Shown here: positions 1 to 64,000 of the stretch, one piece after another
How positions within the stretch are numbered: position 1 is the stretch's first letter
How the letters are laid out: each line of letters opens with the position of its first letter
Source of the DNA: a plasmid
Sequence record: NZ_CP072340.1
DNA: 64,000 nt
Reading direction: 5' to 3' (one strand)
The notes under the pieces: generated by a model
The model's input: the letters and a program-made list of their open reading frames with translations, nothing else
Told to the model about the DNA's origin: nothing
The model's database searches: none
Translations under genes and position numbers: made by a program

Positions 1-906
1 AAGGAAGAACCGAGCCCTAATTCGTACGACTCTTACTATATTCCTGAAATGAAACAGGCAGGCTGGAAGGGCACGCAATACGCTCCTTACACCGACTATA
101 TCTGTCTGGACGGCTGGCAATACTACCACAACCATCAGGACGCAGGGCTTATTTCGCCAGAGTTGGATATGTCTAAAGATGGTGGAAAGTTTGCTGTTAG
201 CGTTAAATTGGCATCTGCTCCGGTTACCGCAGTCGATAAAGACGGAAAGGAGTTTACAGCTTATCCACAGGCTGCTTTCGCCCTTTTCAACTACAACGAA
301 ACTACTTGCGACTACGAACAGGCAGAGCTTATCTATCCCGAAGGCTATCCAAAGGCTGTTAATGACAACTGGAAGAACTTCACAGTAAACTTTACCAAGG
401 GTTCAAAGAAGTCTATCATAGGTATCTATGCCGTCTATGCTGACGAGCATCTCTATCTCGACGACCTGAAGATTACGCAGAAATATCAGGCTGGTGAAAG
501 CCTCAACGACCCGTTCGTCTTCCGTAGATGGGTGCAAGAACCAAAGGCAGACATCACTATTCCTTACTTTGTTGGCAAGTCGGAGGTTAGTCATCGCGCA
601 ACAGCCTATAAGGTAAACAGCGACAGAAACGTGAAGAAGAGATACGCAGAAAGTAAGTTTAGCGAACTAAAGAAGGTGGGCATACCCGATGGTATCAGCA
701 ATATTGGTCTTTCTAAAGCATTGGTTAAGATGGAAGGCAACAACGTTTGCGTAAGCAACACCAACGGCGAAAGCGTTCAAATCTATACGCTCGATGGACA
801 GCTTGTATATAGCAACAAGGGCGAAAAGGACGTTCGCGCCACTTTGACACAGCACGGTGCTTACATTGTAAAGGTGGGCAGCAAGTCTGTTAAGCTTGTT
901 TTCTAA
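1..906 (+). CDS. secreted protein with a C-terminal T9SS (Por) sorting domain; 5' end probably cut by the window edge
   Basis: The ORF reaches the window start. The C-terminus, VQIYTLDGQLVYSNKGEKDVRATLTQHGAYIVKVGSKSVKLVF, has the typical T9SS CTD pattern. Confidence 0.55.
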   Translation, partial: KEEPSPNSYDSYYIPEMKQAGWKGTQYAPYTDYICLDGWQYYHNHQDAGLISPELDMSKDGGKFAVSVKLASAPVTAVDKDGKEFTAYPQAAFALFNYNETTCDYEQAELIYPEGYPKAVNDNWKNFTVNFTKGSKKSIIGIYAVYADEHLYLDDLKITQKYQAGESLNDPFVFRRWVQEPKADITIPYFVGKSEVSHRATAYKVNSDRNVKKRYAESKFSELKKVGIPDGISNIGLSKALVKMEGNNVCVSNTNGESVQIYTLDGQLVYSNKGEKDVRATLTQHGAYIVKVGSKSVKLVF

Positions 907-1230
907 ACATCATTATTTAGCTATTGGGTGGGTACATCGTTTTCGGTGTGCCCACTTTTTGGTTGTAACACCACCTGAAAGCACGAACAAGATGATACTT
1001 TCGTTTCATTCAGGTTTTCGGAAAGATATTTCCCCAGACGGCGTAAAGGCTATATGAAAAGCATTTTCTTATGTTTTAATGATTTAAATCCATAATAAAT
1101 TATTACATTTGTGGCGTGGAAGGATATGCCCATGTGCGGTTTGGCTATGTCGTAACGACATTAGCAGAGAGTAAGACCACCATAATGGCTTAATCTGAAA
1201 CAACATTCCAAGAAACACCAAAGAAGATTT

Positions 1231-2439
1231 ATGGACTCGTTAAAAGAGATTTTTAGAATAGGAAAAGGACCGTCGAGCAGTCATACGATGGGGCCTTCCC
1301 ATGCAGCAGAGATATTTGCCCGTCGCAATCCCAACGCCAAGGCCTTCGAAGTAACGCTATATGGCAGTCTGGCAGCAACAGGGAAAGGGCACCTTACCGA
1401 TGTGGCTATCAACGAAGTGCTGTCTAAAATAGCTCCAGTAGAAATAATATGGCTGCCGGGAACAGTGCTGCCTTTCCATACAAATGGCATGCGCTACAAG
1501 GCGTTAGATGCCGAAAAACACGTTGAAAACGAATGGGTGGTGTACAGTGTTGGTGGTGGTGCGCTCTCGGAAGGAAAGGGAAAAGACGACATGTTCTATA
1601 CAACGCCGGTCTATGAACTGTCTACCCTGAAAGAAATACAACGGTGGTGCGAAGCCAACGGACGCGGTTTCTGGGAATATGTGGACGAATGCGAGGGAAC
1701 GGAAATATGGGACTATCTGCACGAAGTGTGGGTTACAATGTGCAATGCTGTAGAACGTGGATTGGAAAACGACGGTGTCTTGCCCGGACCATTGAAGCTT
1801 TCGCGTAAGGCGGGAAACTATTATATAAAGGCGTTGAGCTACCGAAGCAGCCTGCAATCGCGTGGATTGGTGTATGCCTACGCACTTGCAGTGAGCGAAG
1901 AGAATGCATCTGGTGGTACCATTGTTACGGCTCCAACCTGCGGTTCGTGTGGTGTCATGCCCGGAGTGCTGTATCATCTGTACAAGGCACACCAGTTCTC
2001 GGAACGCAAAATACTACGTGCGTTGGCAACAGCCGGACTGTTTGGCAACGTTGTAAAAGCCAATGCGTCCATCTCGGGGGCTGAAGTGGGGTGTCAGGGC
2101 GAAGTTGGTGTGGCTTGCGCCATGGCATCTGCAGCTGCCTGCCAACTATTTGGTGGGACGCCGTCGCAGATTGAATATGCAGCCGAAATGGGGCTGGAAC
2201 ACCACTTGGGAATGACCTGCGACCCTGTTTGCGGATTAGTTCAGATACCTTGTATAGAGCGGAATGCTTTTGCTGCATGCCGTGCTCTCGATGCACAACT
2301 ATATGCTAACTTTAGCGATGGGCGTCATCGTGTTTCGTTCGACAAGGTGGTTGAGGTGATGAAACAAACGGGACACGACCTTCCTTCGCTCTATAAGGAA
2401 ACCAGCGAAGGTGGTCTGGCGCAAGATTTTGAATGGTAA
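1231..2439 (+). CDS. sdaA: L-serine dehydratase, iron-sulfur-dependent, single chain
   Basis: The N-terminus FRIGKGPSSSHTMGP and the Cys-containing C-terminal half (CGSCGV..., CDPVCGLVQIPCIERN) are the SdaA hallmarks. Length is 402 aa. Confidence 0.9.
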   Translation: MDSLKEIFRIGKGPSSSHTMGPSHAAEIFARRNPNAKAFEVTLYGSLAATGKGHLTDVAINEVLSKIAPVEIIWLPGTVLPFHTNGMRYKALDAEKHVENEWVVYSVGGGALSEGKGKDDMFYTTPVYELSTLKEIQRWCEANGRGFWEYVDECEGTEIWDYLHEVWVTMCNAVERGLENDGVLPGPLKLSRKAGNYYIKALSYRSSLQSRGLVYAYALAVSEENASGGTIVTAPTCGSCGVMPGVLYHLYKAHQFSERKILRALATAGLFGNVVKANASISGAEVGCQGEVGVACAMASAAACQLFGGTPSQIEYAAEMGLEHHLGMTCDPVCGLVQIPCIERNAFAACRALDAQLYANFSDGRHRVSFDKVVEVMKQTGHDLPSLYKETSEGGLAQDFEW

Positions 2440-2734
2440 AGCTTTACAGAAACCCATAGGAATATCAGGAGAACTATGGCTTTTAGCTCTCTAAAGACTT
2501 GCCGTAAGGAAGGCGACAAATCCTATTGTCCATGTTAAGTTCATACGTTAAATCTTCCGCTATTGTCCTTATTTGTTCTTTTAGGAAGAAAATTCCTTCA
2601 TCTTGACAATGCGTCAATAAGCCAATTGCTCATTGCGCAGAGTAGAAAGACACCATAATAAGTTACGTTGGATCGTAACTATATTGTGCAGAATGTTCAC
2701 ATAGGCACTTTGCTACTTGCATTTTGTGGTTTGT

Positions 2735-3163
2735 TTAGTTTCTCAAAAACCTCTTCACCTTGTTGTAATACTGTTGCGTTTTGCTCTTGCTGAAGTTTAT
2801 TCCGCCATGCCACATGCGAATGGCTCGCTCCGTATTGTTTGCCTTGTTGTATTTTGACTGGAACAGAACAAACATCTCTCTCGATTTCTCTGGACTGAAA
2901 CGGTCTGCCATGGTGTAGCGTTTTTTGCTGCCTTTTGCCTTTAGAATATTGTTGCATTCTGCCACAACGTGGTGCGAAATTTGCAATATTCCTGCGTGCG
3001 GACCGTTTTTTGCTTTTGCATTTCCTTTACTTTCTACCTGTGTAATGGCGTCCATCACGGGTCGCCAATTGAAATTTTTAATCTTTGCGGCAGTCTCTGC
3101 GCTTGCAGAGTTCGATGCCAATGCCATTAAAATTCCTACTGTCAGTACTCTAATAATTCTCAT
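2735..3163 (-). CDS. secreted lysozyme-like / SLT-domain (lytic transglycosylase-like) protein
   Basis: Signal peptide MRIIRVLTVGILMALASNSASA. The motif ITQVESKGNAKA...GILQIS resembles the E-S...G-L-Q catalytic motif of family-1 lytic transglycosylases. The ORF track extends the start to 3244, but the signal peptide sits at the internal Met (3163). Confidence 0.5.
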   Translation of the reverse strand: MRIIRVLTVGILMALASNSASAETAAKIKNFNWRPVMDAITQVESKGNAKAKNGPHAGILQISHHVVAECNNILKAKGSKKRYTMADRFSPEKSREMFVLFQSKYNKANNTERAIRMWHGGINFSKSKTQQYYNKVKRFLRN

Positions 3164-3271
3164 TACATAAAATTTTCCGAAGCCTATAAACTTGCCACAA
3201 AGTGGGCAAGCTATACGGAATGGTGCACATGAGAATTGGTGCACATATCCCTCAACTCCATATTAACGCTT

Positions 3272-3279
3272 GCAAAGGT
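3272..3279 (-). promoter_or_regulatory. Bacteroidetes -7 promoter element (TACCTTTG on the minus strand) for the SLT-like gene
   Basis: Reverse complement of caaaggta. It is part of a 16-bp sequence repeated in inverted orientation at 3464-3479. Confidence 0.5.
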
Positions 3280-3465
3280 ACGAAAATATGTGCTGATAAT
3301 CAAATCGTTAAGTATAACTTAACAAATCTATACATGAACGCTGCCACTTTATAACTTTTGTTTAAAAAACTTAATACGCTTGTTCGGTTGGTCAGTAGCC
3401 ACACTCGCAGCCTGCCGAATACTTATTTTGTAGCGCATAAATTTTGCCAATTAAGAACTTTACAG

Positions 3466-3473
3466 TACCTTTG
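3466..3473 (+). promoter_or_regulatory. Bacteroidetes -7 promoter element TACCTTTG upstream of tRNA-Arg
   Basis: Matches TAnnTTTG. A TTTG lies about 20 bp upstream (3443-3446), in the -33 position. The tRNA starts about 40 nt downstream. Confidence 0.55.
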
Positions 3474-3511
3474 CAAGCGTTCTGCATACCAATGCAGGTA
3501 GCTGGAACAAT

Positions 3512-3588
3512 GGCTCCGTAGCTTAGCTGAATAGAGCGTAGGATTCCGGTTCCTAAGGTCATGGGTTTGAATCCCATCGGAGTCACCA
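3512..3588 (+). tRNA. tRNA-Arg (anticodon CCG)
   Basis: Hand-folded cloverleaf: acceptor GGCTCCG/CGGAGTC, D stem GCTT/GAGC, anticodon stem TAGGA/TCCTA with loop TTCCGGT (CCG), T arm ATGGG-TTTGAAT-CCCAT, discriminator A, and CCA encoded. Confidence 0.85.
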
Positions 3589-3589
3589 A

Positions 3590-3622
3590 AGAGAAGATAC
3601 AAACGGTATCTTCTCTTTATTG
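3590..3622 (+). terminator. rho-independent terminator after tRNA-Arg
   Basis: Hairpin gagaagatac-aaacg-gtatcttctc followed by ttt. Confidence 0.6.
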
Positions 3623-3828
3623 TAAAATAATGTTTGTGAAGATTATCAACGAGTTACAGACGTATATTAAATAAAAACAAAAATGCGTCTCTCTGTGTGG
3701 CCATTCCCTAATTTTGTTCCTTTCATTCTATCAATCCTGAACTTCCAATCAAGCAACTTTCCTCACCAATCGTACATCTTTTCCGCTGCGTGTAATGTGT
3801 TGTGGCACACCTCTCAAGCTGAGTACGA

Positions 3829-3893
3829 AGTTTTAGATATCAGTCACGTTCGTTTTAGATATCAGTAATGATAGTTTTAGATATCTAAAACTT
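3829..3893. repeat. array of three GATATC-centred boxes (TTTTAGATATC...) at exact 22-bp spacing; locus A
   Basis: GATATC at 3836, 3858 and 3880. The third box is the perfect palindrome gttttagatatctaaaac. The 30-mer ttagatatcagtcacgttcgttttagatatc recurs at 59403-59434. Confidence 0.7.
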
Positions 3894-4226
3894 TTCTATC
3901 TCTTATGTGTGGTCAATAAATTAAGTGATGCTCATAATCAATTATCAATATATTTAAGCCAATCTTTCAGCCAGTCTGCCATCTCAAGGAAGGAGCATAG
4001 CAGGCTACACGACTGATGATAGATGGCGGAATGACGAAAGGAGGGAGTTCTTTGTTGTAGTGCAGTACGCTTTGCAGTAGTTTTGTGTACCGGTCCTGTC
4101 CATGTGTTTAAACTACTGCATTAAGTAGGGGAGTAGTTTGCATTTATCCGCAACTCGCTGCCGAACCGTTCTGTTTTATCATTGACAGTAATGCAATAAT
4201 CTTTGTGAGCTGCCGTTATTCATAGT

Positions 4227-6614
4227 ATGAATAAAGCAAAACTTCTATCCATTGCGCTGTTGTTCGTGTGTCTGCTCTATGCTGGTAATGCTATGGCACA
4301 GTCGTTTACGTTGCAAGGAAAGGTGTCCGACCAGGACGGAAATCCCATTGAGCTGGCATCAGTCATTGTGGCTTCACAAGGAAAAATGGCGATGTGTAAC
4401 CTCAAGGGCGAGTTCAGCATGCAGTTGCAGAGCGAAGATTCGGTGAAGATTCGCTTCTCCATGATTGGCTATAAGAGCAAAACCAGAGTGCTGCATCGCC
4501 CGCAAGGCAAGCAGACGCTGCAAGTCCAGCTGACCAGCGATAACCAATTGCAGGAGGTTATAGTAGAGGCGCAAACACCGCAGCATGGTACTACCGAGAA
4601 CATAAAGGTGGAAGCAACCAAGCGAAACCCCTCCGTCTCGGGCAATGCCGTAGAGGAAATATTGCAGACACAGGCCGGAGTGTCCACCCATTCCGAGCTT
4701 TCGTCGCAGTATAACGTGCGCGGTGGAACGTTCGACGAGAACTCTGTATATATAAATAATGTGGAAGTGTATCGTCCTTTCTTAGTCCGCAGCGGACAGC
4801 AGGAGGGGCTTTCGGTGATAAATGCCGACCTTGTGGACCGCGTCGGGTTCTCTACGGGAGGCTTCGAGGCCAAGTATGGCGACAAGATGAGCTCGGCTTT
4901 GGACATCACCTACAAGCGTCCGAAGCGCACCGAAGGTTCCTTTACGGCATCGATGCTGGGCGCAAGCGGATACTTCGGACTGGCATCGAAGAAGCTTACG
5001 TGGACGAACGGACTGCGATACAAGACCAACCGATACCTGTTAGGATCGCTGGAAACAAAGGGAGAGTACAATCCATCGTTCTTGGACTACCAGACTTACC
5101 TTTCATGGCAACCGTCCAAACGGTGGCAGGTAGACTTCATCGGCAACATTTCGGAGAACAATTACAACTTCGAACCCGAGGACCGAACAACCAATTTCGG
5201 TACGCTGAAGAACGTAAAGTCGTTTAAAGTCTACTTCGATGGCAAGGAAAAAGACCTCTTCCGCACCTTCTTCGGCTCGCTAAGCGTTACGCGGCATCTC
5301 TCAAAGCGTACCGATGTGTCGCTGATAGCATCAGCCTTCTCCACCAAAGAGCAGCAACGATACGACATACAGGGGCAATATTGGCTCACACAGACCGAGA
5401 CTTCGGAGAATTTAGGAGTGGGAACATACATGCAACACTCGCGCGACTACCTTAAAGCAGACGTGAAAAGCCTGAAGTTAATGCTGTTGCAGCGTGCAGG
5501 AACGCACAGAATAGAAGGCGCTTTCACCTATAAGATGGAGAAAATCAAGGAAAACTCGGCAGAATACGAGTATCGCGACTCGGCAGGATACAACATTCCG
5601 CACAACGGCGAAACTCTCGACATGATCTATTCGCTGCGGGCTCGCAACACATTGGACGCCAAACGCATGGAAGTCTACGTGCAAGACACATGGAACTTTA
5701 AGAGCAACGACTCCATACCAACCCTCTTTCGGCTGAACTATGGTGTGCGTTACGCCTACTGGAACTTTAACGGAGAGAGCATTGTTTCGCCACGTGCATC
5801 GCTCAATATCACCCCCGGCTGGAACCGAAACCTGTCGTTCCGTGTGGCAGCAGGTCTCTATTACCAGGCACCGTTCTATAAAGAGCTGCGCGATACCACC
5901 ATGATTAACGGCGTAACCTACGCCCTGCTGAACAAGAAAACGCGTTCTCAGCGGTCCATACACGCATTGGCATCGATGAGTTACCGCTTCACAATGCTGA
6001 ACAGACCCTTCAAATTCACTGCCGAAGCCTACTACAAAGCCATCTCGCGCCTTGTTCCTTACTCGGTAGACAACGTAAAAGTAACCTATTTTGGCGACAA
6101 ACAGACTTCCGGACACGCCACTGGGCTCGACCTAAAGCTATTCGGAGAGTTTGTGCCGGGGGCAGATTCGTGGCTCACGCTCAGTGTCATGAACACTGCA
6201 ATGAAGCTGAATGGCAAGAACGTACCCCTGCCAACCGACCAGCGTTTTGCCCTGAACCTTTTCTTTACCGACTATTTCCCCGGCTCAACACGCTGGCGAA
6301 TGTCGCTGAAACTGGCGTATGCAGACGGTCTCCCGTTCTCTGCACCCCACCAGGAACTAAGCAACAACTCTTTCAGAGCACCTGCCTACAAGCGTGCCGA
6401 CATAGGAATGAGCTATCGTCTGTTCGACAATCAGGACGGTTCGCGCCACTCCATCTTCCGCAACGTGTGGCTGGGAGTAGACTGTCTGAACCTTTTCGGC
6501 ATCAGCAACGTAAACTCTTACTACTGGATAACGGATATTTCAGGACAGCAATACGCCGTGCCTAACTATCTTACAGGCCGACAAATCAATGCGAAACTGT
6601 CGGTAGAATTCTAA
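4227..6614 (+). CDS. TonB-dependent outer-membrane receptor with an N-terminal carboxypeptidase-regulatory-like domain
   Basis: Signal peptide. A CarbopepD_reg-like segment (FTLQGKVSDQDGNPIELASVIVASQGK) is followed by plug-like and beta-barrel sequence. Length is 795 aa. Confidence 0.8.
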   Translation: MNKAKLLSIALLFVCLLYAGNAMAQSFTLQGKVSDQDGNPIELASVIVASQGKMAMCNLKGEFSMQLQSEDSVKIRFSMIGYKSKTRVLHRPQGKQTLQVQLTSDNQLQEVIVEAQTPQHGTTENIKVEATKRNPSVSGNAVEEILQTQAGVSTHSELSSQYNVRGGTFDENSVYINNVEVYRPFLVRSGQQEGLSVINADLVDRVGFSTGGFEAKYGDKMSSALDITYKRPKRTEGSFTASMLGASGYFGLASKKLTWTNGLRYKTNRYLLGSLETKGEYNPSFLDYQTYLSWQPSKRWQVDFIGNISENNYNFEPEDRTTNFGTLKNVKSFKVYFDGKEKDLFRTFFGSLSVTRHLSKRTDVSLIASAFSTKEQQRYDIQGQYWLTQTETSENLGVGTYMQHSRDYLKADVKSLKLMLLQRAGTHRIEGAFTYKMEKIKENSAEYEYRDSAGYNIPHNGETLDMIYSLRARNTLDAKRMEVYVQDTWNFKSNDSIPTLFRLNYGVRYAYWNFNGESIVSPRASLNITPGWNRNLSFRVAAGLYYQAPFYKELRDTTMINGVTYALLNKKTRSQRSIHALASMSYRFTMLNRPFKFTAEAYYKAISRLVPYSVDNVKVTYFGDKQTSGHATGLDLKLFGEFVPGADSWLTLSVMNTAMKLNGKNVPLPTDQRFALNLFFTDYFPGSTRWRMSLKLAYADGLPFSAPHQELSNNSFRAPAYKRADIGMSYRLFDNQDGSRHSIFRNVWLGVDCLNLFGISNVNSYYWITDISGQQYAVPNYLTGRQINAKLSVEF

Positions 6615-6677
6615 GGAAGCGAGGAAAACAATAACACAATTTAACGGATTTAGTTTGTAAGAATTACATAAAAACAT

Positions 6678-6685
6678 TATCTTTG
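6678..6685 (+). promoter_or_regulatory. -7 promoter element TATCTTTG for rubredoxin
   Basis: TAnnTTTG match 38 bp upstream of the ATG at 6723. Confidence 0.45.
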
Positions 6686-6722
6686 CAGCGTTAATAGCAA
6701 ATAAAGATAAAGACAAAACATT

Positions 6723-6887
6723 ATGAAGAAATATGAATGTAATACCTGCGGGTACATTTACGACCCTGCAGTAGGCGATCCAGATGGTGGCATAGAGCCA
6801 GGCACAGCTTTCGAAGATATCCCAGACGATTGGGTTTGCCCACTTTGTGGAGTATCAAAAGACGATTTTTCAGTTGTCGAGGAATAA
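6723..6887 (+). CDS. rubredoxin (54 aa)
   Basis: Translates to [54 protein letters not shown]. The CxxCG...CPxCG pairs are the classical rubredoxin signature. It is absent from the ORF track because it is under 60 aa. Confidence 0.9.
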
Positions 6888-6916
6888 TTCATTGATTAAA
6901 ATATTTACAAAACGTT

Positions 6917-6958
6917 GAGGGGTATGTAGCTTTTTTGCTATATGCCCCTCTTCCTTTT
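6917..6958 (+). terminator. rho-independent terminator after rubredoxin
   Basis: gagggg-tatgtagcttttttgctatatg-cccctc followed by ttcctttt. Confidence 0.6.
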
Positions 6959-7100
6959 GTCTGCCAATAAAGTTGTACGCACCATGCAGGGTTGCCATTG
7001 CGCCTCGTCCTTGTCAGGCATATTTCTCACAAAGTTTACCAATATTCCTTACGTTTACTGCTTGTATGGCATTGCCACGTTGCTTGTTCAATATTCCGGA

Positions 7101-7180
7101 ACAGGCTCTTTTATCATGCAAAACAGTGGGTTTTGCACTGTAAAACAGGCTCTTTTGCCCCACAAAACAGTGGGTTTTGT
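7101..7180. repeat. two tandem degenerate copies of the dispersed hairpin-repeat family (AACAGGCTCTTTT ... CAAAACAGTGGGTTTTG)
   Basis: aacaggctctttt at 7101 and 7143; caaaacagtgggttttg at 7119 and 7163. Lies between convergent genes. The ORF-track ORFs here (6942..7289, 6992..7327) are judged spurious. Confidence 0.6.
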
Positions 7181-7266
7181 ATTATGCTGGCATACAGATT
7201 ATTACACAACGAAATTCTTTGCCCGTACCATTTGCCAATCTATGGTTTTTCGAAGGTTGGCAAATT

Positions 7267-8613
7267 TCACTCCGTTTGTCTGTCTATAAGTTCTTTGATG
7301 TTGATGGTTTTCAGCTCTTTCAGGTAGGTTGCGTGAATGTTTTTCACCTTTTTGTATATGTCTTTCTCCCACACATGCTCTGGCAACTGACTGGTCAAGG
7401 CAGGTTTCAGGCTGGGTACTGACTCCATGCGAGCCGCCAATTCGCCCACGGTCATGTCGTTGGTGTCGTGCGTAGGCGTATAAGTTACTTCATCGCTGGT
7501 TGGCAAATGGTTCTCGGCAACCAGTCCTATGTCTTTCAATCGGTCTAATATTGCCAATGTAACACGTATTGGAATGCCTGTTTCTGTCTCCAATTCTAAT
7601 GCTGTATAAGGTTTCTCATCGTGCGAAAACCGTTGACAGATGTAGCATAGCACAGTTGCACTCATTGCAAGAAAGTCGTTATAGCAAACGTCTTTCATCT
7701 CTATCATACATTCGTAGTAGTCCAAATTCTGGTTGGTATAGCAGAGTTCGGCACAGAAAAGGCAGATATACCACGACATAAGCATCCACAACATAAACAA
7801 AGGCAGGGCTGCAAACGAACCGTAGATGGCATTATAGCTTGTAAGAAACACCTGTCCGTGAATGTAAAGTCCCTGTAAGGCAAGCATTGACAAGCTGGCA
7901 AGTACGGAGGGACCTATCGTTTTGGAGAGCTGAACCTTTGCGTTGGGCATGAAGACATAGAGCACAATAAACATAAAAGTAAGTATTGCCCACGGCAAAA
8001 GATAGCGGAGCGAGAAGCGGGCAATGTTTCCCAGAAGTGCAAAACTGCTAAGATTTTCTACGAAACCATAAAGATAGATGCTCAGTCCAGACATTATGAT
8101 GATGCTGATTGGCACCAGAAACATCATTGCGGTGTAGTCTATGAGCACCCGACTGATGGGTCTTGTGCCCTTAACCTGCCATATACTGTCGAAAACGCGC
8201 TCTACAGTGTTTATCAAAGAGAACACACTGTAAAGCATAATCAGCAGTCCGATGCCGATAAAAATGCCTGTTTTGGCATGCGTAAGATAAGAATGTGTAA
8301 GTGTTAACAGCCAGTTTGCCACTTCGGGTTGTGCCGAAAACATTTCTCGAAACTGGGTTTCTATGAACTTGCCGAAACCAAAACCGTTGGCAACAGCAAA
8401 TATCAAGGCTGCTATGGGCACTATTGCCATAATGGTAGAGAACGACAGCTGAGCTGCAAAAGTTACGTGTTCGCGCTCTATAAAGAACTTTATTGTAAGG
8501 TAAAACTTCTGCAACAGTCTAATAGCAATACCTTTACGTTTAGACTTATACTCTGTTTTTTGCCACATTTCTGTGGTAAAAAAGTTCTTTATTTTGGTTA
8601 TATCCATCTTCAT
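7267..8613 (-). CDS. YihY/BrkB-family inner-membrane protein
   Basis: Polytopic membrane core with the YihY-type pattern FAAQLSFSTIMAIVPIAALIFAV..., plus a hydrophilic C-terminal extension. Start set at MKMDITK rather than the longer ORF-track start. Confidence 0.7.
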   Translation of the reverse strand: MKMDITKIKNFFTTEMWQKTEYKSKRKGIAIRLLQKFYLTIKFFIEREHVTFAAQLSFSTIMAIVPIAALIFAVANGFGFGKFIETQFREMFSAQPEVANWLLTLTHSYLTHAKTGIFIGIGLLIMLYSVFSLINTVERVFDSIWQVKGTRPISRVLIDYTAMMFLVPISIIIMSGLSIYLYGFVENLSSFALLGNIARFSLRYLLPWAILTFMFIVLYVFMPNAKVQLSKTIGPSVLASLSMLALQGLYIHGQVFLTSYNAIYGSFAALPLFMLWMLMSWYICLFCAELCYTNQNLDYYECMIEMKDVCYNDFLAMSATVLCYICQRFSHDEKPYTALELETETGIPIRVTLAILDRLKDIGLVAENHLPTSDEVTYTPTHDTNDMTVGELAARMESVPSLKPALTSQLPEHVWEKDIYKKVKNIHATYLKELKTINIKELIDRQTE

Positions 8614-8684
8614 TCTCGTTCCTTTTTTGTTTCTCAAAGGGTGTGTCTTCTTTACAAAAGGGCAAAGAACACAGTGCAAACTTA

Positions 8685-8726
8685 ATAAAAAAAGGTGAAA
8701 TCAACAACGATTTCACCTTTTTATAT
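8685..8726. terminator. bidirectional hairpin terminator (A-run / hairpin / T-run)
   Basis: aaaaaaaggtgaaatc-aacaacg-atttcaccttttt. Probably ends the small-peptide operon on the minus strand. Confidence 0.55.
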
Positions 8727-8811
8727 CTATGTATGTTGCAACTTGCCGATAGGGTTTCAGTAAGTTGTTGTATGCCATTTGCCTTAAAGATAGCAGCGAA
8801 TTGGCATGGAT

Positions 8812-8901
8812 TCAGCGGTTCTTTTTGTCTTGATACATAAAGTAAAGACGTCCAATTACTGCGCCCACAAAGAGCAAAATCGCTACTGCTAATGTTCCCA
8901 T
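8812..8901 (-). CDS. small single-TM peptide, 29 aa (MGTLAVAILLFVGAVIGRLYFMYQDKKNR)
   Basis: Hand translation of the minus strand, ATG at 8901-8899 and TGA at 8814-8812. ggagaatagt precedes the ATG. Paralog of the next two peptides. Confidence 0.55.
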   Translation of the reverse strand: MGTLAVAILLFVGAVIGRLYFMYQDKKNR

Positions 8902-8924
8902 ACTATTCTCCTAACTTCTAATTA

Positions 8925-9032
8925 CTATCCTTTTCCGTTAGATTTACGGTTCTTTTTGTCTTGATACATAAAGTAAAGACCTCCAATTGTTGCTATTAAC
9001 GAAACTAAAATCGATGCTACTATTGCTCCCAT
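8925..9032 (-). CDS. small single-TM peptide, 35 aa (MGAIVASILVSLIATIGGLYFMYQDKKNRKSNGKG)
   Basis: Hand translation, ATG at 9032-9030. Same hydrophobic-core plus YQDKKNR tail architecture. Confidence 0.55.
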   Translation of the reverse strand: MGAIVASILVSLIATIGGLYFMYQDKKNRKSNGKG

Positions 9033-9068
9033 ACTATTCTCCTAACTTCTAATTACTATCCTTTTCCG

Positions 9069-9164
9069 TTAGGATTTACGGTTCTTTCTGTCTTGATATA
9101 TAAAGTAAAGACCACTAATTGTTGCTAATAACGAAACAAAAATCGATACTATTACTGCGCCCAT
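9069..9164 (-). CDS. small single-TM peptide, 31 aa (MGAVIVSIFVSLLATISGLYFIYQDRKNRKS)
   Basis: Hand translation, ATG at 9164-9162, two nt after the stop of the upstream 63-aa ORF. Confidence 0.55.
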   Translation of the reverse strand: MGAVIVSIFVSLLATISGLYFIYQDRKNRKS

Positions 9165-9165
9165 A

Positions 9166-9357
9166 CTATTCTCCTTCCTTCTGTTTTTTATCTTTATTGA
9201 TTAAAATGAGACCCCAACCTAAAGTCAATATTGTGCCAATCATCACCCCAACAAAGACCCAAGGGCGGTTCATATTGCCCAAAGCCGAAGATAATAGCAA
9301 AGCTGTTACCATATACTTTGCTATATCCATAAACCATTTTCCTAACTCTTTTTTCAT
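9166..9357 (-). CDS. small membrane protein, 63 aa, whose C-terminal half is paralogous to the three peptides downstream
   Basis: ...WVFVGVMIGTILTLGWGLILINKDKKQKEGE parallels AVIVSIFVSLLATISGLYFIYQDRKNRKS. The -7-like TATATTTG sits immediately 5' of the ATG on the minus strand (plus 9362-9369), so the transcript is leaderless or very short-leadered. Confidence 0.5.
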   Translation of the reverse strand: MKKELGKWFMDIAKYMVTALLLSSALGNMNRPWVFVGVMIGTILTLGWGLILINKDKKQKEGE

Positions 9358-9473
9358 AATGCAAATATATAAATAATTCTTGTATTACGGTTCTTATTCT
9401 TAGAAAAAATAGCCAATATCTTTTATTTTGCCCTTCTTTCTATCGCTATTGGTGTTTTATTATAATTCAAAAG

Positions 9474-9512
9474 AAACCTCGCTATAAAGGAATATCCCAT
9501 ATAACGAGGTTT
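9474..9512 (-). terminator. hairpin terminator downstream of htpG
   Basis: aaacctcg-ctataaaggaatatcccatataa-cgaggttt. Confidence 0.5.
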
Positions 9513-9537
9513 AAAACTATGTGTTATCGTTGTCGGT

Positions 9538-11595
9538 TTACTTAATTAAGTCTACCGAACGCTTAATAAACTTGTCGAGCGCAGCACCCTTTAGCAATCC
9601 GTTTTGCAAGAGAGCGAGGTCTATTAGCTGATGTATGGCATTATTGTTCTTGGCATAATCGGCTATCACAGTGTTCTTTTCGTTACGCTGTTTCGTAAGT
9701 TCTTCCTCTGTGTTCTTAAGTTCGTCCTTCTCGTTTTGGGTAACTTCCTCTGGCTTTTTCTTACCTTGTGCCTGTCGCAAGGCAGCTTCGCGCGCCTGCA
9801 AACCCTTAATTTCGCTACGTATAGGCTGTAGTTTTTCGGCAGTAGAAGTATTGCTTTCGCTCAGAATTTGCTTAATAATGGCGTGGTCAGAGTTCAGTAC
9901 GATGGTGTATGTGTCGGGCATTTGTGCATAGAAACCCATACCCTGCTGGTATTGGCTCATCTCTTTCATACGGCGCATATACTCGTTTTGTGTTGCCACA
10001 ATTGGCTGAGCGGTTTCGCCCAATGGCTCTACGCTTACCATAAACTCTGCCTTTTCCACCTTAGGCAGCTGCGATTGGAAAGCCTGAGTTAGCGTATCGG
10101 CATCGTTTTCGCCAAGTTTTTCGCCCTTTGTTTCGTCTTTTTTCGCAATGATATGGTCTATAACGTCAGAGTCTACCCGTACAAAACGCGACTTGTCGAA
10201 CTTCTGTTCCAGCATGGAAAGCGTAGGAACGTCTAACTGTCCGTTGGCTAACAGCACGGAATATCCCTTTGCACGTGCCGTTTCAATGTATGAATACTGT
10301 TCCTCTTTTTCGGTTGCGTAGAGGTAAACAAGCGTTCCGTCCTTGTCGGTCTGGTTGTCTTTAATAAGCGTTTTATACTCTTCGAAGGTGAAGTTCTTGC
10401 CATCTACATCGGTAAAGAGCGAGAAATCTTTTGCACGGTCGTAGAAATCGGGTTGCGAAAGCATACCATAGTTCACGAAAAGCTTAAGGTCTTGCCACTT
10501 TTCTTCGTACTCTTTACGGTTCTCTTTGAATATTCCGTTAAGCCTGTCTGCCACTTTCTTGGTGATGTAAGTAGATATTTTCTTTACGTTAGCATCGCTT
10601 TGCAAATAGCTTCGGCTCACGTTCAGCGGTATATCCGGTGAGTCTATCACACCATGAAGCAGGGTAAGGAACTCCGGAACAATGCCTTCTACCTGGTCTG
10701 TAACGAATACTTGGTTGCAATAGAGCTGTATCTTGTTGCGCTGAAGCTCTATATTGTTCTTCACGCGTGGGAAATACAGAATGCCGGTCAGGTGGAATGG
10801 ATAGTCAACATTCAGGTGAATCCAGAACAAAGGTTCGTCGTTCATTGGGAAGAGCGTACGATAGAACTGCTTGTAGTCCTCGTCTTTCAGTTCAGCGGGA
10901 GCTTTTGTCCATAGCGGTTCCACATTATTTATAATGTTGTCCTTATCTGTTTCCACGCTTTTACCGTCTTTCCATTCGGTTTGTTTGCCGAAGACAACGG
11001 GCACAGCCATAAACTTGCAGTACTTGTTCAGCAGGCTTTCTATCTTCTGTTTCTGTAAAAACTCCTTGCAATCGTCGTCTATATGGAGCACGACATCGGT
11101 GCCATGGGTTGCCTTTTCGGTATCTTCTATCGAAAATTCCGGGCTTCCGTCGCAGCTCCAACGTACTGCTTGTGCCCCGTCGCGATAGCTTTTGGTTACT
11201 ATTTCAACCTTTTTAGACACCATGAAGGCAGAGTAGAAGCCCAGACCGAAGTGTCCTATGATGGCTTCAGCCTTGTCTTTGTACTTGTCCAAGAAGTCTG
11301 TAACACCCGAAAAGGCTATCTGGTTGATGTATTTGTCTATCTCTTCTGCCGTCATACCTATGCCATCATCGCTTACGGTGAGTGTTCCGGCTTTTTCGTC
11401 GAGACTTACACGAACCTTCAAATCGTTGGTTTCGCCTTTAAACTCGCCTGTTGCAGCAAGCGTGCGCAGCTTTTGTGTTGCATCGACAGCGTTAGATACC
11501 AACTCGCGAAGGAAGATGTCGTGGTCGGAATAGAGGAATTTCTTAATGACAGGGAATATGTTCTCTGTCGTTACACCTATTTTACCTTTTTGCAT
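9538..11595 (-). CDS. htpG: molecular chaperone HtpG (Hsp90)
   Basis: 685 aa. N-terminal GHKL ATPase motifs (LRELVSNAVDA, DDGIGMT) and overall Hsp90 architecture. Confidence 0.92.
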   Translation of the reverse strand: MQKGKIGVTTENIFPVIKKFLYSDHDIFLRELVSNAVDATQKLRTLAATGEFKGETNDLKVRVSLDEKAGTLTVSDDGIGMTAEEIDKYINQIAFSGVTDFLDKYKDKAEAIIGHFGLGFYSAFMVSKKVEIVTKSYRDGAQAVRWSCDGSPEFSIEDTEKATHGTDVVLHIDDDCKEFLQKQKIESLLNKYCKFMAVPVVFGKQTEWKDGKSVETDKDNIINNVEPLWTKAPAELKDEDYKQFYRTLFPMNDEPLFWIHLNVDYPFHLTGILYFPRVKNNIELQRNKIQLYCNQVFVTDQVEGIVPEFLTLLHGVIDSPDIPLNVSRSYLQSDANVKKISTYITKKVADRLNGIFKENRKEYEEKWQDLKLFVNYGMLSQPDFYDRAKDFSLFTDVDGKNFTFEEYKTLIKDNQTDKDGTLVYLYATEKEEQYSYIETARAKGYSVLLANGQLDVPTLSMLEQKFDKSRFVRVDSDVIDHIIAKKDETKGEKLGENDADTLTQAFQSQLPKVEKAEFMVSVEPLGETAQPIVATQNEYMRRMKEMSQYQQGMGFYAQMPDTYTIVLNSDHAIIKQILSESNTSTAEKLQPIRSEIKGLQAREAALRQAQGKKKPEEVTQNEKDELKNTEEELTKQRNEKNTVIADYAKNNNAIHQLIDLALLQNGLLKGAALDKFIKRSVDLIK

Positions 11596-12031
11596 AATCT
11601 ATATTTTTATTTGTTAATTTCAATCTGCCTGTATCATTACAAATGGCGTGCCAAAATGTAACAACCAGACTTTCGCATTGCAACCAGATTTTACATATCG
11701 TCTTATTTTGATGGTTGTAACCTGCGAAAATATCTAAATTTATTCAAATTTATTGCAGTTTTATGCTCCGTTCTCCATTTTATTTTATACTTTTGCAGGC
11801 ACTCAAGAGCTTGTCAAAACTAAATAACAACATCGAATAGGCATCGTTTCAGAAGCCTATACGGTAGCAGACTCATTGCTAAATGGTTATTTCTCCATGC
11901 TTTGGAAAGCCAACAACTTGGAAAAACATGACTGACAGAAAGGCTCAAGACATCATAACAACAAATAACAGTCCTATTCAATAACGTATAAAAACTAACA
12001 TTTCTATACAAAACACCAATCTATAAGCTAC

Positions 12032-12568
12032 ATGAATGCAAGGAAAATGGAGACCCGTGGACAGGTTCACGTCTATACGGGCAACGGAAAAGGTAAGACC
12101 ACGGCAGCTTTCGGACTTGCCATACGAGCCTGTATGGCTGGCAAAAAAGTTTTCATCGGACAGTTCATGAAGTCGATGCAATACAACGAAACACGCATTG
12201 CAAGATACATAGACAACCTGTCTGTAGAGCAGTTTGGCAATGGTTGCATACTGACGCGTGCCCCCAACGAGGTGGATAGGCGGCAAGCTCAGGACGGAAT
12301 GCATAGGTGCGCAGAACTTCTTGGCTCGGGTAATTGGGACGTAGTGATATTCGATGAGATTACAATAGCACTGCACATGGAACTCGTCAGCATTGAAATG
12401 CTTATGGAAGCATTGGAAAACAGAGACTCCAAAACAGAGGTTGTGCTTACCGGACGCCATGCTCCGAAACAACTTATAGACTATGCCGACCTTGTAACAG
12501 ACATGCAGGAGGTGAAGCATTACTATGCCAGCAAGGGACTGTTGTCGCGCAATGGCATAGACAGGTAG
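12032..12568 (+). CDS. cobO: cob(I)yrinic acid a,c-diamide / cob(I)alamin adenosyltransferase (CobO/BtuR family)
   Basis: P-loop VYTGNGKGKTTAAFGLAIRA...GQFMK, typical of CobA/CobO/BtuR. 178 aa. Confidence 0.75.
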   Translation: MNARKMETRGQVHVYTGNGKGKTTAAFGLAIRACMAGKKVFIGQFMKSMQYNETRIARYIDNLSVEQFGNGCILTRAPNEVDRRQAQDGMHRCAELLGSGNWDVVIFDEITIALHMELVSIEMLMEALENRDSKTEVVLTGRHAPKQLIDYADLVTDMQEVKHYYASKGLLSRNGIDR

Positions 12569-12715
12569 GCAATCTTCAAGAACCACACAATTTGTATGAC
12601 GTGTCAGGATTTTGCTTTCCGATACGCCTCAACCGCCTTTCAAACTCACGAAGATAACGTTACTGAAACAAGGCAATTGTGCCTTAGTATTTCAATACCC
12701 CTTGTTTCGTTGTGT

Positions 12716-12780
12716 AAAAGAGCCTGTTTTACACGGCAAAAGAGCCTGTTTTGGAACGCAAGACAGGCTCTTTTGTTTTA
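12716..12780. repeat. dispersed hairpin-repeat family: three copies of AAAAGAGCCTGTTTT / CAGGCTCTTTTG
   Basis: aaaagagcctgtttt twice, then caagacaggctcttttg in inverted orientation. Lies between convergent cobO and lipA. Confidence 0.7.
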
Positions 12781-12919
12781 TTAAGGCAGTAGCATGGTAA
12801 AATGACACCTACACTTCGGGTGTATTGTTGCCTGATGGTTGCGACGGGTCTGGACAGTTCTTCCGTGTCTTGATGCACTTTATAACGGGCAACTGGAAAC
12901 TTTCAAACGGCAGAAATGG

Positions 12920-14743
12920 CTATACGGTATCGGCAGCATGGTATGAACTGCGCACCAATGGACCACTTACTACGTGCTGGAAGCCTTTCTCCAATCCTAT
13001 TTTCTTGTACTCTGCAAACTGCTGTGGACTGATATAGGCTTTCACTGGCAGATGTTTCGACGTGGGTTGCAAGTACTGTCCCAGCGTCAGACGCTTGCAG
13101 CCGGTGGCGAGAATGTCGTCCATGGTCTGCAATATCTCCTCGTGCGTTTCGCCTAAACCTAACATAAAGCCTGTTTTAGCCTGCACTCCGCAACGCACAA
13201 TCTCTGCCAGCACCTCCAAACTGCGGTCGTATTGTGCCACGCTGCGCACCGATGGAGTAAGCCTGCGCACCGTCTCCATGTTGTGTCCACACACGTGTGG
13301 CTTTGTGGTTAGCACCTTTTGTATCAGTTCTTTCTTCCCCATGAAGTCCGGTATAAGCAGTTCTATCTTTGTGTCAGGGTTCAGTTGCTGTATGGCTTCC
13401 ACGGTTTTCACCCAGTGTTCGGCACCGTAGTCGGGCAAATCGTCGCGGTCTACCGACGTGATTACGGCATAACGAAGGTTCAAAGCCTTTATCGATTCAG
13501 CCACGTGTCGGGGTTCTTCAGGGTTCAAAGCGTTGGGACGTCCACTCAATGTGTTGCAGAACCGACACTTGCGGGTACATATTTCGCCCCCTATCATGAG
13601 CGTTGCGGTGCGTGCTGCCCAGCATTCTGTGCGGTTCGGGCATAGTCCGCTGGTGCAGATAGTGTTCATGTGGTGGCGTGCCAGAATGCCTGCTGTTTCG
13701 CCAGACGACTTCTTTGAGGTTAGGTTTATCTTCAGCCAATCGGGCTTCATCACGTGTGGCGGACGACCGAAGAGCAGGCGCAAGAACTGTTCGGTGGTGA
13801 AATTGCGAATCACGTTGCCCATTTCCACGCCCTCGATAGCCTTCTCTACCGCCTCGCGCGTAAAGCTGACACCATGCAGAAGGTCGAGCAATTCACGGTC
13901 AAGGTCGCCCGACAGGAAGTAATCGCCCATCAGATTGATGTTCACAATCTTTTGGTTCTTCAATTCAATATGTGCCTGAATGGTGCCCACATCGGCAAAA
14001 CGCTTCTGCCGAACCTCCGTATATTTAGGGTTCTTGCCGTATGTAAAGTCGTCAGAAGCAAGTCCTTTCTCAATCTCTTCAATCTGTTTCATGTCGTCAG
14101 GAGTAAGTTCCAGTACCTCGTTTCCACACATATACTTGCGTACGTAAGCCATAAACGCCTCTATATCGAGCGTGGTATAGTTGCCCACATTGGCAACACG
14201 CTGGCGCACGGACGCTACCCCCTTGCTCTGCAACTTCTCCTTTCCGGGTGTCAATGCTTCTGAAAGGTGTTCCAACTGCGTGCTGAACAAGAGCGAATTG
14301 TGCAGCACGCTGCGCCCTTTAAGGCGGTAGAAGGCACTTCCTGCCACCTTCTTTCCCTCCACGAGAATATCGTTTCTGCCCGAAAGCTCGGTGTTAATGC
14401 CAAGACTTCTTATCATGTCGGCAATGCCCTGCATATACTCTACAAAGGCACTATTCACGTTTTCGGCAAACGAGATGTACGAAAACTGCATGCAGCCCTT
14501 GTCGGCATAGATGCAGCCTCCGCCACTCTTACGGCGGAAAATGTGTATGCCGTTGCGCTTGCAGTAGTCTATGTTCACTTCGTTTTCGGTCAGCTGGTTG
14601 CGTCCAAGCATGACCGTCGGCTCTACACGCCACGCCATAAAGTAGTCGTCGTCGGTGTATTTGCGTGCCACATACTCTTCTACGGCAAAGTAAAAAGGCA
14701 GTTGGTGGGTAGTCTTTCGTTCAGGAATAATGATATATTTCAT
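12920..14743 (-). CDS. lipA: fused lipoate-protein ligase (LplA-like) / lipoyl synthase (LipA) protein, 607 aa
   Basis: The N-terminal ~330 aa look like LplA/BPL_LplA_LipB (FYFAVEEYVARKY..., RRKSGGGCIYAD). At about residue 335 the LipA entry motif KPDWLK begins, followed by the radical-SAM cluster CTRKCRFCNT and a second Cys cluster. One continuous ORF. Confidence 0.75.
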   Translation of the reverse strand: MKYIIIPERKTTHQLPFYFAVEEYVARKYTDDDYFMAWRVEPTVMLGRNQLTENEVNIDYCKRNGIHIFRRKSGGGCIYADKGCMQFSYISFAENVNSAFVEYMQGIADMIRSLGINTELSGRNDILVEGKKVAGSAFYRLKGRSVLHNSLLFSTQLEHLSEALTPGKEKLQSKGVASVRQRVANVGNYTTLDIEAFMAYVRKYMCGNEVLELTPDDMKQIEEIEKGLASDDFTYGKNPKYTEVRQKRFADVGTIQAHIELKNQKIVNINLMGDYFLSGDLDRELLDLLHGVSFTREAVEKAIEGVEMGNVIRNFTTEQFLRLLFGRPPHVMKPDWLKINLTSKKSSGETAGILARHHMNTICTSGLCPNRTECWAARTATLMIGGEICTRKCRFCNTLSGRPNALNPEEPRHVAESIKALNLRYAVITSVDRDDLPDYGAEHWVKTVEAIQQLNPDTKIELLIPDFMGKKELIQKVLTTKPHVCGHNMETVRRLTPSVRSVAQYDRSLEVLAEIVRCGVQAKTGFMLGLGETHEEILQTMDDILATGCKRLTLGQYLQPTSKHLPVKAYISPQQFAEYKKIGLEKGFQHVVSGPLVRSSYHAADTV

Positions 14744-15049
14744 TGTTCAGATCTATGTTCTCAATATGTGTTGATAGGTTGTTTCACCTTATCGTATATA
14801 TAATGCCCACAATTTCATCGGCAAGTCGCTACACCCTGCCAATGCCATCGAGGGCTTGCAAATGTACGAAAAAATATTGATTTGGGCGAAAATACACCCT
14901 TTTTTATTACAAACGATACTTTCCCGGAGGATTAAAAAAGATGAAATTACACCATAAAACGAATATTTTCTTTAACTTTGTACAATTGTTTGCGAACTGT
15001 GACAGCTACAAAACGCAACGGAAGAACAATACAATAAAAATAGAAAACA

Positions 15050-16129
15050 TTGATAATGAAGAAACTACAGCAGGTCTTAATGCTCGCTGTCTGCCTACTG
15101 ATACTGATGGTGGCAGCCGTCCAGCGCGATGGAAAACTATGGGGAAACAGTCTGAAAGCTGCGAAAGCCGACAGCCTGAAGACTGCAAGAATAGACACGA
15201 TGCGTACGCTCGATGACGGAACAAAGGTGATAAATACCACCATGTTGGGTAAAGACATTACGGGATATGGTGGTGCTGTGCCGTTAGAAATATATGTAAA
15301 AGACAACAAAATAGTGAAAGTGAAGGCGTTAAAGAATGCCGAAACGCCCGAATTCTTTGCCGAAACGAAGCCATTGCTTGCCAAATGGAACGGCAAGACC
15401 ATAGACGAAGCACTGCGATTGAAGGTAGATGCCGTCAGTGGAGCCACTTTCTCGTCGCGCGGAATCATCGGAAACATGAGGCGCGGACTGGCTTACGCTT
15501 CGCAAAAAGCCGTAGAGCCAAGCATTCTGGAGCAGATGGACCTCAATGCAAAAAACGTTTCGGCACTCTTGGTTGTGCTCTTGGGTGCCATTGTTCCGCT
15601 GTTCTATCGAAACAAACACTACCGCACGGTGCAGCTTTTGCTCAACGCTGTGGTGCTGGGCTTCGGTTGTGGTACGTTCCTTTCGTGGTCGCTGTTCGTC
15701 AATTTCGTGTCAAGCGGCATTAATTTCTGGGCTTCGCTCGTACCTGTTCTTATGTTAGTCACTGCCTTTGTCTATCCGCTTTTTGGCAAGAAGAACTATT
15801 ATTGCACGAACATTTGTCCGTGTGGCTCGCTCCAAGACCTGGCTGCGAAAACGAAAAACAGGAAGTGGCGCATGGACGGAAAGACGGTTAAAGCGCTCAA
15901 TGCTGCCCGTAAACTCTTGTTTGCAGTGCTGTTGGTGCTTGCACTTTCTGGCATTTGGTTCAAGTGGATGGACTACGAAGTGTTCTCTGCCTTCATCTTT
16001 CAGACGGCTTCGGTGTTTGTCCTGGCGCTCGGCGGAGTGTTTTTGCTACTTTCCTTCTTCGTTGCCCGCCCCTATTGCCGCTTCGTCTGCCCTACGGGAA
16101 CACTGTTCAAGATAGCCGAACGCCGTTAG
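15050..16129 (+). CDS. FMN-binding domain / 4Fe-4S ferredoxin-type polytopic membrane protein (NosR/NapH-like)
   Basis: Periplasmic FMN_bind-like segment (GAVPLEIYVKDNKIVKV...SGATFSSRG), followed by TM helices and two Cys clusters (CTNICPCGSLQ, CRFVCPTGTL). Confidence 0.65.
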   Translation: MIMKKLQQVLMLAVCLLILMVAAVQRDGKLWGNSLKAAKADSLKTARIDTMRTLDDGTKVINTTMLGKDITGYGGAVPLEIYVKDNKIVKVKALKNAETPEFFAETKPLLAKWNGKTIDEALRLKVDAVSGATFSSRGIIGNMRRGLAYASQKAVEPSILEQMDLNAKNVSALLVVLLGAIVPLFYRNKHYRTVQLLLNAVVLGFGCGTFLSWSLFVNFVSSGINFWASLVPVLMLVTAFVYPLFGKKNYYCTNICPCGSLQDLAAKTKNRKWRMDGKTVKALNAARKLLFAVLLVLALSGIWFKWMDYEVFSAFIFQTASVFVLALGGVFLLLSFFVARPYCRFVCPTGTLFKIAERR

Positions 16130-16337
16130 CCGATGGCAGGAAACAAACAGGATAAAAACAATAACGATAGGGAAAAATCAGTTTCCGACCTACCCTTTGC
16201 CTAATACTTGCCGCCATTTCGCAATTCTGCATATATATGAAGAAAAGCAAGCAATGGTGCAAGAAATCCACCGAACGGAAAGCATGGTGTAACCATTTCA
16301 TTATCAATACATAACAAAAACCATTGTTTCGCCTCAT

Positions 16338-16380
16338 AAAAACGCCTGTTTTGCATGGTAAAACAGGCTCTTTCGTCTTG
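16338..16380. repeat. dispersed hairpin-repeat family copy (aaaacgcctgttttgcatggtaaaacaggctctttcg)
   Basis: Inverted pair of the AAAAGAGCCTGTTTTG core with a 7-nt loop. Downstream of the NosR-like gene. Confidence 0.65.
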
Positions 16381-16660
16381 CAAAACAATATCTTTTGCAA
16401 AGCCAAAACGCTGCTGTCGTTTTCCCGTCGGATATTCATTAGGAGACAAAAGTATCTTTATGCAGAAACCGTATATGGCAGGAAGAAGACAGAAAGCGCG
16501 TGTTGCGCATTACACCAACCATGCAGTCGTGTCTTATGAGTCATGCAACAAGGTGAATTTCAAACAGGAAGTGCAGAGCCGGCAAAAAAATATTGGAAAA
16601 CCATTCCGCACAATTGGACTTCCAGAAAATATTTTGTAATTTTGCTTTCAAATAATAAAA

Positions 16661-18115
16661 ATGACGATGAAAAAGAGATTATTTAGTGCAGTGCTTGCAC
16701 TGTTGTTCAGTGTTGCATGCTCGGTTATGGCAGTTGCGGCTACCTCTGGTGGCGACGAGGCAGACGAAGTGGTGCGTGCGGGAGGCTTTCTGTTTCATTT
16801 CAACCGCGACAGAACGGCACTCTCGCTGTGGTTCTGCAACCGTGCCGACCGCAACATGACACTGCCCGACAAGGTTTATTACGACGGCACAACGAAGGAG
16901 GCAAGTCTCAAACCGTTCGGTAAGGCAAAGGCTTACACTGTGGAAGAGCTCGAAGAGCGCACGTTCAGAGGCAACCCCGATATACAGTCCGTCACCATTC
17001 CAGCCTCGTATCGCACCGTGGGCGGCACCGCCTTTATGAATTGTCCGAACCTGAAGACCTTCGTAGGCTTGGGCAAGGACGTCATGTATGGCAACGATCT
17101 TTTTTCTGGATGTACGGCTTTGGAGAACGTAACCATAGATGCACGCGCTATCGGTTCACACATTTTTGAAGGATGCGGAAGGCTCATCAAGCCTCACATT
17201 ACGGGCACATTGGATCACATTCCCGATGCCGCTTTCCAGAAAAGTGGCATCAGAAGCATCGACTTTATACCGCAGAGCGTTACCGCTATATGGGCGGGAG
17301 CCTTTACAGAGTCGCAGTTGGAGGGCGACCTTGTGCTGCCGTTGCGTTTCGCCGTCATAGTCAATGGGGCTTTCTCGCTGACGAATATCCGAAGCGTAAC
17401 CGTTCCGGAAGGCTTCAGAGAACTACGTGATGGGGTCTTCGCAGGGTGCCGTTCGCTCAGCAAAGTGTCGCTGCCGAGTACGCTGAAATACCTTGGCGGC
17501 ATGGAATTCTCGGCTACGGCAATCAAGCAGATCGATATTCCGAACTCGGTTATAGACCTCGGTCCGTCAGCTTTCTTCAACTGTTTACAGCTCGATTCAG
17601 TCCGTCTTTCAAATCAATTGGACAAGTTAGAACCTTCTATTTTCCAAGGTACGGCACTGAAACACATATACCTTCCAGCTTCCATCAAGAGCATAGGGAA
17701 AGGCTGTTTCATGTTCTGTAGGCAGCTAACCGATGTCTACTGCTTTTCGACAACCCCGCCAGAGGCTCACGAATATAGCTTCAACGACTTTGACAAGCCC
17801 ACCATACATGTTCCGAAAGGTACGCTCGCGGCATATAAAAGTGCTCCGACATGGAAGAAATTCAAGAAGTTCAAGGAGATGCCTGCCGCTGCGACAGATA
17901 TTTCTACCACACAGTTTGCCACATCAAACATATACCGTCAGGACAACGAAGTGCACGTTAACGATGTTCCTGACGGCGCGTTCGTACAGGTCTACACGCT
18001 TGACGGTCAGCTCATAAGCGAGGTTACGGCTCACAACACTGGGGCTGTTCTGCCGCTGAACACCGAGAACCCCGTTATTGTCAGGGCAGGCAGACAAACC
18101 GTAAAGCTTAGATAA
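16661..18115 (+). CDS. BspA-type leucine-rich-repeat surface protein with a T9SS C-terminal sorting domain
   Basis: Signal peptide. Repeated AFxxCxxLxxVxIPxSV units. C-terminal VQVYTLDGQLISEV...VIVRAGRQTVKLR is CTD-like. A TAATTTTG -7 element at 16637-16644 abuts the ATG. Confidence 0.75.
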   Translation: MTMKKRLFSAVLALLFSVACSVMAVAATSGGDEADEVVRAGGFLFHFNRDRTALSLWFCNRADRNMTLPDKVYYDGTTKEASLKPFGKAKAYTVEELEERTFRGNPDIQSVTIPASYRTVGGTAFMNCPNLKTFVGLGKDVMYGNDLFSGCTALENVTIDARAIGSHIFEGCGRLIKPHITGTLDHIPDAAFQKSGIRSIDFIPQSVTAIWAGAFTESQLEGDLVLPLRFAVIVNGAFSLTNIRSVTVPEGFRELRDGVFAGCRSLSKVSLPSTLKYLGGMEFSATAIKQIDIPNSVIDLGPSAFFNCLQLDSVRLSNQLDKLEPSIFQGTALKHIYLPASIKSIGKGCFMFCRQLTDVYCFSTTPPEAHEYSFNDFDKPTIHVPKGTLAAYKSAPTWKKFKKFKEMPAAATDISTTQFATSNIYRQDNEVHVNDVPDGAFVQVYTLDGQLISEVTAHNTGAVLPLNTENPVIVRAGRQTVKLR

Positions 18116-18128
18116 ACAACATTGAATA

Positions 18129-18869
18129 TTGAGGCTTATGGAAACTGACGATAGATATCAGCCGCTTTTATACTATATAGTGTTTGGTTCTGACGTATCA
18201 GAGTTAGTCGTTTCTCGTACGAAACACCATGTAGACACTATTCCGCAGGGATTGGAAATAGAACAACTGAATCGTCAAGAACACGGAGAGAGAATGGACT
18301 GGCTGCTGAACGGAACGATAGAAAAGGTGCTCCGGCAACACGATGCTACACTGTACGATACCTGCAAGGACACAGACTGCTGGACCATTCTGCGCGGACG
18401 GATTGCCACTGACGGCGGTTCAGACTATTTGCGAAACACCATCGGGCTGGTTCAGGCACTCATCGAACAAGGCGGAATAGGCGTCTTCGACCTGCTGACA
18501 CTCGACTTGCAGCCGGCAAGCAAATGGTCTGCCCGCTACTTCGAAAAGGAAACAGACCCACAGACACATGTAGTTGTGCTGAAATCGGACAACGAAGATG
18601 GCAGCGTATGGCTGCATACACGAGGCATGATTAAGTTCGGTCGCCCCGATTTCAGCGTCCTTCAACTTGCTCCATCGCAGGTAAACGATGCCAAGCAAGC
18701 CCTCGACCAACTCATCTTCCATAGTGGAAAAGGTGCGGAAATGAGTAAGAAACTACGCCTGCATACGGCAAACGGCAAGACCATCGACGCACAACTCCGC
18801 CTCGTTCCCGACTTCGACAACTTCGATTTCAATAACGCATACTACGAAACAGAGCTGAAGTTGCAGTGA
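18129..18869 (+). CDS. hypothetical cytoplasmic protein (246 aa)
   Basis: Long ORF with no recognisable motif. Follows the LRR gene by 13 bp. Confidence 0.45.
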   Translation: MRLMETDDRYQPLLYYIVFGSDVSELVVSRTKHHVDTIPQGLEIEQLNRQEHGERMDWLLNGTIEKVLRQHDATLYDTCKDTDCWTILRGRIATDGGSDYLRNTIGLVQALIEQGGIGVFDLLTLDLQPASKWSARYFEKETDPQTHVVVLKSDNEDGSVWLHTRGMIKFGRPDFSVLQLAPSQVNDAKQALDQLIFHSGKGAEMSKKLRLHTANGKTIDAQLRLVPDFDNFDFNNAYYETELKLQ

Positions 18870-18987
18870 AGCAGTAGCGACTTTATCCTTCTCTCACCCT
18901 CGATTGGACAGCCCCTCGTGTGCCTATGCTGCTTCCTCTCGTTGCCAGCACATTGCAAAACCCGTAGGTTTTAAACGGTAGAAGCAT

Positions 18988-19269
18988 AATTCCGAACGCT
19001 ATCCGAACAAGCAGAACACCACCAAACAGCAGAACCAAGAAGATTCCTGCAGGTTCTACGTTGCCATGTCGCATGCCAAACGCAACCTCATTGTAGTCTA
19101 TTCCCTCGCCAGCTGCAATTGGCACAACGTGTCGCACACCCTCAAATTCACCCCATTTATAGACAGTATAGCCTGCCATTTCAAGGAATCAAACGTTTGG
19201 ACACACTTCTCGGGAAACGAAAGACGAACGATTTTTTGGTTGTTTGATACTTTTTTATTATCTTTGTAA
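18988..19269 (+). pseudogene. 3'-terminal remnant of a paralogous UvrD-like helicase/exonuclease gene
   Basis: The DNA from 18988 to about 19180 aligns with 36210-36405, for example ttccgaacgctatccgaacaag and ccatgtcgc.tgccaa. It translates to ERYPNKQNTTKQQNQEDSCRFYVAMSHAKRNLIVVYSL, against ERYPNKRNTTERQNQEDARKFYVAMSRAKHRLIVAYSL in the intact gene. No upstream gene body. Confidence 0.75.
19259..19266 (+). promoter_or_regulatory. -7 element TATCTTTG for the SDR gene
   Basis: TAnnTTTG about 60 bp upstream of the ATG at 19326. Confidence 0.4.
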
Positions 19270-19325
19270 AACAACGACTTACAGATTGAAAGCTGACAAA
19301 CAAGTAACAAATCAATTTTTGGACT

Positions 19326-20054
19326 ATGAAAAGAGCTATTGTAATGGGTGCCAGCAGTGGCATCGGGCATGAGGTGGCAAGGCTTCTTATCATGCAAGGG
19401 TGGACGGTTGGAGTGGCAGCACGCCGCAAGGAGAAGTTGGAAGACCTGAAGGACTGTGCGCCCGGACGCGTCTTCACAGCGCAGATTGATGTAACCAACG
19501 AGAAGGCAGACGAGGCACTCTCCCAGCTCGCAGACCAGATAGGAGGGTTCGATCTTTATTTCCATGCAGCAGGAATTGGGTGGAAGAATCCGACTTTAGA
19601 GCCTGAAAAGGAGATGAAGACAATGCAAACCAATGGACTCGGATTCGTACGAATGGTGAGCGAGGCCTATCGTTATCTTGCCAAGCATGGTGGCGGACAT
19701 ATTGTCTGCATCACTTCCGTGGCAGGCACAAAAGGCATAGGGGCCATTCCTGCCTATAGTGCTACGAAAGCAATGCAGAACACCTACCTGCAAGCCTTGG
19801 AACAGTTGGCAGCCAATAATCATCTTAACATTCGCTTCACGGACATTCGCCCCGGTTTCGTAGATACTCCGTTATTGCCCGATTCCTCTCATTTCCCCAT
19901 GCTGATGAAGACTGAGGATGTAGCGAACAGCATTATGAAAGCCATAGAGAGGAAGCGCCACGTCTGCATAATCGATGGTCGCTGGTGTGTCTTCACAGCC
20001 ATGTGGCGACGTATTCCGAACTGGATTTGGAGGCGAATGAAACTGAAAGAATAA
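19326..20054 (+). CDS. SDR-family oxidoreductase
   Basis: N-terminal GASSGIG Rossmann motif and the YSATK catalytic motif. Confidence 0.8.
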   Translation: MKRAIVMGASSGIGHEVARLLIMQGWTVGVAARRKEKLEDLKDCAPGRVFTAQIDVTNEKADEALSQLADQIGGFDLYFHAAGIGWKNPTLEPEKEMKTMQTNGLGFVRMVSEAYRYLAKHGGGHIVCITSVAGTKGIGAIPAYSATKAMQNTYLQALEQLAANNHLNIRFTDIRPGFVDTPLLPDSSHFPMLMKTEDVANSIMKAIERKRHVCIIDGRWCVFTAMWRRIPNWIWRRMKLKE

Positions 20055-20174
20055 CTACATGCTTCGTATGCAGTTTCACAAAAAAGCAAGATTACACAAG
20101 AACTATGGTATTTCAGAGTTCTCAGATGACCTTATACTAACATGTGGAAACGACTTTTGGATAAAATTTTTCGG

Positions 20175-20182
20175 TAACTTTG
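20175..20182 (+). promoter_or_regulatory. -7 element TAACTTTG for the CDF transporter gene
   Basis: TAnnTTTG 37 bp upstream of the ATG at 20219. Confidence 0.4.
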
Positions 20183-20218
20183 CAACGCAAAACGAACCGA
20201 ATTACTTAACAGACAGAG

Positions 20219-21157
20219 ATGGAGCAAGAGAAAAACAAGGGTGGAATGATGAGTGTTATTGCCGCTTTGGGTGCTAATGTGCTGGTGGCAATATCTAAGT
20301 TTATAGGTTTTGCGGCGTCGGGTTCGGCTGCCATGCTGAACGAATCGATACACAGTATAGTAGATTGTGGCAACGAAATACTTCTGCTTGTGGGCAATAA
20401 GCAAGCTGAAGCGAGGGTGTCCGACAAGCATCCGTTCGGTCAGGCTCGTGCAAAATACTTTTACAGTATGGTAGTTGCCATGATGTTGTTCTTTGCCGGT
20501 GGTGCATTGGGAATCATGGAAGCTGCCGAAAAGTTGTTCCACCCCGAGCACAGTGTAGAAAACATGTGGCTTGTAATGGGGATATTGGTGTTCGGACTGA
20601 TTGTAGAAACTGTGAGCTTGCGTGTTGCGTTAAAGGAAATAGAAGCACTTAACAAGGAGAACTTGTCGCTTTTCAAATTTCTGCGAGAAAGCCGCCACAG
20701 CGAAATTCTTATAATTTTTGCTGAAGATAGTTGTGCCGTTGTGGGCTTGCTGATAGCTTTTGGTGGCACGTTGCTTAGCCATTTCACCAATAATCCGTTC
20801 TACGATGCCCTGTCTGGTGTGTTAATTGGATTGTTGCTTTGCGGTGCAGCCCTCTTTTTGGCACGCGAGTTTTACAGTCTGCTTATTGGCGAAAGCGTTA
20901 CAACAAAAGACTTGGTGCGTATAAAGTCAGCTTTCAATCGTGCCGAAGTAAGTAGGTTGATTAATGTAAAGACCATACATTTAAGTCCTACAGACATATT
21001 GGTTACGGCGAAAATAGATCTAAAACCCGAGTTCGAGGCGCAGTCGTCTGCCATAGTTAACGACATTGAACGGAAGATGCGAGCCGATTTTGCCAATTAC
21101 AACATATTCATATATATAGAAATAGACGAATATAAAGACGGTTACAAACGTTCTTGA
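20219..21157 (+). CDS. cation diffusion facilitator (CDF) family metal-efflux transporter
   Basis: TM core with SIHSIVDCGNE and the HxxxD region, plus a C-terminal cytoplasmic domain. 312 aa. Confidence 0.75.
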   Translation: MEQEKNKGGMMSVIAALGANVLVAISKFIGFAASGSAAMLNESIHSIVDCGNEILLLVGNKQAEARVSDKHPFGQARAKYFYSMVVAMMLFFAGGALGIMEAAEKLFHPEHSVENMWLVMGILVFGLIVETVSLRVALKEIEALNKENLSLFKFLRESRHSEILIIFAEDSCAVVGLLIAFGGTLLSHFTNNPFYDALSGVLIGLLLCGAALFLAREFYSLLIGESVTTKDLVRIKSAFNRAEVSRLINVKTIHLSPTDILVTAKIDLKPEFEAQSSAIVNDIERKMRADFANYNIFIYIEIDEYKDGYKRS

Positions 21158-21301
21158 TGGGGTGGGCAAGCCCAATAATTCCTCTATGTGTTCTATGAAA
21201 TTTAGGCTTTATAGGAGAATTAGTAACTTTAGGCTTCATAAATTGCGAGTGTCCCTTCATAAAAACACATTGAATGCCACGTGCACTGACCATCAAAAAC
21301 A

Positions 21302-21335
21302 AAAAAAAGTCGCCTTGATTAAGACGACTTTTCAT
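21302..21335 (-). terminator. terminator after tRNA-fMet (minus strand)
   Basis: Minus-strand hairpin aagtcgtc-ttaatcaa-ggcgactt followed by a T8 run. Confidence 0.55.
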
Positions 21336-21343
21336 TTCTGTTG

Positions 21344-21416
21344 TTGCGGGTGCAGGACTCGAACATGCGACCTCCAGGTTATGAGCCTGGCGAGCTACCA
21401 ACTGCTCCAACCCGCG
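21344..21416 (-). tRNA. initiator tRNA-fMet (anticodon CAT)
   Basis: Minus-strand sequence CGCGGGTTGGAGCAGTTGGTAGCTCGCCAGGCTCATAACCTGGAGGTCGCATGTTCGAGTCCTGCACCCGCAA is near-identical to E. coli tRNA-fMet. It has the C1:A72 mismatch typical of bacterial initiators. CCA is not encoded. Confidence 0.85.
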
Positions 21417-21736
21417 ATATTAACCGTTTGCAATTATAAAATAAGTTTCGTTTACTCGTTCCTGAATTGCGAGTGCAAAGGTAGATATTTATTTTTAGAT
21501 ACGCAAGACATTCGGATAATATTACTGATAAATCGGTTCATTTTAACATAAGTAAACATTATACCTGATAAAAAAGTAGAGAAGTGCGTATAAATTAATT
21601 TTGCAGACTAAATAAAATCCATTACCTTTGTTGTCTGTTCTGCCTGTTGCACATTGTGCGAGGGCAGAACCGAGATGAAACAATTAATATAAAGGTGTAG
21701 TGGAAACACTATGCCGCAACTTAAACAAGATAATAC

Positions 21737-22495
21737 ATGGAAAAGAAAATCGTAATGGTTACGGGTGCAACGAGTGGCATTGGAGAAGCATGTGCACGCA
21801 AGTTTGCAAGTGGTGGATACAATGTCATCATTACCGGACGCAGGGGAGAGAAGCTCGATGCGCTAAGACAAGAGCTTGAAAGCATGGGTGCAGAAGTGCT
21901 GGCAATGCAGTTTGATGTGCGCGAACGCGAATCTGCACGAAAGGCAGTAGACTTTCTGAAGGGTAAATGGGCTAAGATAGATGTTCTGATAAACAATGCC
22001 GGACTTGCATTGGGCTTGGACAAAGAGTATGAAGGCGACTTCAATGACTGGGACACCATGATAGATACCAACATTAAAGGATTGCTGAACATGACTCGTT
22101 TTGTAGTTCCAGGTATGGTGGAACGCAACGAGGGACACGTTATTAATATTGGTTCGGTGGCTGGCGATGCGGCTTATGCAAACGGAAATGTGTATTGTGC
22201 TACGAAGGCGGCAGTAAAAGCTTTGTCGGACGGACTGCGTATTGATGTTGCAGAAAGTGATGTGCGTGTAACAAACTTGAAGCCGGGACTGGTTCAAACC
22301 AACTTCTCTAATGTGCGTTTCCATGGCGACGACGCTCGTGCAGAAAGTGTTTACAAAGGAGTGAAGCCACTGACGGGCGACGATATTGCCGATGTTGCTT
22401 TCTATGCAGCCAGTGCTCCGGCTCATGTCCAGATAGCTGAGGTGCTGATTTTGGCGACACATCAAGCCAATGGCTCGGTGATTGCAAGAAAGTAA
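21737..22495 (+). CDS. NADP-dependent SDR oxidoreductase (YdfG-like 3-hydroxy acid / serine dehydrogenase)
   Basis: TGATSGIG motif, NNAG, YCATK. 252 aa. Confidence 0.8.
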   Translation: MEKKIVMVTGATSGIGEACARKFASGGYNVIITGRRGEKLDALRQELESMGAEVLAMQFDVRERESARKAVDFLKGKWAKIDVLINNAGLALGLDKEYEGDFNDWDTMIDTNIKGLLNMTRFVVPGMVERNEGHVINIGSVAGDAAYANGNVYCATKAAVKALSDGLRIDVAESDVRVTNLKPGLVQTNFSNVRFHGDDARAESVYKGVKPLTGDDIADVAFYAASAPAHVQIAEVLILATHQANGSVIARK

Positions 22496-22595
22496 GGCAA
22501 ATATTATAAGACCTTTTGGGGAAAACAAAAAAGCGAAACATGCGATTGTGGTTGTTGCAACTGCACGGTGTTTCGCTTATTCATATCTGTAATTA

Positions 22596-22853
22596 CTACC
22601 TTTTCAGCTTCGCTTTCAATCGTTTGTAGCCGTCTACACCCAAAATAGCAAGTCCGCTGTATTGCAGTGCCTTAGCCAATCCGAAGAATGTTGCCCACAA
22701 AATACCTTTTGCAGCTACGGAAATGGGAAGGATAGCCTGTGCAAACGATGTGATATAGCACAACACACACATGGAAAGAACGATGACTCCGGTGCGGAAC
22801 GACAGCTGTTGAAGCCATGCTATAAAGCGTTTCAATAGGGGAGGAGTAGTCAT
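22596..22853 (-). CDS. small hypothetical membrane protein
   Basis: Two or three predicted TM helices. Start moved to the internal Met to avoid overlap with the RluA-family gene. Confidence 0.4.
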   Translation of the reverse strand: MTTPPLLKRFIAWLQQLSFRTGVIVLSMCVLCYITSFAQAILPISVAAKGILWATFFGLAKALQYSGLAILGVDGYKRLKAKLKR

Positions 22854-22864
22854 TTGTGTGGGTG

Positions 22865-23530
22865 TTATCTGAAGTCGTCCCATACCTTTTCGGCAGGTAG
22901 AGGTGATGTTACAACTATTTTCTCTTTACTTACGGGGTGTATGAACTCAACCTTGTGGCTCAGCAGCGATATGCTTCCATCGGGGTTGGAGCGGCGTGCA
23001 CCATATTTCAAGTCGCCTTTAACGGGGCAACCAATGGCTGCAAGCTGGCAACGTATCTGGTGGTGTCGCCCAGTAAGCAAATTTATTTCGAGCAAAGTGT
23101 AACGTTCGGTGTGTCCTATGGTTTTGTATTTCAGTATGGCTTGCTTTGCGTTCGGCACATCGTGGTCGTACGCGTAGCTTTTGTTCTGCTTCTCGTTTCG
23201 TACCAACCAGTTGGTTAGTGTGGCTTCCGGTACATCGGGAGCCGTCTGAACCATTGCCCAATATGTTTTCTTCACTTCGCCATTTCGGAACATATCGTTG
23301 AGTCGGGAGAGCGCTTTCGATGTCTTCGCAAAGACAACTAACCCAGAAACGGGACGGTCTAAGCGGTGCACAACACCCAGAAACACATTTCCAGGCTTGG
23401 CATATTTCTCTTTAATCCACGCTTTAATAGTCTCCGAGAGAGGCTTGTCGCCCGTCTTGTCGCCTTGTATTATCTCTCCACTTTGCTTGTAGACGACAAT
23501 AATGTGGTTGTCTTCGTAAAGAACTTGCAT
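22865..23530 (-). CDS. RluA-family pseudouridine synthase
   Basis: Catalytic HRLDRPVSG motif. 221 aa. Confidence 0.8.
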   Translation of the reverse strand: MQVLYEDNHIIVVYKQSGEIIQGDKTGDKPLSETIKAWIKEKYAKPGNVFLGVVHRLDRPVSGLVVFAKTSKALSRLNDMFRNGEVKKTYWAMVQTAPDVPEATLTNWLVRNEKQNKSYAYDHDVPNAKQAILKYKTIGHTERYTLLEINLLTGRHHQIRCQLAAIGCPVKGDLKYGARRSNPDGSISLLSHKVEFIHPVSKEKIVVTSPLPAEKVWDDFR

Positions 23531-23595
23531 CGTTTAAAAAGTTCTATCGCCCCTTTACCCATAAGAGCAAGGGGGATAGATATTAGAAAGGAATA

Positions 23596-24342
23596 TTACA
23601 TATTCATACCGCCATCGACCTGAATGACCTGTCCAGAGACGTAGCTTGAGAGGTCAGATGCAAGGTATAGCGCAGTATTTGCTATGTCTTCGGTAGTGCC
23701 TCCGCGTCGCAATGGTATCTTGGAAGTCCATTCCTTGCGGATTTCTTCAGAAAGCTGCTGTGTCATGGCAGTGTCAATGAAGCCCGGAGCAATGGCATTG
23801 GCGCGCACGCCCTTTGGTCCCATCTCCTGAGCCACGCTCTTTGCGAGTGCAATCATGCCCGCCTTAGAAGCCGCATAGTTTGCCTGACCCGCATTGCCGT
23901 GTACTCCCACAACGCTTGCCATGTTGATTATGCTGCCATTGCGTTGGCGCATCATGACCGGAACGCACGCATGTATGAAGTTGAATGCACTTTTTAGATT
24001 GACACCAATGACGGCGTCCCACTGTGCTTCAGACATACGGAGCATTAATCCGTCCTTGGTTATACCGGCGTTGTTTACCAAAATGTCTACGCTTCCGAAC
24101 TCTTCTTTCACTTGTTTCACTACTTCTTCAGACTGAGCGAAGTCAGCTGCGTTGCTGGCATAGCCTTTACACTTTACTCCGAGTGCCGAAATTTCAGCCT
24201 CAGTTGCCTTTCCGTTCTCGTCGATAACGAGGTCGGTGAATGCAATATTGGCACCTTCGCTTGCAAATTTTATCGCAATTGCTTTGCCTATTCCGCGTGC
24301 TGCCCCTGTAATGAGGGCTGTCTTACCCGTTAATAATCCCAT
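23596..24342 (-). CDS. fabG: 3-oxoacyl-[acyl-carrier-protein] reductase
   Basis: TGAARGIG, NNAG, YAASKAG, and overall FabG-like length and ending (...VDGGMNM). Confidence 0.85.
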   Translation of the reverse strand: MGLLTGKTALITGAARGIGKAIAIKFASEGANIAFTDLVIDENGKATEAEISALGVKCKGYASNAADFAQSEEVVKQVKEEFGSVDILVNNAGITKDGLMLRMSEAQWDAVIGVNLKSAFNFIHACVPVMMRQRNGSIINMASVVGVHGNAGQANYAASKAGMIALAKSVAQEMGPKGVRANAIAPGFIDTAMTQQLSEEIRKEWTSKIPLRRGGTTEDIANTALYLASDLSSYVSGQVIQVDGGMNM

Positions 24343-24466
24343 AATCTGTTTCTATTTATGTTTTTAATATCTACGTTTTTGGCAGGTTTGGTATCTTAAT
24401 GATGTACGTTCCGTAACCTTAAACGATACGAATTGCACCTACGTATAATAGGTATTGAACTGCTTT

Positions 24467-25084
24467 TTAATAGGTATTGCAGTCTGTCTTGCCTTTTCCC
24501 ATTTTGTTTCCGAGTGCTCCGTACACTACTTTTGCTACGAGCGGACGGCTGCTTTCTTCGGTTAAGCCGTGCCCAAGTCGCCCATAAATGAAGGGAACTT
24601 CCAGTCCTTTAATACAATAATGGGTTATATCGGCAACCAAATCTACGTTGTCAATGTCGAAATCGCCATCGTTCTTTGCTTCCGTATATACCTTTCTGAA
24701 GAGTTCTATCTCGTCTTCGTCGAAGTTTTTGCGCACCTTTTCCACCATCCAGATGTTTCGAAAGAACTCTGCCCTGAGGTTTCCGTTCCTCATAACAGTT
24801 TCCTTAATCATGCTGAGGTGGGTGTAAATAAGTTCTATAATCTTGTCGTGAGGTGGTATTCGCTTCGATGCCACTTCGTCCAACTTGTCCGACAGGCGTT
24901 CCAGTTCGGCTTCTATAACGGCATAGTACACGTCTTCCTTACTCTTAAAATAGGTGTACAGCGTACGGCGCCCCTTGCCCGAGGCTTCCGCAATGTCGTT
25001 CATTGTTGTGTTTGCAATACCTTTCTTGGCAAAAATCTGCCTTGCTACGTCTACAAACATCTGTCTTGTCTTCGAAATAGACAT
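24467..25084 (-). CDS. TetR/AcrR-family transcriptional regulator
   Basis: N-terminal HTH: GIANTTMNDIAEASGKGRRTLYTYF. Confidence 0.8.
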   Translation of the reverse strand: MSISKTRQMFVDVARQIFAKKGIANTTMNDIAEASGKGRRTLYTYFKSKEDVYYAVIEAELERLSDKLDEVASKRIPPHDKIIELIYTHLSMIKETVMRNGNLRAEFFRNIWMVEKVRKNFDEDEIELFRKVYTEAKNDGDFDIDNVDLVADITHYCIKGLEVPFIYGRLGHGLTEESSRPLVAKVVYGALGNKMGKGKTDCNTY

Positions 25085-25143
25085 TTCTTTTTCTCCTTAA
25101 ATTCTTCCTTATATTGCGCTGAAATGCCGACCATTCACGTCAT

Positions 25144-25172
25144 TGCACAATATTTTTATTGTGTGCAAAAGT
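25144..25172. promoter_or_regulatory. imperfect palindrome TTGCACAATAtttttATTGTGTGCAA overlapping a minus-strand -7 element (TACTTTTG); putative TetR operator/promoter
   Basis: Inverted repeat immediately upstream of the TetR gene on the minus strand. The -7 match is the reverse complement of caaaagta at 25165-25172. Confidence 0.4.
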
Positions 25173-25352
25173 AGAGAAAAAAAACTAATTCTACAAGTAA
25201 TTGCGTAAAAATACATATTTTTTAGTATTCTGTTCACATTCAGATACATTATGATATAAAGGATATGGAGTGTTGCGAACGGTGCTCTGATAACTGAAAA
25301 TACTATGGAACAAGTGCCACAGCATGGTTGTTGCCTGACGGTCCGTACACTT

Positions 25353-26114
25353 CTACACATCTGTTTCCAAACCATCGTAGGCGAAGAAGATGTTTTCCGG
25401 CAGACGTTGTTGTGCTTCTTCATGCAAGCCAATCTCGTGTGTGAGATGCGTTAAGTAGGTTCGCTTGGCATTGATGGCACGGCTAAATGCTATGGCATCG
25501 GCTATCAGCTGGTGCGAATGGTGCTCTTTTTTCCAACGCAAGGCATTCACCACGAGCGTATCTACGCCTTCAAGATAAGGCAATTCCGTGGCATTGATGG
25601 TCTTCATGTCGGTAATGTAGGCAAAGTTTCCGATGCGATAGCCCATGATGGGCATCTCTCCGTGCATCACTTCGACGGGTGTAACCGTGCAATCGCCTAT
25701 CGGGAACGCCTTGTGAGGTACGACAGTGTGCAGGTTTAGCTTGGGGACACCCGGATAAAGATGCTCTTTGAAACAATAGGGAAAGTTGTGGCGCAGCCCC
25801 TTGCAGGTGTCTTTGTCGGCATAGATTTCCAAGTCGGACAGCCAGCTGAAGGGTCGCAGGTCGTCGATACCCCCTACATGGTCGTAGTGAATGTGCGTTA
25901 TCAGAATGCCATCAATCTTTTTGTAAGGCACAGGAAGTATCTGCTGGCGGAAATCGGGACCGCAATCTATCAGTATGCGTGTGGTTTCGGTCTCAAGCAG
26001 TGCCGACGTGCGCAGTCTTTTATCCTTGGGATTGGTGCTTTGGCACACCTTGCATGTACAGCCAATGACGGGTACTCCGTTAGAAGTTCCGGTACCTAAA
26101 AAGCGTAGTCTCAT
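25353..26114 (-). CDS. MBL-fold metallo-hydrolase (PhnP-like)
   Basis: LGTGTSNGVP and the HxHxDH motif (THIHYDHVGG). Confidence 0.75.
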   Translation of the reverse strand: MRLRFLGTGTSNGVPVIGCTCKVCQSTNPKDKRLRTSALLETETTRILIDCGPDFRQQILPVPYKKIDGILITHIHYDHVGGIDDLRPFSWLSDLEIYADKDTCKGLRHNFPYCFKEHLYPGVPKLNLHTVVPHKAFPIGDCTVTPVEVMHGEMPIMGYRIGNFAYITDMKTINATELPYLEGVDTLVVNALRWKKEHHSHQLIADAIAFSRAINAKRTYLTHLTHEIGLHEEAQQRLPENIFFAYDGLETDV

Positions 26115-26123
26115 AGTTTTTGT

Positions 26124-27128
26124 TTAGCGAATGTTCACCTCCGGGTTTATGTCGATGCCGAATTTCTGCCTTACGTCGTGCTGAATGGTTTCGCAAAGAT
26201 GCACCACCTCGCTGCCCGTTGCGCCGCCGCGGTTCACCAATACCAATGCCTGCTTGTCGTGAACGGCAGCTCTACCCAATGCTTTTCCTTTCCAACCGCA
26301 TTGTTCTATGAGCCAACCTGCTGGTATCTTTTCGTGTTCGCTGTCGATGGTATAGTGGGGCATACCCTCGTATTGCCGTACCAACTCGTTGTATTTTTGT
26401 GTTGGAACCACTGGATTCATGAAGAAGCTACCAGCATTGCCCAATACTTTCGGGTCGGGCAACTTGGCGTTTCTTATCTCAATAATGGTCTCACGAAGTT
26501 GCATTGCCGTGGGGTTGCCTATTCCCTTTGCTGCCAATGCCGCACGAATGTTGCCATAATCCAACTTCGGAGCGTAGGTCTTAGAGAGCTTGTAGGTAAC
26601 GGCAGTAATCAGGAAGCGGTCTCTCCACGCATGTTTGAACTTGCTTTGCCGATAGCTATAGGCGCATTCAGCGTTCATGAAGCGGCAAATGCGCCCCGTT
26701 TCAATCTCTACAGCCTCCACAGAGTCTATCAAGTCCTTCGCTTCAACGCCGTATGCGCCAATGTTCTGCACGGCACTGGCACCTACTTCGCCGGGTATGA
26801 CAGACAAGTTCTCGGCTCCGTACAGTCCGTTTGCCACACAATAAGCCACGACATCGTCCCAGACGTAGCCCGAACCGCAGCGAATGTGGCACTCGTCGGT
26901 CTGTTCGAGAAAGCGAATACCCGAGTGCAACACCGTTCCATCGTAGTCGCCGGTCAGCAAAAGGTTGCTTCCTCCACCCAAAATCAGTAGCGGACGGTCG
27001 GTTTCGGTAAGCATTCCAACCACCGCCTGCGCCTCTTCCACCGAGCCATACTCCATAAACCGTTTGCATTTCGCATCAATTCCGAACGTGTTATGCCTGA
27101 GCAGGCTGTAGTCTTTCTCGTCTGTCAT
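26124..27128 (-). CDS. murB: UDP-N-acetylenolpyruvoylglucosamine reductase
   Basis: FAD-binding N-terminus (ILGGGSNLL) and the MurB C-terminal domain. 334 aa. Confidence 0.85.
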   Translation of the reverse strand: MTDEKDYSLLRHNTFGIDAKCKRFMEYGSVEEAQAVVGMLTETDRPLLILGGGSNLLLTGDYDGTVLHSGIRFLEQTDECHIRCGSGYVWDDVVAYCVANGLYGAENLSVIPGEVGASAVQNIGAYGVEAKDLIDSVEAVEIETGRICRFMNAECAYSYRQSKFKHAWRDRFLITAVTYKLSKTYAPKLDYGNIRAALAAKGIGNPTAMQLRETIIEIRNAKLPDPKVLGNAGSFFMNPVVPTQKYNELVRQYEGMPHYTIDSEHEKIPAGWLIEQCGWKGKALGRAAVHDKQALVLVNRGGATGSEVVHLCETIQHDVRQKFGIDINPEVNIR

Positions 27129-27157
27129 CGTCTCATTCAGCTTGTCTCGTTTTCTTT

Positions 27158-28012
27158 TTAGTAGGCAATAATGCGTTCCAAGCGCCAGTTCTTGCCTCGT
27201 TTTCTAAACTCTAACTGTGTTTCAATGCCATTGGAGAGTCCTCGGAACACAAGAATTTTTTTCTTGCTCTCCCCATATTTCTGTCCGTAAAGAATGTTAT
27301 AGATGTTGTTCTTCGGCACTTCTGGCAGATACGTGCTCCATTCCGATGCTGGAATAGTAGTGTTTACCTTGTTCGTAGTTTCTCCGTTAGGGTCTATGCC
27401 AACGTATGGCAGTGGGTCTTTTATGCTTCCTCGTCCGTCGTTGGCAAGGAATTTGCTCAAGAAATCAAGGAACGAGGCGTTGTATTTCTGTGCAAATCCG
27501 ATGTTGTTTATCTTGTTCATCTTCCATTTGCCGTCCTGATGGTCGAAGCAATATTGCTCTACCAGTCGTTGGTTCAGGTTTATTTTCTCCACAATCACCG
27601 TGTCGAGCTTGGTCGATTTGGCATATTCTGCCTGACCTGTGTTGTCAAAAATCAGCGTGTAATAGCCTTTCGGACGGAAGAAGTAGTCCATTTTCCACTG
27701 ATTGCGCGCTATCTGCTTCGTAACTTTTCCGTTGGTTTCAACGGGCAATGGGAACACAATGCGCTTGCGTTGCAGCTTTTTGTTGGCAATGAAGTTGAAG
27801 AAAAAGTCGTCGAAAAGTTGGTCGGCAGCTTTTGGCATTGGTGTTTCTGCAATAATTTCTGTTGCCGAATCCACGTTGCTGGTGGTGTCTGTCGTGTCTG
27901 TTACAGCTGTTTTTGTAGAGTCTGCCGGCTCTACTTTCTTTTTGTTACAACCTGTTGTGACGCATACCATGGCTGCGCACAAGGCAACAACGAGTAAAAT
28001 TGCTTTTCTCAT
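27158..28012 (-). CDS. hypothetical lipoprotein
   Basis: Signal peptide with lipobox (VTTGC). No recognised catalytic motif. Confidence 0.55.
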   Translation of the reverse strand: MRKAILLVVALCAAMVCVTTGCNKKKVEPADSTKTAVTDTTDTTSNVDSATEIIAETPMPKAADQLFDDFFFNFIANKKLQRKRIVFPLPVETNGKVTKQIARNQWKMDYFFRPKGYYTLIFDNTGQAEYAKSTKLDTVIVEKINLNQRLVEQYCFDHQDGKWKMNKINNIGFAQKYNASFLDFLSKFLANDGRGSIKDPLPYVGIDPNGETTNKVNTTIPASEWSTYLPEVPKNNIYNILYGQKYGESKKKILVFRGLSNGIETQLEFRKRGKNWRLERIIAY

Positions 28013-28147
28013 ATTTTCTAATTATATTCTCAAATTCTTTTTTATGGCTTCTAAAACCGCTGCAAATGTACTACTTTTATTTTATAATAAGCTTGTAAGA
28101 ACCAATATTTTTCTATCCCAGTGCTTCTCTTTTCAGATTATAAATTG

Positions 28148-28155
28148 TACCTTTG
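28148..28155 (+). promoter_or_regulatory. -7 element TACCTTTG for pheS
   Basis: TAnnTTTG 20 bp upstream of the ATG at 28175. Confidence 0.5.
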
Positions 28156-28174
28156 CACGAAAATTACAAGTGTT

Positions 28175-29215
28175 ATGATTCTCGAAAAGATAGAAAAGCT
28201 ACTAAAAGAAGTGAGCAGCGTATCGGCTAAAAACGCTGAAGACGTAGAGCAACTTCGATTGAAATATCTTAGCAAGAAGGGCGAAATAAATGCCTTGATG
28301 GGCGAATTTCGCAACGTAGCTGCCGACCAGAAGAAGACGGTAGGCATGAAAATAAACGAGCTGAAGCAGCTTGCACAAGACAAAATAAACGATTTGCGCG
28401 AACAGTTGGAGACAAACGAGGCGCAGAGCAGCGACATAGACCTTACCCGGACAGCCTATCCTGTTGGCTTGGGTACCCGTCATCCGCTTACGTTGGTAAA
28501 GAAAGAGATTATAGATATATTTGCACGAATGGGCTTTACACTCTATCAGGGACAGGAGATTGACGACGACGAGCACGTGTTTACCATGCTCAACTTCGCT
28601 GCCGACCACCCTGCTCGCGACATGCAGGACACTTTCTTCATAGAGCGTTCGCACTCTTTGGACGTAACGAAGAATGTCTTGCTACGCAGCCACACCTCTA
28701 ACGACGAGGCGCACTATATGTCTACCCACCAGCCGCCTATCCGTGTGCTCTGCCCGGGACGTGTTTTCCGCAACGAAGCCATCAGTGCGCGTGCCCATTG
28801 CTTCTTCCATCAGGTGGAAGGACTGTATGTAGACAAGAACGTCAGCTTTGCCGATTTGAAGCAAGTTCTGCTTACTTTCGCCCGCGAAATGTTCGGAGCA
28901 GACACCAAAATACGTCTCCGTCCGAGCTACTTCCCCTTTACGGAGCCCAGTGCAGAGATGGATATAAGTTGTAATATATGCGGTGGCGAAGGCTGCGGAT
29001 TTTGTAAACACACCGGCTGGGTAGAGATTTTGGGTTGCGGAATGGTAGACCCTCACGACCTTGAGGCTTGTGGCATCGACTCGAACGTGTACACGGGTTA
29101 CGCCTTTGGCATGGGTGTGGAGCGCATAACCAACCTGAAATATAGGGTGAGCGACCTCCGTTTGTTCTCCGAAAACGATGTCCGCTTTCTCAAAGAGTTC
29201 GAAAGTGCATTGTAA
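28175..29215 (+). CDS. pheS: phenylalanine--tRNA ligase alpha subunit
   Basis: Class-II aaRS motifs (FRNE, GxGxER) and the PheS N-terminal coiled coil. Start chosen at MILEKIEK, downstream of the promoter, rather than the ORF-track extension. Confidence 0.85.
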   Translation: MILEKIEKLLKEVSSVSAKNAEDVEQLRLKYLSKKGEINALMGEFRNVAADQKKTVGMKINELKQLAQDKINDLREQLETNEAQSSDIDLTRTAYPVGLGTRHPLTLVKKEIIDIFARMGFTLYQGQEIDDDEHVFTMLNFAADHPARDMQDTFFIERSHSLDVTKNVLLRSHTSNDEAHYMSTHQPPIRVLCPGRVFRNEAISARAHCFFHQVEGLYVDKNVSFADLKQVLLTFAREMFGADTKIRLRPSYFPFTEPSAEMDISCNICGGEGCGFCKHTGWVEILGCGMVDPHDLEACGIDSNVYTGYAFGMGVERITNLKYRVSDLRLFSENDVRFLKEFESAL

Positions 29216-29257
29216 GCTCCATTGCAATACGTTCCAAAACCCATTGTTTTACACAAC

Positions 29258-29296
29258 AAAAGAGCCTGTTTTGCCACGCAAAACAGGCTCTTTTGC
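29258..29296. repeat. dispersed hairpin-repeat family, best-preserved copy
   Basis: aaaagagcctgttttg-ccacgc-aaaacaggctcttttg: a perfect 15-bp stem with a 7-nt loop, between convergent pheS and an MBL-fold gene. Confidence 0.75.
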
Positions 29297-29709
29297 AATG
29301 TAAAGACGCACACATCGTTTTTTGTTAGAACCACTTTCGAAAAGTCGGGTTGTTTAGTGGCAAAGTCATTTCGTTGATATGGCGTGGCAGCTGCAATGCC
29401 ATAAGGCTCTGTCCATCGTGCCATGGCGTCCTCGAATACGCAAAGCGATGTTGTGTTTTCCACACAGCATGGATACGGTTTATCACGTTTCATTTTGTTT
29501 TAACCATTTGGTACCTGCAGGTTATGGGGAGGTTGAGTTGTGCCCTTACCGCCTTGGGTATGTCCTTTGGCGTGTTGTTGAATGTTGGCAAACACATATA
29601 TAATAAGGTGTAACGGCTGGCGGAAAGTCTGTCCTACCTATTTCGTGGAACTGCCCCCCCTCAGAGGAGTGTGTTGCGGGGGCTTCAGTTGGGCGAATAT
29701 AAATATGTG

Positions 29710-30513
29710 TTATTTCAATTCGTATATTTCGCTGGGTATCTTGCGTCGCAACACTTCTACAATAAAGTCTACGCCCGGTACCAATCCGTGTCTTTCCATC
29801 TCGTTCGCAACTGCTATTCGTGCCAATTCGGGGTGATTGTTCTCATCGCTAAGGTGGCAGAGCCATACGTGTTTCAGCTCTTCTGTAGCGTTCTCCACTA
29901 TGGTTCGGGCGCATTCGGCGTTGCTTAAATGTCCTGTATTGCTGGTTATGCGAGCTTTTAGATGCTGCGGATAGGGTCCAGCCATAAGTTTTTCCAATTC
30001 GTGGTTGGCTTCAATAACCAAGTAGTTGGCTTTTGCCACGAACGCACGAATCTCTTCTGTAATGTGTCCGCAGTCGGTTACGAGCGTAAAAGTAACGCCT
30101 TGGCATTGCACACAGTACCCCACGCAGTCGAGACTGTCGTGCGGGACGGCAAAAGGAGTAACGGTAAAGTCGCCTATTTGCTGTGTCTTTCCTTTCTCAA
30201 CATATCGTACTTGTTCGGGCGCAACCTTCTTCTTTACACACCAGTTCCTTGCTATTCCCTCGTGGACTGTCCGCGTAGAGTAGACCGGAATGGCAAGACG
30301 ATCGCTTATGCTGCCCACCGACTTGATGTGGTCGGCATGGTCGTGCGTAACAAGAATGTTGTGAATCATCGATAAGTTTAGTCCGTAGCTCTGCATAAAC
30401 CTCTTCATCGACCGTATGCCGATGCCGCAATCAATCACGATTCCATCGGTTTCGGTATATAAAAGATATGCGTTGCCACTGCTTCCGCTTCCAAACGATA
30501 TAAATTTCAGCAT
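29710..30513 (-). CDS. MBL-fold metallo-hydrolase
   Basis: HDHADH motif and beta-lactamase-fold pattern. 267 aa. Confidence 0.7.
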   Translation of the reverse strand: MLKFISFGSGSSGNAYLLYTETDGIVIDCGIGIRSMKRFMQSYGLNLSMIHNILVTHDHADHIKSVGSISDRLAIPVYSTRTVHEGIARNWCVKKKVAPEQVRYVEKGKTQQIGDFTVTPFAVPHDSLDCVGYCVQCQGVTFTLVTDCGHITEEIRAFVAKANYLVIEANHELEKLMAGPYPQHLKARITSNTGHLSNAECARTIVENATEELKHVWLCHLSDENNHPELARIAVANEMERHGLVPGVDFIVEVLRRKIPSEIYELK

Positions 30514-30570
30514 TGTTTTCTAATTTGTTGTAAAAGTAATTAAGTTATTCAACCCGTGAAGTCAGCTTGT

Positions 30571-32844
30571 TTAGAACGGCAATCCGACAGCGAAATGGAA
30601 CGTAAAGTCGCGGCTGAACTTGGGATTAACGATAGGGTAGTGCCCCTTTCCCGACGAGTAGGCAGGGTCTATGGCTTTCATGCCGGCATCGAAACGCAGC
30701 ACGAAGTAGTCGAAGTTGAGGCGCAGTCCTAAACCGTAGGCTACTGCAATTTGTTTGAGAAACTTGCCGAAATGGAACTGTCCGCCGGGCTGCTCGGCAT
30801 ATTCTCGCAGTGTCCAGATGTTGCCTGCATCTACAAAGGCTGCCCCATCGAACTTCCAAAACAAGTGTGTTCTGTATTCGGAACTGAGGTTCAGCCTTAA
30901 ATCTCCCGTCTGGTTGATGAAGTCTATGCGCCCATCGGTACCACGAAAACTACCCGGTCCCAATTCTCTGACGCTCCAGCCGCGCACCGAGTTAGGTCCG
31001 CCGGCTATGTAACGCTTCTCGAAAGGCAGCACCTTGCTGTTTCCGTAGGGATAGGCAATGCCGAAATCGGCATGCAAGGCAAGCGAGTTGCGAGGGTCGA
31101 AACGCAGGACGCGCGTGAAAGCAAAGTCGAATTTAAGATACTGGGCGTAGGCAATGTTGAAGATTTTAGACTGCCCCTGCTCATTTTGCTTAAACTTTGA
31201 TACGGCGTTAGCCAACGAAAGCAAGTTTCCTGCCGACTCTATCTTGGCCTTGATGGCTATGTCGTCGTTGCGATTATAACTTACGCTGAAGCCCGACCGC
31301 ATGATGAACAGGTCTTCATAGTTATAGCGCAGTATGGCGTTGCGGTTAGAAACATTGTCGAGATAGTCTGCCTTGAAGCGCTCGCTAATCCATGGCATGT
31401 ACACATAGCTAAGGTCTGGTATCTCGAGTTCGTAGTTCAGATGGCGTCGGACATTGCTCCAGTTGTATTTCCAGGCTGCCGAAAAGACACGGCGGTGGAA
31501 CTCCGGGCGATCCTGGAAGTCCCAGCCAACCGACAGTTCGGACGTTGCGTTGCTGCGACGACGGAACTCTCGCGTGGAAAAGGGAGAGAGAAAGCGTGGG
31601 AATTGCAGTCGAGCCTGCACGCCATACTCCTCGTAGTTGTGGTTGGAATAGCCCTCCAAGCCCTTGATAGCCTCGAAAGCGGCACGCAGTTCGATGCTGA
31701 ACAGCTCGCTGCCATGGAACAGATTGCGGTTCTGATAGGTGAGAACGGCAGCTGCTCCAAGGTCGCCCGCAGTGTTGGTTCCCTCGGGCTGGAATGCAAC
31801 AGTGTTGGGCTTGGTGGGCGAAAGTTTAATGTTGGTTTCCAGGAAACGCAGTGATGTCGGTGTATAGTCGAATATTTTGCCAATGGCAATGGAGTCGAAC
31901 TGAGGCATTTCCCTGAATTCTATGTCGGTGTAGCGTATGGCTCCCAACCTCGCAAAGTTGTTGTAAGTAGTCCGAAGGTCGGTTGCCGAGAAGTATTTGC
32001 CGGGTTCTATGAGCGTGTTGTCGGCAATGATGCTGCGCCGAAGGTGCAATCCGGTAGAGTCGCCGGGTATGATGTTCACGCTTCCAATCATGTAACGGGG
32101 GTGTAGAGTAGGCGTTGCCGTGTCCGTAGTCCTGTATTTCGTAAGATGGAGCGTAACATCTACACTGCGTGAACCCCGTATAGAGTCTGCCGTATAGTAG
32201 ATATAGTCTTTGTTGAAGCGGTAATAGCCTTGGTCGTTCAGTATCTTTGTAATGCGTTTCCGCTCGTTGTCCAAGGCTGCAACGGTGAATTGGTGCGGTC
32301 GGTCGGTGTTGATGCCTTGCGAAAGCGTAGGTTTCAGAATGTCGGCAATAACCGAATCTTGAATGTCGTAGGCGAAATGGTCTATCATAAACGGTTCGCC
32401 GGGCACCAACGTGTATATTGCCTTGAGCTTTTTCCCCCTTACCTTGGTGCTGAAAACCACGCGGGCGTTCATGTATCCCATGTTGTTCATTGCCAATCGG
32501 AGGTCTTCGCACGACAGGCGAGCCTGCAACGTGTCGTAGTAAACGGGCTTTTCGCCAATGCGTTGCAGTGTTCTGTTAATCCATTTCGTGGTGTCTCGCC
32601 CAGCTAAAGAGTAAGTGCCAAGAGGTATTTTGAAGAAAGAGAACCATCGGGAGTTTTCTTTCTGCCGTACATATTGTGCCAATTGCGACGCATTGAAGTC
32701 GGCTGCATCAGAGCGAAGTTCCACTTTGTCGAGCAGATAACTGCCATCTGGCACAAACTTATCGGTGGAACACGATGCTAAAAATGTTGCTGCAATAGCA
32801 AAAAACAGAAAGAAATATGTAGGGAAAACCTTTATCCGAAACAT
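30571..32844 (-). CDS. Omp85-family (BamA/TamA-like) outer-membrane protein
   Basis: Signal/lipo-like N-terminus (MFRIKVFPTYFFLFFAIAATFLASC). POTRA-like region and C-terminal beta-barrel ending ...FHFAVGLPF. The ORF-track N-terminal extension to 33219 is rejected. Confidence 0.65.
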   Translation of the reverse strand: MFRIKVFPTYFFLFFAIAATFLASCSTDKFVPDGSYLLDKVELRSDAADFNASQLAQYVRQKENSRWFSFFKIPLGTYSLAGRDTTKWINRTLQRIGEKPVYYDTLQARLSCEDLRLAMNNMGYMNARVVFSTKVRGKKLKAIYTLVPGEPFMIDHFAYDIQDSVIADILKPTLSQGINTDRPHQFTVAALDNERKRITKILNDQGYYRFNKDYIYYTADSIRGSRSVDVTLHLTKYRTTDTATPTLHPRYMIGSVNIIPGDSTGLHLRRSIIADNTLIEPGKYFSATDLRTTYNNFARLGAIRYTDIEFREMPQFDSIAIGKIFDYTPTSLRFLETNIKLSPTKPNTVAFQPEGTNTAGDLGAAAVLTYQNRNLFHGSELFSIELRAAFEAIKGLEGYSNHNYEEYGVQARLQFPRFLSPFSTREFRRRSNATSELSVGWDFQDRPEFHRRVFSAAWKYNWSNVRRHLNYELEIPDLSYVYMPWISERFKADYLDNVSNRNAILRYNYEDLFIMRSGFSVSYNRNDDIAIKAKIESAGNLLSLANAVSKFKQNEQGQSKIFNIAYAQYLKFDFAFTRVLRFDPRNSLALHADFGIAYPYGNSKVLPFEKRYIAGGPNSVRGWSVRELGPGSFRGTDGRIDFINQTGDLRLNLSSEYRTHLFWKFDGAAFVDAGNIWTLREYAEQPGGQFHFGKFLKQIAVAYGLGLRLNFDYFVLRFDAGMKAIDPAYSSGKGHYPIVNPKFSRDFTFHFAVGLPF

Positions 32845-32895
32845 TAATACTGCTGATTTTTTGCGCAAAGATACTAAAAAGTTGGCAGTAAAAGC

Positions 32896-33669
32896 GTGCA
32901 AACAGAGAGTTTTTTGTATTTTTGTGGAGTGATATCGAAGAACAAAATAAAGCTCATCAGAGCACTCGAAACAAAGAAAGGACGTGTAAAACACGGTATG
33001 TTTGTAGCCGAAGGACCCAAGATTGTGGGCGATTTGCTGGCTGCAGGGTTTCGTTTGGCGGAGCTTTTCGATGATGAAGACGACATAAAAAAGGTGTCGT
33101 TCTTGCAACATCCGCAAGGAAAAGTCGGTGTGTTTAGGTTGCCCGATTATGTAGAAACGGCACATGACGAACGCGAAACGGCTGTTGATGAAAAGTGTAT
33201 GCCCATGCTTGGCGAACACGAACTGGCACTTGCGCTGGACGGAGTGCAGGACCCAGGCAATTTAGGAACCATCATTCGGGTGGCAGACTGGTTCGGAATA
33301 AAGCGCATTTTCTGTTCGATGGATACGGCAGATTGCTGGAATCCAAAGGTAGTGCAAGCCACAATGGGTAGCATTGCAAGGGTTCAGATATGTTACTTGG
33401 ACTTGGGAAGGTTCGTAAAATCACTTCCAACAGACTATCCTGTCTATGGAACACTGCTCGATGGAGACGACATCTACACACAGAAACTGACCCATCACGG
33501 CATTATAGTGATGGGAAACGAAGGCAACGGCATCTCGGCTGTCATTCGGAAGCATGTAAACAGGAAGCTGCTGATACCCAACTTCTCTATCGGAACAACA
33601 CGGGCAGAATCGCTTAACGTGGCAGTTGCAACTGCCATAGTGTGCTCGGAGTTCAGGCGAAGAGGGTAG
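32896..33669 (+). CDS. TrmH/SpoU-family RNA 2'-O-methyltransferase
   Basis: SpoU-type motifs: GNEGNGIS, and the ...LNVAVATAIV end. Confidence 0.65.
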   Translation: MQTESFLYFCGVISKNKIKLIRALETKKGRVKHGMFVAEGPKIVGDLLAAGFRLAELFDDEDDIKKVSFLQHPQGKVGVFRLPDYVETAHDERETAVDEKCMPMLGEHELALALDGVQDPGNLGTIIRVADWFGIKRIFCSMDTADCWNPKVVQATMGSIARVQICYLDLGRFVKSLPTDYPVYGTLLDGDDIYTQKLTHHGIIVMGNEGNGISAVIRKHVNRKLLIPNFSIGTTRAESLNVAVATAIVCSEFRRRG

Positions 33670-33711
33670 GCGAGTGGCTCTTGCTTTGTCTGCATAACCC
33701 ATAAACAAGCT

Positions 33712-36411
33712 ATGAAGAAAAAGGAAACATACACATTGCTCGACGAAAGTCAGCAAAAGGTGGTAGACGCACAGCACGGCTATCACCTTGTGTTGGCATC
33801 GCCGGGCTGTGGAAAGACACATATCCTGGCTGAACGCATACGGCATGCACGACAACAAGGCATGGACTACGACGACATGCTGTGCCTGACGTTTACCAAC
33901 AGGGCTGCGCGCGAAATGCAAAACCGCGTTCGTGCGGTGATGAAAGACGACGATACAAGCAGTCTGCAAATAGGAAACGTGCACCATTTCTGTTCCAAAT
34001 TCTTGTTCGAAGAGGGCAAAGTGCCTGCCAATACTTCAATCATAGACGATGAAGAAGCCATCAGCATCATTGCTGAATACAGGCAAGAGAGTGAAGAAGC
34101 TGTGATGAACAACTACAAACGGCTGCAGGAATACAAGCAAATAATATTGTTTTCGCACCTTATGTTCCAGATGAAACACCACCATGAGTGGAAATATTAC
34201 CTCCACCCCGAGTGCCTTACTGCTACCGATAGAGAAGCCATGAAGCATATTTGCCGCACTCAGGATAAGCCCTACAACGAACAAACGGTGCTGGAAATAT
34301 ACGACAACGCAATGCTATATATCGACGAGACTGAATCGCCATACATTAACCGACAGCTCGCCGAAGCCATTCGGGCACTCATAATAAAGATGAATTTTGC
34401 CAAACTCTTTGCCGATTACAAAGAGGAACACGGCATGTTAGACTTCGAGGACTTGCTGCTCTACGCCTATAACATATACAGCACCGACCCCACATGCCGT
34501 AAGTACAAATGGATTCAGGTAGACGAAGTGCAAGATTTAAACGCCATGCAGCTTGCCATCATAGACCTGCTGGTGGACGACAACGACCCTACGGTGATGT
34601 ATCTCGGCGACGAACAGCAAGCCATCTTCTCATTCATGGGGGCAAAAATAGAAATGCTGAGCTTGCTGAAAACACGCTGTAAAGGCAACATTCACCATCT
34701 GTTGCAGAACCATCGCTCGCCAAAATACCTCTTAAACGTGTTCAACGACTATGCCGAACACGAACTGCACATAGACAGAGACCTGCTGCCTATTACCGAC
34801 AACGATGCTGAAGCCGGACAAAACGACCTTGTGGTATTGGCAACAGATACGGTTGAAGACGAGACCGATGCTGTTGCGATGACAGCAAAACGCCTGCTCG
34901 AGCAAGACAAGACCACCACGACAGCCATCATTGTAAATGCGAATGCCGACGCCGACAAGGTGAGCACTGCCCTGAACCTCCACAACGTAGACCATTTGAA
35001 GATTTCGGGGCGCGACCTTTTCGACACTTCTGCCATGAAAACGCTTATTGCGCACCTGTCAGTATTACACAACGAGCAGAACGTTCTGGCGTGGTCGCTC
35101 TTGATGAAAGGGCTGAAGGTGTTCGATTCGAAAGCGCTTGCACGCCGTTTTGTGCACAAACTCCGACAACTTTCGCTCTCTCCAACCGACTTCCTGCTGT
35201 ATTCGGACAGCAACTACACTGCCGACTTCCTGCAAAACTATACTGATGGCGACATCGTTGTGTTCGATACGGAGACAACGGGGCTTGATGTGTACAGCGA
35301 CGACATTATTGAGATAGCAGCAATTCGGCTGCACAACGGAGCGATAGTGGGCGAACCGCTCGACCTTTATATTCGTACCGATAAGCCCATTTTGCCGAAA
35401 CTTGGCGAAAAAGACAACCCGATGTATGCCATTTACCACGAAAAAATGCACCGGAACCAACTGCTTTCGCCTGCCGAAGCCTTGCAACGGTTCTGGCAAT
35501 ATGTGGGCGATGCTGCCCTGTTGGCACACAACGCCAGCTACGACAGCAACATCTTAGACTACAACATGCGTCGCTATACACCGGCAGATAGTTGGAAAAG
35601 TCATACAAATACGTGCTTCGACTCGCTCAAGCTCATACGTCTGCTTGCGCCTGGACTGTCATCTTACAAGTTAGAGGCACTGTTGGAACACTTCCATCTT
35701 GCAGGAACCAACTCGCATCAGGCTATCGACGACGTGGCAGCGACCCTATCGCTGGTACACCTCTGTGCTGATAAGGCAGCAAAGCAAAAGCCCCTGCAGG
35801 CAACCTTTATGCACCATAAACGAGTTGTTCCCTACATTCAGCGTTTCCGTGCAGCATACGCACCGCTCTTCAGAAATACGCTTTCGCACTGCTACGAAAT
35901 AGAAATGGGTGGCGAAAAGGCGCTTGTAACCGAGATAAAGAGTGTGTACAACGAACTGGTGGCACAAGGACTGATAGCCAAGATAGAACGTCTGCCTTAC
36001 TTCCTGCGCTACTTGGAATTCGATTTATTGACAGACAGGGACACGCCCAATGTACTTATCGAACAACTGAACCGTTACATTATAGAAATCAATACGATGA
36101 AAGAAAGCGACTTTTGCAACAGCAGAAGCATTGAAGAACGGGTCTACGTTACCACCATACACAAGGCAAAGGGCTTGGAATTCGACAATGTCATCGTCTA
36201 CGATGCCGCTTCCGAACGCTATCCGAACAAGCGTAACACCACTGAAAGGCAAAATCAGGAAGACGCCCGCAAGTTCTATGTAGCCATGTCGCGTGCCAAG
36301 CACCGCCTCATCGTGGCATATTCGCTCACCGCCCGCGACTGGCACGGTGTGTCGTATAGTCGCGAGCTCACTCCATTTATGAACAGCATTGTCCACCATT
36401 TCAACGGATAG
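33712..36411 (+). CDS. UvrD/Rep-family helicase with an embedded DnaQ-like (DEDDh) 3'-5' exonuclease domain
   Basis: Walker A LASPGCGKTHIL. Exonuclease motifs VVFDTETTGLD, AHNASYDSNIL, HQAIDDV. C-terminal UvrD_C-like segment (TIHKAKGLEFDNVIVYD). 899 aa. Confidence 0.75.
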   Translation: MKKKETYTLLDESQQKVVDAQHGYHLVLASPGCGKTHILAERIRHARQQGMDYDDMLCLTFTNRAAREMQNRVRAVMKDDDTSSLQIGNVHHFCSKFLFEEGKVPANTSIIDDEEAISIIAEYRQESEEAVMNNYKRLQEYKQIILFSHLMFQMKHHHEWKYYLHPECLTATDREAMKHICRTQDKPYNEQTVLEIYDNAMLYIDETESPYINRQLAEAIRALIIKMNFAKLFADYKEEHGMLDFEDLLLYAYNIYSTDPTCRKYKWIQVDEVQDLNAMQLAIIDLLVDDNDPTVMYLGDEQQAIFSFMGAKIEMLSLLKTRCKGNIHHLLQNHRSPKYLLNVFNDYAEHELHIDRDLLPITDNDAEAGQNDLVVLATDTVEDETDAVAMTAKRLLEQDKTTTTAIIVNANADADKVSTALNLHNVDHLKISGRDLFDTSAMKTLIAHLSVLHNEQNVLAWSLLMKGLKVFDSKALARRFVHKLRQLSLSPTDFLLYSDSNYTADFLQNYTDGDIVVFDTETTGLDVYSDDIIEIAAIRLHNGAIVGEPLDLYIRTDKPILPKLGEKDNPMYAIYHEKMHRNQLLSPAEALQRFWQYVGDAALLAHNASYDSNILDYNMRRYTPADSWKSHTNTCFDSLKLIRLLAPGLSSYKLEALLEHFHLAGTNSHQAIDDVAATLSLVHLCADKAAKQKPLQATFMHHKRVVPYIQRFRAAYAPLFRNTLSHCYEIEMGGEKALVTEIKSVYNELVAQGLIAKIERLPYFLRYLEFDLLTDRDTPNVLIEQLNRYIIEINTMKESDFCNSRSIEERVYVTTIHKAKGLEFDNVIVYDAASERYPNKRNTTERQNQEDARKFYVAMSRAKHRLIVAYSLTARDWHGVSYSRELTPFMNSIVHHFNG

Positions 36412-36468
36412 ACAGTGCCATATCGTGGCTTGGCAGGGCAATTACTATGTTAATAAAAAACAACATTT

Positions 36469-36879
36469 ATGATGATTGGTAACCATACAACGTTAAGTGT
36501 GTACGTTCCACTGCTTATGGCAGTGGTATTGGGTGCAATGACCTATTTTCATTGGCACCATAGACTGAAGTATTTATATTTGGCAGCCCTGTTGCTCTTG
36601 TTGGTTTACGCCATTACGTCTGCCATATATGTCAGTCATTCGGCAGGCTATAATTTGTCTGCGTCTTTAATAAAAGGTGCTCCGCTTTTGTGGCGTTTCG
36701 TCTGCCTTGGCGGAATCGTTCTATTCTTTGCATCTGTTGGCTGCTTTGTATATGAAAATGGAAGTTTCAAACTGTTCTTTAAAATCGTCTCGTGCATCGG
36801 AATAGGCTTTTTTATGCTGTGCGGCTTCTATTCGTTCTTTTTCATCATGGCAGGTCTTGCATCGCTGAAAAGTGGATAA
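36469..36879 (+). CDS. hypothetical polytopic membrane protein
   Basis: Four predicted TM helices. No motif recognised. Confidence 0.4.
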   Translation: MMIGNHTTLSVYVPLLMAVVLGAMTYFHWHHRLKYLYLAALLLLLVYAITSAIYVSHSAGYNLSASLIKGAPLLWRFVCLGGIVLFFASVGCFVYENGSFKLFFKIVSCIGIGFFMLCGFYSFFFIMAGLASLKSG

Positions 36880-37016
36880 GACACCATTCAACATGCATAC
36901 TGTAAGACTGCGAAACACATTCTGTAAAGACTGACAAAGCACCTAAATTCTCTCATATCTCTTTAGTCTATCAGCACAAATTTTCGTAAGTATGCCGAAT
37001 TATAGGTGTTTTTCTG

Positions 37017-37024
37017 TAACTTTG
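37017..37024 (+). promoter_or_regulatory. -7 element TAACTTTG abutting the trmB start
   Basis: TAnnTTTG ending 9 nt before the ATG at 37033. Implies a leaderless or very short-leader mRNA. Confidence 0.45.
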
Positions 37025-37032
37025 CAGCCACT

Positions 37033-37824
37033 ATGAGCAAAGGAAAGTTACAGAAGTTTGCAGCGTTAGAGACGTTTAAAAATGTCTTTCAGTATCCGTA
37101 TGGCGTAATAAGCGAAATTCCTTTCGACATGAAAGGACATTGGAACGAACAGTATTTCCATAACAACCACCCGATAGTTCTGGAGTTGGGGTGTGGAAAA
37201 GGTGAATATACCGTGGGCTTGGCGCGTCGTTATCCACACATAAACTTCGTTGGCGTAGACATAAAAGGAGCGAGAATTTACACAGGCGCAAAGCAAGCAT
37301 TAGACGAGAATTTGCCCAATGTGGCTTTCCTTCGCACGAATATAGAGATTATAGACCGCTTCTTTGATGCCGGCGAGGTTCGGGAAATTTGGCTGACTTT
37401 CTCCGACCCGCAGATGAAGAACCCACGCAAGCGCCTTTCGTCTACCTATTTCTTAAACCGCTATCGCAACTTTATGGAAGACGGTGGAGTGGTGCACCTG
37501 AAGACCGATTCCAATTTCCTCTTCACCTATACCACCTGTCTCGTCCGCGAAAACCACCTGCCCTTGCTCTTCCGTACCGACGACTTGTATGGCACCGGGA
37601 CCAATGGCACGCAACCTGCAGATATCGATTCGGAAACAAGGGAAATACTCGGAATACATACTTACTACGAAAACCAATGGTTGGAGCGTGGACTGAACAT
37701 AAAGTACATGAAGTTCCGACTGCCGCACGCAGGCAACCTTGTTGAACCGGACGTGGAGATAGAACTCGACGACTACCGTTCGTTTAAGCGCACCAAACGT
37801 AGTGGAAAGGAAACAGCAAGATAG
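37033..37824 (+). CDS. trmB: tRNA (guanine46-N7)-methyltransferase
   Basis: SAM-binding ELGCGKGEY and the TrmB-specific downstream motifs. Start at the ATG, not the GTG at 37006. Confidence 0.8.
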
Positions 37825-37919
37825 AATTTTATTATTTAAGAGAGTGCCATTGCAAAATATGTATCAAAATAATCAGCAACAATGTAGCTCTTTATATATT
37901 CTTCCAAATACGGGTTGTA

Positions 37920-38171
37920 TTATAGAGTGCCACCAATTCCTTTAAACTTTTCAATGAAAGCTGTAATCTTCTTGAATATATTTTTAGTCCTGTGGGTATC
38001 GCCATCAAGGCGAGCTTTGCCAGCCTCAACAAACTCCTTGTTCCATTTGTAGTAAGATAAGTTCGACGTGGAACAATATGCTTTGTTTTCATAATAAAAA
38101 ACTATTAAAGGAAGGCTCTGATAATTCTTATAAATGGTCGCTTTAAAATATTTGCACGAAATATTTGCCAT
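37920..38171 (-). CDS. hypothetical small protein (83 aa), uncertain
   Basis: ORF in an AT-rich spacer between trmB and glyA. No supporting motif. Confidence 0.25.
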   Translation of the reverse strand: MANISCKYFKATIYKNYQSLPLIVFYYENKAYCSTSNLSYYKWNKEFVEAGKARLDGDTHRTKNIFKKITAFIEKFKGIGGTL

Positions 38172-38281
38172 GTTATTAGAAAATTCCTATATTTGCAACT
38201 AATTATAACAACCTTGCTTTTGGCGACATCTTACTAAAAACCGTGGACTGTCGGCGGAGGCATTTTTAATACTTAAACAAC

Positions 38282-39562
38282 ATGAGAAAAGATCTTGAGA
38301 TTTTCGATCTCATCGAGCAAGAGCACCAGCGCCAGTTAAAAGGCATGGAGCTGATTGCTTCGGAAAACTTCGTCAGCGACGAAGTTATGCAGGCAATGGG
38401 GTCTTACCTTACCAACAAGTACGCTGAAGGCTATCCCGGCAAGCGTTATTATGGTGGCTGTCAGGTAGTAGACGTAGTAGAGAACCTATGTATCGAGCGT
38501 GTAAAGAAGATATTCGGTGCATGCTGGGCTAACGTGCAACCACACTCTGGCGCACAGGCTAACCAAGCTGTTCTTGCTGCTGTTCTCCAACCGGGCGACA
38601 CCTTTATGGGACTCGACCTTAACCATGGCGGGCACCTTTCACACGGTAGCCCAGTAAACAACTCTGGTATTCTCTACCACCCAATTGGCTATCAGCTCGA
38701 CAAAGAGACGGGACGCGTAGACTACGACCACATGGAGAAACTCGCACGCGAGCACAAACCAAAGCTCATTATTGCAGGTGCATCAGCCTACAGCCGCGAG
38801 TGGGACTACGCACGCTTCCGCAAGGTTGCTGACGAAATTGGGGCTATCTTCATGGTAGACATGGCTCATCCGGCAGGTTTGATAGCCGCAGGTCTGCTCG
38901 AGAACCCTGTCAAGTACGCTCACATCGTAACAACAACTACACACAAGACCCTCCGTGGTCCTCGTGGCGGTGTGATTATGATGGGCGAAGACTTCGACAA
39001 CCCATGGGGAAAGAAGACACCGAAGGGTGTCATCAAGAAGATGTCTCAACTTCTCGACTCTGCTGTGTTCCCTGGAAACCAAGGCGGTCCGTTAGAGCAC
39101 GTTATTGCTGCCAAGGCTGTTGCCTTCGGCGAAATTCTACTACCAAGCTGGAAACAGTACGCTACACAAGTAAAAGAAAACGCTGCTGTACTTGCCGACG
39201 AACTCGTAAAGCGTGGTTACGGCATCGTTTCCGGTGGTACCGACAACCATTCAATGTTGCTTGACCTCCGCACGAAGTTCCCTGAACTCACCGGTAAGGT
39301 TGCAGAGAATGCTCTTGTTGCAGCTGACATTACAGTGAACAAGAACATGGTACCATTCGATACACGCTCTGCATTCCAGACGTCAGGTATCCGTCTTGGT
39401 ACCGCTGCCATGACTACTCGTGGAGCCAAAACCGACCTTATGGTGCTCGTTGCCGAGCTTATCGACAAGGTTCTTTCTGCACCGGAAGACGAAAAAGTCA
39501 TTGCAGAAGTTCGCGAGAAAGTAAACGCAACAATGAAAGATTATCCATTGTTCGCATACTAA
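38282..39562 (+). CDS. glyA: serine hydroxymethyltransferase
   Basis: PLP-binding site [14 protein letters not shown] and overall SHMT conservation. 426 aa. TATATTTG -7 element at about 38190. Confidence 0.92.
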
Positions 39563-39967
39563 TCAAGAACAAAACAAAATTTCTCATAGCTAAAAAGACT
39601 CCCTCCGCAGTATTACCGCAGGGGGAGTTCTTGCTTTTATTTATTAACACACCGATTTTGCATTTTCTCACATCCCTCATATCATTATCATTAGGATTTG
39701 TCTGAATATGAGGAACCGTAAAGCAGTGGTGTATTCTCCCCATAGTATAGGCATGCTTCTGTATGTTTCCAACACCCTAACCAATTAATTTTGTTTGTAT
39801 ATGATTTGTATATGAGGTTACGCTCAAACGCACCCTCGTCTTGCGGAGTGTTTGCAGACATATATAATAATAAGGTGGTAGCTGCATTGCAGATTGTTTG
39901 CAACTGTTTTTACAACCATCACGCTACGAGGGTTTTATGGAACATGAATCATGCTGAATGCAGTTTA

Positions 39968-41191
39968 CTACCTTTCTCTTATAATTCTGCTTTTGTGCAC
40001 ATAGCCAGTCTTGCCGTCGTTTGTAGAAACCTTCCACCACTCGCCGTCCGCCTCTAAAACACGAACTGGAGTGTCGGAAGGAATGCGTCCGATTATCCGT
40101 GCCGATGTGCCGCCCTTTTCCCGCAGGTTGCAATAACCATCAGAATCGTATATAAAGTGAGACGCAACCTTATTGTTGAGTCCATTAGCAGTTTCTGTTT
40201 CCTGTACAGAATGAATAGAGGCTACAAGTTCTTCCAGCCTATTGTTATCATAAAAATTGTGCTTTTTAAGTCGGCTTTCTATATCTGGAAACTGACGAAG
40301 AAAATATTCAAGATATTCGAAAGCCTTGCTGCCACGAGGTTCAAGAATAGCTGCCCGGTTCTTGTCGTCGTAGTCCATCATGAGCGTAACCAAGTAAGCC
40401 AAACATTGGTCTTTCACGTTCACATCGTATTCCAATACATCAAACGTCCAAGAAAACGATGTAACAATTCCTTCAAAGTCTTTAAAATCGTCTCGGTTAT
40501 TGGCACATTGTTCGTATATCTGTTTTATAAGCCGTTTCCTAATACCTCGTTTCTTGTTATTATAAAATAATATCGATATGACAGATGGATCGTCGAAATA
40601 GCTAGACAGTCGTGCATTTCTCACGGCTATCTCCATGAGGTCTGGATTACCCTCATAGTCGAACTTGAAAACCACTTCAGTTGCATCGCCTGAGTTTTCT
40701 TTAAAGTATGGCAGAACTGTAGAATCGTTGTTGAACAGCAATTTGTTATATGCCGCAATTCTTTTACCTGCACCCGACTCGTTGTCGTAGAGGTATCTCC
40801 TTGCGTCTTCTTTGGTTACGTTTTTCTCAATCCATGGTTGGTAGAACAAATCTTCTACGTCTGGGTAGATAAATCTACCAAATTCGTTAATCGTATAGTC
40901 AGTATCTATCGAATTAATTGGGTTTGCTGTCGTTTTTGGAACTGCAGGCAAATATAGTCCGAACAAATATAAACATTTATCGCGGAAGGACTGTTGCGAT
41001 GGTTCTTTATAGCCATTCTCTTTCAGAAATGTCCTAATCGTTTCGGTTTGCCATTTGTCTCGGTCGAAAATCTTCTTGTTATTAATCTTTCTAACTGTCT
41101 TTATGTTGCAACAAGTCCAACTATATGCACCATTGTAAACAAAAAGTAAGCAGAGTATTAACAGTGAGTAAAATCGATTGTTCATACGCAA
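39968..41191 (-). CDS. secreted hypothetical protein with a C-terminal bacterial SH3 (SH3b) domain
   Basis: Signal peptide. C-terminus ARIIGRIPSDTPVRVLEADGEWWKVSTNDGKTGYVHKSRI is SH3b-like. AT-rich region. Confidence 0.5.
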   Translation of the reverse strand: MRMNNRFYSLLILCLLFVYNGAYSWTCCNIKTVRKINNKKIFDRDKWQTETIRTFLKENGYKEPSQQSFRDKCLYLFGLYLPAVPKTTANPINSIDTDYTINEFGRFIYPDVEDLFYQPWIEKNVTKEDARRYLYDNESGAGKRIAAYNKLLFNNDSTVLPYFKENSGDATEVVFKFDYEGNPDLMEIAVRNARLSSYFDDPSVISILFYNNKKRGIRKRLIKQIYEQCANNRDDFKDFEGIVTSFSWTFDVLEYDVNVKDQCLAYLVTLMMDYDDKNRAAILEPRGSKAFEYLEYFLRQFPDIESRLKKHNFYDNNRLEELVASIHSVQETETANGLNNKVASHFIYDSDGYCNLREKGGTSARIIGRIPSDTPVRVLEADGEWWKVSTNDGKTGYVHKSRIIRER

Positions 41192-41401
41192 TTACACCTT
41201 AATTTCTATTCTTACACAAAGATAATTATTAAAATCGGTTCAATGAAGATATACGCTAAATATTTACGACGGCATTGCAAAAATAATGCAAAGCCACAAT
41301 GTAGAAATCGTAAAAACGCCTGTCAATACACTTCTAAAAGACAGAATACAACAAAAATGATTTTTGGAATTTGCTAAAATGAATACATTGTCCTCGTAGC
41401 T

Positions 41402-41638
41402 GTGGCTTTCTTTATGGAGTACATTGACTCCACATCCTTGATAACTACTTTGCCATTAATGGCAGCTTACTTCGGGGTGAAAAGCAACATGATGAGCATC
41501 GGCATTACAGTCTATATGATTTCGCTGGCAGTATTCATTCCCGTAAGCGGCTGGGTAGCGACAAGTATGGCACGCGTTAAGTGTTCGTCTATGCAGTGTT
41601 GGGATTTATCAATACATCAACCAATCCCCACTCAATAG
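41402..41638 (+). pseudogene. MFS (DHA2-like) transporter remnant: 5'-truncated and 3'-disrupted fragment
   Basis: Encodes ...FFMEYIDSTSLITTLPLMAAYFG...VFIPVSGWVA (MFS TM1-TM2 signature). An in-frame stop lies 9 codons upstream of the first residue. The frame breaks after about 75 aa. Confidence 0.6.
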
Positions 41639-41896
41639 TACGTTATCAGCTATCGTTCCTGCTGATTACATTCGTTGAACTTATAGCGTTGACTGAATAT
41701 GGGAAGATAAAGTCAGAGCCAGGAAAAATAATCGCCAATTAGCTTATATTAAAGTTACGAGGGTGTGTCAAAAAATCTGACACACCCTTGTTGTCTAAAT
41801 ATTGGATACACCTGCAAAGTGTACCGCGTCTCTCCCCCTGGCAGGCAAGACTCCTCATTCTCTACTCTGCCCAGAGAGGAATAGAAATAAGGCTCC

Positions 41897-42106
41897 TTAG
41901 TCGCCCCAGACCTCATCAAAGTGATGCTCCTTGGCACCAGAGACGCCAGGACCATTTCCCGTGTCATCGTGCACGTCTCCCTTACTCGGCCACTTGGAAC
42001 TGTCAGAACCGATGTCGTACTTGTTTTTTTCAGAACCAGTTGTAAGCAGTAGCTCCATATCTATAGCGGTAACATCAATGTAAGGTTGTCGATATGTTTT
42101 TTTCAT
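41897..42106 (-). CDS. small D/G-rich protein (69 aa) downstream of a T9SS cargo gene; paralog of 62395..62616
   Basis: MKKTYRQPYIDVTAIDMELLLTTGS...GDVHDDTGNGPGVSGAKEHHFDEVWGD, against MKRTYIVPKIGIQTVHTEQSLLLRFSQ...DGDPDGGIGAKPGWFEDD...DSWRD. Confidence 0.5.
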   Translation of the reverse strand: MKKTYRQPYIDVTAIDMELLLTTGSEKNKYDIGSDSSKWPSKGDVHDDTGNGPGVSGAKEHHFDEVWGD

Positions 42107-42130
42107 TGTGATTATAGTTTTAATTACTTT

Positions 42131-44101
42131 TTATTTTACAACATATTTCTTACCATTCACAATATACAATCCAGCAGGAAGTCCCTCGACGTTTGTTGTA
42201 CCATGGCGTACAATCTGTCCATAGACACTGTAGACGTTATTGCATCTGTCAAAAGTACGAGATGCCGTCGAAATATCGGCAGCAGGAAGTGTACTGATGC
42301 CCGTCGTATTGGTATCGTTGAACGCCTGTTTGGCAGCTCCCGACACTCCATTGTCTCTGTCAAGCTTTACGACTGCTGTTTGTGGTGTGAACTTGACGTC
42401 TGTACGCATAGCCTTATAGAAGGCATTCTCCCACTTCGGGTCGTTGCCGGAGTAATAATAGTAACTGTACATCGGCACTTTGGCACCGTCCGTGTAGTTG
42501 CCGACGAAGGTGTATTTTATCCCATCAGTGGTATGGCTTACGCTCTGTCCCTCCAGTTTTCTGACGTAATTGTCATGATCCGTATCAGTATCTTTGGTTA
42601 CACCGACAATAACGTTGTTCTTAGCGTGGTGAAGTCCTGGGTGAATCATGTAAGGGTGATGTGCCTTCATATTCCTTACTTCAGTCTTGAACTGTAAAGT
42701 GATGTATTTCTTGCCAGCGATACGTGGGTCGTTGTCGCTCCTCACACCGCTGAATTCGCATACCTCCGTAGCATCACCAAAAGCATTCTTAATTTGTTCT
42801 TCCGTCAGGTCGAATGGGAAACAGACAGAATACCACTTACCTTCGACAAGACGATCGTCATTGTGTGTATTCTTCAGCTTGGTGGTGAGCATAAACTCAT
42901 TCCAGCCTGCATAGTCGGTACCAGAGTTGGTAAAGTGTCCATTGTCATGTGCAGGATACTTGTTCCCCTCGGCATCAACGACCCACTTATTGTCATCTAC
43001 AGGGTAACCGGAAGAAGCATACTTGTCAGTACCTATTACTTGAATGTATTTGTTGACATATTTCTTGTATGCATCTTCAGGATAATGCAGTACGGTATAG
43101 TGCCCCGTACTTGTGCTGAAATCGGAGAGTTTCACAGTTTCACCCTTGCTCTCGCCATTATAGGAATAACCGTAAGTGTAATTAGATGGCTGGAAAGCCT
43201 GGAGTGCCGCTTTCGTATTATTGCCAAGTACATATACATCTTGCAATGGAGAATTGGGACCTCCGAAGGCATTTACCTCTATGTCTTCTACGCTGGCAGG
43301 AATGACAACCGTCTTAAGCCCAACTCCATGGAAAGCAGTTTTCCTGATGTGTTTCAGCGAGTTCGGCAGGCGCAGGGTCGTGAGATTAGCACAGCTTTCA
43401 AAAGCACCTTCACCGATTTCTTCAAGACTTTCTGGCAGAATGACGCTTGTTAATCCAATACAGCCCCAAAAGGCTTGTTTGTCAATATGTTTTATTCCAT
43501 ACAGGAAATCTATCATCTTGAGATTCGTACAATTGTTAAAAGCCATGTCTGCAATAGACTTAACGCTCGTACCGATGGTCAGCTTCTGGATCCACGTTGT
43601 ACCGGAAAATACACTTGCAGCAATTTCCGCCCTTCCTTTATTTTCCTCCTTGGTAGCATTGGGAAACACTACGCTTGTCCACTTGCTCAGATTGTCGCTG
43701 AACGAAAACTTGGTTTCACGGATACTCTCTGGCAAGACAAGTTCTCCAAGTGTATTACCACTGTTCAATTCTCGAGAGTTATACCCAAGAGTAACGAGCA
43801 CATCATCACTGGCAAAGTCTGCCAGCGCCAAATTCAGATTCTTAATCTTTGAGAAAGGTGGAGTGGTATAACTGCTACCAAAGAAACTTGTCCAGTCGTT
43901 CTGTGATATCTTCACACCATTAGTTGTAATAATCTTGACATTAGTGGAGTTCTTCTGTTCCTCTGAGAAATTACTTACAGCTAAGTCTCCATCTGCTTTC
44001 ACCGTGATAACAAGCGTGTCGCCTTTCATCTCGATAGTCGGATTGGCATGCCCCATGATAATTGTCATGAGCATAATGCCTAAAACATAAAGTCGTTTCA
44101 T
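42131..44101 (-). CDS. BspA-type LRR surface protein with a T9SS C-terminal sorting domain
   Basis: Signal peptide. LRR units (AFxxCxxLxxIxLPxSL). The C-terminal ~250 aa are shared with the 60142..62385 protein. Ends with the CTD ...GLYIVNGKKYVVK. Confidence 0.75.
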   Translation of the reverse strand: MKRLYVLGIMLMTIIMGHANPTIEMKGDTLVITVKADGDLAVSNFSEEQKNSTNVKIITTNGVKISQNDWTSFFGSSYTTPPFSKIKNLNLALADFASDDVLVTLGYNSRELNSGNTLGELVLPESIRETKFSFSDNLSKWTSVVFPNATKEENKGRAEIAASVFSGTTWIQKLTIGTSVKSIADMAFNNCTNLKMIDFLYGIKHIDKQAFWGCIGLTSVILPESLEEIGEGAFESCANLTTLRLPNSLKHIRKTAFHGVGLKTVVIPASVEDIEVNAFGGPNSPLQDVYVLGNNTKAALQAFQPSNYTYGYSYNGESKGETVKLSDFSTSTGHYTVLHYPEDAYKKYVNKYIQVIGTDKYASSGYPVDDNKWVVDAEGNKYPAHDNGHFTNSGTDYAGWNEFMLTTKLKNTHNDDRLVEGKWYSVCFPFDLTEEQIKNAFGDATEVCEFSGVRSDNDPRIAGKKYITLQFKTEVRNMKAHHPYMIHPGLHHAKNNVIVGVTKDTDTDHDNYVRKLEGQSVSHTTDGIKYTFVGNYTDGAKVPMYSYYYYSGNDPKWENAFYKAMRTDVKFTPQTAVVKLDRDNGVSGAAKQAFNDTNTTGISTLPAADISTASRTFDRCNNVYSVYGQIVRHGTTNVEGLPAGLYIVNGKKYVVK

Positions 44102-45306
44102 TTTTTTGTTAAAGTTACTACATATATTTTAATCAAAGTCGTTTCTGCATTTATGAAGAAAATTATTTTCCAACATCATAAACAAACAAATTACATTTCC
44201 AAATCCAATTCATTATGAAGTCATCAATGACAGAGGAAAGACGTGGCATGCCCAGTCTCAATTCAATATTCCTTTAAAACATACACATACCATAAACAAC
44301 TTTTTTTGGTGGTCAATTACCATTTGTTCAGCAAAAAGCCAAAAAGTTTTGTAAGTTGTTCCAAATTGTAGTGCAAAGTTACTATATTTCTTCGGAATAT
44401 GCAACTATTTGCGCATTTATTTTGTAATCAGATACTGTTATATAGGAGTGGTATTTGTTACAATCACCCTTTTTCCCAAAAGTATCTCCACCTCTTTTCT
44501 ACTGGGCCATTTATTTCCTTTTGGGAAGAATTGTATGGGACTTTTTCAAATTTATTTTAAGAAGGACTGATGATTTCTTAATTACCACTGCGCTGCGTGG
44601 GATACGAAGAGAAAACTCAAAGTCATGACTATACCAACGATGGGAACGAAAGCCATTAATTGCTCTTGGTCATTCGCTTTGACAAATAAGACAGTACCAC
44701 ACTATGTCTGCGATTGTAACATTAAAATAGAAAAAAATTATGCATAAAAAAAAAGCGATGACCCTCTCAGGCGACCGCTTCATAAACCTTTAATAGGTAT
44801 TAGTGGATTTAAGGTAAAAAAGATTGTTTTCAGGATAACGATGGCAAAGTTATGTAAATAATTCTGTTGCTCCAAATGTTTTTGCTGTTTTTTTATTGTT
44901 TTTTCATTGTGCACGCCAACACAAACAAACATTCTTATAAAATCTAAGTCATGTCAAAGTTTAATTAAAGAAATGCAACAACATCATAGGTACAATCTAA
45001 ATAAACCGTTTCCTTATTGTGTTTGGATCATTTGTAAGAATTATTAGATTTCCCAGTCTGTTTCTTTGACATCAAAATTATTTATATTACCTTTGTCAGG
45101 TCTAAATGCAGACCTATATAAATCGATTTCTAACCGTCTTGCCTTGTATCTTATGATGCAAAACACTCCATAACGAGATTACGACGGGTGGGGTATAATT
45201 CGAACAAAAGGACACCATTGCACCATGTCTCTTTCCGAAGAGCGATTTAAAAGTACTGTCCAAAGACAACCAACCCTACACATTAATTATTAAACAACAA
45301 GTTAAA

Positions 45307-48300
45307 ATGAGAAGAATCTACTTACTGATGTTTGCCCTGATGCTATGTTTTAGTATGGCAAATGCACAAGTTATCGAAGGTACGGTGCTGAAATCGTGGG
45401 ACGGAGCCAGTGGTTCCATCGAGATTCCAGCCAATGTTACCGAGATAGCAGCGAACTGTTTCTACACGCCGGCCGAGGAAGACCCCGACACTTGGGAGGT
45501 TATTGCCGAGGAAAAGAGTAACACCAACATTACAAGCGTTAAGCTGAACAATGTCAAGAAGATTGGCAAGAACGCATTCAGAGGCTGTTCCAACATCGAA
45601 ACAATCGATGCTCCGAATGTTGAAACTATCGAAGAAGGTGCATTCTATGGGTTAGAGAAACTGACAATACTCAGTCTTCCAAGTATAAAGGAACTCGGTA
45701 TGAATGCCTTCGAAGGCTGCAATCAAATCGCAAAAATCGCCTTGGGAAGTGGTCTTGCAAAGATGTTTGGCAACACTTTCAAAGGCTGTAAGGCGGTGTC
45801 AGACATCTCTGTGGCTGCCGGCGGCACATACAAAGCCGTGCAGAACGCAATCGTCAGCCCAGACAAAACACTGGTCTATCTTGCTGGAAAGGCAAAGGAG
45901 ATAAAGCTGACAGCCGACGAATGCACTGCCATCGGCGACGATGCACTGTACAACAATACCAATGTAACGAAGATAGACCTGCCCGGTGTGAAGACCATTG
46001 GCAAGAACAGCTTCACGGGTTGCAGTGCTTTGTCGGAACTGTTGGTGCCCAATCTTGTGAGCGTAGCTACCGATAGCTACATTACATGGAGCGGTGTGGC
46101 ATCGCTGACAGTGGTTGATATTCACCTAAGTAAGGACTTCGTGTCGTTCGGAGCCACCGAATTTGCCGATAAAACCTCTACTACCATCTATGTTGCCGAC
46201 GAGAATGTAAAAGCAAAACTCCAAAAAAAGTTCAGCAAATGTAAGATTGTAATTGGCGAACCACAGTCTGTCAAGAACTACAAAGTAACCTATTATATTA
46301 CGAACATAGAGGTTGCAGGAAAGAAAATAGGCGAAATAGAGGCGTGGACCAATGGTGCACGCAACTTTGAAACAGGGACGGAGATACCCGATGGCAATGC
46401 CGTTTCGGTGATGGTAACACCCTATGGCGGCTACAAAATAGACAAGTGGGAGGTGAACGGCAAGCCTGCTGCAACCGAAAACATTCGTCCATCATCGTCC
46501 ATCAATGGCGAAATATGGTCTGTCAATCACATCACCGAGGCTTTGAACATAGCCGTTACGCTGAAGGCAGAGGAGGAAGGAGACCTTATTTTCTTTAAAA
46601 GTAAGGAGCCAGACTTTGGCAATGTAACCTGCACGGTGGTGGAAACGGGCAAGCAGATAAAGACTGCCGAAAAGGTAAAGAAGGGTGCCAAGCTCCACTT
46701 CGAGGCATTCCCGAACACAGGCTACCACGTTACGCAGTGGTATAAGCTTGGTAAAGAAACCGTTACAGACGAAAATGGAAACAAGAAAACCGTTGAAAAG
46801 TATCTTCCTATCCCTGGTTACGACAACGCTACAGTGTACGAATGCAATGCAGAAGATGCCTTGGACATACTCGTAGACTTCGATCGCGAACAGGGAAAAC
46901 ATATTGTCAGCTTCAAGTCTCTGAACGAAAAGACAGGCGAACTCACGGCTTCGGTAGATGGAAACAATATTTCTACGGGGGCAGTAGTAGCCCATGGCGC
47001 AACCGTAGTGTTTACAGCGCACCCCAAAGAGGGCTATGTTGTAGACAGCTGGCTGCTCAACGAAGAAGAAGTGAAAGGCGAAAAGGGTCTGACCTACACC
47101 ATTTCCGACCTGAAAGAAGACGTTACTGTATGGTTGGTTTGCAGTGAAAAGTCGGAAGAACCCGAGCATAAGGCAGAGATAAAAGACGGGCATCTCATCT
47201 CGTGGAAGCCAAAAGGCAAGGCAGTTACCCCCGAGGGAGTGCAGTATATAGACAACAATGCGTTGCAAGCCGCCACAGAACTCGAGTCGTTCCACATCAC
47301 GAAAGACGTCAAGAGCATAGGTGAACTGGTGTTCTTGTTCTGTACTCAGCTCACAGAAATAACGGTAGACCCTGACAACAAGTACTTTACCTCGGTAGAC
47401 GGCGTATTGTACAGCAAAGACAAAACACGCCTGATGGCTTATCCTCCGGGACGTTCAGGTGCGTCATACGAGATTATTCAGAGTGCAACAAGCATCAAGC
47501 CGGGCGCATTTGCATTGGTTCCGTCGCTTCTTGGCGTTACTGTGGCAAAGGGAAACACGGCTCTGCGTGCCAGCAAAGGTGCTCTCTACACGCGCAACAT
47601 GCTCACTTTGCTCTATCAGCCCACCATTCCGCAGACTGCACCGGGTACTGATAAGCTTGCATTGAACGAGGGATTGGAAACCATTGCACGCTATGCTTTG
47701 GCCTACAACCATACGGTTACCGAGATAACGCTGCCGGGTTCGCTGAAGACTATCGAAGCCAATGCGCTTTCAAACAATCCTAACTTGAATGGCATAAAGT
47801 GGGAAGAGGGCGTTGAACCCGAGCTTGAAGCCATTGGCGATTCGGCTTTCTACCACGACGGGCAGTTTGCAAAACTGCAACATATCCCATCTTTGAAAAC
47901 GCTTGGAGCAGGTGTTTTCATTAAGAACGCCAACCTCTTGGAAGTCCATATACCTGCCAATTGCACCATAGGAGACAAGGCATTCTTCGAATGTCTGGCT
48001 CTCCAGAACGTTTATTCGTATGGAATGACCCCACCAGTGATAGCCGATGACGCTTTCAAGTCGATCTACTATCTCGAAGAAGCAGTACTGCACGTGGATA
48101 AGAATGCGGTGGAAGCCTACAAGAAAGCCGATGGCTGGCGCCACTTCAAGCACTACGAAACAGGCACAGTTACTGCCATTGGCTCGGCAAAGGCAGGCGC
48201 AGGCAGTGCAATTCGTGTGGTAGGGCAGAGCAACGGCTACACCGTTGAAGGACTGAATGCTGGACAACGCTACACGCTCTGCACCGTTTCAGGCACACAG

Positions 48301-48405
48301 ATAGCAGCAGGCACTTCCAACGGCAGCAGTCTGTTTGTCCCCGTTCAGCGTGGACAGATTTACATTTTGAATATTGCAGGCGTCAGAACCTACAAATTAT
48401 TTTAA
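45307..48405 (+). CDS. large BspA-type LRR / Ig-like surface protein with a T9SS C-terminal sorting domain (1032 aa)
   Basis: Signal peptide. Many AFxGCxxLxxIxxP LRR units. C-terminal CTD (...GQIYILNIAGVRTYKLF). Confidence 0.75.
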   Translation: MRRIYLLMFALMLCFSMANAQVIEGTVLKSWDGASGSIEIPANVTEIAANCFYTPAEEDPDTWEVIAEEKSNTNITSVKLNNVKKIGKNAFRGCSNIETIDAPNVETIEEGAFYGLEKLTILSLPSIKELGMNAFEGCNQIAKIALGSGLAKMFGNTFKGCKAVSDISVAAGGTYKAVQNAIVSPDKTLVYLAGKAKEIKLTADECTAIGDDALYNNTNVTKIDLPGVKTIGKNSFTGCSALSELLVPNLVSVATDSYITWSGVASLTVVDIHLSKDFVSFGATEFADKTSTTIYVADENVKAKLQKKFSKCKIVIGEPQSVKNYKVTYYITNIEVAGKKIGEIEAWTNGARNFETGTEIPDGNAVSVMVTPYGGYKIDKWEVNGKPAATENIRPSSSINGEIWSVNHITEALNIAVTLKAEEEGDLIFFKSKEPDFGNVTCTVVETGKQIKTAEKVKKGAKLHFEAFPNTGYHVTQWYKLGKETVTDENGNKKTVEKYLPIPGYDNATVYECNAEDALDILVDFDREQGKHIVSFKSLNEKTGELTASVDGNNISTGAVVAHGATVVFTAHPKEGYVVDSWLLNEEEVKGEKGLTYTISDLKEDVTVWLVCSEKSEEPEHKAEIKDGHLISWKPKGKAVTPEGVQYIDNNALQAATELESFHITKDVKSIGELVFLFCTQLTEITVDPDNKYFTSVDGVLYSKDKTRLMAYPPGRSGASYEIIQSATSIKPGAFALVPSLLGVTVAKGNTALRASKGALYTRNMLTLLYQPTIPQTAPGTDKLALNEGLETIARYALAYNHTVTEITLPGSLKTIEANALSNNPNLNGIKWEEGVEPELEAIGDSAFYHDGQFAKLQHIPSLKTLGAGVFIKNANLLEVHIPANCTIGDKAFFECLALQNVYSYGMTPPVIADDAFKSIYYLEEAVLHVDKNAVEAYKKADGWRHFKHYETGTVTAIGSAKAGAGSAIRVVGQSNGYTVEGLNAGQRYTLCTVSGTQIAAGTSNGSSLFVPVQRGQIYILNIAGVRTYKLF

Positions 48406-48482
48406 TACAGACAACCAAACGCGCCTTAGAACAACGCAGTATAGACAACGATACAGTGTAAACCAAGGCACATTCCCCATGC

Positions 48483-48517
48483 AGGCAGGAACGCTAACCA
48501 TTACGTTCCTGCCTTTT
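48483..48517 (+). terminator. rho-independent terminator after the 1032-aa LRR gene
   Basis: ggcaggaacg-ctaaccatta-cgttcctgcc followed by ttttt. Confidence 0.65.
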
Positions 48518-48796
48518 TATTGATGCGTGCAAACGCTGAAAGCCAGTATTGGAGATACTCAAGCATCTGTTCAAAACCAACAACTGAAGATTGCTTAAGC
48601 TGATTTCCAAGTAACAATTTGTTTCAAAAATCACGATTTCTTAGCATTATTTACTTTTGTTATTGGTAAACCCGTTCTATGCGCACATTTTTGAGAATAG
48701 AGCTACAAGCCTCTTGTGATTAGTTTTATAAACAGGACTGATTGCCAGGACAACACGAAACCTATCGTTTTACTTACGAAAACCTATGTTTTTGCA

Positions 48797-48818
48797 TTGT
48801 AAAAGAGCCTCTTTTATA
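48797..48818. repeat. degenerate copy of the dispersed hairpin-repeat family (gtaaaagagcctcttttat)
   Basis: Near-palindrome of the AAAAGAGCC core, in a convergent intergenic region. Confidence 0.45.
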
Positions 48819-49385
48819 AAGCAGAACAACAAGTATTGCAATATATTGATTCTAAAGTACTTATATAATTACAATATTTAGAGAAAATATTTACATCTTT
48901 ATTTATAACCCGAATCCCATCATTTTATAAACTAATGCGGGTTATGATAAATAGATAGTTTGACGCCTCTCATTTTTAATATAACGAAAGAATTATAAAA
49001 ATTACACTTATCGTACCAATGAACGTACAGAAAATATAACACGTATTGTTTTTACGGTAGCCCATCATGACCACACTCCAGAAAACTGTAGTCTTGATAA
49101 TCTACGTGCGTTGTGCCAAGTAAGTTTCTTTTCGGTTTTAACATGCTGTATGAAATCTTGTGATAAAGTTTCATTGTGCAATGCTTCCTTTCTCGTATTT
49201 CCCCTTTAAAGACCATTGTTATCCGACTGTAATTTAATGAAGATCAAGTCCATAAACAAAAACGGAACCTTACAGTGCTTCACGATGCGGCAACTGTGTA
49301 AAGCTCCATTGATGGTAATTAACATTGTGTAGGTATATATTTAAAGTTTCGGATAGAAAGTATCAATATCCAAAATTAGATTAAT

Positions 49386-50084
49386 TTACACAATATAGCC
49401 GCTATCGTCCACTTCAACTCCCTCTTCCCCACGTTTCACTTCGCCTTCGTATGTAACGAAATAGAAACCTTTACGCGGTGTCCATTCCATGCAGAAGAGT
49501 TCTGAAGGAGATTCAAAGCCATTGTGGACTATGTTGCTCAGCACCCAGGTTTTGGAACGATTGCATTGGTCCAAGGTGCTTTCTATAATGGCTCCATTAT
49601 TTACTAACAGGAACGATGGCGCTGTATGATTCGGCGGAAGAACTGTTACGGCTCCATTGGTTTCGAAAATAACATCTTCGGCATCGAACATAGAGAAGAT
49701 TCCTTTCTGCCGCAAGAGCAGGCGGAATTGTTCCATTTCAAGACTATTACGCTTAAAATTCTTAAAATTAATAGCTCCATCTTTTACGAGAAACACGCTT
49801 TCACCTTTTATAAAATGACGCAGACGAGCCGAACGCATAGCAAACCGAATGAGCATATTGAACAGCGTCCACACCGTCAAGGCGAAAAGAATATGCCACA
49901 TAGACATATCGGGATTGTATAAAACGCCACCGACTAAAGCACCAATAACAAAAGCACTTACGGTATCGAGCGGAGTAATTTGAGCCATTTGGGCTTTTCC
50001 TGCAATGCGCAGAAATACTAATATGCCAATCATGCCTGTAATAAGCTTCAGGGCAATGGCAATGTAAGGTTGTAATAAATCCAT
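49386..50084 (-). CDS. DUF421 (YetF-like) membrane protein
   Basis: The N-terminal TM pair and LDTVSAFVIGALVGG are typical of YetF/DUF421. C-terminal soluble domain. Confidence 0.6.
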   Translation of the reverse strand: MDLLQPYIAIALKLITGMIGILVFLRIAGKAQMAQITPLDTVSAFVIGALVGGVLYNPDMSMWHILFALTVWTLFNMLIRFAMRSARLRHFIKGESVFLVKDGAINFKNFKRNSLEMEQFRLLLRQKGIFSMFDAEDVIFETNGAVTVLPPNHTAPSFLLVNNGAIIESTLDQCNRSKTWVLSNIVHNGFESPSELFCMEWTPRKGFYFVTYEGEVKRGEEGVEVDDSGYIV

Positions 50085-50267
50085 TATGCTTATCTTTTTA
50101 TTATTCCAGGGACAAATTTACAAATAAAAAAATAACAGCCCTATTTCTGTCTTACATTTTTAATATTTTTCTATTCCCAGACTAACTTGAGAAGAAAAAA
50201 ACATGTTGGTTGAACTGGAGGAAGCAACTGTGCAACGTGCAAAAAAGCCAGTCGAATGCTTTGCATA

Positions 50268-50332
50268 AATTAGATATCTGCCATTCTCGTTTCAGATATC
50301 TGGCACAATGGAATTAGATATCTAATTTTACA
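50268..50332. repeat. array of three AGATATCT boxes at exact 22-bp spacing; locus B
   Basis: GATATC at 50273, 50295 and 50317. The third box is the palindrome aattagatatctaatt. Lies upstream of the DUF421 gene and downstream of dnaB. Confidence 0.65.
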
Positions 50333-50586
50333 ATGTCTATCGAATGGCTATTTCATACGGTTTGCATGACTGCCTTCGATGGACTTACAGTAATGAGCAA
50401 ATGGTGGGTAGGAATGGGATTGGTCAGCACACAGAATTGGCTGGTTGGCAAGTACTTTATAAGCGAAAAACTTCCCCCATGCCTTCGTTTATAAAAAATT
50501 TAACACAAAAACGTTATGTATGAAAAAAGGTCTGTTGGGGGAAGTATATAGAATGACAGATAAGCGTCTTAAGTGTCCATTTCGAC

Positions 50587-52107
50587 TTAAAAGTCAGGAT
50601 CGCTGCCTGGTGGTGGCAACGGGTCGTCGTTCATTCGGCTGGCTATGATTTCTCCACCAAACTCGTCAGGCATGGCTGGAGGCAGAATGTCGTTTTCGTC
50701 TGGATTGGAAAAACGTGTATATTCGCCACGGAACGAGAGCAATACGTCGTCGGTAGCGCCTTTGCGGTGCTTGGCTATGATGATTTGTGCCTTGCCGTGC
50801 AAATCGTTTCCTTTTTCGTCCTGAAATATTCGGTAGTATTCCGGTCGATGCACAAAGAGCACCAAGTCGGCATCTTGCTCAATGGCTCCCGATTCGCGCA
50901 GGTCGCTCAGTTGCGGGCGTTTGCCCTCTATGCCGTCGCGCTGCTCCACCGTACGGTTCAGCTGAGAGAGAGCCAGCACTGGTATGTTCAGTTCTTTCGC
51001 CAGTCCTTTTAGCGAACGGCTAATGGTAGACACCTCTTCCTGTCGGCTGTTGAAGCGCATTCCGTTGGCATTCATCAGCTGCAGATAGTCTACCATGAGC
51101 ACTTTTATGCCATGTTCGCGAACCAAGCGGCGGGCTTTGGTGCGAAGCTCAAAAACCGACAGTCCTGGTGTGTCGTCTACATAGATGGGCGCGCCGTCCA
51201 TCTTGCGCAGGTTGTTGTCGAACCGTTCCCAATCGGAGGGGTCCAACTGTCCGCTCAGAATCTTGCTGCCCGATATGGAACAGACGTTAGACAGTAAGCG
51301 GTTTACCAACTGTACGTTGTTCATTTCGAGCGAGAAGAAGGCTACTGGTATGCGATTGTCTATTGCAATGTTCTTGGCAAGGCTGAGGGCAAACGAAGTC
51401 TTACCCATCGCAGGACGCCCCGCAATAATAACAAGGTCGGACGGTTGCCAGCCCGCAGTAATCTTGTCCAACTTGGTGAAACCAGTCGATATCCCCGTCA
51501 AGCCGCCATTCTCCTGGTTATTGGCTGCTTTGAGCAATAGTTCGTGTGCTTGCTTTACAATGGGGTCTATCTGTGTGTACTCTTGCGCCATGTTCTTTTG
51601 CGAGAGTTCGAACAGGCTGCCTTCTGCCTTTTGCATGAGTTCGTCTACGTCGACGGTTTCGTCGAAAGCTGATGTCTCTATCATGGAAGCGAACTGTATG
51701 AGCTGGCGGGCGAGGAATTTCTGGGCTAATATTCTGCCATGATATTCTATGTGTGCCGATGATGCCACGTGCGAGCTCAGCTCTACTATATAGGCTGGTC
51801 CGCCCACTTCTTCCAAGTCTCCGCTGCGTTTCAACTCTTCTGCCACCGTCATAATGTCGACGGGTTTCTCGTGGAGGTTCAACGATTGTATGGCACCATA
51901 TATTTTCTGGTGGCGCGGGTCGTAAAAAGTTTCCGGACGAATTAGCTCCGACACCACCGTAAAGGCGTCGCTGTCAATCATCAAAGCACCGAGCACAACC
52001 TTCTCTATGTCTAACGCCTGGGGTTGTAAATGTCCAAACGATGTATCGATAGGTGCAACATTACGTTTGCGGGTGCTTTTTGCGCTATTACTTTTCTTTT
52101 CTGCCAT
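50587..52107 (-). CDS. dnaB: replicative DNA helicase DnaB
   Basis: DnaB N-terminal domain (LQPQALDIEKVVLGALM) and the RecA-like C-terminus with Walker A GRPAMGKTSFAL. Start placed at MAEKKSN rather than the ORF-track 52164. Confidence 0.88.
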   Translation of the reverse strand: MAEKKSNSAKSTRKRNVAPIDTSFGHLQPQALDIEKVVLGALMIDSDAFTVVSELIRPETFYDPRHQKIYGAIQSLNLHEKPVDIMTVAEELKRSGDLEEVGGPAYIVELSSHVASSAHIEYHGRILAQKFLARQLIQFASMIETSAFDETVDVDELMQKAEGSLFELSQKNMAQEYTQIDPIVKQAHELLLKAANNQENGGLTGISTGFTKLDKITAGWQPSDLVIIAGRPAMGKTSFALSLAKNIAIDNRIPVAFFSLEMNNVQLVNRLLSNVCSISGSKILSGQLDPSDWERFDNNLRKMDGAPIYVDDTPGLSVFELRTKARRLVREHGIKVLMVDYLQLMNANGMRFNSRQEEVSTISRSLKGLAKELNIPVLALSQLNRTVEQRDGIEGKRPQLSDLRESGAIEQDADLVLFVHRPEYYRIFQDEKGNDLHGKAQIIIAKHRKGATDDVLLSFRGEYTRFSNPDENDILPPAMPDEFGGEIIASRMNDDPLPPPGSDPDF

Positions 52108-52296
52108 AACAGCGACAAAAGTAATGAAAAATCTGCAAACTATCGCAACTTTATCCATAATCATTTTCTATCTTTGCAAAAGGTTACTGCCCCAAGAAGC
52201 ACAAAACCTTAAAAAATTGCAGAACGGCGAAGCACTGCAGATTGTCCATGTGGCGAATCGCTTTTATGAATAAAACATAAACGGAAAAAAGAAAGA

Positions 52297-53130
52297 ATGA
52301 TAGTATATCCGAACTGTAAAATAAACTTGGGATTGAAGGTCGTGCGTAAACGCCCTGACGGGTATCACGACCTTGAAACCGTGTTCTACCCTATTCCACT
52401 CTGCGACAAACTCGAAGCCGTGGTGGGCAGCGGGACCGACGGCACGTGTTCGCTCGCCATAAGCGGAAACCCTGTCGATGGGGAACTGTCCGACAACTTG
52501 ATAGTAAAGGCGTATCGCATGCTGTCTGCCGACCATCGGTTGCCCCACATAGATTTCAATTTAGAGAAACACATTCCATCGCAAGCAGGACTTGGCGGAG
52601 GCTCTTCTGATGCAACTTACACGCTCCGATTGCTCAACGGACTGTGCAAGTTGCATCTCGATTCAGCCACGTTGCATCGCTATGCTGCCAGATTGGGTGC
52701 CGACTGCGCCTTCTTTGTTGCTTCAATACCATCTTTTGCCACCGGAATAGGTGATGTGCTCGAACCAATGCACACCGAATGTACACATCTGCACGGACTA
52801 CACTTATTAATAGTAAAGCCTTCCATAGCCATTTCTACCGCACAAGCGTTTGCATTCGTAAAGCCACAGCCAGCTGTAATAAAATGCAGGGACATAGTGG
52901 CACAACCTGTTGGCAGCGAGTGGCGCAAAAATCTTACGAACGATTTCGAGGTGTCGGCATTCAAACTGTATCCGGAATTGCACGCCATAAAAGAAAAACT
53001 TTACAGTATGGGGGCGCGCTATGCACAAATGTCGGGCAGCGGAAGTGCCTTCTTTGGGATTTTTGAAACGTCCCCTACCCTAACACCAGAAACCTTCGGT
53101 GGAATGTTCACGTATCTCTGCAAATTGTAA
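52297..53130 (+). CDS. ispE: 4-diphosphocytidyl-2-C-methyl-D-erythritol kinase
   Basis: N-terminal KINLGLKVV..RPDGYH and the GHMP kinase motif PSQAGLGGGSSDA. Confidence 0.88.
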   Translation: MIVYPNCKINLGLKVVRKRPDGYHDLETVFYPIPLCDKLEAVVGSGTDGTCSLAISGNPVDGELSDNLIVKAYRMLSADHRLPHIDFNLEKHIPSQAGLGGGSSDATYTLRLLNGLCKLHLDSATLHRYAARLGADCAFFVASIPSFATGIGDVLEPMHTECTHLHGLHLLIVKPSIAISTAQAFAFVKPQPAVIKCRDIVAQPVGSEWRKNLTNDFEVSAFKLYPELHAIKEKLYSMGARYAQMSGSGSAFFGIFETSPTLTPETFGGMFTYLCKL

Positions 53131-53692
53131 AAGTTCCTGCTTTGGCAAATAATAACTGCATAAATACTTATAAATGCTTGATATATATCATTTAATCACA
53201 CTGTAACTGAAAATATGCAGGGCAATATTTGGAAGTATCAGAAATACTTTCTTTCTTTGCAAAAAGAATAAACGAGATAGTTTAGATTAGATTTAGAATA
53301 TCGATTGTTTAGGTTATAAAGATTAGTTGTTTAAGTTAAAGAAAGTATTTAGGCTCAGTAGGAGGAATTTTAAGGTAAGAGATTTGTTAAGACAGGATAC
53401 AACATTTTGAGGCGAGATTTTGGTTAGACACCGTGAGATGTCAGCCACAATCGAGCTCAATGAAAAGATTTTTTAGTTTTAAGTTATGAGCACGGTCTTG
53501 ACCGTGCTTTTATTTTGCACTATAAAGTAGTGTCATGGTGGAATTTCGGTGGTAACAGTTCTTGTCATTGCATTGCGTTTCTTCTCTTTGAACAGTAACG
53601 TATTACGACCGCTGTTCTACACAAAACTCGAAAAAAAAACTTAATTTGAAAGAATATGTCAGCATTTTCTTTGTCAGTTTAGAATATTTTTG

Positions 53693-53700
53693 TAATTTTG
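53693..53700 (+). promoter_or_regulatory. -7 element TAATTTTG for the rpmB-rpmG-DUF4295 operon
   Basis: TAnnTTTG 52 bp upstream of the rpmB ATG. Confidence 0.5.
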
Positions 53701-53752
53701 CAACCTGTTTGGAATAGGTATCAATTAACGAATTACAAAACTACAGATAGAA

Positions 53753-54016
53753 ATGTCTAAGATTTGTCAAATCACAGGTAAGAAGGCACAGATAGGTTGT
53801 AATGTGTCCCACTCAAAGCATCGCACGAAACGCAGCTTTGACGTAAACCTCTTTAGAAAAAAGTTCTTCTACGTAGAAGAGAACTGCTGGATATCGTTGA
53901 AGATTAGTGCTGCTGGTCTTCGCACAATTAACAAGTTAGGCTTAGACCGTGCGTTGAAGCAAGCTGTGTCCAAAGGTTATGTAGACTGGAAGGACATTAA
54001 AGTTATAGGAGACTAA
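53753..54016 (+). CDS. rpmB: 50S ribosomal protein L28
   Basis: [27 protein letters not shown] matches the L28 N-terminus. Confidence 0.85.
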
Positions 54017-54020
54017 TATC

Positions 54021-54209
54021 ATGGCAAAGAAAGCTAAAGGAAACAGAGTTCAGGTTATCTTGGAATGTACTGAAATGAAGAGTAGCGGTCTGCCTGGTAC
54101 AAGCCGTTATATAACAACAAAGAATCGTAAAAATACTGCTGAGCGTTTGGAACTTAAGAAGTATAATCCGATTCTTAAGAAGATGACTCTTCACAAGGAG
54201 ATTAAGTAA
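54021..54209 (+). CDS. rpmG: 50S ribosomal protein L33
   Basis: 62 aa, lysine-rich L33 pattern, immediately after rpmB. Confidence 0.85.
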
Positions 54210-54242
54210 GCACGTAAATTAATAGTTAGATTATATTAGACT

Positions 54243-54401
54243 ATGGCAAAGAAAGCGGTCGCTACCCTCCATGAAGGCTCAACGGATGGTCGCGCATATA
54301 CAAAAGTAATAAAGATGGTGAAGAGTCCTAAGACTGGCGCATATATTTTCGATGAGAGAATGGTGCCAAACGAAGATGTAAAGGACTTCTTTAAGAACTA
54401 A
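54243..54401 (+). CDS. DUF4295-family small protein (52 aa), the usual third gene of the Bacteroidetes rpmB-rpmG operon
   Basis: Hand translation: MAKKAVATLHEGSTDGRAYTKVIKMVKSPKTGAYIFDERMVPNEDVKDFFKN. Not in the ORF track (under 60 aa). Followed by a terminator. Confidence 0.7.
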   Translation: MAKKAVATLHEGSTDGRAYTKVIKMVKSPKTGAYIFDERMVPNEDVKDFFKN

Positions 54402-54424
54402 TTGGTCATATTTTTTTAAGTTAT

Positions 54425-54463
54425 GAAAAGGGAAATGCAATGTATTGCTTTTCCCTTTTTCTT
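54425..54463 (+). terminator. rho-independent terminator of the rpmB operon
   Basis: gaaaaggga-aatgcaatgtattgct-tttcccttttt. Confidence 0.55.
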
Positions 54464-54570
54464 TTGCGGCTTATAAATTCTATAGAAACTAAAATACATA
54501 GAACACCTATACCTCCGATAACTCTTAGGAATACTACAGCGCCTATAAACACCGAAACTCCCCAGAACTC

Positions 54571-55950
54571 TTATCCAAACAACAAGCGTAATGCCTCATC
54601 AACTTTAGCAACAGAATGTGTTGCAATTTTAAAACGACCTTTTAGCCCTTGTGCATTGTTCTTTGGGATAATGATATTACTAAATCCTAATTTCTCGGCT
54701 TCGGCTATGCGTTGTTCAATACGGTTAACCGGGCGGACTTCGCCACTCAATCCAACCTCTCCAGCCATACACCACCCCGCTTCGATAGGTGTATCCACAT
54801 TCGACGACAACACTGCAGCAATCACACTCAAATCCATAGCCATATCTGTAATGCGCAGACCACCGGCAATATTCAGAAACACGTCTTTTTGCATTAGCTT
54901 AAATCCTACACGCTTTTCGAGTACAGCAAGCAACATATTCAGCCGACGCTGATCGAACCCCGTCGTCGAACGCTGTGGAGTGCCATAGGCTGCCGACGAA
55001 ACAAGCGCCTGAGTCTCTACAAGGAAAGGGCGCACCCCTTCGATAGCACTTGATATGGCTACACCCGACAAATCACCAGGAGTATCGGTAAGCAACAACT
55101 CCGAAGGGTTGCTAACCGGTCGCAACCCATCTTGGCGCATCTCGTATATCCCTAATTCGGAAGTAGAGCCAAAGCGGTTCTTTATACTACGCAGAATACG
55201 ATACATATAGTGCTGGTCTCCCTCGAATTGCAGCACTGTGTCTACAATATGTTCCAACACTTTCGGTCCTGCAATAGAGCCTTCCTTGTTAATATGCCCG
55301 ATAAGAATGACGGGAATATCGCTCGATTTCGCCAATTGCAACAATGCAGCAGCACTTTCCCGTATCTGGGAAATACTCCCTGCACTACTCGCAACCGTTT
55401 CCGTGGCAACCGTTTGTATAGAATCTATTACTAAAAGTTCAGGCTTAACTTCTTTAATGCTGTTGAATATCTTCTCTATTGATGTTTCAGACAATATTAC
55501 AATGTTTTCTGGAATAGTATCTGAAATGCGTAAAGCTCTCATTTTTATCTGCTGTGGACTCTCTTCTCCGCTTACATAGAGCACTCTGCGGTCGGAAGAC
55601 AACAGCGTCTGAAGCGTTAAAGTACTCTTCCCTATCCCGGGTTCGCCACCTATTAACACCATGCTTCCCACAACGAGTCCTCCCCCAAGCACACGATTCA
55701 GTTCGCTGTCTTTCATATCAACACGGATCTCCTCGGTCGAAGAAACTTCTCTAAGTGCTTGTGGCACATTCTGTTTCATGGCACCAAATGTATGAGAGAC
55801 AAGTGTCTTCGCACTGCTCACGCCCACATCTGGAGCTATCCTGATTTGCTTGAATGTGTTCCACTGTCCACAATTAGGACATCTCCCTATCCACTTCGCG
55901 CTTTCCTGTCCACAGTTGTCGCAGACGTATGCTATTTTGTCTTTTGCCAT
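54571..55950 (-). CDS. radA: DNA repair protein RadA (Sms)
   Basis: N-terminal zinc ribbon CDNCGQESAKWIGRCPNCGQW, RecA-like Walker A GEPGIGKST, KNRFG motif, and a Lon-like C-terminus. Confidence 0.9.
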   Translation of the reverse strand: MAKDKIAYVCDNCGQESAKWIGRCPNCGQWNTFKQIRIAPDVGVSSAKTLVSHTFGAMKQNVPQALREVSSTEEIRVDMKDSELNRVLGGGLVVGSMVLIGGEPGIGKSTLTLQTLLSSDRRVLYVSGEESPQQIKMRALRISDTIPENIVILSETSIEKIFNSIKEVKPELLVIDSIQTVATETVASSAGSISQIRESAAALLQLAKSSDIPVILIGHINKEGSIAGPKVLEHIVDTVLQFEGDQHYMYRILRSIKNRFGSTSELGIYEMRQDGLRPVSNPSELLLTDTPGDLSGVAISSAIEGVRPFLVETQALVSSAAYGTPQRSTTGFDQRRLNMLLAVLEKRVGFKLMQKDVFLNIAGGLRITDMAMDLSVIAAVLSSNVDTPIEAGWCMAGEVGLSGEVRPVNRIEQRIAEAEKLGFSNIIIPKNNAQGLKGRFKIATHSVAKVDEALRLLFG

Positions 55951-56005
55951 AATTATAGCACAAAAGTAGCATTTTCTTTCGTTATTACAAAATTATTAAT
56001 TACTT

Positions 56006-56920
56006 TTGCAACATAAGATTATGTGTAGAATAAAGTATTTATTGCTTCTCGCAGCTCTTGTCATCATGGGCTGTCAGGTATCCGAACAAGACGATTCGCT
56101 TATTGAGAAGCGCAAGAACAAAGTGGAAGAGGTGGCATACCAGCGAGCTTTTAAGGTTGGTGTTATGCCAACTATGGACTGTCTGCCTATTTTCCTGCTC
56201 AAGGACAGTGTACTTTACAATCCCGACGACATTGATATCCGACTAAGAGAATATACCTCTCAGCGCGATTGCGACACTGCAATGATAAATGGCAGAGTAC
56301 AGGCTTCAGTAACAGATTTGGTTCAGGCTGAATATCTAAAGGAAGAGAAGCATGCCGTACTCGACTATATGACTGAAACAAATGCAACGTGGCAACTTAT
56401 GGCAACGCCAACCTCTGGTATCAGGAAGATCGAAGACTTAGGCGACAAGGTCATAGGACTGGCTTCCAACTCTGTTACCCAATATCTCACAATACAAGTT
56501 CTCTGTAGCCACCCGATTAAGAACCGAACCTACGGCTCGCAAATAAACGATATCTTCATTCGCATGCAAATGTTACGCAACAGTCAGTTAGATGCCATCT
56601 GGACAAGCGAACCACAGACCACACAGGCTAAAATATTAGGCAATAAAGAGATATACAATTCTACAAAAGAAGACTTCACTCCTGGAGCCATTGTCTTTGT
56701 AAATGCACCCAAAATAGCGAAACGAAAAGCTTTTGAAGACGCTTACAACAAAGCAGTAGACATGATAAATCGTCATCCGCTGCAATACTTTGCACCATTA
56801 ATAAAGAAATACATGCGGGTAGACGACAAGGTAATCTCTGCCTTGCCTAAAATGCTATATAAGCAGGTTACGCAACCTCGCCAAAGAGATATTGTAAAGG
56901 CACAAAATGCGATAATGTAA
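56006..56920 (+). CDS. lipoprotein, possibly a periplasmic substrate-binding-like (NMT1/SsuA fold) protein
   Basis: Lipobox LVIMGC. The weak resemblance to SsuA/NMT1-type binding proteins is inferred from pattern only. Confidence 0.4.
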   Translation: MQHKIMCRIKYLLLLAALVIMGCQVSEQDDSLIEKRKNKVEEVAYQRAFKVGVMPTMDCLPIFLLKDSVLYNPDDIDIRLREYTSQRDCDTAMINGRVQASVTDLVQAEYLKEEKHAVLDYMTETNATWQLMATPTSGIRKIEDLGDKVIGLASNSVTQYLTIQVLCSHPIKNRTYGSQINDIFIRMQMLRNSQLDAIWTSEPQTTQAKILGNKEIYNSTKEDFTPGAIVFVNAPKIAKRKAFEDAYNKAVDMINRHPLQYFAPLIKKYMRVDDKVISALPKMLYKQVTQPRQRDIVKAQNAIM

Positions 56921-57138
56921 TTGGCTTCGAATGTAGCCCTACCTATCTACTTCAAGCTAAGAAATAGTACAACCTATTGTAACACAGCAAAATGGGTGTA
57001 GTAAGATACAGAGAGAGAATATTTTTATAAATAGGAATAAAAACTATACAACAAACCAAAAGAGACGAGTTTAAAAATAGAAACAACGAGTATTGCGATA
57101 TAGAGACATTTAACTTAGCGGCATAAAGAATATAAATA

Positions 57139-59301
57139 TTGAACACAGAAACGAATATAAACAGTGCTTTAGAACTATTGAGCACCAGACAATTAGACAA
57201 AGCCATCAAGGTGTTGCAACCCATATACGATGGCAAGCCCTCGTTAGTGGACTACAATGAGTATATGGCTATTGTCAACGACTACCACTTGATGTGCGAG
57301 TATATGCTGCGAGGTGTAAAAGACCCTGCCCGAGAAAAGCTTTATGTCTCGCTTATGGAACGACTCTATCGAGTATCAGCTAACCTGCTGTTAAGCTGGA
57401 GGTGCAAGAACAAGCCTACTTTCATAGATGCTTTCAGTACTTCCGACCATCTCAACCTTAGTCATAATTTCGTGCGTACTGTCTTGGAGAGCTTTGTTTC
57501 TGATGTCGCAATGCTCTCGTTGGCCTCTGGGAACGAACGAAATGCCAAAGAAACAGAACTTTACAAGCGACATCAAACTTTCGTAGAACGACTTTTCTGT
57601 GCACTTCTCGTGTCAAGCCAGTGGTCGGAAAGCGATGCAACGTTCTATATCAGTCTTCTAACCTCGCCTACCATCGATGCATCAGACCAGATGCTTATCG
57701 TCAGTGCAATCACCCTTTCTACGATGTCTATCTACGATGTGAAGAAATTCTATACACTCGTAGAGGTCTATCGACACGCTCACGACACAAAAGTCCGTCA
57801 GCGTTCATTGGTCGGCTGTGTGCTGTCGCTCACCGACAACCAGCTCTTCAAAAAGGAACAAAGAACACTTGTGAACAGTTTCATAACAACAAAAGAGGCT
57901 AAACGTGAGCTTTTGAACTTGCAGAAGCAGATGTTCAACTGTATGGAAGCAGATCGCGATAACGACAAAATACAACGCGACATTATGCCAAACATCATAA
58001 AGAACTCCGATCTGCATTTCGATAGATTTGGCATAAGTGAAAAAGAAAGTAATCCATTGGAGAACATTTTGCACCCCGATGCCGACGAACAGAAGATGGA
58101 GAAGATGGAAGAGAGCATTCAGAAGATGATGAAAATGCAGCAGCAGGGATCCGACATATATTTCGGAGGTTTCAGCAAGATGAAACGCTTCCCCTTCTTC
58201 GACCACATTGCCAATTGGTTCATGCCTTTCAGTGCACACCACCCAGGCTTGGAAGAGGTGGCACAAAAGCTTGGCGATGGCTCGCTGCTCGACCGATTGG
58301 CTGGACAGGACCCTTTCTGCGAATCGGACAAATATTCGCTTGCCCTCACCATTGCACAGATAGTCAACCAGCTGCCGCCTAATATCTTGGAACTTATTAA
58401 GTCGGGCGAAGGCATCGGGCTGCCTGACATGCAACCCATAGACTACTCGCCTGCTTTTGTACGTCGTATGTACATACAGGATTTGTATCGCTTTTTCGAG
58501 GTGAAGATGGCATTCAATAAGGACATTCCCAACCCTTTCAAAGCCGACGGCGACTATAAGGCATTCTTCATGTTGCACGATTTGTTTGTAAAAGACTTCT
58601 ATGTCGATGCAAAAGAATCGTTGGCAATGTTCCTGTACAAGCACAAAAGAGAGGCTGATATAGAGAAACTCACTGGAACTTATCAAAGCGATTCGGCAAT
58701 GTACCGTATGTTTAGAGGTATAGAAGCTGTCAGAAAGGGGAACGAGGGCGAAGCATTAGAACACTTTGCAGTAGCCGTTGGGTTAGAGCCAGACAATGTT
58801 TTGCTGCTCCGAACAGTTGGGGCAGTTGTTTTACGCCGTAGAGGTTATGGCATTGCCATCATCTGTTACAACAAGTTGTGCGAACTGGAGCCCGACGTTA
58901 AAGCCTACGCCATCAACCAATGTCTTTGTTTAGCAGCTACTGGCGATACCAAGACGGCTGTGAACAAGGCGTATGAGCTTAATTTGAATAACGAATCCGA
59001 CAACCAGGTAAAACGTCTTTTAGCGTGGGTACTTATTTGTAATGGCAATGCCGAAAAGGCACTAAACATCTACGATGAACTTATGGCTACCGACAAACAG
59101 CCCGACGATGCACTCAATATAGCATACGCACAGTGGATAAATGGCAACCCAGGCGAAGCCAAGAATAGTTTCACAGAATGGCTAATCAACCACCCCGGTG
59201 CCAATTTGGAGCACGAATTTAAGAATGATGACTACGTTTTCAATCTCAACGGTATTACAGACGTAGACCGAGCACTTATGTTGAGTGCCATCAACATGTA
59301 A
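57139..59301 (+). CDS. hypothetical cytoplasmic protein with a C-terminal TPR-like region (720 aa)
   Basis: Long ORF beginning at a TTG just after an in-frame stop; the true start may be the downstream ATG. The C-terminal ~200 aa have TPR-like periodicity. Confidence 0.5.
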   Translation: MNTETNINSALELLSTRQLDKAIKVLQPIYDGKPSLVDYNEYMAIVNDYHLMCEYMLRGVKDPAREKLYVSLMERLYRVSANLLLSWRCKNKPTFIDAFSTSDHLNLSHNFVRTVLESFVSDVAMLSLASGNERNAKETELYKRHQTFVERLFCALLVSSQWSESDATFYISLLTSPTIDASDQMLIVSAITLSTMSIYDVKKFYTLVEVYRHAHDTKVRQRSLVGCVLSLTDNQLFKKEQRTLVNSFITTKEAKRELLNLQKQMFNCMEADRDNDKIQRDIMPNIIKNSDLHFDRFGISEKESNPLENILHPDADEQKMEKMEESIQKMMKMQQQGSDIYFGGFSKMKRFPFFDHIANWFMPFSAHHPGLEEVAQKLGDGSLLDRLAGQDPFCESDKYSLALTIAQIVNQLPPNILELIKSGEGIGLPDMQPIDYSPAFVRRMYIQDLYRFFEVKMAFNKDIPNPFKADGDYKAFFMLHDLFVKDFYVDAKESLAMFLYKHKREADIEKLTGTYQSDSAMYRMFRGIEAVRKGNEGEALEHFAVAVGLEPDNVLLLRTVGAVVLRRRGYGIAIICYNKLCELEPDVKAYAINQCLCLAATGDTKTAVNKAYELNLNNESDNQVKRLLAWVLICNGNAEKALNIYDELMATDKQPDDALNIAYAQWINGNPGEAKNSFTEWLINHPGANLEHEFKNDDYVFNLNGITDVDRALMLSAINM

Positions 59302-59402
59302 TTTCCGCCAGGCAAAAAGCAACAACTTTTTTCTATGTATTGCCCTACATTACACCTTATTATATATAAGGCAGAAATCATACCATCATACGCACACTAA
59401 AA

Positions 59403-59440
59403 ATTAGATATCAGTCACGCTTGTTTTAGATATCTAATTT
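59403..59440. repeat. two TTAGATATC boxes at 22-bp spacing; locus C
   Basis: GATATC at 59407 and 59429. aaattagatatcagtcacgcttgttttagatatctaatttt is near-identical to locus A. Confidence 0.65.
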
Positions 59441-60141
59441 TTTTTTATTCTGTTCATTTACATTACCTTTTTTAGGCTCTTCAGTTAAATGCGTAGATGC
59501 CTATCATGTAGAGCATATAGCTTTAATGTGAAGAACTCATCATTTCCAAAAGTTTTATGCATTATGCTGGCATTCATATTTTGGTTTTTTATTCACTACA
59601 GAGACATATAATGCCATCATTTTTTCAAATATTATAAGCCTCCCATTATCTACGTATTTAACGGAAAAACCTACAAAACATTATCTGTCACGCACAAATT
59701 AGACATCAAAATCGTCATTCATTATATTTTCTCAAATACTATTTTGCAGATACGGATAATTTTACATACCTTTGCACAAGATATCATAAATATAAGTTGT
59801 GTGCCATAAAGAGTTAAATAACGTGGGAGTATATCTTTATTCACGAGATTATAAAGATAGAGATGAATTACAGGGGAGCAGAGATTTTCATGTAAATTAT
59901 GGTGCTTTGTATTTGGTCAGAATCAATATTTTATTTAAATCCTTATCTGAATATTTTTATGCACATATATGTGCGAAGAACATTGTGCCACCCCTAACAG
60001 GAGAAGGACTTTGATATTCTGTCTTGTTTATCGTGTCTGTTACTTTATCTACAGGAATATTAGGAAAAAAATGCTTTAATAGTTGCTTTTTTTTTAATAA
60101 AGAGTTATAAAATCAGAAGATAAAATATATAAATTTTAATT

Positions 60142-62385
60142 ATGAAACAAACAAAATTTTTATTATTGCTGTTACAGTCATTGTCAGTATTTTTATTTTT
60201 GGCTATACCTATACAAAGTATTGCGCAGGGACAAGATACCAAACATCATTGGAATGGAAACCCTATTAATAGCGTAGTCAATCACTCCGATGATGATATG
60301 AGTACAGTGTATCTTTACAATGTTGGAACGGGTAAATTCCTTAATGCAGGTAGCTACTGGGGAACGGTAGCTGTGGGCTTTAAAGTGGGTATGACTATAC
60401 ATATTTTAAAGAATGACAGTCATTATAAGATGATAGGACCACTTGCTACTACTGAAGGAAACTTGATAGCATTCGGTCGTCGTATGGATACTCCTGGCTA
60501 TGAAAAGAAAATGAATTACAACAATGTGTATGTTGACAGAGGGGTAGATTATGATAATACCCAATCGGGGACTCCCAACCCCTATTGCAAAGTACCCCAC
60601 CATATCAACGGTATTATTGATTGGGATTTTATAGAAGTTACCCCAGGCAGCAAAACGTATTATATCTCTTTTAAAAATGATGAAGACCAAGGATATAAAG
60701 GGACACGTTATCTTAAGATGAAGGAAAATGGAAAGAATAAAACAAATAAGTTAGAATTCCCTGAATCTAAATATGTTGGCAATTCTAATAGGCTCTGTCA
60801 ATGGAAGATTATCACCAAGAAAGACTTGAAAGACGCATTTAAGGCTACTTATGCGTCTGATGAGGCACCTGCCGACGCAACTTTCCTTGTATATGACCAA
60901 AACTTTGAGCGTGGTAATACATCAGTTGGGAAATGGGTTGCAGAAGGCGTTACATGGACATATGAAAACCCTGCAACTTATCAGTTTAAGCCAAATTCTA
61001 AGGAATATACATATTATGTAGGTAATGGTGCTGTATCAAGCAATTATTATATGGCAGAATATGCAGGCTATACCACTGCTAATGTCCGCAACGTAGGCAA
61101 TGATGATCATGCCAACGGAAAAGTTACACAGGCGGTTACTACCCTCAAGAAAGGTTGGTATAAGGTTTCTTGTAATGGTTTCTATAATGCAGTTCAGGGC
61201 AGCAATATGGTTTCAAGCATATTTGCAAAAGTGCAGGGTACTACTGCAGACATTTCTAATGTAAGCACACCTTTGAACAGATTCAACCATGAGTTTACCT
61301 ATACCAAGGAAGATATGCTTCATCTCTATAATGGAGATAATCTTCCCGAAGCCTCAAATCCGCGATTGAGCCCTTATGCTCACGCAGGAATGGAGTTCGA
61401 AAACGGTAAATATAACAATACTATTCTTGTATATGTACCTACTGATGGTGCTGTACTGAATATTGGTATCGAAATTACTGGTTCTACAGAGGATTGCGAC
61501 TGGACTTGTTGGGATAACTTCCAATTGCAGTATTGCGGTAATAATGATATGGTATTAGATGAGAGTCAGACTTCACTTGATTATCTTGTCAAACAGGGAA
61601 TCTCTAAAGATAACGCCTATACACTGATTCTGAAACGTACGATGAAGCCTGGTCTTTGGAGTTCTATTACGCTTCCCGTGGCTCTCACTGCAGGGCAGTT
61701 CAAGACAGCCTTTGGCGATTATGCTAAACTGGCACACTTGAAAGGACAAGATGCGAATATTCCTACACGTATTGACTTCGAATCGGTAAACCTTACCGAA
61801 GATGACAATATCGTTATCTATCCTGAGCAACTCTACATCATGCAGTCTACTCGTGCTGCCAATGTATCTACGGGAAGCTATGAGAAGATACTTACTGACC
61901 ATACGAAACTAATTGTTTCGGCACCGTATTTCACAATCAACAATGTAGTACTGCCAAAGATACCAGACGAAACATTTAAGGAAACTCCCAAATGGACAAC
62001 TACAGAGGCTGGGAATATCCAATTCTGCGGTACGCAAATCAACCAGACTTCAACCATAGTTCCTGCCCAATCGTATGTATTGGGAGCAAACAACGGTAAG
62101 TGGTATCACACAAAAACAGCATTGCCTATCAAGGGATTCCGCTGCTGGATTGCCACCAATGCAAATGGTACGAGTCCTGCTAAACCACTTACCTTTGCCA
62201 TAGATGGAAAGGTTGAGGGAGATGTTACGGCTATAGAAGGATTGGAACAAGATACAAGAAAGCTTCATACCGATGCTGCTGTTTATAACTTGCAAGGGCA
62301 GAAAGTCGCTTCAGATATAGCATACCTCAACAGCCTTCCAGCTGGTATCTATATTGTAAACAACAAGAAAATATTGATAAAATAA
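60142..62385 (+). CDS. T9SS-sorted secreted protein (747 aa) of unknown function
   Basis: Signal peptide. C-terminal CTD (AAVYNLQGQKVASDIAYLNSLPAGIYIVNNKKILIK). The C-terminal ~250 aa before the CTD are shared with 42131..44101 (for example LWSSITLPVALTAGQFKTAFGDYAKL against WYSVCFPFDLTEEQIKNAFGDATEV). Confidence 0.7.
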   Translation: MKQTKFLLLLLQSLSVFLFLAIPIQSIAQGQDTKHHWNGNPINSVVNHSDDDMSTVYLYNVGTGKFLNAGSYWGTVAVGFKVGMTIHILKNDSHYKMIGPLATTEGNLIAFGRRMDTPGYEKKMNYNNVYVDRGVDYDNTQSGTPNPYCKVPHHINGIIDWDFIEVTPGSKTYYISFKNDEDQGYKGTRYLKMKENGKNKTNKLEFPESKYVGNSNRLCQWKIITKKDLKDAFKATYASDEAPADATFLVYDQNFERGNTSVGKWVAEGVTWTYENPATYQFKPNSKEYTYYVGNGAVSSNYYMAEYAGYTTANVRNVGNDDHANGKVTQAVTTLKKGWYKVSCNGFYNAVQGSNMVSSIFAKVQGTTADISNVSTPLNRFNHEFTYTKEDMLHLYNGDNLPEASNPRLSPYAHAGMEFENGKYNNTILVYVPTDGAVLNIGIEITGSTEDCDWTCWDNFQLQYCGNNDMVLDESQTSLDYLVKQGISKDNAYTLILKRTMKPGLWSSITLPVALTAGQFKTAFGDYAKLAHLKGQDANIPTRIDFESVNLTEDDNIVIYPEQLYIMQSTRAANVSTGSYEKILTDHTKLIVSAPYFTINNVVLPKIPDETFKETPKWTTTEAGNIQFCGTQINQTSTIVPAQSYVLGANNGKWYHTKTALPIKGFRCWIATNANGTSPAKPLTFAIDGKVEGDVTAIEGLEQDTRKLHTDAAVYNLQGQKVASDIAYLNSLPAGIYIVNNKKILIK

Positions 62386-62394
62386 TAAAGAAAT

Positions 62395-62616
62395 ATGAAA
62401 AGAACATATATAGTGCCCAAAATCGGAATCCAAACTGTACATACAGAACAATCGTTGCTTCTCCGCTTTTCACAAGTAGATAACGACGGGGACGGAAAAA
62501 CTGATCAACGCCCCATCATAGATGGTGACCCTGATGGAGGAATAGGTGCAAAACCAGGGTGGTTTGAAGATGATTCCAATAGCGGAACCAAGGACTTTGA
62601 TTCTTGGAGAGACTAA
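62395..62616 (+). CDS. small D/G-rich protein (73 aa), 9 bp downstream of the T9SS cargo gene; paralog of 41897..42106
   Basis: DNDGDGKTDQRPIIDGDPDGG resembles calcium-binding DxDxDG motifs. Start and overall pattern shared with the 42-kb copy. Confidence 0.5.
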   Translation: MKRTYIVPKIGIQTVHTEQSLLLRFSQVDNDGDGKTDQRPIIDGDPDGGIGAKPGWFEDDSNSGTKDFDSWRD

Positions 62617-63053
62617 TGTAATATGGTACTGTGTCTCATTACACAATTAATGAAACCACAGTGAAAACTGCAAGGAATATCCGTTTTTACAACAATACAA
62701 TGAGCAGATAACCCCGACGGATAATCTTTTACTTTACAAGGGTGCAATGAGCATAAAATGAGAAAATGCCATTGTACCCTTTTGTAATGATAACAGAAAT
62801 AATGGAAACTACTTCCAGTATAGGACAATAGAAATTTAGTGAGGATTACCTATTTTAGTAATGAAATGAAAAGAAAGCAATAAAAAACGTAAAAATTTTG
62901 TCGTATATTTAATTAATTCCTATATTTGTACCATAATTTATAAGCATCTTCGGCAGGTCAAGCGAGCATCAATAAGCTCACTCGAACATTGCAATAACGA
63001 GAAAACGCATATTTTGAGAATTAGAAAATAACAACAAACTCGACTATAGATAC

Positions 63054-64000
63054 ATGTTAAAACAACTCATACATCTACAAATAGTAAAGAAACGGCGCAA
63101 CTTTAAATGGAAGAATCTCTTCCTTGCTACATATTTCTACATGCTCATAGCCTTGATAATCGTATCCACCTTTGCAGAGATGGACAGCAGAATATGGAAA
63201 ACATTTGTACAGTTAGATTGGAAAAACATTGTCCCCATAGTAGCTTCCATGATGCTCTTGCCCGACATTCTCTCGAAACTTATATTCAAGACGGACTCCG
63301 CCATTATGGACGCATACATAAAGTCTCGCCCTATTAGTAAACGGACGTGGATATATTTTATAAGCATAACCAACCTGTTCAACTTCTGGACGCTGGCATG
63401 GGCACTGCCGTTAAGCATTGGCTGTTTCTTCGTAATGCCTTTCGGCACAGCGTTCGTGTCTGCTCTGCTGCTGCTCTCCGTGTCTTATATCAACAGTTTA
63501 GCCGTTGTTGCCCTCAGAACCTCGCAGGGCTGGGAATGGAAATGGGCAACCATTGTGGGCTGGCTCATGTGGTGGTCGCTGACATTTGTACACGGTCTAA
63601 ACCTCTTCGGCATGTCGTGGGGCATACACATCACCTTGTTTTTTGTCTTAACCGTGATAGGTATTACAACTGGAATATACTATTTGCAATGCCTAAATAG
63701 CTACGACGAAAGCAAGCGGAAGCAAGAAACCATAAACAAATCGCACCGCTCGGCTTTCTTTATAGAGATGCGTCCTTTCCTTAGAGGCAAGCGATTGCGC
63801 CTTATTCTGATATTCCCCGTACTGCTTGTTGCGCAAGCTTTCTGGTCTGCCTCTATGGGACCGGACGACGGAGACGCTTCCGGCAGCAACTTACTGCTGC
63901 CTCTTGCCATTATCGCACCGTCGGTAATGGTGCTGCAACTTACGTTTGCATTGGAAGGAAACTACTTCGACGGACTGTGGACGCGCCCCGTAAGCATTGC
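63054..64000 (+). CDS. hypothetical polytopic membrane protein, 3' end beyond the window
   Basis: Hand translation from the ATG at 63054 shows an uninterrupted frame to the window end with at least six hydrophobic helices. Absent from the ORF track because no stop falls in the window. A TATATTTG -7 element lies at about 62922. Confidence 0.55.
   Translation, partial: MLKQLIHLQIVKKRRNFKWKNLFLATYFYMLIALIIVSTFAEMDSRIWKTFVQLDWKNIVPIVASMMLLPDILSKLIFKTDSAIMDAYIKSRPISKRTWIYFISITNLFNFWTLAWALPLSIGCFFVMPFGTAFVSALLLLSVSYINSLAVVALRTSQGWEWKWATIVGWLMWWSLTFVHGLNLFGMSWGIHITLFFVLTVIGITTGIYYLQCLNSYDESKRKQETINKSHRSAFFIEMRPFLRGKRLRLILIFPVLLVAQAFWSASMGPDDGDASGSNLLLPLAIIAPSVMVLQLTFALEGNYFDGLWTRPVSI

Follow-up and report, generated by a model that had tools for sequence, protein, structure and literature searches.

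BrickBuilt, a repeat family of Porphyromonas gingivalis, consists of a 23-nt tandem repeat with a leader and a tail and is present in 19 intergenic copies (Klein et al. 2015, PMC4596501). The number of units varies between strains at conserved loci, the host range is narrow and there is no coding capacity; some copies are without the leader, the tail or both (PMC4596501). The unit consensus is AGAYCATARTATCCTCTCRTRTG, and the termini, GAGACCTTTGCA and TGCAAAGGTCTC, are of the IS5 type (PMC4596501). A repeat family of Prevotella, described here, has much in common with BrickBuilt: both belong to oral Bacteroidales, are intergenic and narrow in host range, have about 20 copies per genome, and are built of spacerless tandem units of 22 or 23 nt in variable number, with a leader and a tail.

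Other repeats offer partial parallels. Pneumococcal BOX elements have the order boxA - boxB(n) - boxC, with a boxB of 45 bp. They are intergenic and non-coding, occur in dozens of copies, are thought to be MITE-like and have been explained mainly via RNA secondary structure. The REP/BIME sequences of enterobacteria are intergenic clusters of short imperfect palindromes, often 3′ of genes and variable in copy number, that are bound by host proteins in Escherichia coli. REPs alternate in orientation, are separated by defined linkers and are associated with RAYT transposases. ARG boxes, the paired binding sites of ArgR, are about 18 bp long with an AT-rich centre and lie 21 bp apart centre to centre, an arrangement that suits cooperative binding by oligomers of a dimeric protein.

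The 64,000-nt stretch of DNA analysed here (sequence record NZ_CP072340.1), referred to below as the window, is from Prevotella nigrescens; its RadA, IspE and YetF-like proteins match those of strains F0103 and ATCC 33563 exactly. It has three arrays of GATATC-centred boxes, designated A, B and C (Table 1). These are likely to be solo members of a dispersed non-coding repeat of P. nigrescens and Prevotella pallens, a MITE-like element with an internal minisatellite, the boxes of which are probably bound by a putative dimeric protein. The loci would be short "solo" arrays with unit numbers of 3, 3 and 2, built from a 22-bp tandem repeat whose invariant part is the palindromic box T-Y-AGATATCT-R; in most P. 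pallens copies the array (n x 22 bp) would stand between a leader and a tail as the middle module of a three-part element. A modular MITE-like intergenic repeat with a variable-number minisatellite is a known kind of sequence; this Prevotella family is apparently undescribed.

Table 1. Positions in the window of the 22-bp arrays, a possible relic and the tRNA gene next to array A
Feature	Position	Strand	Description
Array A	3828..3893	+	three contiguous 22-bp units: AAGTTTTAGATATCAGTCACGT / TCGTTTTAGATATCAGTAATGA / TAGTTTTAGATATCTAAAACTT
Array B	50265..50330	+	three units, flanks strongly diverged, cores intact: ATAAATTAGATATCTGCCATTC / TCGTTTCAGATATCTGGCACAA / TGGAATTAGATATCTAATTTTA
Array C	59399..59442	+	two units: AAAAATTAGATATCAGTCACGC / TTGTTTTAGATATCTAATTTTT
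Possible degenerate relic	59682..59708	+	...ATCTGTCACGC ACAAATTAGACATCAAAA; weak nhmmer match, E = 0.054; uncertain
tRNA-Arg (CCG)	3512..3588	+	context of array A; own hairpin and T-run at about 3589-3620

The GATATC cores are found where the preliminary description placed them, at 3836/3858/3880, 50273/50295/50317 and 59407/59429, and each spacing is exactly 22 bp. Its perfect 18-bp palindrome at locus A (gttttagatatctaaaac, 3874-3891) and the 30-mer common to loci A and C, with the two differences reported between the copies, are also present. Two details differ from that description. At locus B the middle box reads TCAGATATC in place of TTAGATATC, and only in the last unit of each array is the TTAGATATCTAA palindrome complete; earlier units have TTAGATATC followed by AGT or TG. 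A search of the whole 64-kb window found exact TTAGATATC at these three loci only, and five pairs of GATATC exactly 22 bp apart were observed where random placement of the 18 sites in the window predicts 0.005; the box pattern is therefore not a product of chance.

Tandem Repeats Finder called a period-22 array at 3825-3885 (locus A), and an nhmmer profile of the unit detected the three loci and one weak relic in the window and nothing else. On sequence comparison the relic resembles an array end joined to the pseudo-unit with which the tail module of P. pallens opens (see below). Boxes with one mismatch elsewhere in the window, at 11.5 kb and 45 kb, are not arrays. Units are contiguous and head-to-tail with an exact 22-bp period; their orientation does not alternate and is alike in all three arrays. 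Similarity among the three loci is confined to the arrays themselves, and Rfam, searched at the gathering threshold, gave two tRNAs only and no family at the arrays.

Array A is situated 240 bp 3′ of the tRNA-Arg gene and 335 bp 5′ of a gene for a TonB-dependent receptor (4227-6614). Array B is flanked by two minus-strand genes, with the dnaB stop codon 257 bp and the start codon of a yetF-like gene 181 bp away. Array C begins 98 bp past the stop codon of a TPR-protein gene and 700 bp before the gene of a 747-amino-acid secreted protein, so that the nearest start codons are 181-700 bp from the arrays. The 859- and 747-amino-acid proteins that adjoin arrays B and C are mutually unrelated and have no Pfam family. 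The flanking proteins include no Rep or Cas protein and no regulator; the absence of a cognate regulator gene beside the loci had already been remarked on.

The gene of the 747-amino-acid protein (60142-62385), which has a signal peptide, is encoded within a 3.5-kb insertion relative to P. pallens and to strain L048 (window ~59475-63019), and the C-terminus of this protein is weakly similar to that of a BspA-type LRR protein of the window. Two further kinds of repeat were noted. A 132-bp tandem repeat at 8808-9182 (2.8 copies, 86% matches by Tandem Repeats Finder) is located just past the 5′ end of a minus-strand BrkB-family gene. A second, unrelated set of intergenic palindromic repeats, also with a 22-bp period, is at 7105-7185 and 12712-12780, with units such as GCAAAACAGTGGGTTTTGCAC and CAAAAGAGCCTGTTTTG; similar motifs are found 3′ of dnaB in Prevotella intermedia (L174) and 5′ of the receptor gene in contig L052. 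The interval between the yetF-like and BspA genes has received other DNA in P. nigrescens contig L040, where a microvirus-like prophage with Phage_F capsid and REP_ORF2-G2P proteins is present at ~11200-16900, and a Mob_Pre/ParA-type element occupies the same place in L049.

The number of units is not fixed. Among 12 P. nigrescens sequences, array A occurs with 1, 2, 3, 4 and 5 units (4 in ATCC 33563), and all cores are intact. The one-unit allele is a perfect 22-bp palindrome, AAGTTTTAGATATCTAAAACTT, to which the first unit contributes the left half and the last unit the right half. Array B has three units and is identical in all ten P. nigrescens metagenome contigs examined; array C has two units in most P. 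nigrescens contigs and four in L048. Changes always involve whole units and remain in register, which fits slippage or unequal exchange between identical cores, a process that would alter unit number. The same process also fits the observation that the units of A are near-identical and variable in number, while those of B are diverged and invariable.

In P. pallens, contigs L017 and L021 are syntenic with 50.6-64 kb of the window at 78-93% nucleotide identity, and arrays are found at both orthologous sites. That of array B has five units (L021, L175) and a homologous flank on the dnaB side; that of array C (L017 6125-6212, also L175) has a homologous flank on the TPR side, and both differ from the window in unit number. 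Some units of the P. pallens array C orthologue (L017 6125-6146, L175 ~2102-2145) have GACGTC in place of GATATC, a change of the central TA to CG by which the palindrome is kept; there is one such unit in ATCC 700821, and there are two in another P. pallens strain. A full element with 9, 8, 5 or 4 units is present in the rpmG/DUF4295-radA intergenic region of P. pallens-type contigs, a site with no element in the window. Metagenome contig L044 has a YetF-like protein identical to that of P. nigrescens together with a P. pallens-like radA/rpmG region (85-87% identity to the window) with an 8-unit element, and represents either interspecies recombination or a chimeric assembly.

Other orthologous sites have no array. 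This is the case in P. intermedia 5′ of the receptor gene (receptor 90% identical to that of the window) and 3′ of dnaB (DnaB 94% identical); in P. intermedia L050, the 258 bp examined 3′ of the TPR gene contain no GATATC. Array B is absent from the orthologous sites of P. ihumii and P. dentasini, and contig L052, with a receptor 93% identical, has no array in the 487 bp examined upstream. The arrays thus grow and shrink in register, are present or absent depending on strain and species, are found in any type of intergenic region and have no fixed neighbour genes.

The wider distribution was assessed with a scan for two phased boxes, TAGATATC-N14-TAGATATCTA, in one genome per species over 185,579 species. 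The preliminary description had proposed a genome-wide search for 22-bp periodicity, and the picture that results is of a multi-copy dispersed family and not of a regulon. The scan detected 39 loci. P. pallens ATCC 700821 accounts for 16 of them, all arrays, and other Prevotella MAGs for three; apart from a REP-like repeat of Burkholderiales (L005, L009, L010, L016), the others are single two-box matches at chance level. The Burkholderiales repeat, with AGATCTAGATATCTAA boxes at 22-bp spacing and two or three per locus, is independent; it also has the TAGATATCTA palindrome, lies between convergent genes in L016 and pointed to no binding protein. In viral contigs a loose two-box scan returned mostly chance matches, and the four real ones lie in host flanks, on Prevotella contigs. 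Neither plasmid nor phage collections contain a match to the composite element.

P. pallens has at least 16 arrays, distributed over both scaffolds/replicons, of 3-9 contiguous 22-bp units with the consensus TCGTTTYAGATATCTATCASNT. Some are placed between convergent genes, and many abut the 3′ ends of genes. At 11 distinct loci, about 11 of the at least 16, the array is enclosed by a conserved leader and a conserved tail. The leader is ~95 bp (GAATnTATAAGTAG...TCTCAGATGTTTAGAAAAG...ATACAGCTACTT). The tail is ~100 bp and opens with a pseudo-unit (AAATTAGATATCACAAAAAA..CAACCnTTAT..TATATTATAA..AAAGA..ATTATGAnTTTTTTATTCTAnAATATTCTGATTT). The resulting elements are 350-450 bp and keep no open reading frame across copies. 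Related versions are found in two other Prevotella MAG genomes, and in a Prevotella MAG a 340-bp element of like design with units ACTCGATAGATATCTTATCGAG is present at two loci. In the P. pallens reference assembly (L011 6551-6585) a run of N falls at an array, and the matching tail module is ~890 bp away.

The outer ends of leader and tail in P. pallens are roughly GAATATTATA and TATAATATTC, and some copies have imperfect inverted termini of ~10 bp, for example GGAATATTATA and TATAATATTC in L008. Profiles of leader and tail match only DNA adjacent to arrays in all loci examined, and hence no autonomous parent element is seen among them. The element may have spread by transposition, as its architecture and patchy distribution suggest; inverted repeats at its ends are short and imperfect, neither exact boundaries nor target-site duplications could be placed, and the empty sites available for comparison have diverged too far to help. 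The window arrays have no leader or tail by the nhmmer profiles. Their probable descent from the composite element is indicated by units 20/22 identical to the P. pallens consensus and by the orthology of B and C.

The family is short (<600 bp), non-coding and multi-copy, as MITEs are. According to the preliminary description, its own reading would have been undone if the boxes proved to be segments of a known multi-copy mobile element with coding capacity; segments of a multi-copy element is essentially what they are, and the element has no coding capacity. A BrickBuilt-type architecture is displayed by the family (11 P. pallens loci), the window arrays themselves being without leader and tail. 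Membership in BrickBuilt fails on unit sequence, unit length and IS5-type termini. The Prevotella unit is 22 nt, TCGTTTYAGATATCTATCACGT, and is unrelated to the 23-nt AGAYCATARTATCCTCTCRTRTG, which has no match in the window at up to three mismatches; the IS5-like termini have none at up to one mismatch. The Prevotella unit also has a perfectly conserved palindromic core, whereas neither "palindrom" nor "GATATC" occurs in the text of the BrickBuilt paper (PMC4596501). Literature searches for the box motif returned primer matches only, and full-text searches for Prevotella MITEs or repeats returned nothing beyond BrickBuilt of P. gingivalis (PMC4596501).

The other systems differ as well. The three-module design is like that of BOX, but phylum and sequence are different, and what is conserved in Prevotella is the identity of a DNA palindrome without stem covariation. 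Units follow one another head-to-tail at exactly 22 bp, unlike the alternating REPs. ARG boxes are similar in being palindromes about two helical turns apart; the Prevotella arrays differ in having no link to a metabolic regulon, up to nine boxes and a MITE-like vehicle, and in being dispensable and strain-variable.

Conservation within the unit was determined from 87 units of 21 arrays. Positions 8-14 (AGATATC) are the same in 87/87 units, T6 is found in 82/87 and T15 in 76/87, and other positions have 0.1-1.3 bits. Between adjacent units, mismatches in the core AGATATCT (positions 8-15) number 10/528, against 394/924 in the flanks. Because GATATC served to define the terminal units of each array, ascertainment contributes to this contrast and somewhat inflates core conservation; phase was the sole criterion for internal units, and none of them is without the core. 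Cores are also kept in 3/3 units of array B and in 5/5 of its P. pallens orthologue, though the flanks there cannot be aligned. Symmetric flank positions do not covary, Watson-Crick counts being those expected of independence. Complementarity beyond the core is thus not selected, and a selected hairpin is unlikely.

Two things are conserved, namely core identity and the 22-bp register. With core and two-turn spacing intact while the flanks drift to near-randomness, the boxes are probably read on one face of the DNA helix by a putative sequence-specific, probably dimeric protein. The suggestion in the preliminary description that phased boxes mark binding by a dimeric protein therefore survives, the boxes having the appearance of recognition sites, and the regulon or iteron role attached to it is unsupported. 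The putative reader could build or mobilise the element, or could be a host DNA-binding protein; any influence of the arrays on genes nearby, for instance as weak terminators or roadblocks, would be incidental.

A more specific version is possible, although it is given a fairly low probability: the boxes might be phased docking sites, on one DNA face and at dozens of intergenic positions, of a putative lineage-specific dimeric GATATC reader, for example a domesticated transposase or a restriction-enzyme-like protein, with a distribution shaped by restriction-modification. In 44 kb of P. intermedia (L050, L174) GATATC was observed once against 9.4 expected (P ~9e-4), an about 10-fold depletion; P. 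nigrescens, array DNA excluded, shows no such deficit (10 observed against 11.6 expected). In both species GTATAC and CATATG are under-represented. The depletion of GATATC suggests restriction-modification pressure, which may account for the array-free P. intermedia loci examined. If the boxes are such docking sites, the occurrence of the family would follow tolerance of GATATC: P. nigrescens and P. pallens have it, and none was found in the P. intermedia sequence examined.

An RNA-level or cruciform function is rather improbable as the main explanation. Boxes co-transcribed as in REP/BIME or BOX elements would pair into hairpins, which would act as transcription terminators or shield mRNA 3′ ends. 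Each window array is located 3′ of a same-strand transcription unit (tRNA-Arg, dnaB, TPR gene), as many P. pallens arrays adjoin gene 3′ ends, and T-rich runs follow arrays A and C. First and last units pair into 14-15-bp AU-rich stems of -12 to -22 kcal/mol with z-scores of -3.8 to -6, and a GATGTC variant in L048 would make a G-U pair on the sense strand. However, intrinsic terminators have a stable G+C-rich hairpin followed by a U-run, for which AU-rich stems are weak, and the tRNA-Arg gene is immediately followed by a terminator-like hairpin and T-run of its own. In the P. pallens orthologue of array B the stem and T-run features are not conserved and the outer inverted repeat is missing, and array A can do without the long stem, as its one-unit allele shows. 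Besides the lack of covariation at symmetric positions, it is identity and not just complementarity that is conserved, and the central ATAT, which would be the loop, is invariant. Hairpin formation is a minority explanation and may be a side effect.

The arrays had been read in the preliminary description as operators of a small regulon or as an iteron-like set, at which a dimeric regulator binds cooperatively and controls, for example, the TonB-dependent receptor. This is now very unlikely. The palindromic core, its conservation and the strict 22-bp phasing are in keeping with such a role, and array A points at the receptor gene. Yet the neighbours are functionally unrelated (TonB receptor; yetF/dnaB; TPR protein and a secreted protein without Pfam family), and the arrays are 181-700 bp from start codons. 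Upstream of the receptor, homology between P. nigrescens and P. intermedia covers ~70 bp before the ATG, and the array is outside it. Nor are boxes conserved at orthologous targets, as would be expected of operator sites: in the sequence examined, the P. intermedia receptor, TPR and dnaB genes are without them, as are orthologous genes in P. ihumii and P. dentasini.

Variation within and between species is also at odds with a regulon. Array A has from one to five units depending on the strain, and it precedes a different gene in L179 and L184. In these two P. nigrescens sequences a 16-kb block, window 4092-20155, which extends from the receptor gene to just before a cation-efflux gene, is missing, and the flanks join cleanly at 96-99% identity. 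Array A, with four units, stays with the tRNA-Arg block and fronts the cation-efflux gene (20219 in the window) because the receptor block is absent. P. pallens arrays are found within leader/tail elements and between convergent genes, a position without any promoter for them to control. The comparative data, with a multi-copy family, variable units, changed neighbours and P. intermedia orthologues without arrays, thus largely refute the regulon reading. Iterons are countered by the three loci in 64 kb, which do not form one origin, by the lack of an adjacent regulator or rep gene or any plasmid match and by the presence of arrays on both P. pallens replicons.

Also very unlikely is that the boxes are hot spots of recombination or integration, serving as target or crossover sites, with dispersed copies that promote rearrangements. 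Array A is 198 bp from the junction of the 16-kb variable block, and the blocks on its two sides are not neighbours in P. intermedia; array B marks the end of synteny with both P. pallens and P. intermedia; and array C is ~35 bp from the 3.5-kb insertion. With one exception these junctions are near boxes and not within them, and no recombinase gene is associated. The exception is L114 (811-8815; IMG/VR contig 3300008154_000038), in which a P. pallens-type leader and 4-unit array are cut directly after a GATATC box and followed by a mobile-element gene, an open reading frame of >2,600 amino acids for a polyvalent protein (InPase, PBECR5, LPD3, ART-PolyVal). The contig represents either insertion of a mobile element into the repeat or an assembly chimera; the other end of an insertion was searched for and not found. 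A TAG-recoded phage was ruled out as the source of the L114 sequence, which has a single giant open reading frame in the standard code. All three window arrays are at or near synteny breaks, and the link is no more than suggestive.

CRISPR, which needs repeats of ~28-37 bp with unique spacers of similar length and cas genes, is excluded by the 22-bp period, contiguous units without spacers (the "spacer" part is conserved consensus) and the absence of cas genes nearby; the preliminary description had also set it aside, as the boxes are too short and too few.

For work on these organisms, a false lead is removed, as there is no TonB-receptor regulon here, and an interspersed repeat family, apparently undescribed, is documented in two common oral Prevotella species. 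Array A, with 1-5 units in 12 sequences, is a ready variable-number marker for strain typing. Such arrays can also break or mask short-read assemblies, the run of N in L011 being a case to compare. Located at or near synteny breaks, the arrays may have a part in the genome plasticity of this two-chromosome group. What is unusual about the family is its palindromic core, invariant and phased at exactly two turns, which probably marks a putative protein-binding site. The near-absolute conservation of an 8-bp palindrome, spaced by exactly two turns between drifting flanks, provides a handle for finding the putative reader protein.

What the first reader, a model, noticed from the sequence alone, without database searches (positions are those of the whole stretch)
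8811..9357. Tandemly amplified operon of four paralogous small single-TM peptides (29-63 aa)
Three ~130-bp direct repeats each encode a 29-35 aa peptide: a hydrophobic ~22-aa core followed by a basic tail YF(M/I)YQD(K/R)KNR(KS). Upstream sits a 63-aa protein whose C-terminal half (GTILTLGWGLILINKDKKQKEGE) is a diverged copy of the same unit. The 63-aa stop overlaps a GGAGAATAGTATG start context, and that context is duplicated with each unit. The cluster sits between a leaderless-type -7 promoter and a bidirectional terminator, so it reads as one transcription unit on the minus strand. The architecture (hydrophobic helix plus charged C-tail, tandem gene amplification) resembles type I toxin peptides (Fst/Ldr/Ibs/TisB-like) or small membrane modulators. 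No named family is recognisable by eye, and none of the peptides is in the ORF track (all under 60 aa). This is the most unusual locus in the window.
Basis: seen in the sequence. Interest (0 to 1): 0.8.

Follow-up and report, generated by a model that had tools for sequence, protein, structure and literature searches.

The report
Amplified microprotein partner of DUF6722
This Prevotella nigrescens locus is a small self-contained operon for a 63-aa two-helix membrane protein (Pfam DUF6722) followed by three tandem copies of an unnamed ~30-aa one-helix membrane peptide; the pair recurs across Bacteroidales chromosomes, phage contigs and plasmids, its expression signals are unusual for this group, and its function is unknown.

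Summary
On the minus strand, a 63-aa ORF (9166-9357) is followed by three 131-132-bp tandem units, each with an intact 29-35-aa ORF.

The 63-aa protein belongs to Pfam DUF6722. The peptides match no family in the libraries searched, but they are real genes. In 84 of 85 distinct DUF6722 loci, an ATG ORF starts within -12..+30 nt of the DUF6722 stop. Of these, 77 carry the motif YF-x-x-QDKK, and the conserved residues use all synonymous codons.

Copy number is 1 in P. intermedia, 3-5 in P. nigrescens and 2-5 in P. pallens.

Two expression features mark the family:
- A Bacteroidetes -7 promoter box ends 2-8 nt before the DUF6722 ATG in 39 of 59 loci, against 6 of 333 control genes. This implies a leaderless mRNA.
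- A Shine-Dalgarno-like AAGGAG lies before the peptide ATG, in an order whose ribosomes are reported to ignore such sequences.

The cassette has no conserved neighbours. It also occurs on phage contigs, next to repressor and antirepressor genes, and on plasmids.

A type I toxin-antitoxin reading is not supported. I found no antisense promoter box and no family match, and a lineage with a frameshifted DUF6722 keeps intact peptide genes.

Best reading: two small proteins that work together in the membrane, encoded on a mobile accessory cassette. Their physiological role is inferred only.

The parts
9362..9369 (-). Bacteroidetes sigma-ABfr type -7 promoter box, TATATTTG. It ends 4 nt before the DUF6722 ATG, so the mRNA is predicted to be leaderless or nearly so.
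   Evidence: Pattern match. The same box ends 2-8 nt before the ATG (mode 4) in 39 of 59 distinct loci, against 6 of 333 control genes; Fisher p = 1.7e-32. The consensus is described as centred at -7 (PMC7366714). The transcription start itself is inferred, not measured.
9166..9357 (-). DUF6722 family gene, 63 aa. Predicted two-helix membrane hairpin with a highly conserved N-terminus, MKKELGKW(F/L)MDIAKYxxTA, and a basic C-tail.
   Evidence: Pfam PF20482, E 3.5e-14, 53.2 bits against a cut-off of 27. The exact sequence is named 'DUF6722 family protein [Prevotella nigrescens]'. AlphaFold2 gives helices 2-26 and 32-61, pLDDT 76. N-terminal residues are invariant while their codons vary synonymously.
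9171..9180 (-). Shine-Dalgarno-like AAGGAAGGAG inside the last codons of DUF6722, 7 nt before the peptide A start codon.
   Evidence: Duplex energy with the CACCUCCUU tail is -8.1 kcal/mol; only 1 of 41 window genes reaches -7. Family-wide: mean -7.2 against -1.7 for flanking genes, p = 2.7e-16. Glycine codons in the DUF6722 tail are GGR in 40 of 41 cases, against 192 of 388 in the body of the gene, p = 1.2e-10.
9069..9164 (-). Peptide gene A, 31 aa, single TM helix plus YFIYQDRKNRKS tail. The ATG lies 1 nt after the DUF6722 stop.
   Evidence: ORF. The exact sequence is on 261 public contigs. The family-wide partner gene is documented.
9039..9043 (-). AGGAG before peptide gene B, duplicated with the repeat unit.
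   Evidence: Duplex energy -7.3 kcal/mol.
8925..9032 (-). Peptide gene B, 35 aa. A 1-nt deletion relative to unit A extends the tail by NGKG.
   Evidence: The exact sequence is on 172 contigs.
8908..8912 (-). AGGAG before peptide gene C.
   Evidence: Duplex energy -7.3 kcal/mol.
8812..8901 (-). Peptide gene C, 29 aa. This is the most diverged unit and is always last in the arrays of P. nigrescens and P. pallens.
   Evidence: The exact sequence is on at least 1000 contigs.
8808..9182 (.). Tandem array of 131-132-bp units. Each unit holds the SD-like site, a peptide ORF and a spacer of about 36 nt.
   Evidence: TRF score 529. The repeat finder family D1.
8680..8727 (-). Intrinsic terminator of the operon: a 15-bp stem flanked by an A-run and a U-run, so it can act in both directions.
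   Evidence: Inverted repeat I1. The fold of 8670-8815 gives -38.3 kcal/mol, z = -4.94. The same hairpin follows the single peptide gene in P. intermedia.

Best explanation
This is a free-standing operon for two kinds of small inner-membrane protein that work as a pair.

Expression. Transcription starts from a -7 box placed so close to the first ATG that the mRNA is leaderless or nearly so. DUF6722, a two-helix hairpin with both ends in the cytoplasm, is translated from that 5'-terminal AUG. The partner microprotein has one TM helix, a predicted N-out/C-in orientation, and an interfacial G-x-x-Y-F-x-x-Q-D-K-K motif. It is translated from an ATG within a few bases of the DUF6722 stop, helped by an accessible AAGGAG element. 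A terminator closes the unit.

Amplification. In the P. nigrescens / P. pallens lineage, the peptide cistron with its own AGGAG and start context has been amplified. Unequal recombination between 132-bp units gives 2-5 copies, three of them here. This raises peptide dosage and adds variant TM helices relative to DUF6722.

Products and role. I infer that the products assemble into a DUF6722:peptide hetero-oligomer in the cytoplasmic membrane. The cassette moves between unrelated chromosomal sites. It also rides on temperate-phage regulatory regions and on plasmids. I therefore think it is an accessory, membrane-level protective or exclusion module, not a self-poisoning toxin.

Shown: coding status, pairing of the two genes, copy-number variation, promoter and SD-like motifs, and presence on mobile elements.
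Inferred: transcription start, translational coupling, membrane topology, physical interaction and physiological role.
For: Pairing and coding:
- 84 of 85 distinct DUF6722 loci have an ATG ORF of at least 20 aa starting -12..+30 nt from the stop. 82 of them are hydrophobic and 77 carry the motif. The conserved residues A, G, Y, F, Q, D, K, K use all their synonymous codons.
- The gap from stop to ATG is -4..+4 nt in 47 of 51 junctions.
- Comparisons of window units A and B with the P. intermedia ortholog give pN/pS of about 0.3.

Expression signals:
- Leaderless promoter geometry: 39 of 59 loci against 6 of 333 controls. Only about 3.7% of B. thetaiotaomicron 5'UTRs are shorter than 10 nt (PMC7366714).
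- SD-like element. It persists when it lies after the stop codon (L022, L056, L075, L082). It is predicted to be unpaired, with no conserved structure around it.

Amplification:
- 1 copy in P. intermedia, 3-5 in P. nigrescens and 2-5 in P. pallens. The first and last units are constant and every fully sequenced unit has an intact ORF (one metagenome array, L090, is broken by a scaffold gap).
- Independent duplications occur in Parabacteroides (L053), a Bacteroidia isolate (L083) and phage contigs (L101-L107).

Free-standing and mobile:
- 204 neighbouring genes fall into 175 clusters. The commonest Pfam family covers only 4 of 110 nearest neighbours.
- 39 IMG/VR loci have neighbours matching Ant, Rha and HTH-repressor families, plus portal, packaging and SSB proteins.
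- A B. ovatus plasmid with replication and relaxase genes carries a divergent pair.

Structure: DUF6722 is predicted as a helical hairpin.

Against a toxic peptide: the frameshifted-DUF6722 lineage keeps intact peptide arrays.
Against: - No expression, localisation or interaction data exist for any member. No paper in the searchable library mentions DUF6722 or the peptide motifs.
- Physical association is inferred only from strict gene pairing.
- Most loci sit among ordinary chromosomal genes, not in mobile elements.
- IMG/VR contigs can include host flanks, and no GenBank phage genome carries the pair.
- Bacteroidia ribosomes are reported to be blind to SD sequences (PMC9976891, PMC7797042). 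The AAGGAG element may therefore not work as an SD. The GGA codon bias could partly reflect a preference for A-rich starts.
- Within-species copy numbers come mostly from short-read metagenome assemblies, and one of them (L090) has a gap inside the array.
- The loci were found with patterns from the DUF6722 N-terminus, so its apparent invariance is partly due to how they were selected.
Confidence: 0.5

Rival explanations
1. A protein-protein addiction or abortive-infection pair. DUF6722 is a holin-like membrane toxin, and the co-translated peptide is its membrane antidote.
For: - The cassette has its own promoter and terminator, sits in variable genomic sites and occurs on phage contigs and plasmids.
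- Only the putative antidote is amplified.
- DUF6722-null alleles are tolerated while the peptides are kept.
- Tight coupling would ensure the antidote is made whenever the toxin is made.
Against: - No match to any PADLOC defence model or PHROG holin family.
- No lysis genes among the commonest phage neighbours.
- The locus has been stable and syntenic across three Prevotella species.
- The strongly conserved cytoplasmic N-terminus of DUF6722 suggests a specific partner, not generic pore formation.
- Toxicity is untested.
Confidence: 0.15
2. Housekeeping accessory subunits, in the manner of KdpF, CydX or AcrZ. They would bind and tune a larger conserved membrane machine encoded elsewhere.
For: - Most loci lie among ordinary chromosomal genes: htpG, Mrp/ParA-like, surE and others.
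- Both proteins are under strong purifying selection on short interfacial or cytoplasmic motifs.
Against: - No conserved neighbour.
- No match to any chain in solved structures.
- The cassette occurs on phage contigs and plasmids.
- Null alleles and copy-number variation exist within one species.
Confidence: 0.12
3. A type I toxin-antitoxin locus. Each peptide is a membrane-depolarising toxin controlled by an antisense small RNA within the repeat.
For: - The peptides resemble type I toxins in size, single TM helix and charged tail.
- Tandem amplification is known for the Ldr and Ibs loci of E. coli (from my own knowledge, not tested here).
Against: - No -7 promoter box on the antisense strand between 8685 and 9500.
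- No Rfam hit.
- No Pfam or NCBIfam toxin family match.
- No conserved RNA structure at the start region; it is predicted to be open.
- The peptide gene is always the second cistron of a protein-coding operon.
- Up to five copies are tolerated, even with DUF6722 broken.
Confidence: 0.04
4. A multi-peptide leaderless bacteriocin, like aureocin A70 or garvicin KS, with DUF6722 as the immunity protein.
For: - The locus holds tandem paralogous peptides of about 30 aa that start MGA... and have no leader.
- A small two-TM protein is encoded alongside them.
- The resemblance to the named bacteriocins is recalled from memory and was not tested.
Against: - The peptides contain about 20 contiguous uncharged hydrophobic residues, a membrane anchor and not a cationic amphipathic helix.
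- There is no linked exporter or any other conserved neighbour.
- No bacteriocin family match.
- Most species have a single copy.
Confidence: 0.04
5. A non-coding repeat whose short ORFs arise by chance.
For: The ORFs are under 36 codons and are often skipped by gene callers.
Against: - The frame, start position and motif are conserved in 77-84 of 85 loci across Bacteroidales families, with free synonymous variation.
- Every fully sequenced copy is intact in the strain arrays examined.
Confidence: 0.01

Closest known systems
Pfam DUF6722 (PF20482), an uncharacterised Bacteroidales small-protein family
   Same: The 63-aa protein is a full-length member. NCBI already names identical proteins 'DUF6722 family protein'.
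   Different: In the sources I could search, I found no description of the constant downstream microprotein, the leaderless promoter geometry, the SD-like element, the amplification or the phage and plasmid copies.
Type I toxin peptides (Fst, Ldr, Ibs, TisB, Hok)
   Same: Short single-TM peptides with a charged end. Tandem gene copies occur in some loci (Ldr, Ibs; from my own knowledge).
   Different: No sequence-family match, no antisense promoter box or RNA, second cistron of a protein operon, and an open start region.
Small membrane proteins encoded as prophage 'morons', such as superinfection-exclusion proteins (P22 SieA next to the immI mnt-arc-ant region, T4 Imm/Sp, HK97 gp15; recalled from knowledge)
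   Same: A small inner-membrane product, its own promoter and terminator, and a position beside repressor, Arc-like and antirepressor genes in phage contigs.
   Different: No homology. Most copies are chromosomal, outside prophages. No exclusion phenotype has been tested.
Accessory microproteins of membrane complexes (KdpF, CydX, AcrZ, MgtS)
   Same: One-TM peptides of 30-50 aa with conserved interfacial residues.
   Different: Those are encoded with or regulate a known machine. Here the only constant partner is another small protein.
SD-led genes in Bacteroidia (rpsU autoregulation by ribosomes lacking bS21; rpsR in Bacteroidales), PMC9976891 and PMC7797042
   Same: A rare case of strong complementarity to the 16S 3' tail upstream of a start codon in this class.
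   Different: Complementarity is 5-7 nt, not the extended pairing of up to 13 bp seen at rpsU. The gene encodes a membrane microprotein placed right after a stop codon. The papers report that Bacteroidales do not meet the criteria for rpsU autoregulation.

Membership tests
Pfam DUF6722 (PF20482) | Score above the curated gathering cut-off over the full model | tested here: met
   53.2 bits against 27; model positions 1-49 of 49.
DUF6722-partner microprotein (unnamed family defined here) | ATG ORF of 28-49 aa starting within a few nt of a DUF6722 stop, with one TM helix and the motif [YF][YF]xx[QEHK][DE][KRWH] | tested here: met
   All three window peptides fit. 77 of 85 loci fit.
Type I toxin-antitoxin | Small hydrophobic toxin peptide (under 60 aa) | tested here: met
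   29-35 aa with one TM segment.
Type I toxin-antitoxin | Cis- or trans-encoded antisense RNA antitoxin with its own promoter | tested here: inconclusive
   No TAnnTTTG box on the + strand between 8685 and 9500 and no Rfam family. RNA-seq would be needed to exclude it.
Type I toxin-antitoxin | Homology to a described toxin family (Fst, Ldr, Ibs, TisB, Hok and others) | tested here: not met
   No Pfam or NCBIfam match up to E = 10 or 1, other than non-specific TM hits.
Type I toxin-antitoxin | Toxicity on overexpression | not testable with these tools
   Indirect evidence only: up to five copies, and intact arrays beside a broken DUF6722.
Leaderless multi-peptide bacteriocins | Cationic amphipathic secreted peptides with a linked exporter and immunity genes | tested here: not met
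   About 20 contiguous hydrophobic residues. No conserved neighbours. No bacteriocin Pfam hit.
Phage holin / antiholin | Match to holin families and adjacency to an endolysin | tested here: not met
   Best PHROG holin hits have E of 0.15-0.2. Phage neighbours are regulators, with no lysis family among the 25 commonest.
Prophage moron / superinfection-exclusion gene | Autonomous promoter and terminator, with a location in the lysogeny-control region of temperate phages | tested here: met
   Promoter box and terminator. Ant, Rha, HTH and Arc-like neighbours in IMG/VR loci. This applies to the phage-borne relatives, not to the window locus.
Prophage moron / superinfection-exclusion gene | Blocks infection by other phages | not testable with these tools
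   No experimental data.
Known anti-phage defence systems (PADLOC) | Match to a defence-protein model | tested here: not met
   No hit at E up to 1.
SD-dependent genes of Bacteroidia (rpsU type) | Strong predicted SD-ASD pairing (-7 kcal/mol or stronger) | tested here: met
   -8.1, -7.3 and -7.3 kcal/mol in the window. 29 of 47 junctions across species reach -7.
SD-dependent genes of Bacteroidia (rpsU type) | Extended complementarity (up to 13 bp) to the 16S 3' tail | tested here: not met
   The core is AAGGAG(G/A) only. The criterion comes from PMC9976891.

The most novel reading that the evidence does not exclude
The DUF6722 + microprotein cassette is a previously undescribed, mobile two-component membrane system of Bacteroidales, for example a phage or DNA-entry exclusion device. 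Its second cistron would be expressed through real SD-anti-SD pairing in ribosomes otherwise blind to SD, either by terminating 70S ribosomes on a leaderless mRNA or by a specialised ribosome pool. Its peptide array would expand and contract to tune stoichiometry or specificity.
Probability: 0.15. Interest if true: 0.8.

Novelty: new variant of a known kind. Interest (0 to 1): 0.6.

Why it matters
Bacteroidales dominate the human gut and are important in the mouth, yet their small membrane proteins are almost uncharted. This locus reveals three things.
- A Pfam 'DUF' family has a constant, mostly unannotated microprotein partner across the order.
- It gives a clear comparative-genomics case for a leaderless mRNA in this group.
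- It shows a conserved Shine-Dalgarno-like element in bacteria whose ribosomes are reported not to use such sequences.

The locus could serve as a compact natural reporter for how re-initiation, or specialised ribosomes, work in Bacteroidia.

The recurrent amplification of only the peptide cistron, and the presence of the pair in phage regulatory regions and on plasmids, point to a dosage-sensitive accessory membrane function. That function could bear on phage-host or competitive interactions in the oral and gut microbiota.

Tried and rejected
- Pfam, NCBIfam, PHROGs and PADLOC scans of the peptides gave only non-specific TM hits.
- Profile searches of both families against all PDB chains gave nothing below E = 0.08.
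A 45-sequence alignment headed by a 40-aa member worked.
- Guilt by association failed. No neighbour is conserved across 61 species loci.
- A precomputed domain, PF28423, appears on fused two-unit proteins. It is absent from the local Pfam copy and from the literature, so I could not identify it.
- GenBank phage genomes hold no homolog.
- Literature searches for DUF6722, PF20482 and the peptide motifs found nothing. Sberro et al. 2019 is not held.
- I looked for an RNA hairpin hiding the SD-like site or start codon. RNAalifold predicted no pairs, and the site is predicted to be open.
- I considered natural DUF6722-peptide fusions (P0006, P0064, P0078) as evidence of interaction. In P0006 the fused reading is explained by loss of a single base at the junction. 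The fusion would also put basic segments on both sides of TM3. I treat these fusions as mutations or assembly errors.
- I considered programmed frameshifting at the A-run. The required shift is +1 and there is no supporting signal, so I rejected it.
- I did not attempt an AlphaFold complex from a mixed alignment, because MAFFT placed the free peptides on TM2 of DUF6722.
Full report
**What is there**

All features below lie on the minus strand of the window.
- After the htpG-like gene (9538-11595) and its hairpin terminator, there is a Bacteroidetes -7 promoter box, TATATTTG, at 9362-9369.
- Four bases later the 63-aa ORF begins (9166-9357).
- Its stop (TAG 9168-9166) is followed, after one base, by the ATG of a 31-aa ORF (9069-9164).
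- Two further ORFs follow, of 35 aa (8925-9032) and 29 aa (8812-8901).
- Each ORF sits in a 131-132-bp direct repeat unit that also carries the context AGGAGAATAGTATG.
- Tandem Repeats Finder scores the array 529. It is the only large tandem repeat in the 64 kb.
- A 15-bp hairpin with A- and U-runs at about 8680-8727 closes the unit.
- A second -7 box (8677-8684) then precedes the yihY/BrkB-like gene.

**Identity of the parts**

The 63-aa protein is a full-length member of Pfam DUF6722: 53 bits against a cut-off of 27. The identical sequence is annotated 'DUF6722 family protein [Prevotella nigrescens]' and occurs on 840 public contigs. This places the window in P. nigrescens.

AlphaFold2, using 32 homologs, predicts a helical hairpin with helices 2-26 and 32-61 and pLDDT 76.

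The three peptides match nothing in Pfam, NCBIfam, PHROGs, PADLOC or the PDB beyond non-specific transmembrane hits. Their exact sequences are present on 172 to at least 1000 public contigs, unnamed or labelled 'hypothetical protein'.

**The peptide is a real, conserved partner gene**

I fetched DUF6722 loci from 80 GTDB species, spanning Prevotellaceae, Bacteroidaceae, Tannerellaceae, Muribaculaceae, Dysgonomonadaceae and Butyricimonas, among others. I added strain loci from metagenomes and isolates.

Without using any motif filter, I counted 85 distinct loci with a complete DUF6722 gene and at least 150 nt downstream. Among them:
- 84 have an ATG ORF of at least 20 codons starting -12..+30 nt from the stop.
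- 82 of those ORFs are hydrophobic.
- 77 carry [YF][YF]xx[QEHK][DE][KRWH].

The consensus is MGA(L/I)(I/V)M...A.VG.(I/L)YF..QDKK. At the conserved positions all synonymous codons are used. Examples are Ala GCC/GCA/GCT/GCG, Gly GGA/GGC/GGT at 19 each, Gln CAA/CAG and Asp GAC/GAT. Selection therefore acts on the protein.

Comparisons of window units A and B with the P. intermedia ortholog give pS 0.46-0.49 against pN 0.13-0.15. Paralogs within one array give a ratio near 1, but on very few sites.

A profile of the three window peptides finds 74 cluster representatives in 1.84 billion proteins. A 45-member profile finds 295 proteins in the 5.8-billion-sequence set.

**Copy number**
- P. intermedia has one peptide gene, in four loci that include isolate GCA_002753835.1.
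- P. pallens has 2, 3, 4 or 5. ATCC 700821 has 5.
- P. nigrescens loci that share an identical DUF6722 protein have 3, 4 or 5. Isolate GCA_002204475.1 has 4 and the window has 3.

The first unit (MGAVIVSIF...) and the last unit (MGTLAVAILLF...) are constant. The inner units look like mosaics, which suggests unequal recombination. Every fully sequenced unit has an intact ORF.

One metagenome scaffold has a run of Ns inside the array. Within-species numbers from short-read assemblies therefore need long-read confirmation.

Independent duplications of the peptide gene occur elsewhere: in a Parabacteroides (L053), a Bacteroidia isolate (L083) and phage contigs (L101-L107). In-frame two-unit fusions also exist (P0100-P0106). 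DUF6722 itself is never duplicated in these arrays.

**Expression signals**

Promoter. The -7 box TAnnTTTG ends 2-8 nt before the DUF6722 ATG (mode 4) in 39 of 59 distinct upstream regions. In control genes from the same loci and the window the figure is 6 of 333 (Fisher p = 1.7e-32). The motif is described as centred at -7. Only about 3.7% of B. thetaiotaomicron 5'UTRs are shorter than 10 nt (PMC7366714). A leaderless or nearly leaderless mRNA is thus a family hallmark. This is inferred, not measured.

Junction. The gap from stop to ATG is -4..+4 nt in 47 of 51 junctions.

SD-like element:
- 43 of 51 junctions carry AAGGAG(G/A) 5-10 nt before the peptide ATG. This includes loci where the element lies after the stop codon (L022, L056, L075, L082).
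- Predicted pairing with the 16S 3' tail averages -7.2 kcal/mol, and 29 of 47 junctions reach -7. For 217 flanking genes the mean is -1.7 and only 9 reach -7 (p = 2.7e-16). In the window, 1 of 41 genes reaches -7.
- Glycine codons in the last five DUF6722 codons are GGA or GGG in 40 of 41 cases, against 192 of 388 elsewhere in the gene (p = 1.2e-10). This indicates a constraint at the nucleotide level.
- The element is predicted to be unpaired, and RNAalifold finds no conserved structure around it.

This is unexpected. [quoted passage not shown] Strong SDs there are rare and concentrated at rpsU and rpsR (PMC9976891, PMC7797042, PMC13000453). Whether the element acts as an SD is open. It could, for example, help terminating 70S ribosomes re-initiate. 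A general preference for A-rich start regions could explain part of the codon bias.

**Genomic context**

In the three oral Prevotella species the cassette is syntenic: cobA-like, htpG, DUF6722, peptides, yihY/BrkB.

Across species there is no conserved neighbour. 204 flanking genes fall into 175 clusters. The commonest Pfam family among 110 nearest neighbours occurs four times.

The pair also occurs on mobile elements:
- It is on 39 IMG/VR viral contigs. Neighbours there match antirepressor (Ant/KilAC), Rha, HTH-repressor and Arc-like families. Portal, packaging, SSB and HNH proteins lie within 4 kb. No lysis family is among the commonest.
- It is on three PLSDB records. One is a 39.8-kb B. 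ovatus plasmid with replication and relaxase genes. There a divergent DUF6722 is followed, with start overlapping stop, by a 36-aa peptide of a second subtype with tail P-x-G-KK-W-L-K.
- GenBank phage genomes have no homolog.

**Testing the toxin idea**
- There is no antisense -7 box between 8685 and 9500.
- There is no Rfam family.
- There is no homology to known type I toxins.
- The start region is open, not sequestered.
- A P. nigrescens lineage has a G4-to-G5 frameshift that truncates DUF6722 to 54 aa. It includes strain F0103 and appears in 25 index blocks of the public-assembly collection. Two linked SNPs mark it as a real lineage. It retains arrays of three or four intact peptide genes.

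So the peptides are not lethal without an intact partner. Amplifying them five-fold is also tolerated.

The same facts fit an alternative in which DUF6722 is the harmful component and the peptide is its antidote. I keep that as the main rival.

**Is DUF6722 partly a copy of the peptide?**

hhalign aligns TM2 plus tail of DUF6722 with the peptide at probability 81%, E 1.2e-5 and 13% identity. MAFFT spontaneously aligned free peptides to that segment. The shared pattern is G-x-(I/L)-Y-(L/F)...D-K-K, with spacing that differs by one residue. Ancient duplication is possible. Convergence of a TM helix with a basic cytoplasmic tail is not excluded.

**Most likely mechanism**

The cassette is an autonomous operon. 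DUF6722 is translated from a 5'-terminal AUG. The peptide cistron or cistrons are translated by coupling or re-initiation at an accessible AAGGAG-ATG. Both products insert in the cytoplasmic membrane with their basic tails inside, following the positive-inside rule. They probably form a hetero-oligomer in which peptide dosage matters.

The cassette's mobility and its position in phage regulatory regions make an accessory protective or exclusion role my best guess. I give the architecture about 0.9 confidence, the physical partnership about 0.5 and the physiological role about 0.3.

**Novelty and score**

DUF6722 is catalogued but uncharacterised. I found no description, in the libraries and literature available here, of its constant microprotein partner, the leaderless-plus-SD-like expression design, the recurrent amplification of the peptide cistron alone, or the phage and plasmid copies.

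The locus is a new variant of a known kind, a small-membrane-protein operon, and is not shown to be a categorically new system. Interest: 0.6.

Noticed in passing
L138-L143 (P. nigrescens loci); corresponds to about window 9246-9249: A P. nigrescens lineage, including strain F0103, carries a G4-to-G5 frameshift that truncates DUF6722 to 54 aa while the peptide array stays intact. NCBI also lists 32-aa fragments.
   Followed up: yes
window 9385-9398: A 14-nt motif containing AAGAACCGTAA, the tail-coding part of the repeat unit, recurs upstream of the operon promoter (repeat finder family D2). It may be a relic of a former unit, or chance.
   Followed up: no
L144 5551-5849 (B. ovatus plasmid NZ_CP103211.1); also L013 (second ORF) and L136: A second peptide subtype with tail P-x-G-[KR][KR]-W-L-K follows divergent DUF6722 genes, with its start overlapping their stop.
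   Followed up: partly
P0006, P0064, P0078, P0027 (DUF6722-peptide fusions); P0100-P0106 (two peptide units in one ORF): Natural in-frame fusions exist. The DUF6722-peptide fusions are explained by loss of a single base at the junction and may be mutations or assembly errors. The two-unit fusions carry a precomputed Pfam label, PF28423, that is absent from the local Pfam copy.
   Followed up: partly
L026 ('Vibrio olivae', 688-bp contig) and L064 ('Enterobacteriaceae' MAG): Typical Bacteroidales DUF6722 + peptide pairs sit in records labelled as Proteobacteria. Contamination or mis-binning is likely.
   Followed up: no
window 3825-3885: A 22-nt tandem repeat of 2.8 copies lies about 240 nt downstream of tRNA-Arg(ccg), which is at 3512-3588.
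   Followed up: no
window 8677-8684 (-) and 9466-9512 (-): A second -7 box lies directly after the operon terminator and is the likely yihY/BrkB promoter, with its ATG at about 8613. A hairpin with a T-run lies right after the htpG stop. Together these bracket the operon as an independent transcription unit.
   Followed up: partly
L090 about 2830-2920: A run of Ns inside the peptide array of a metagenome scaffold shows that short-read assemblies can break or collapse this repeat. Copy numbers from metagenomes should be treated with care.
   Followed up: yes
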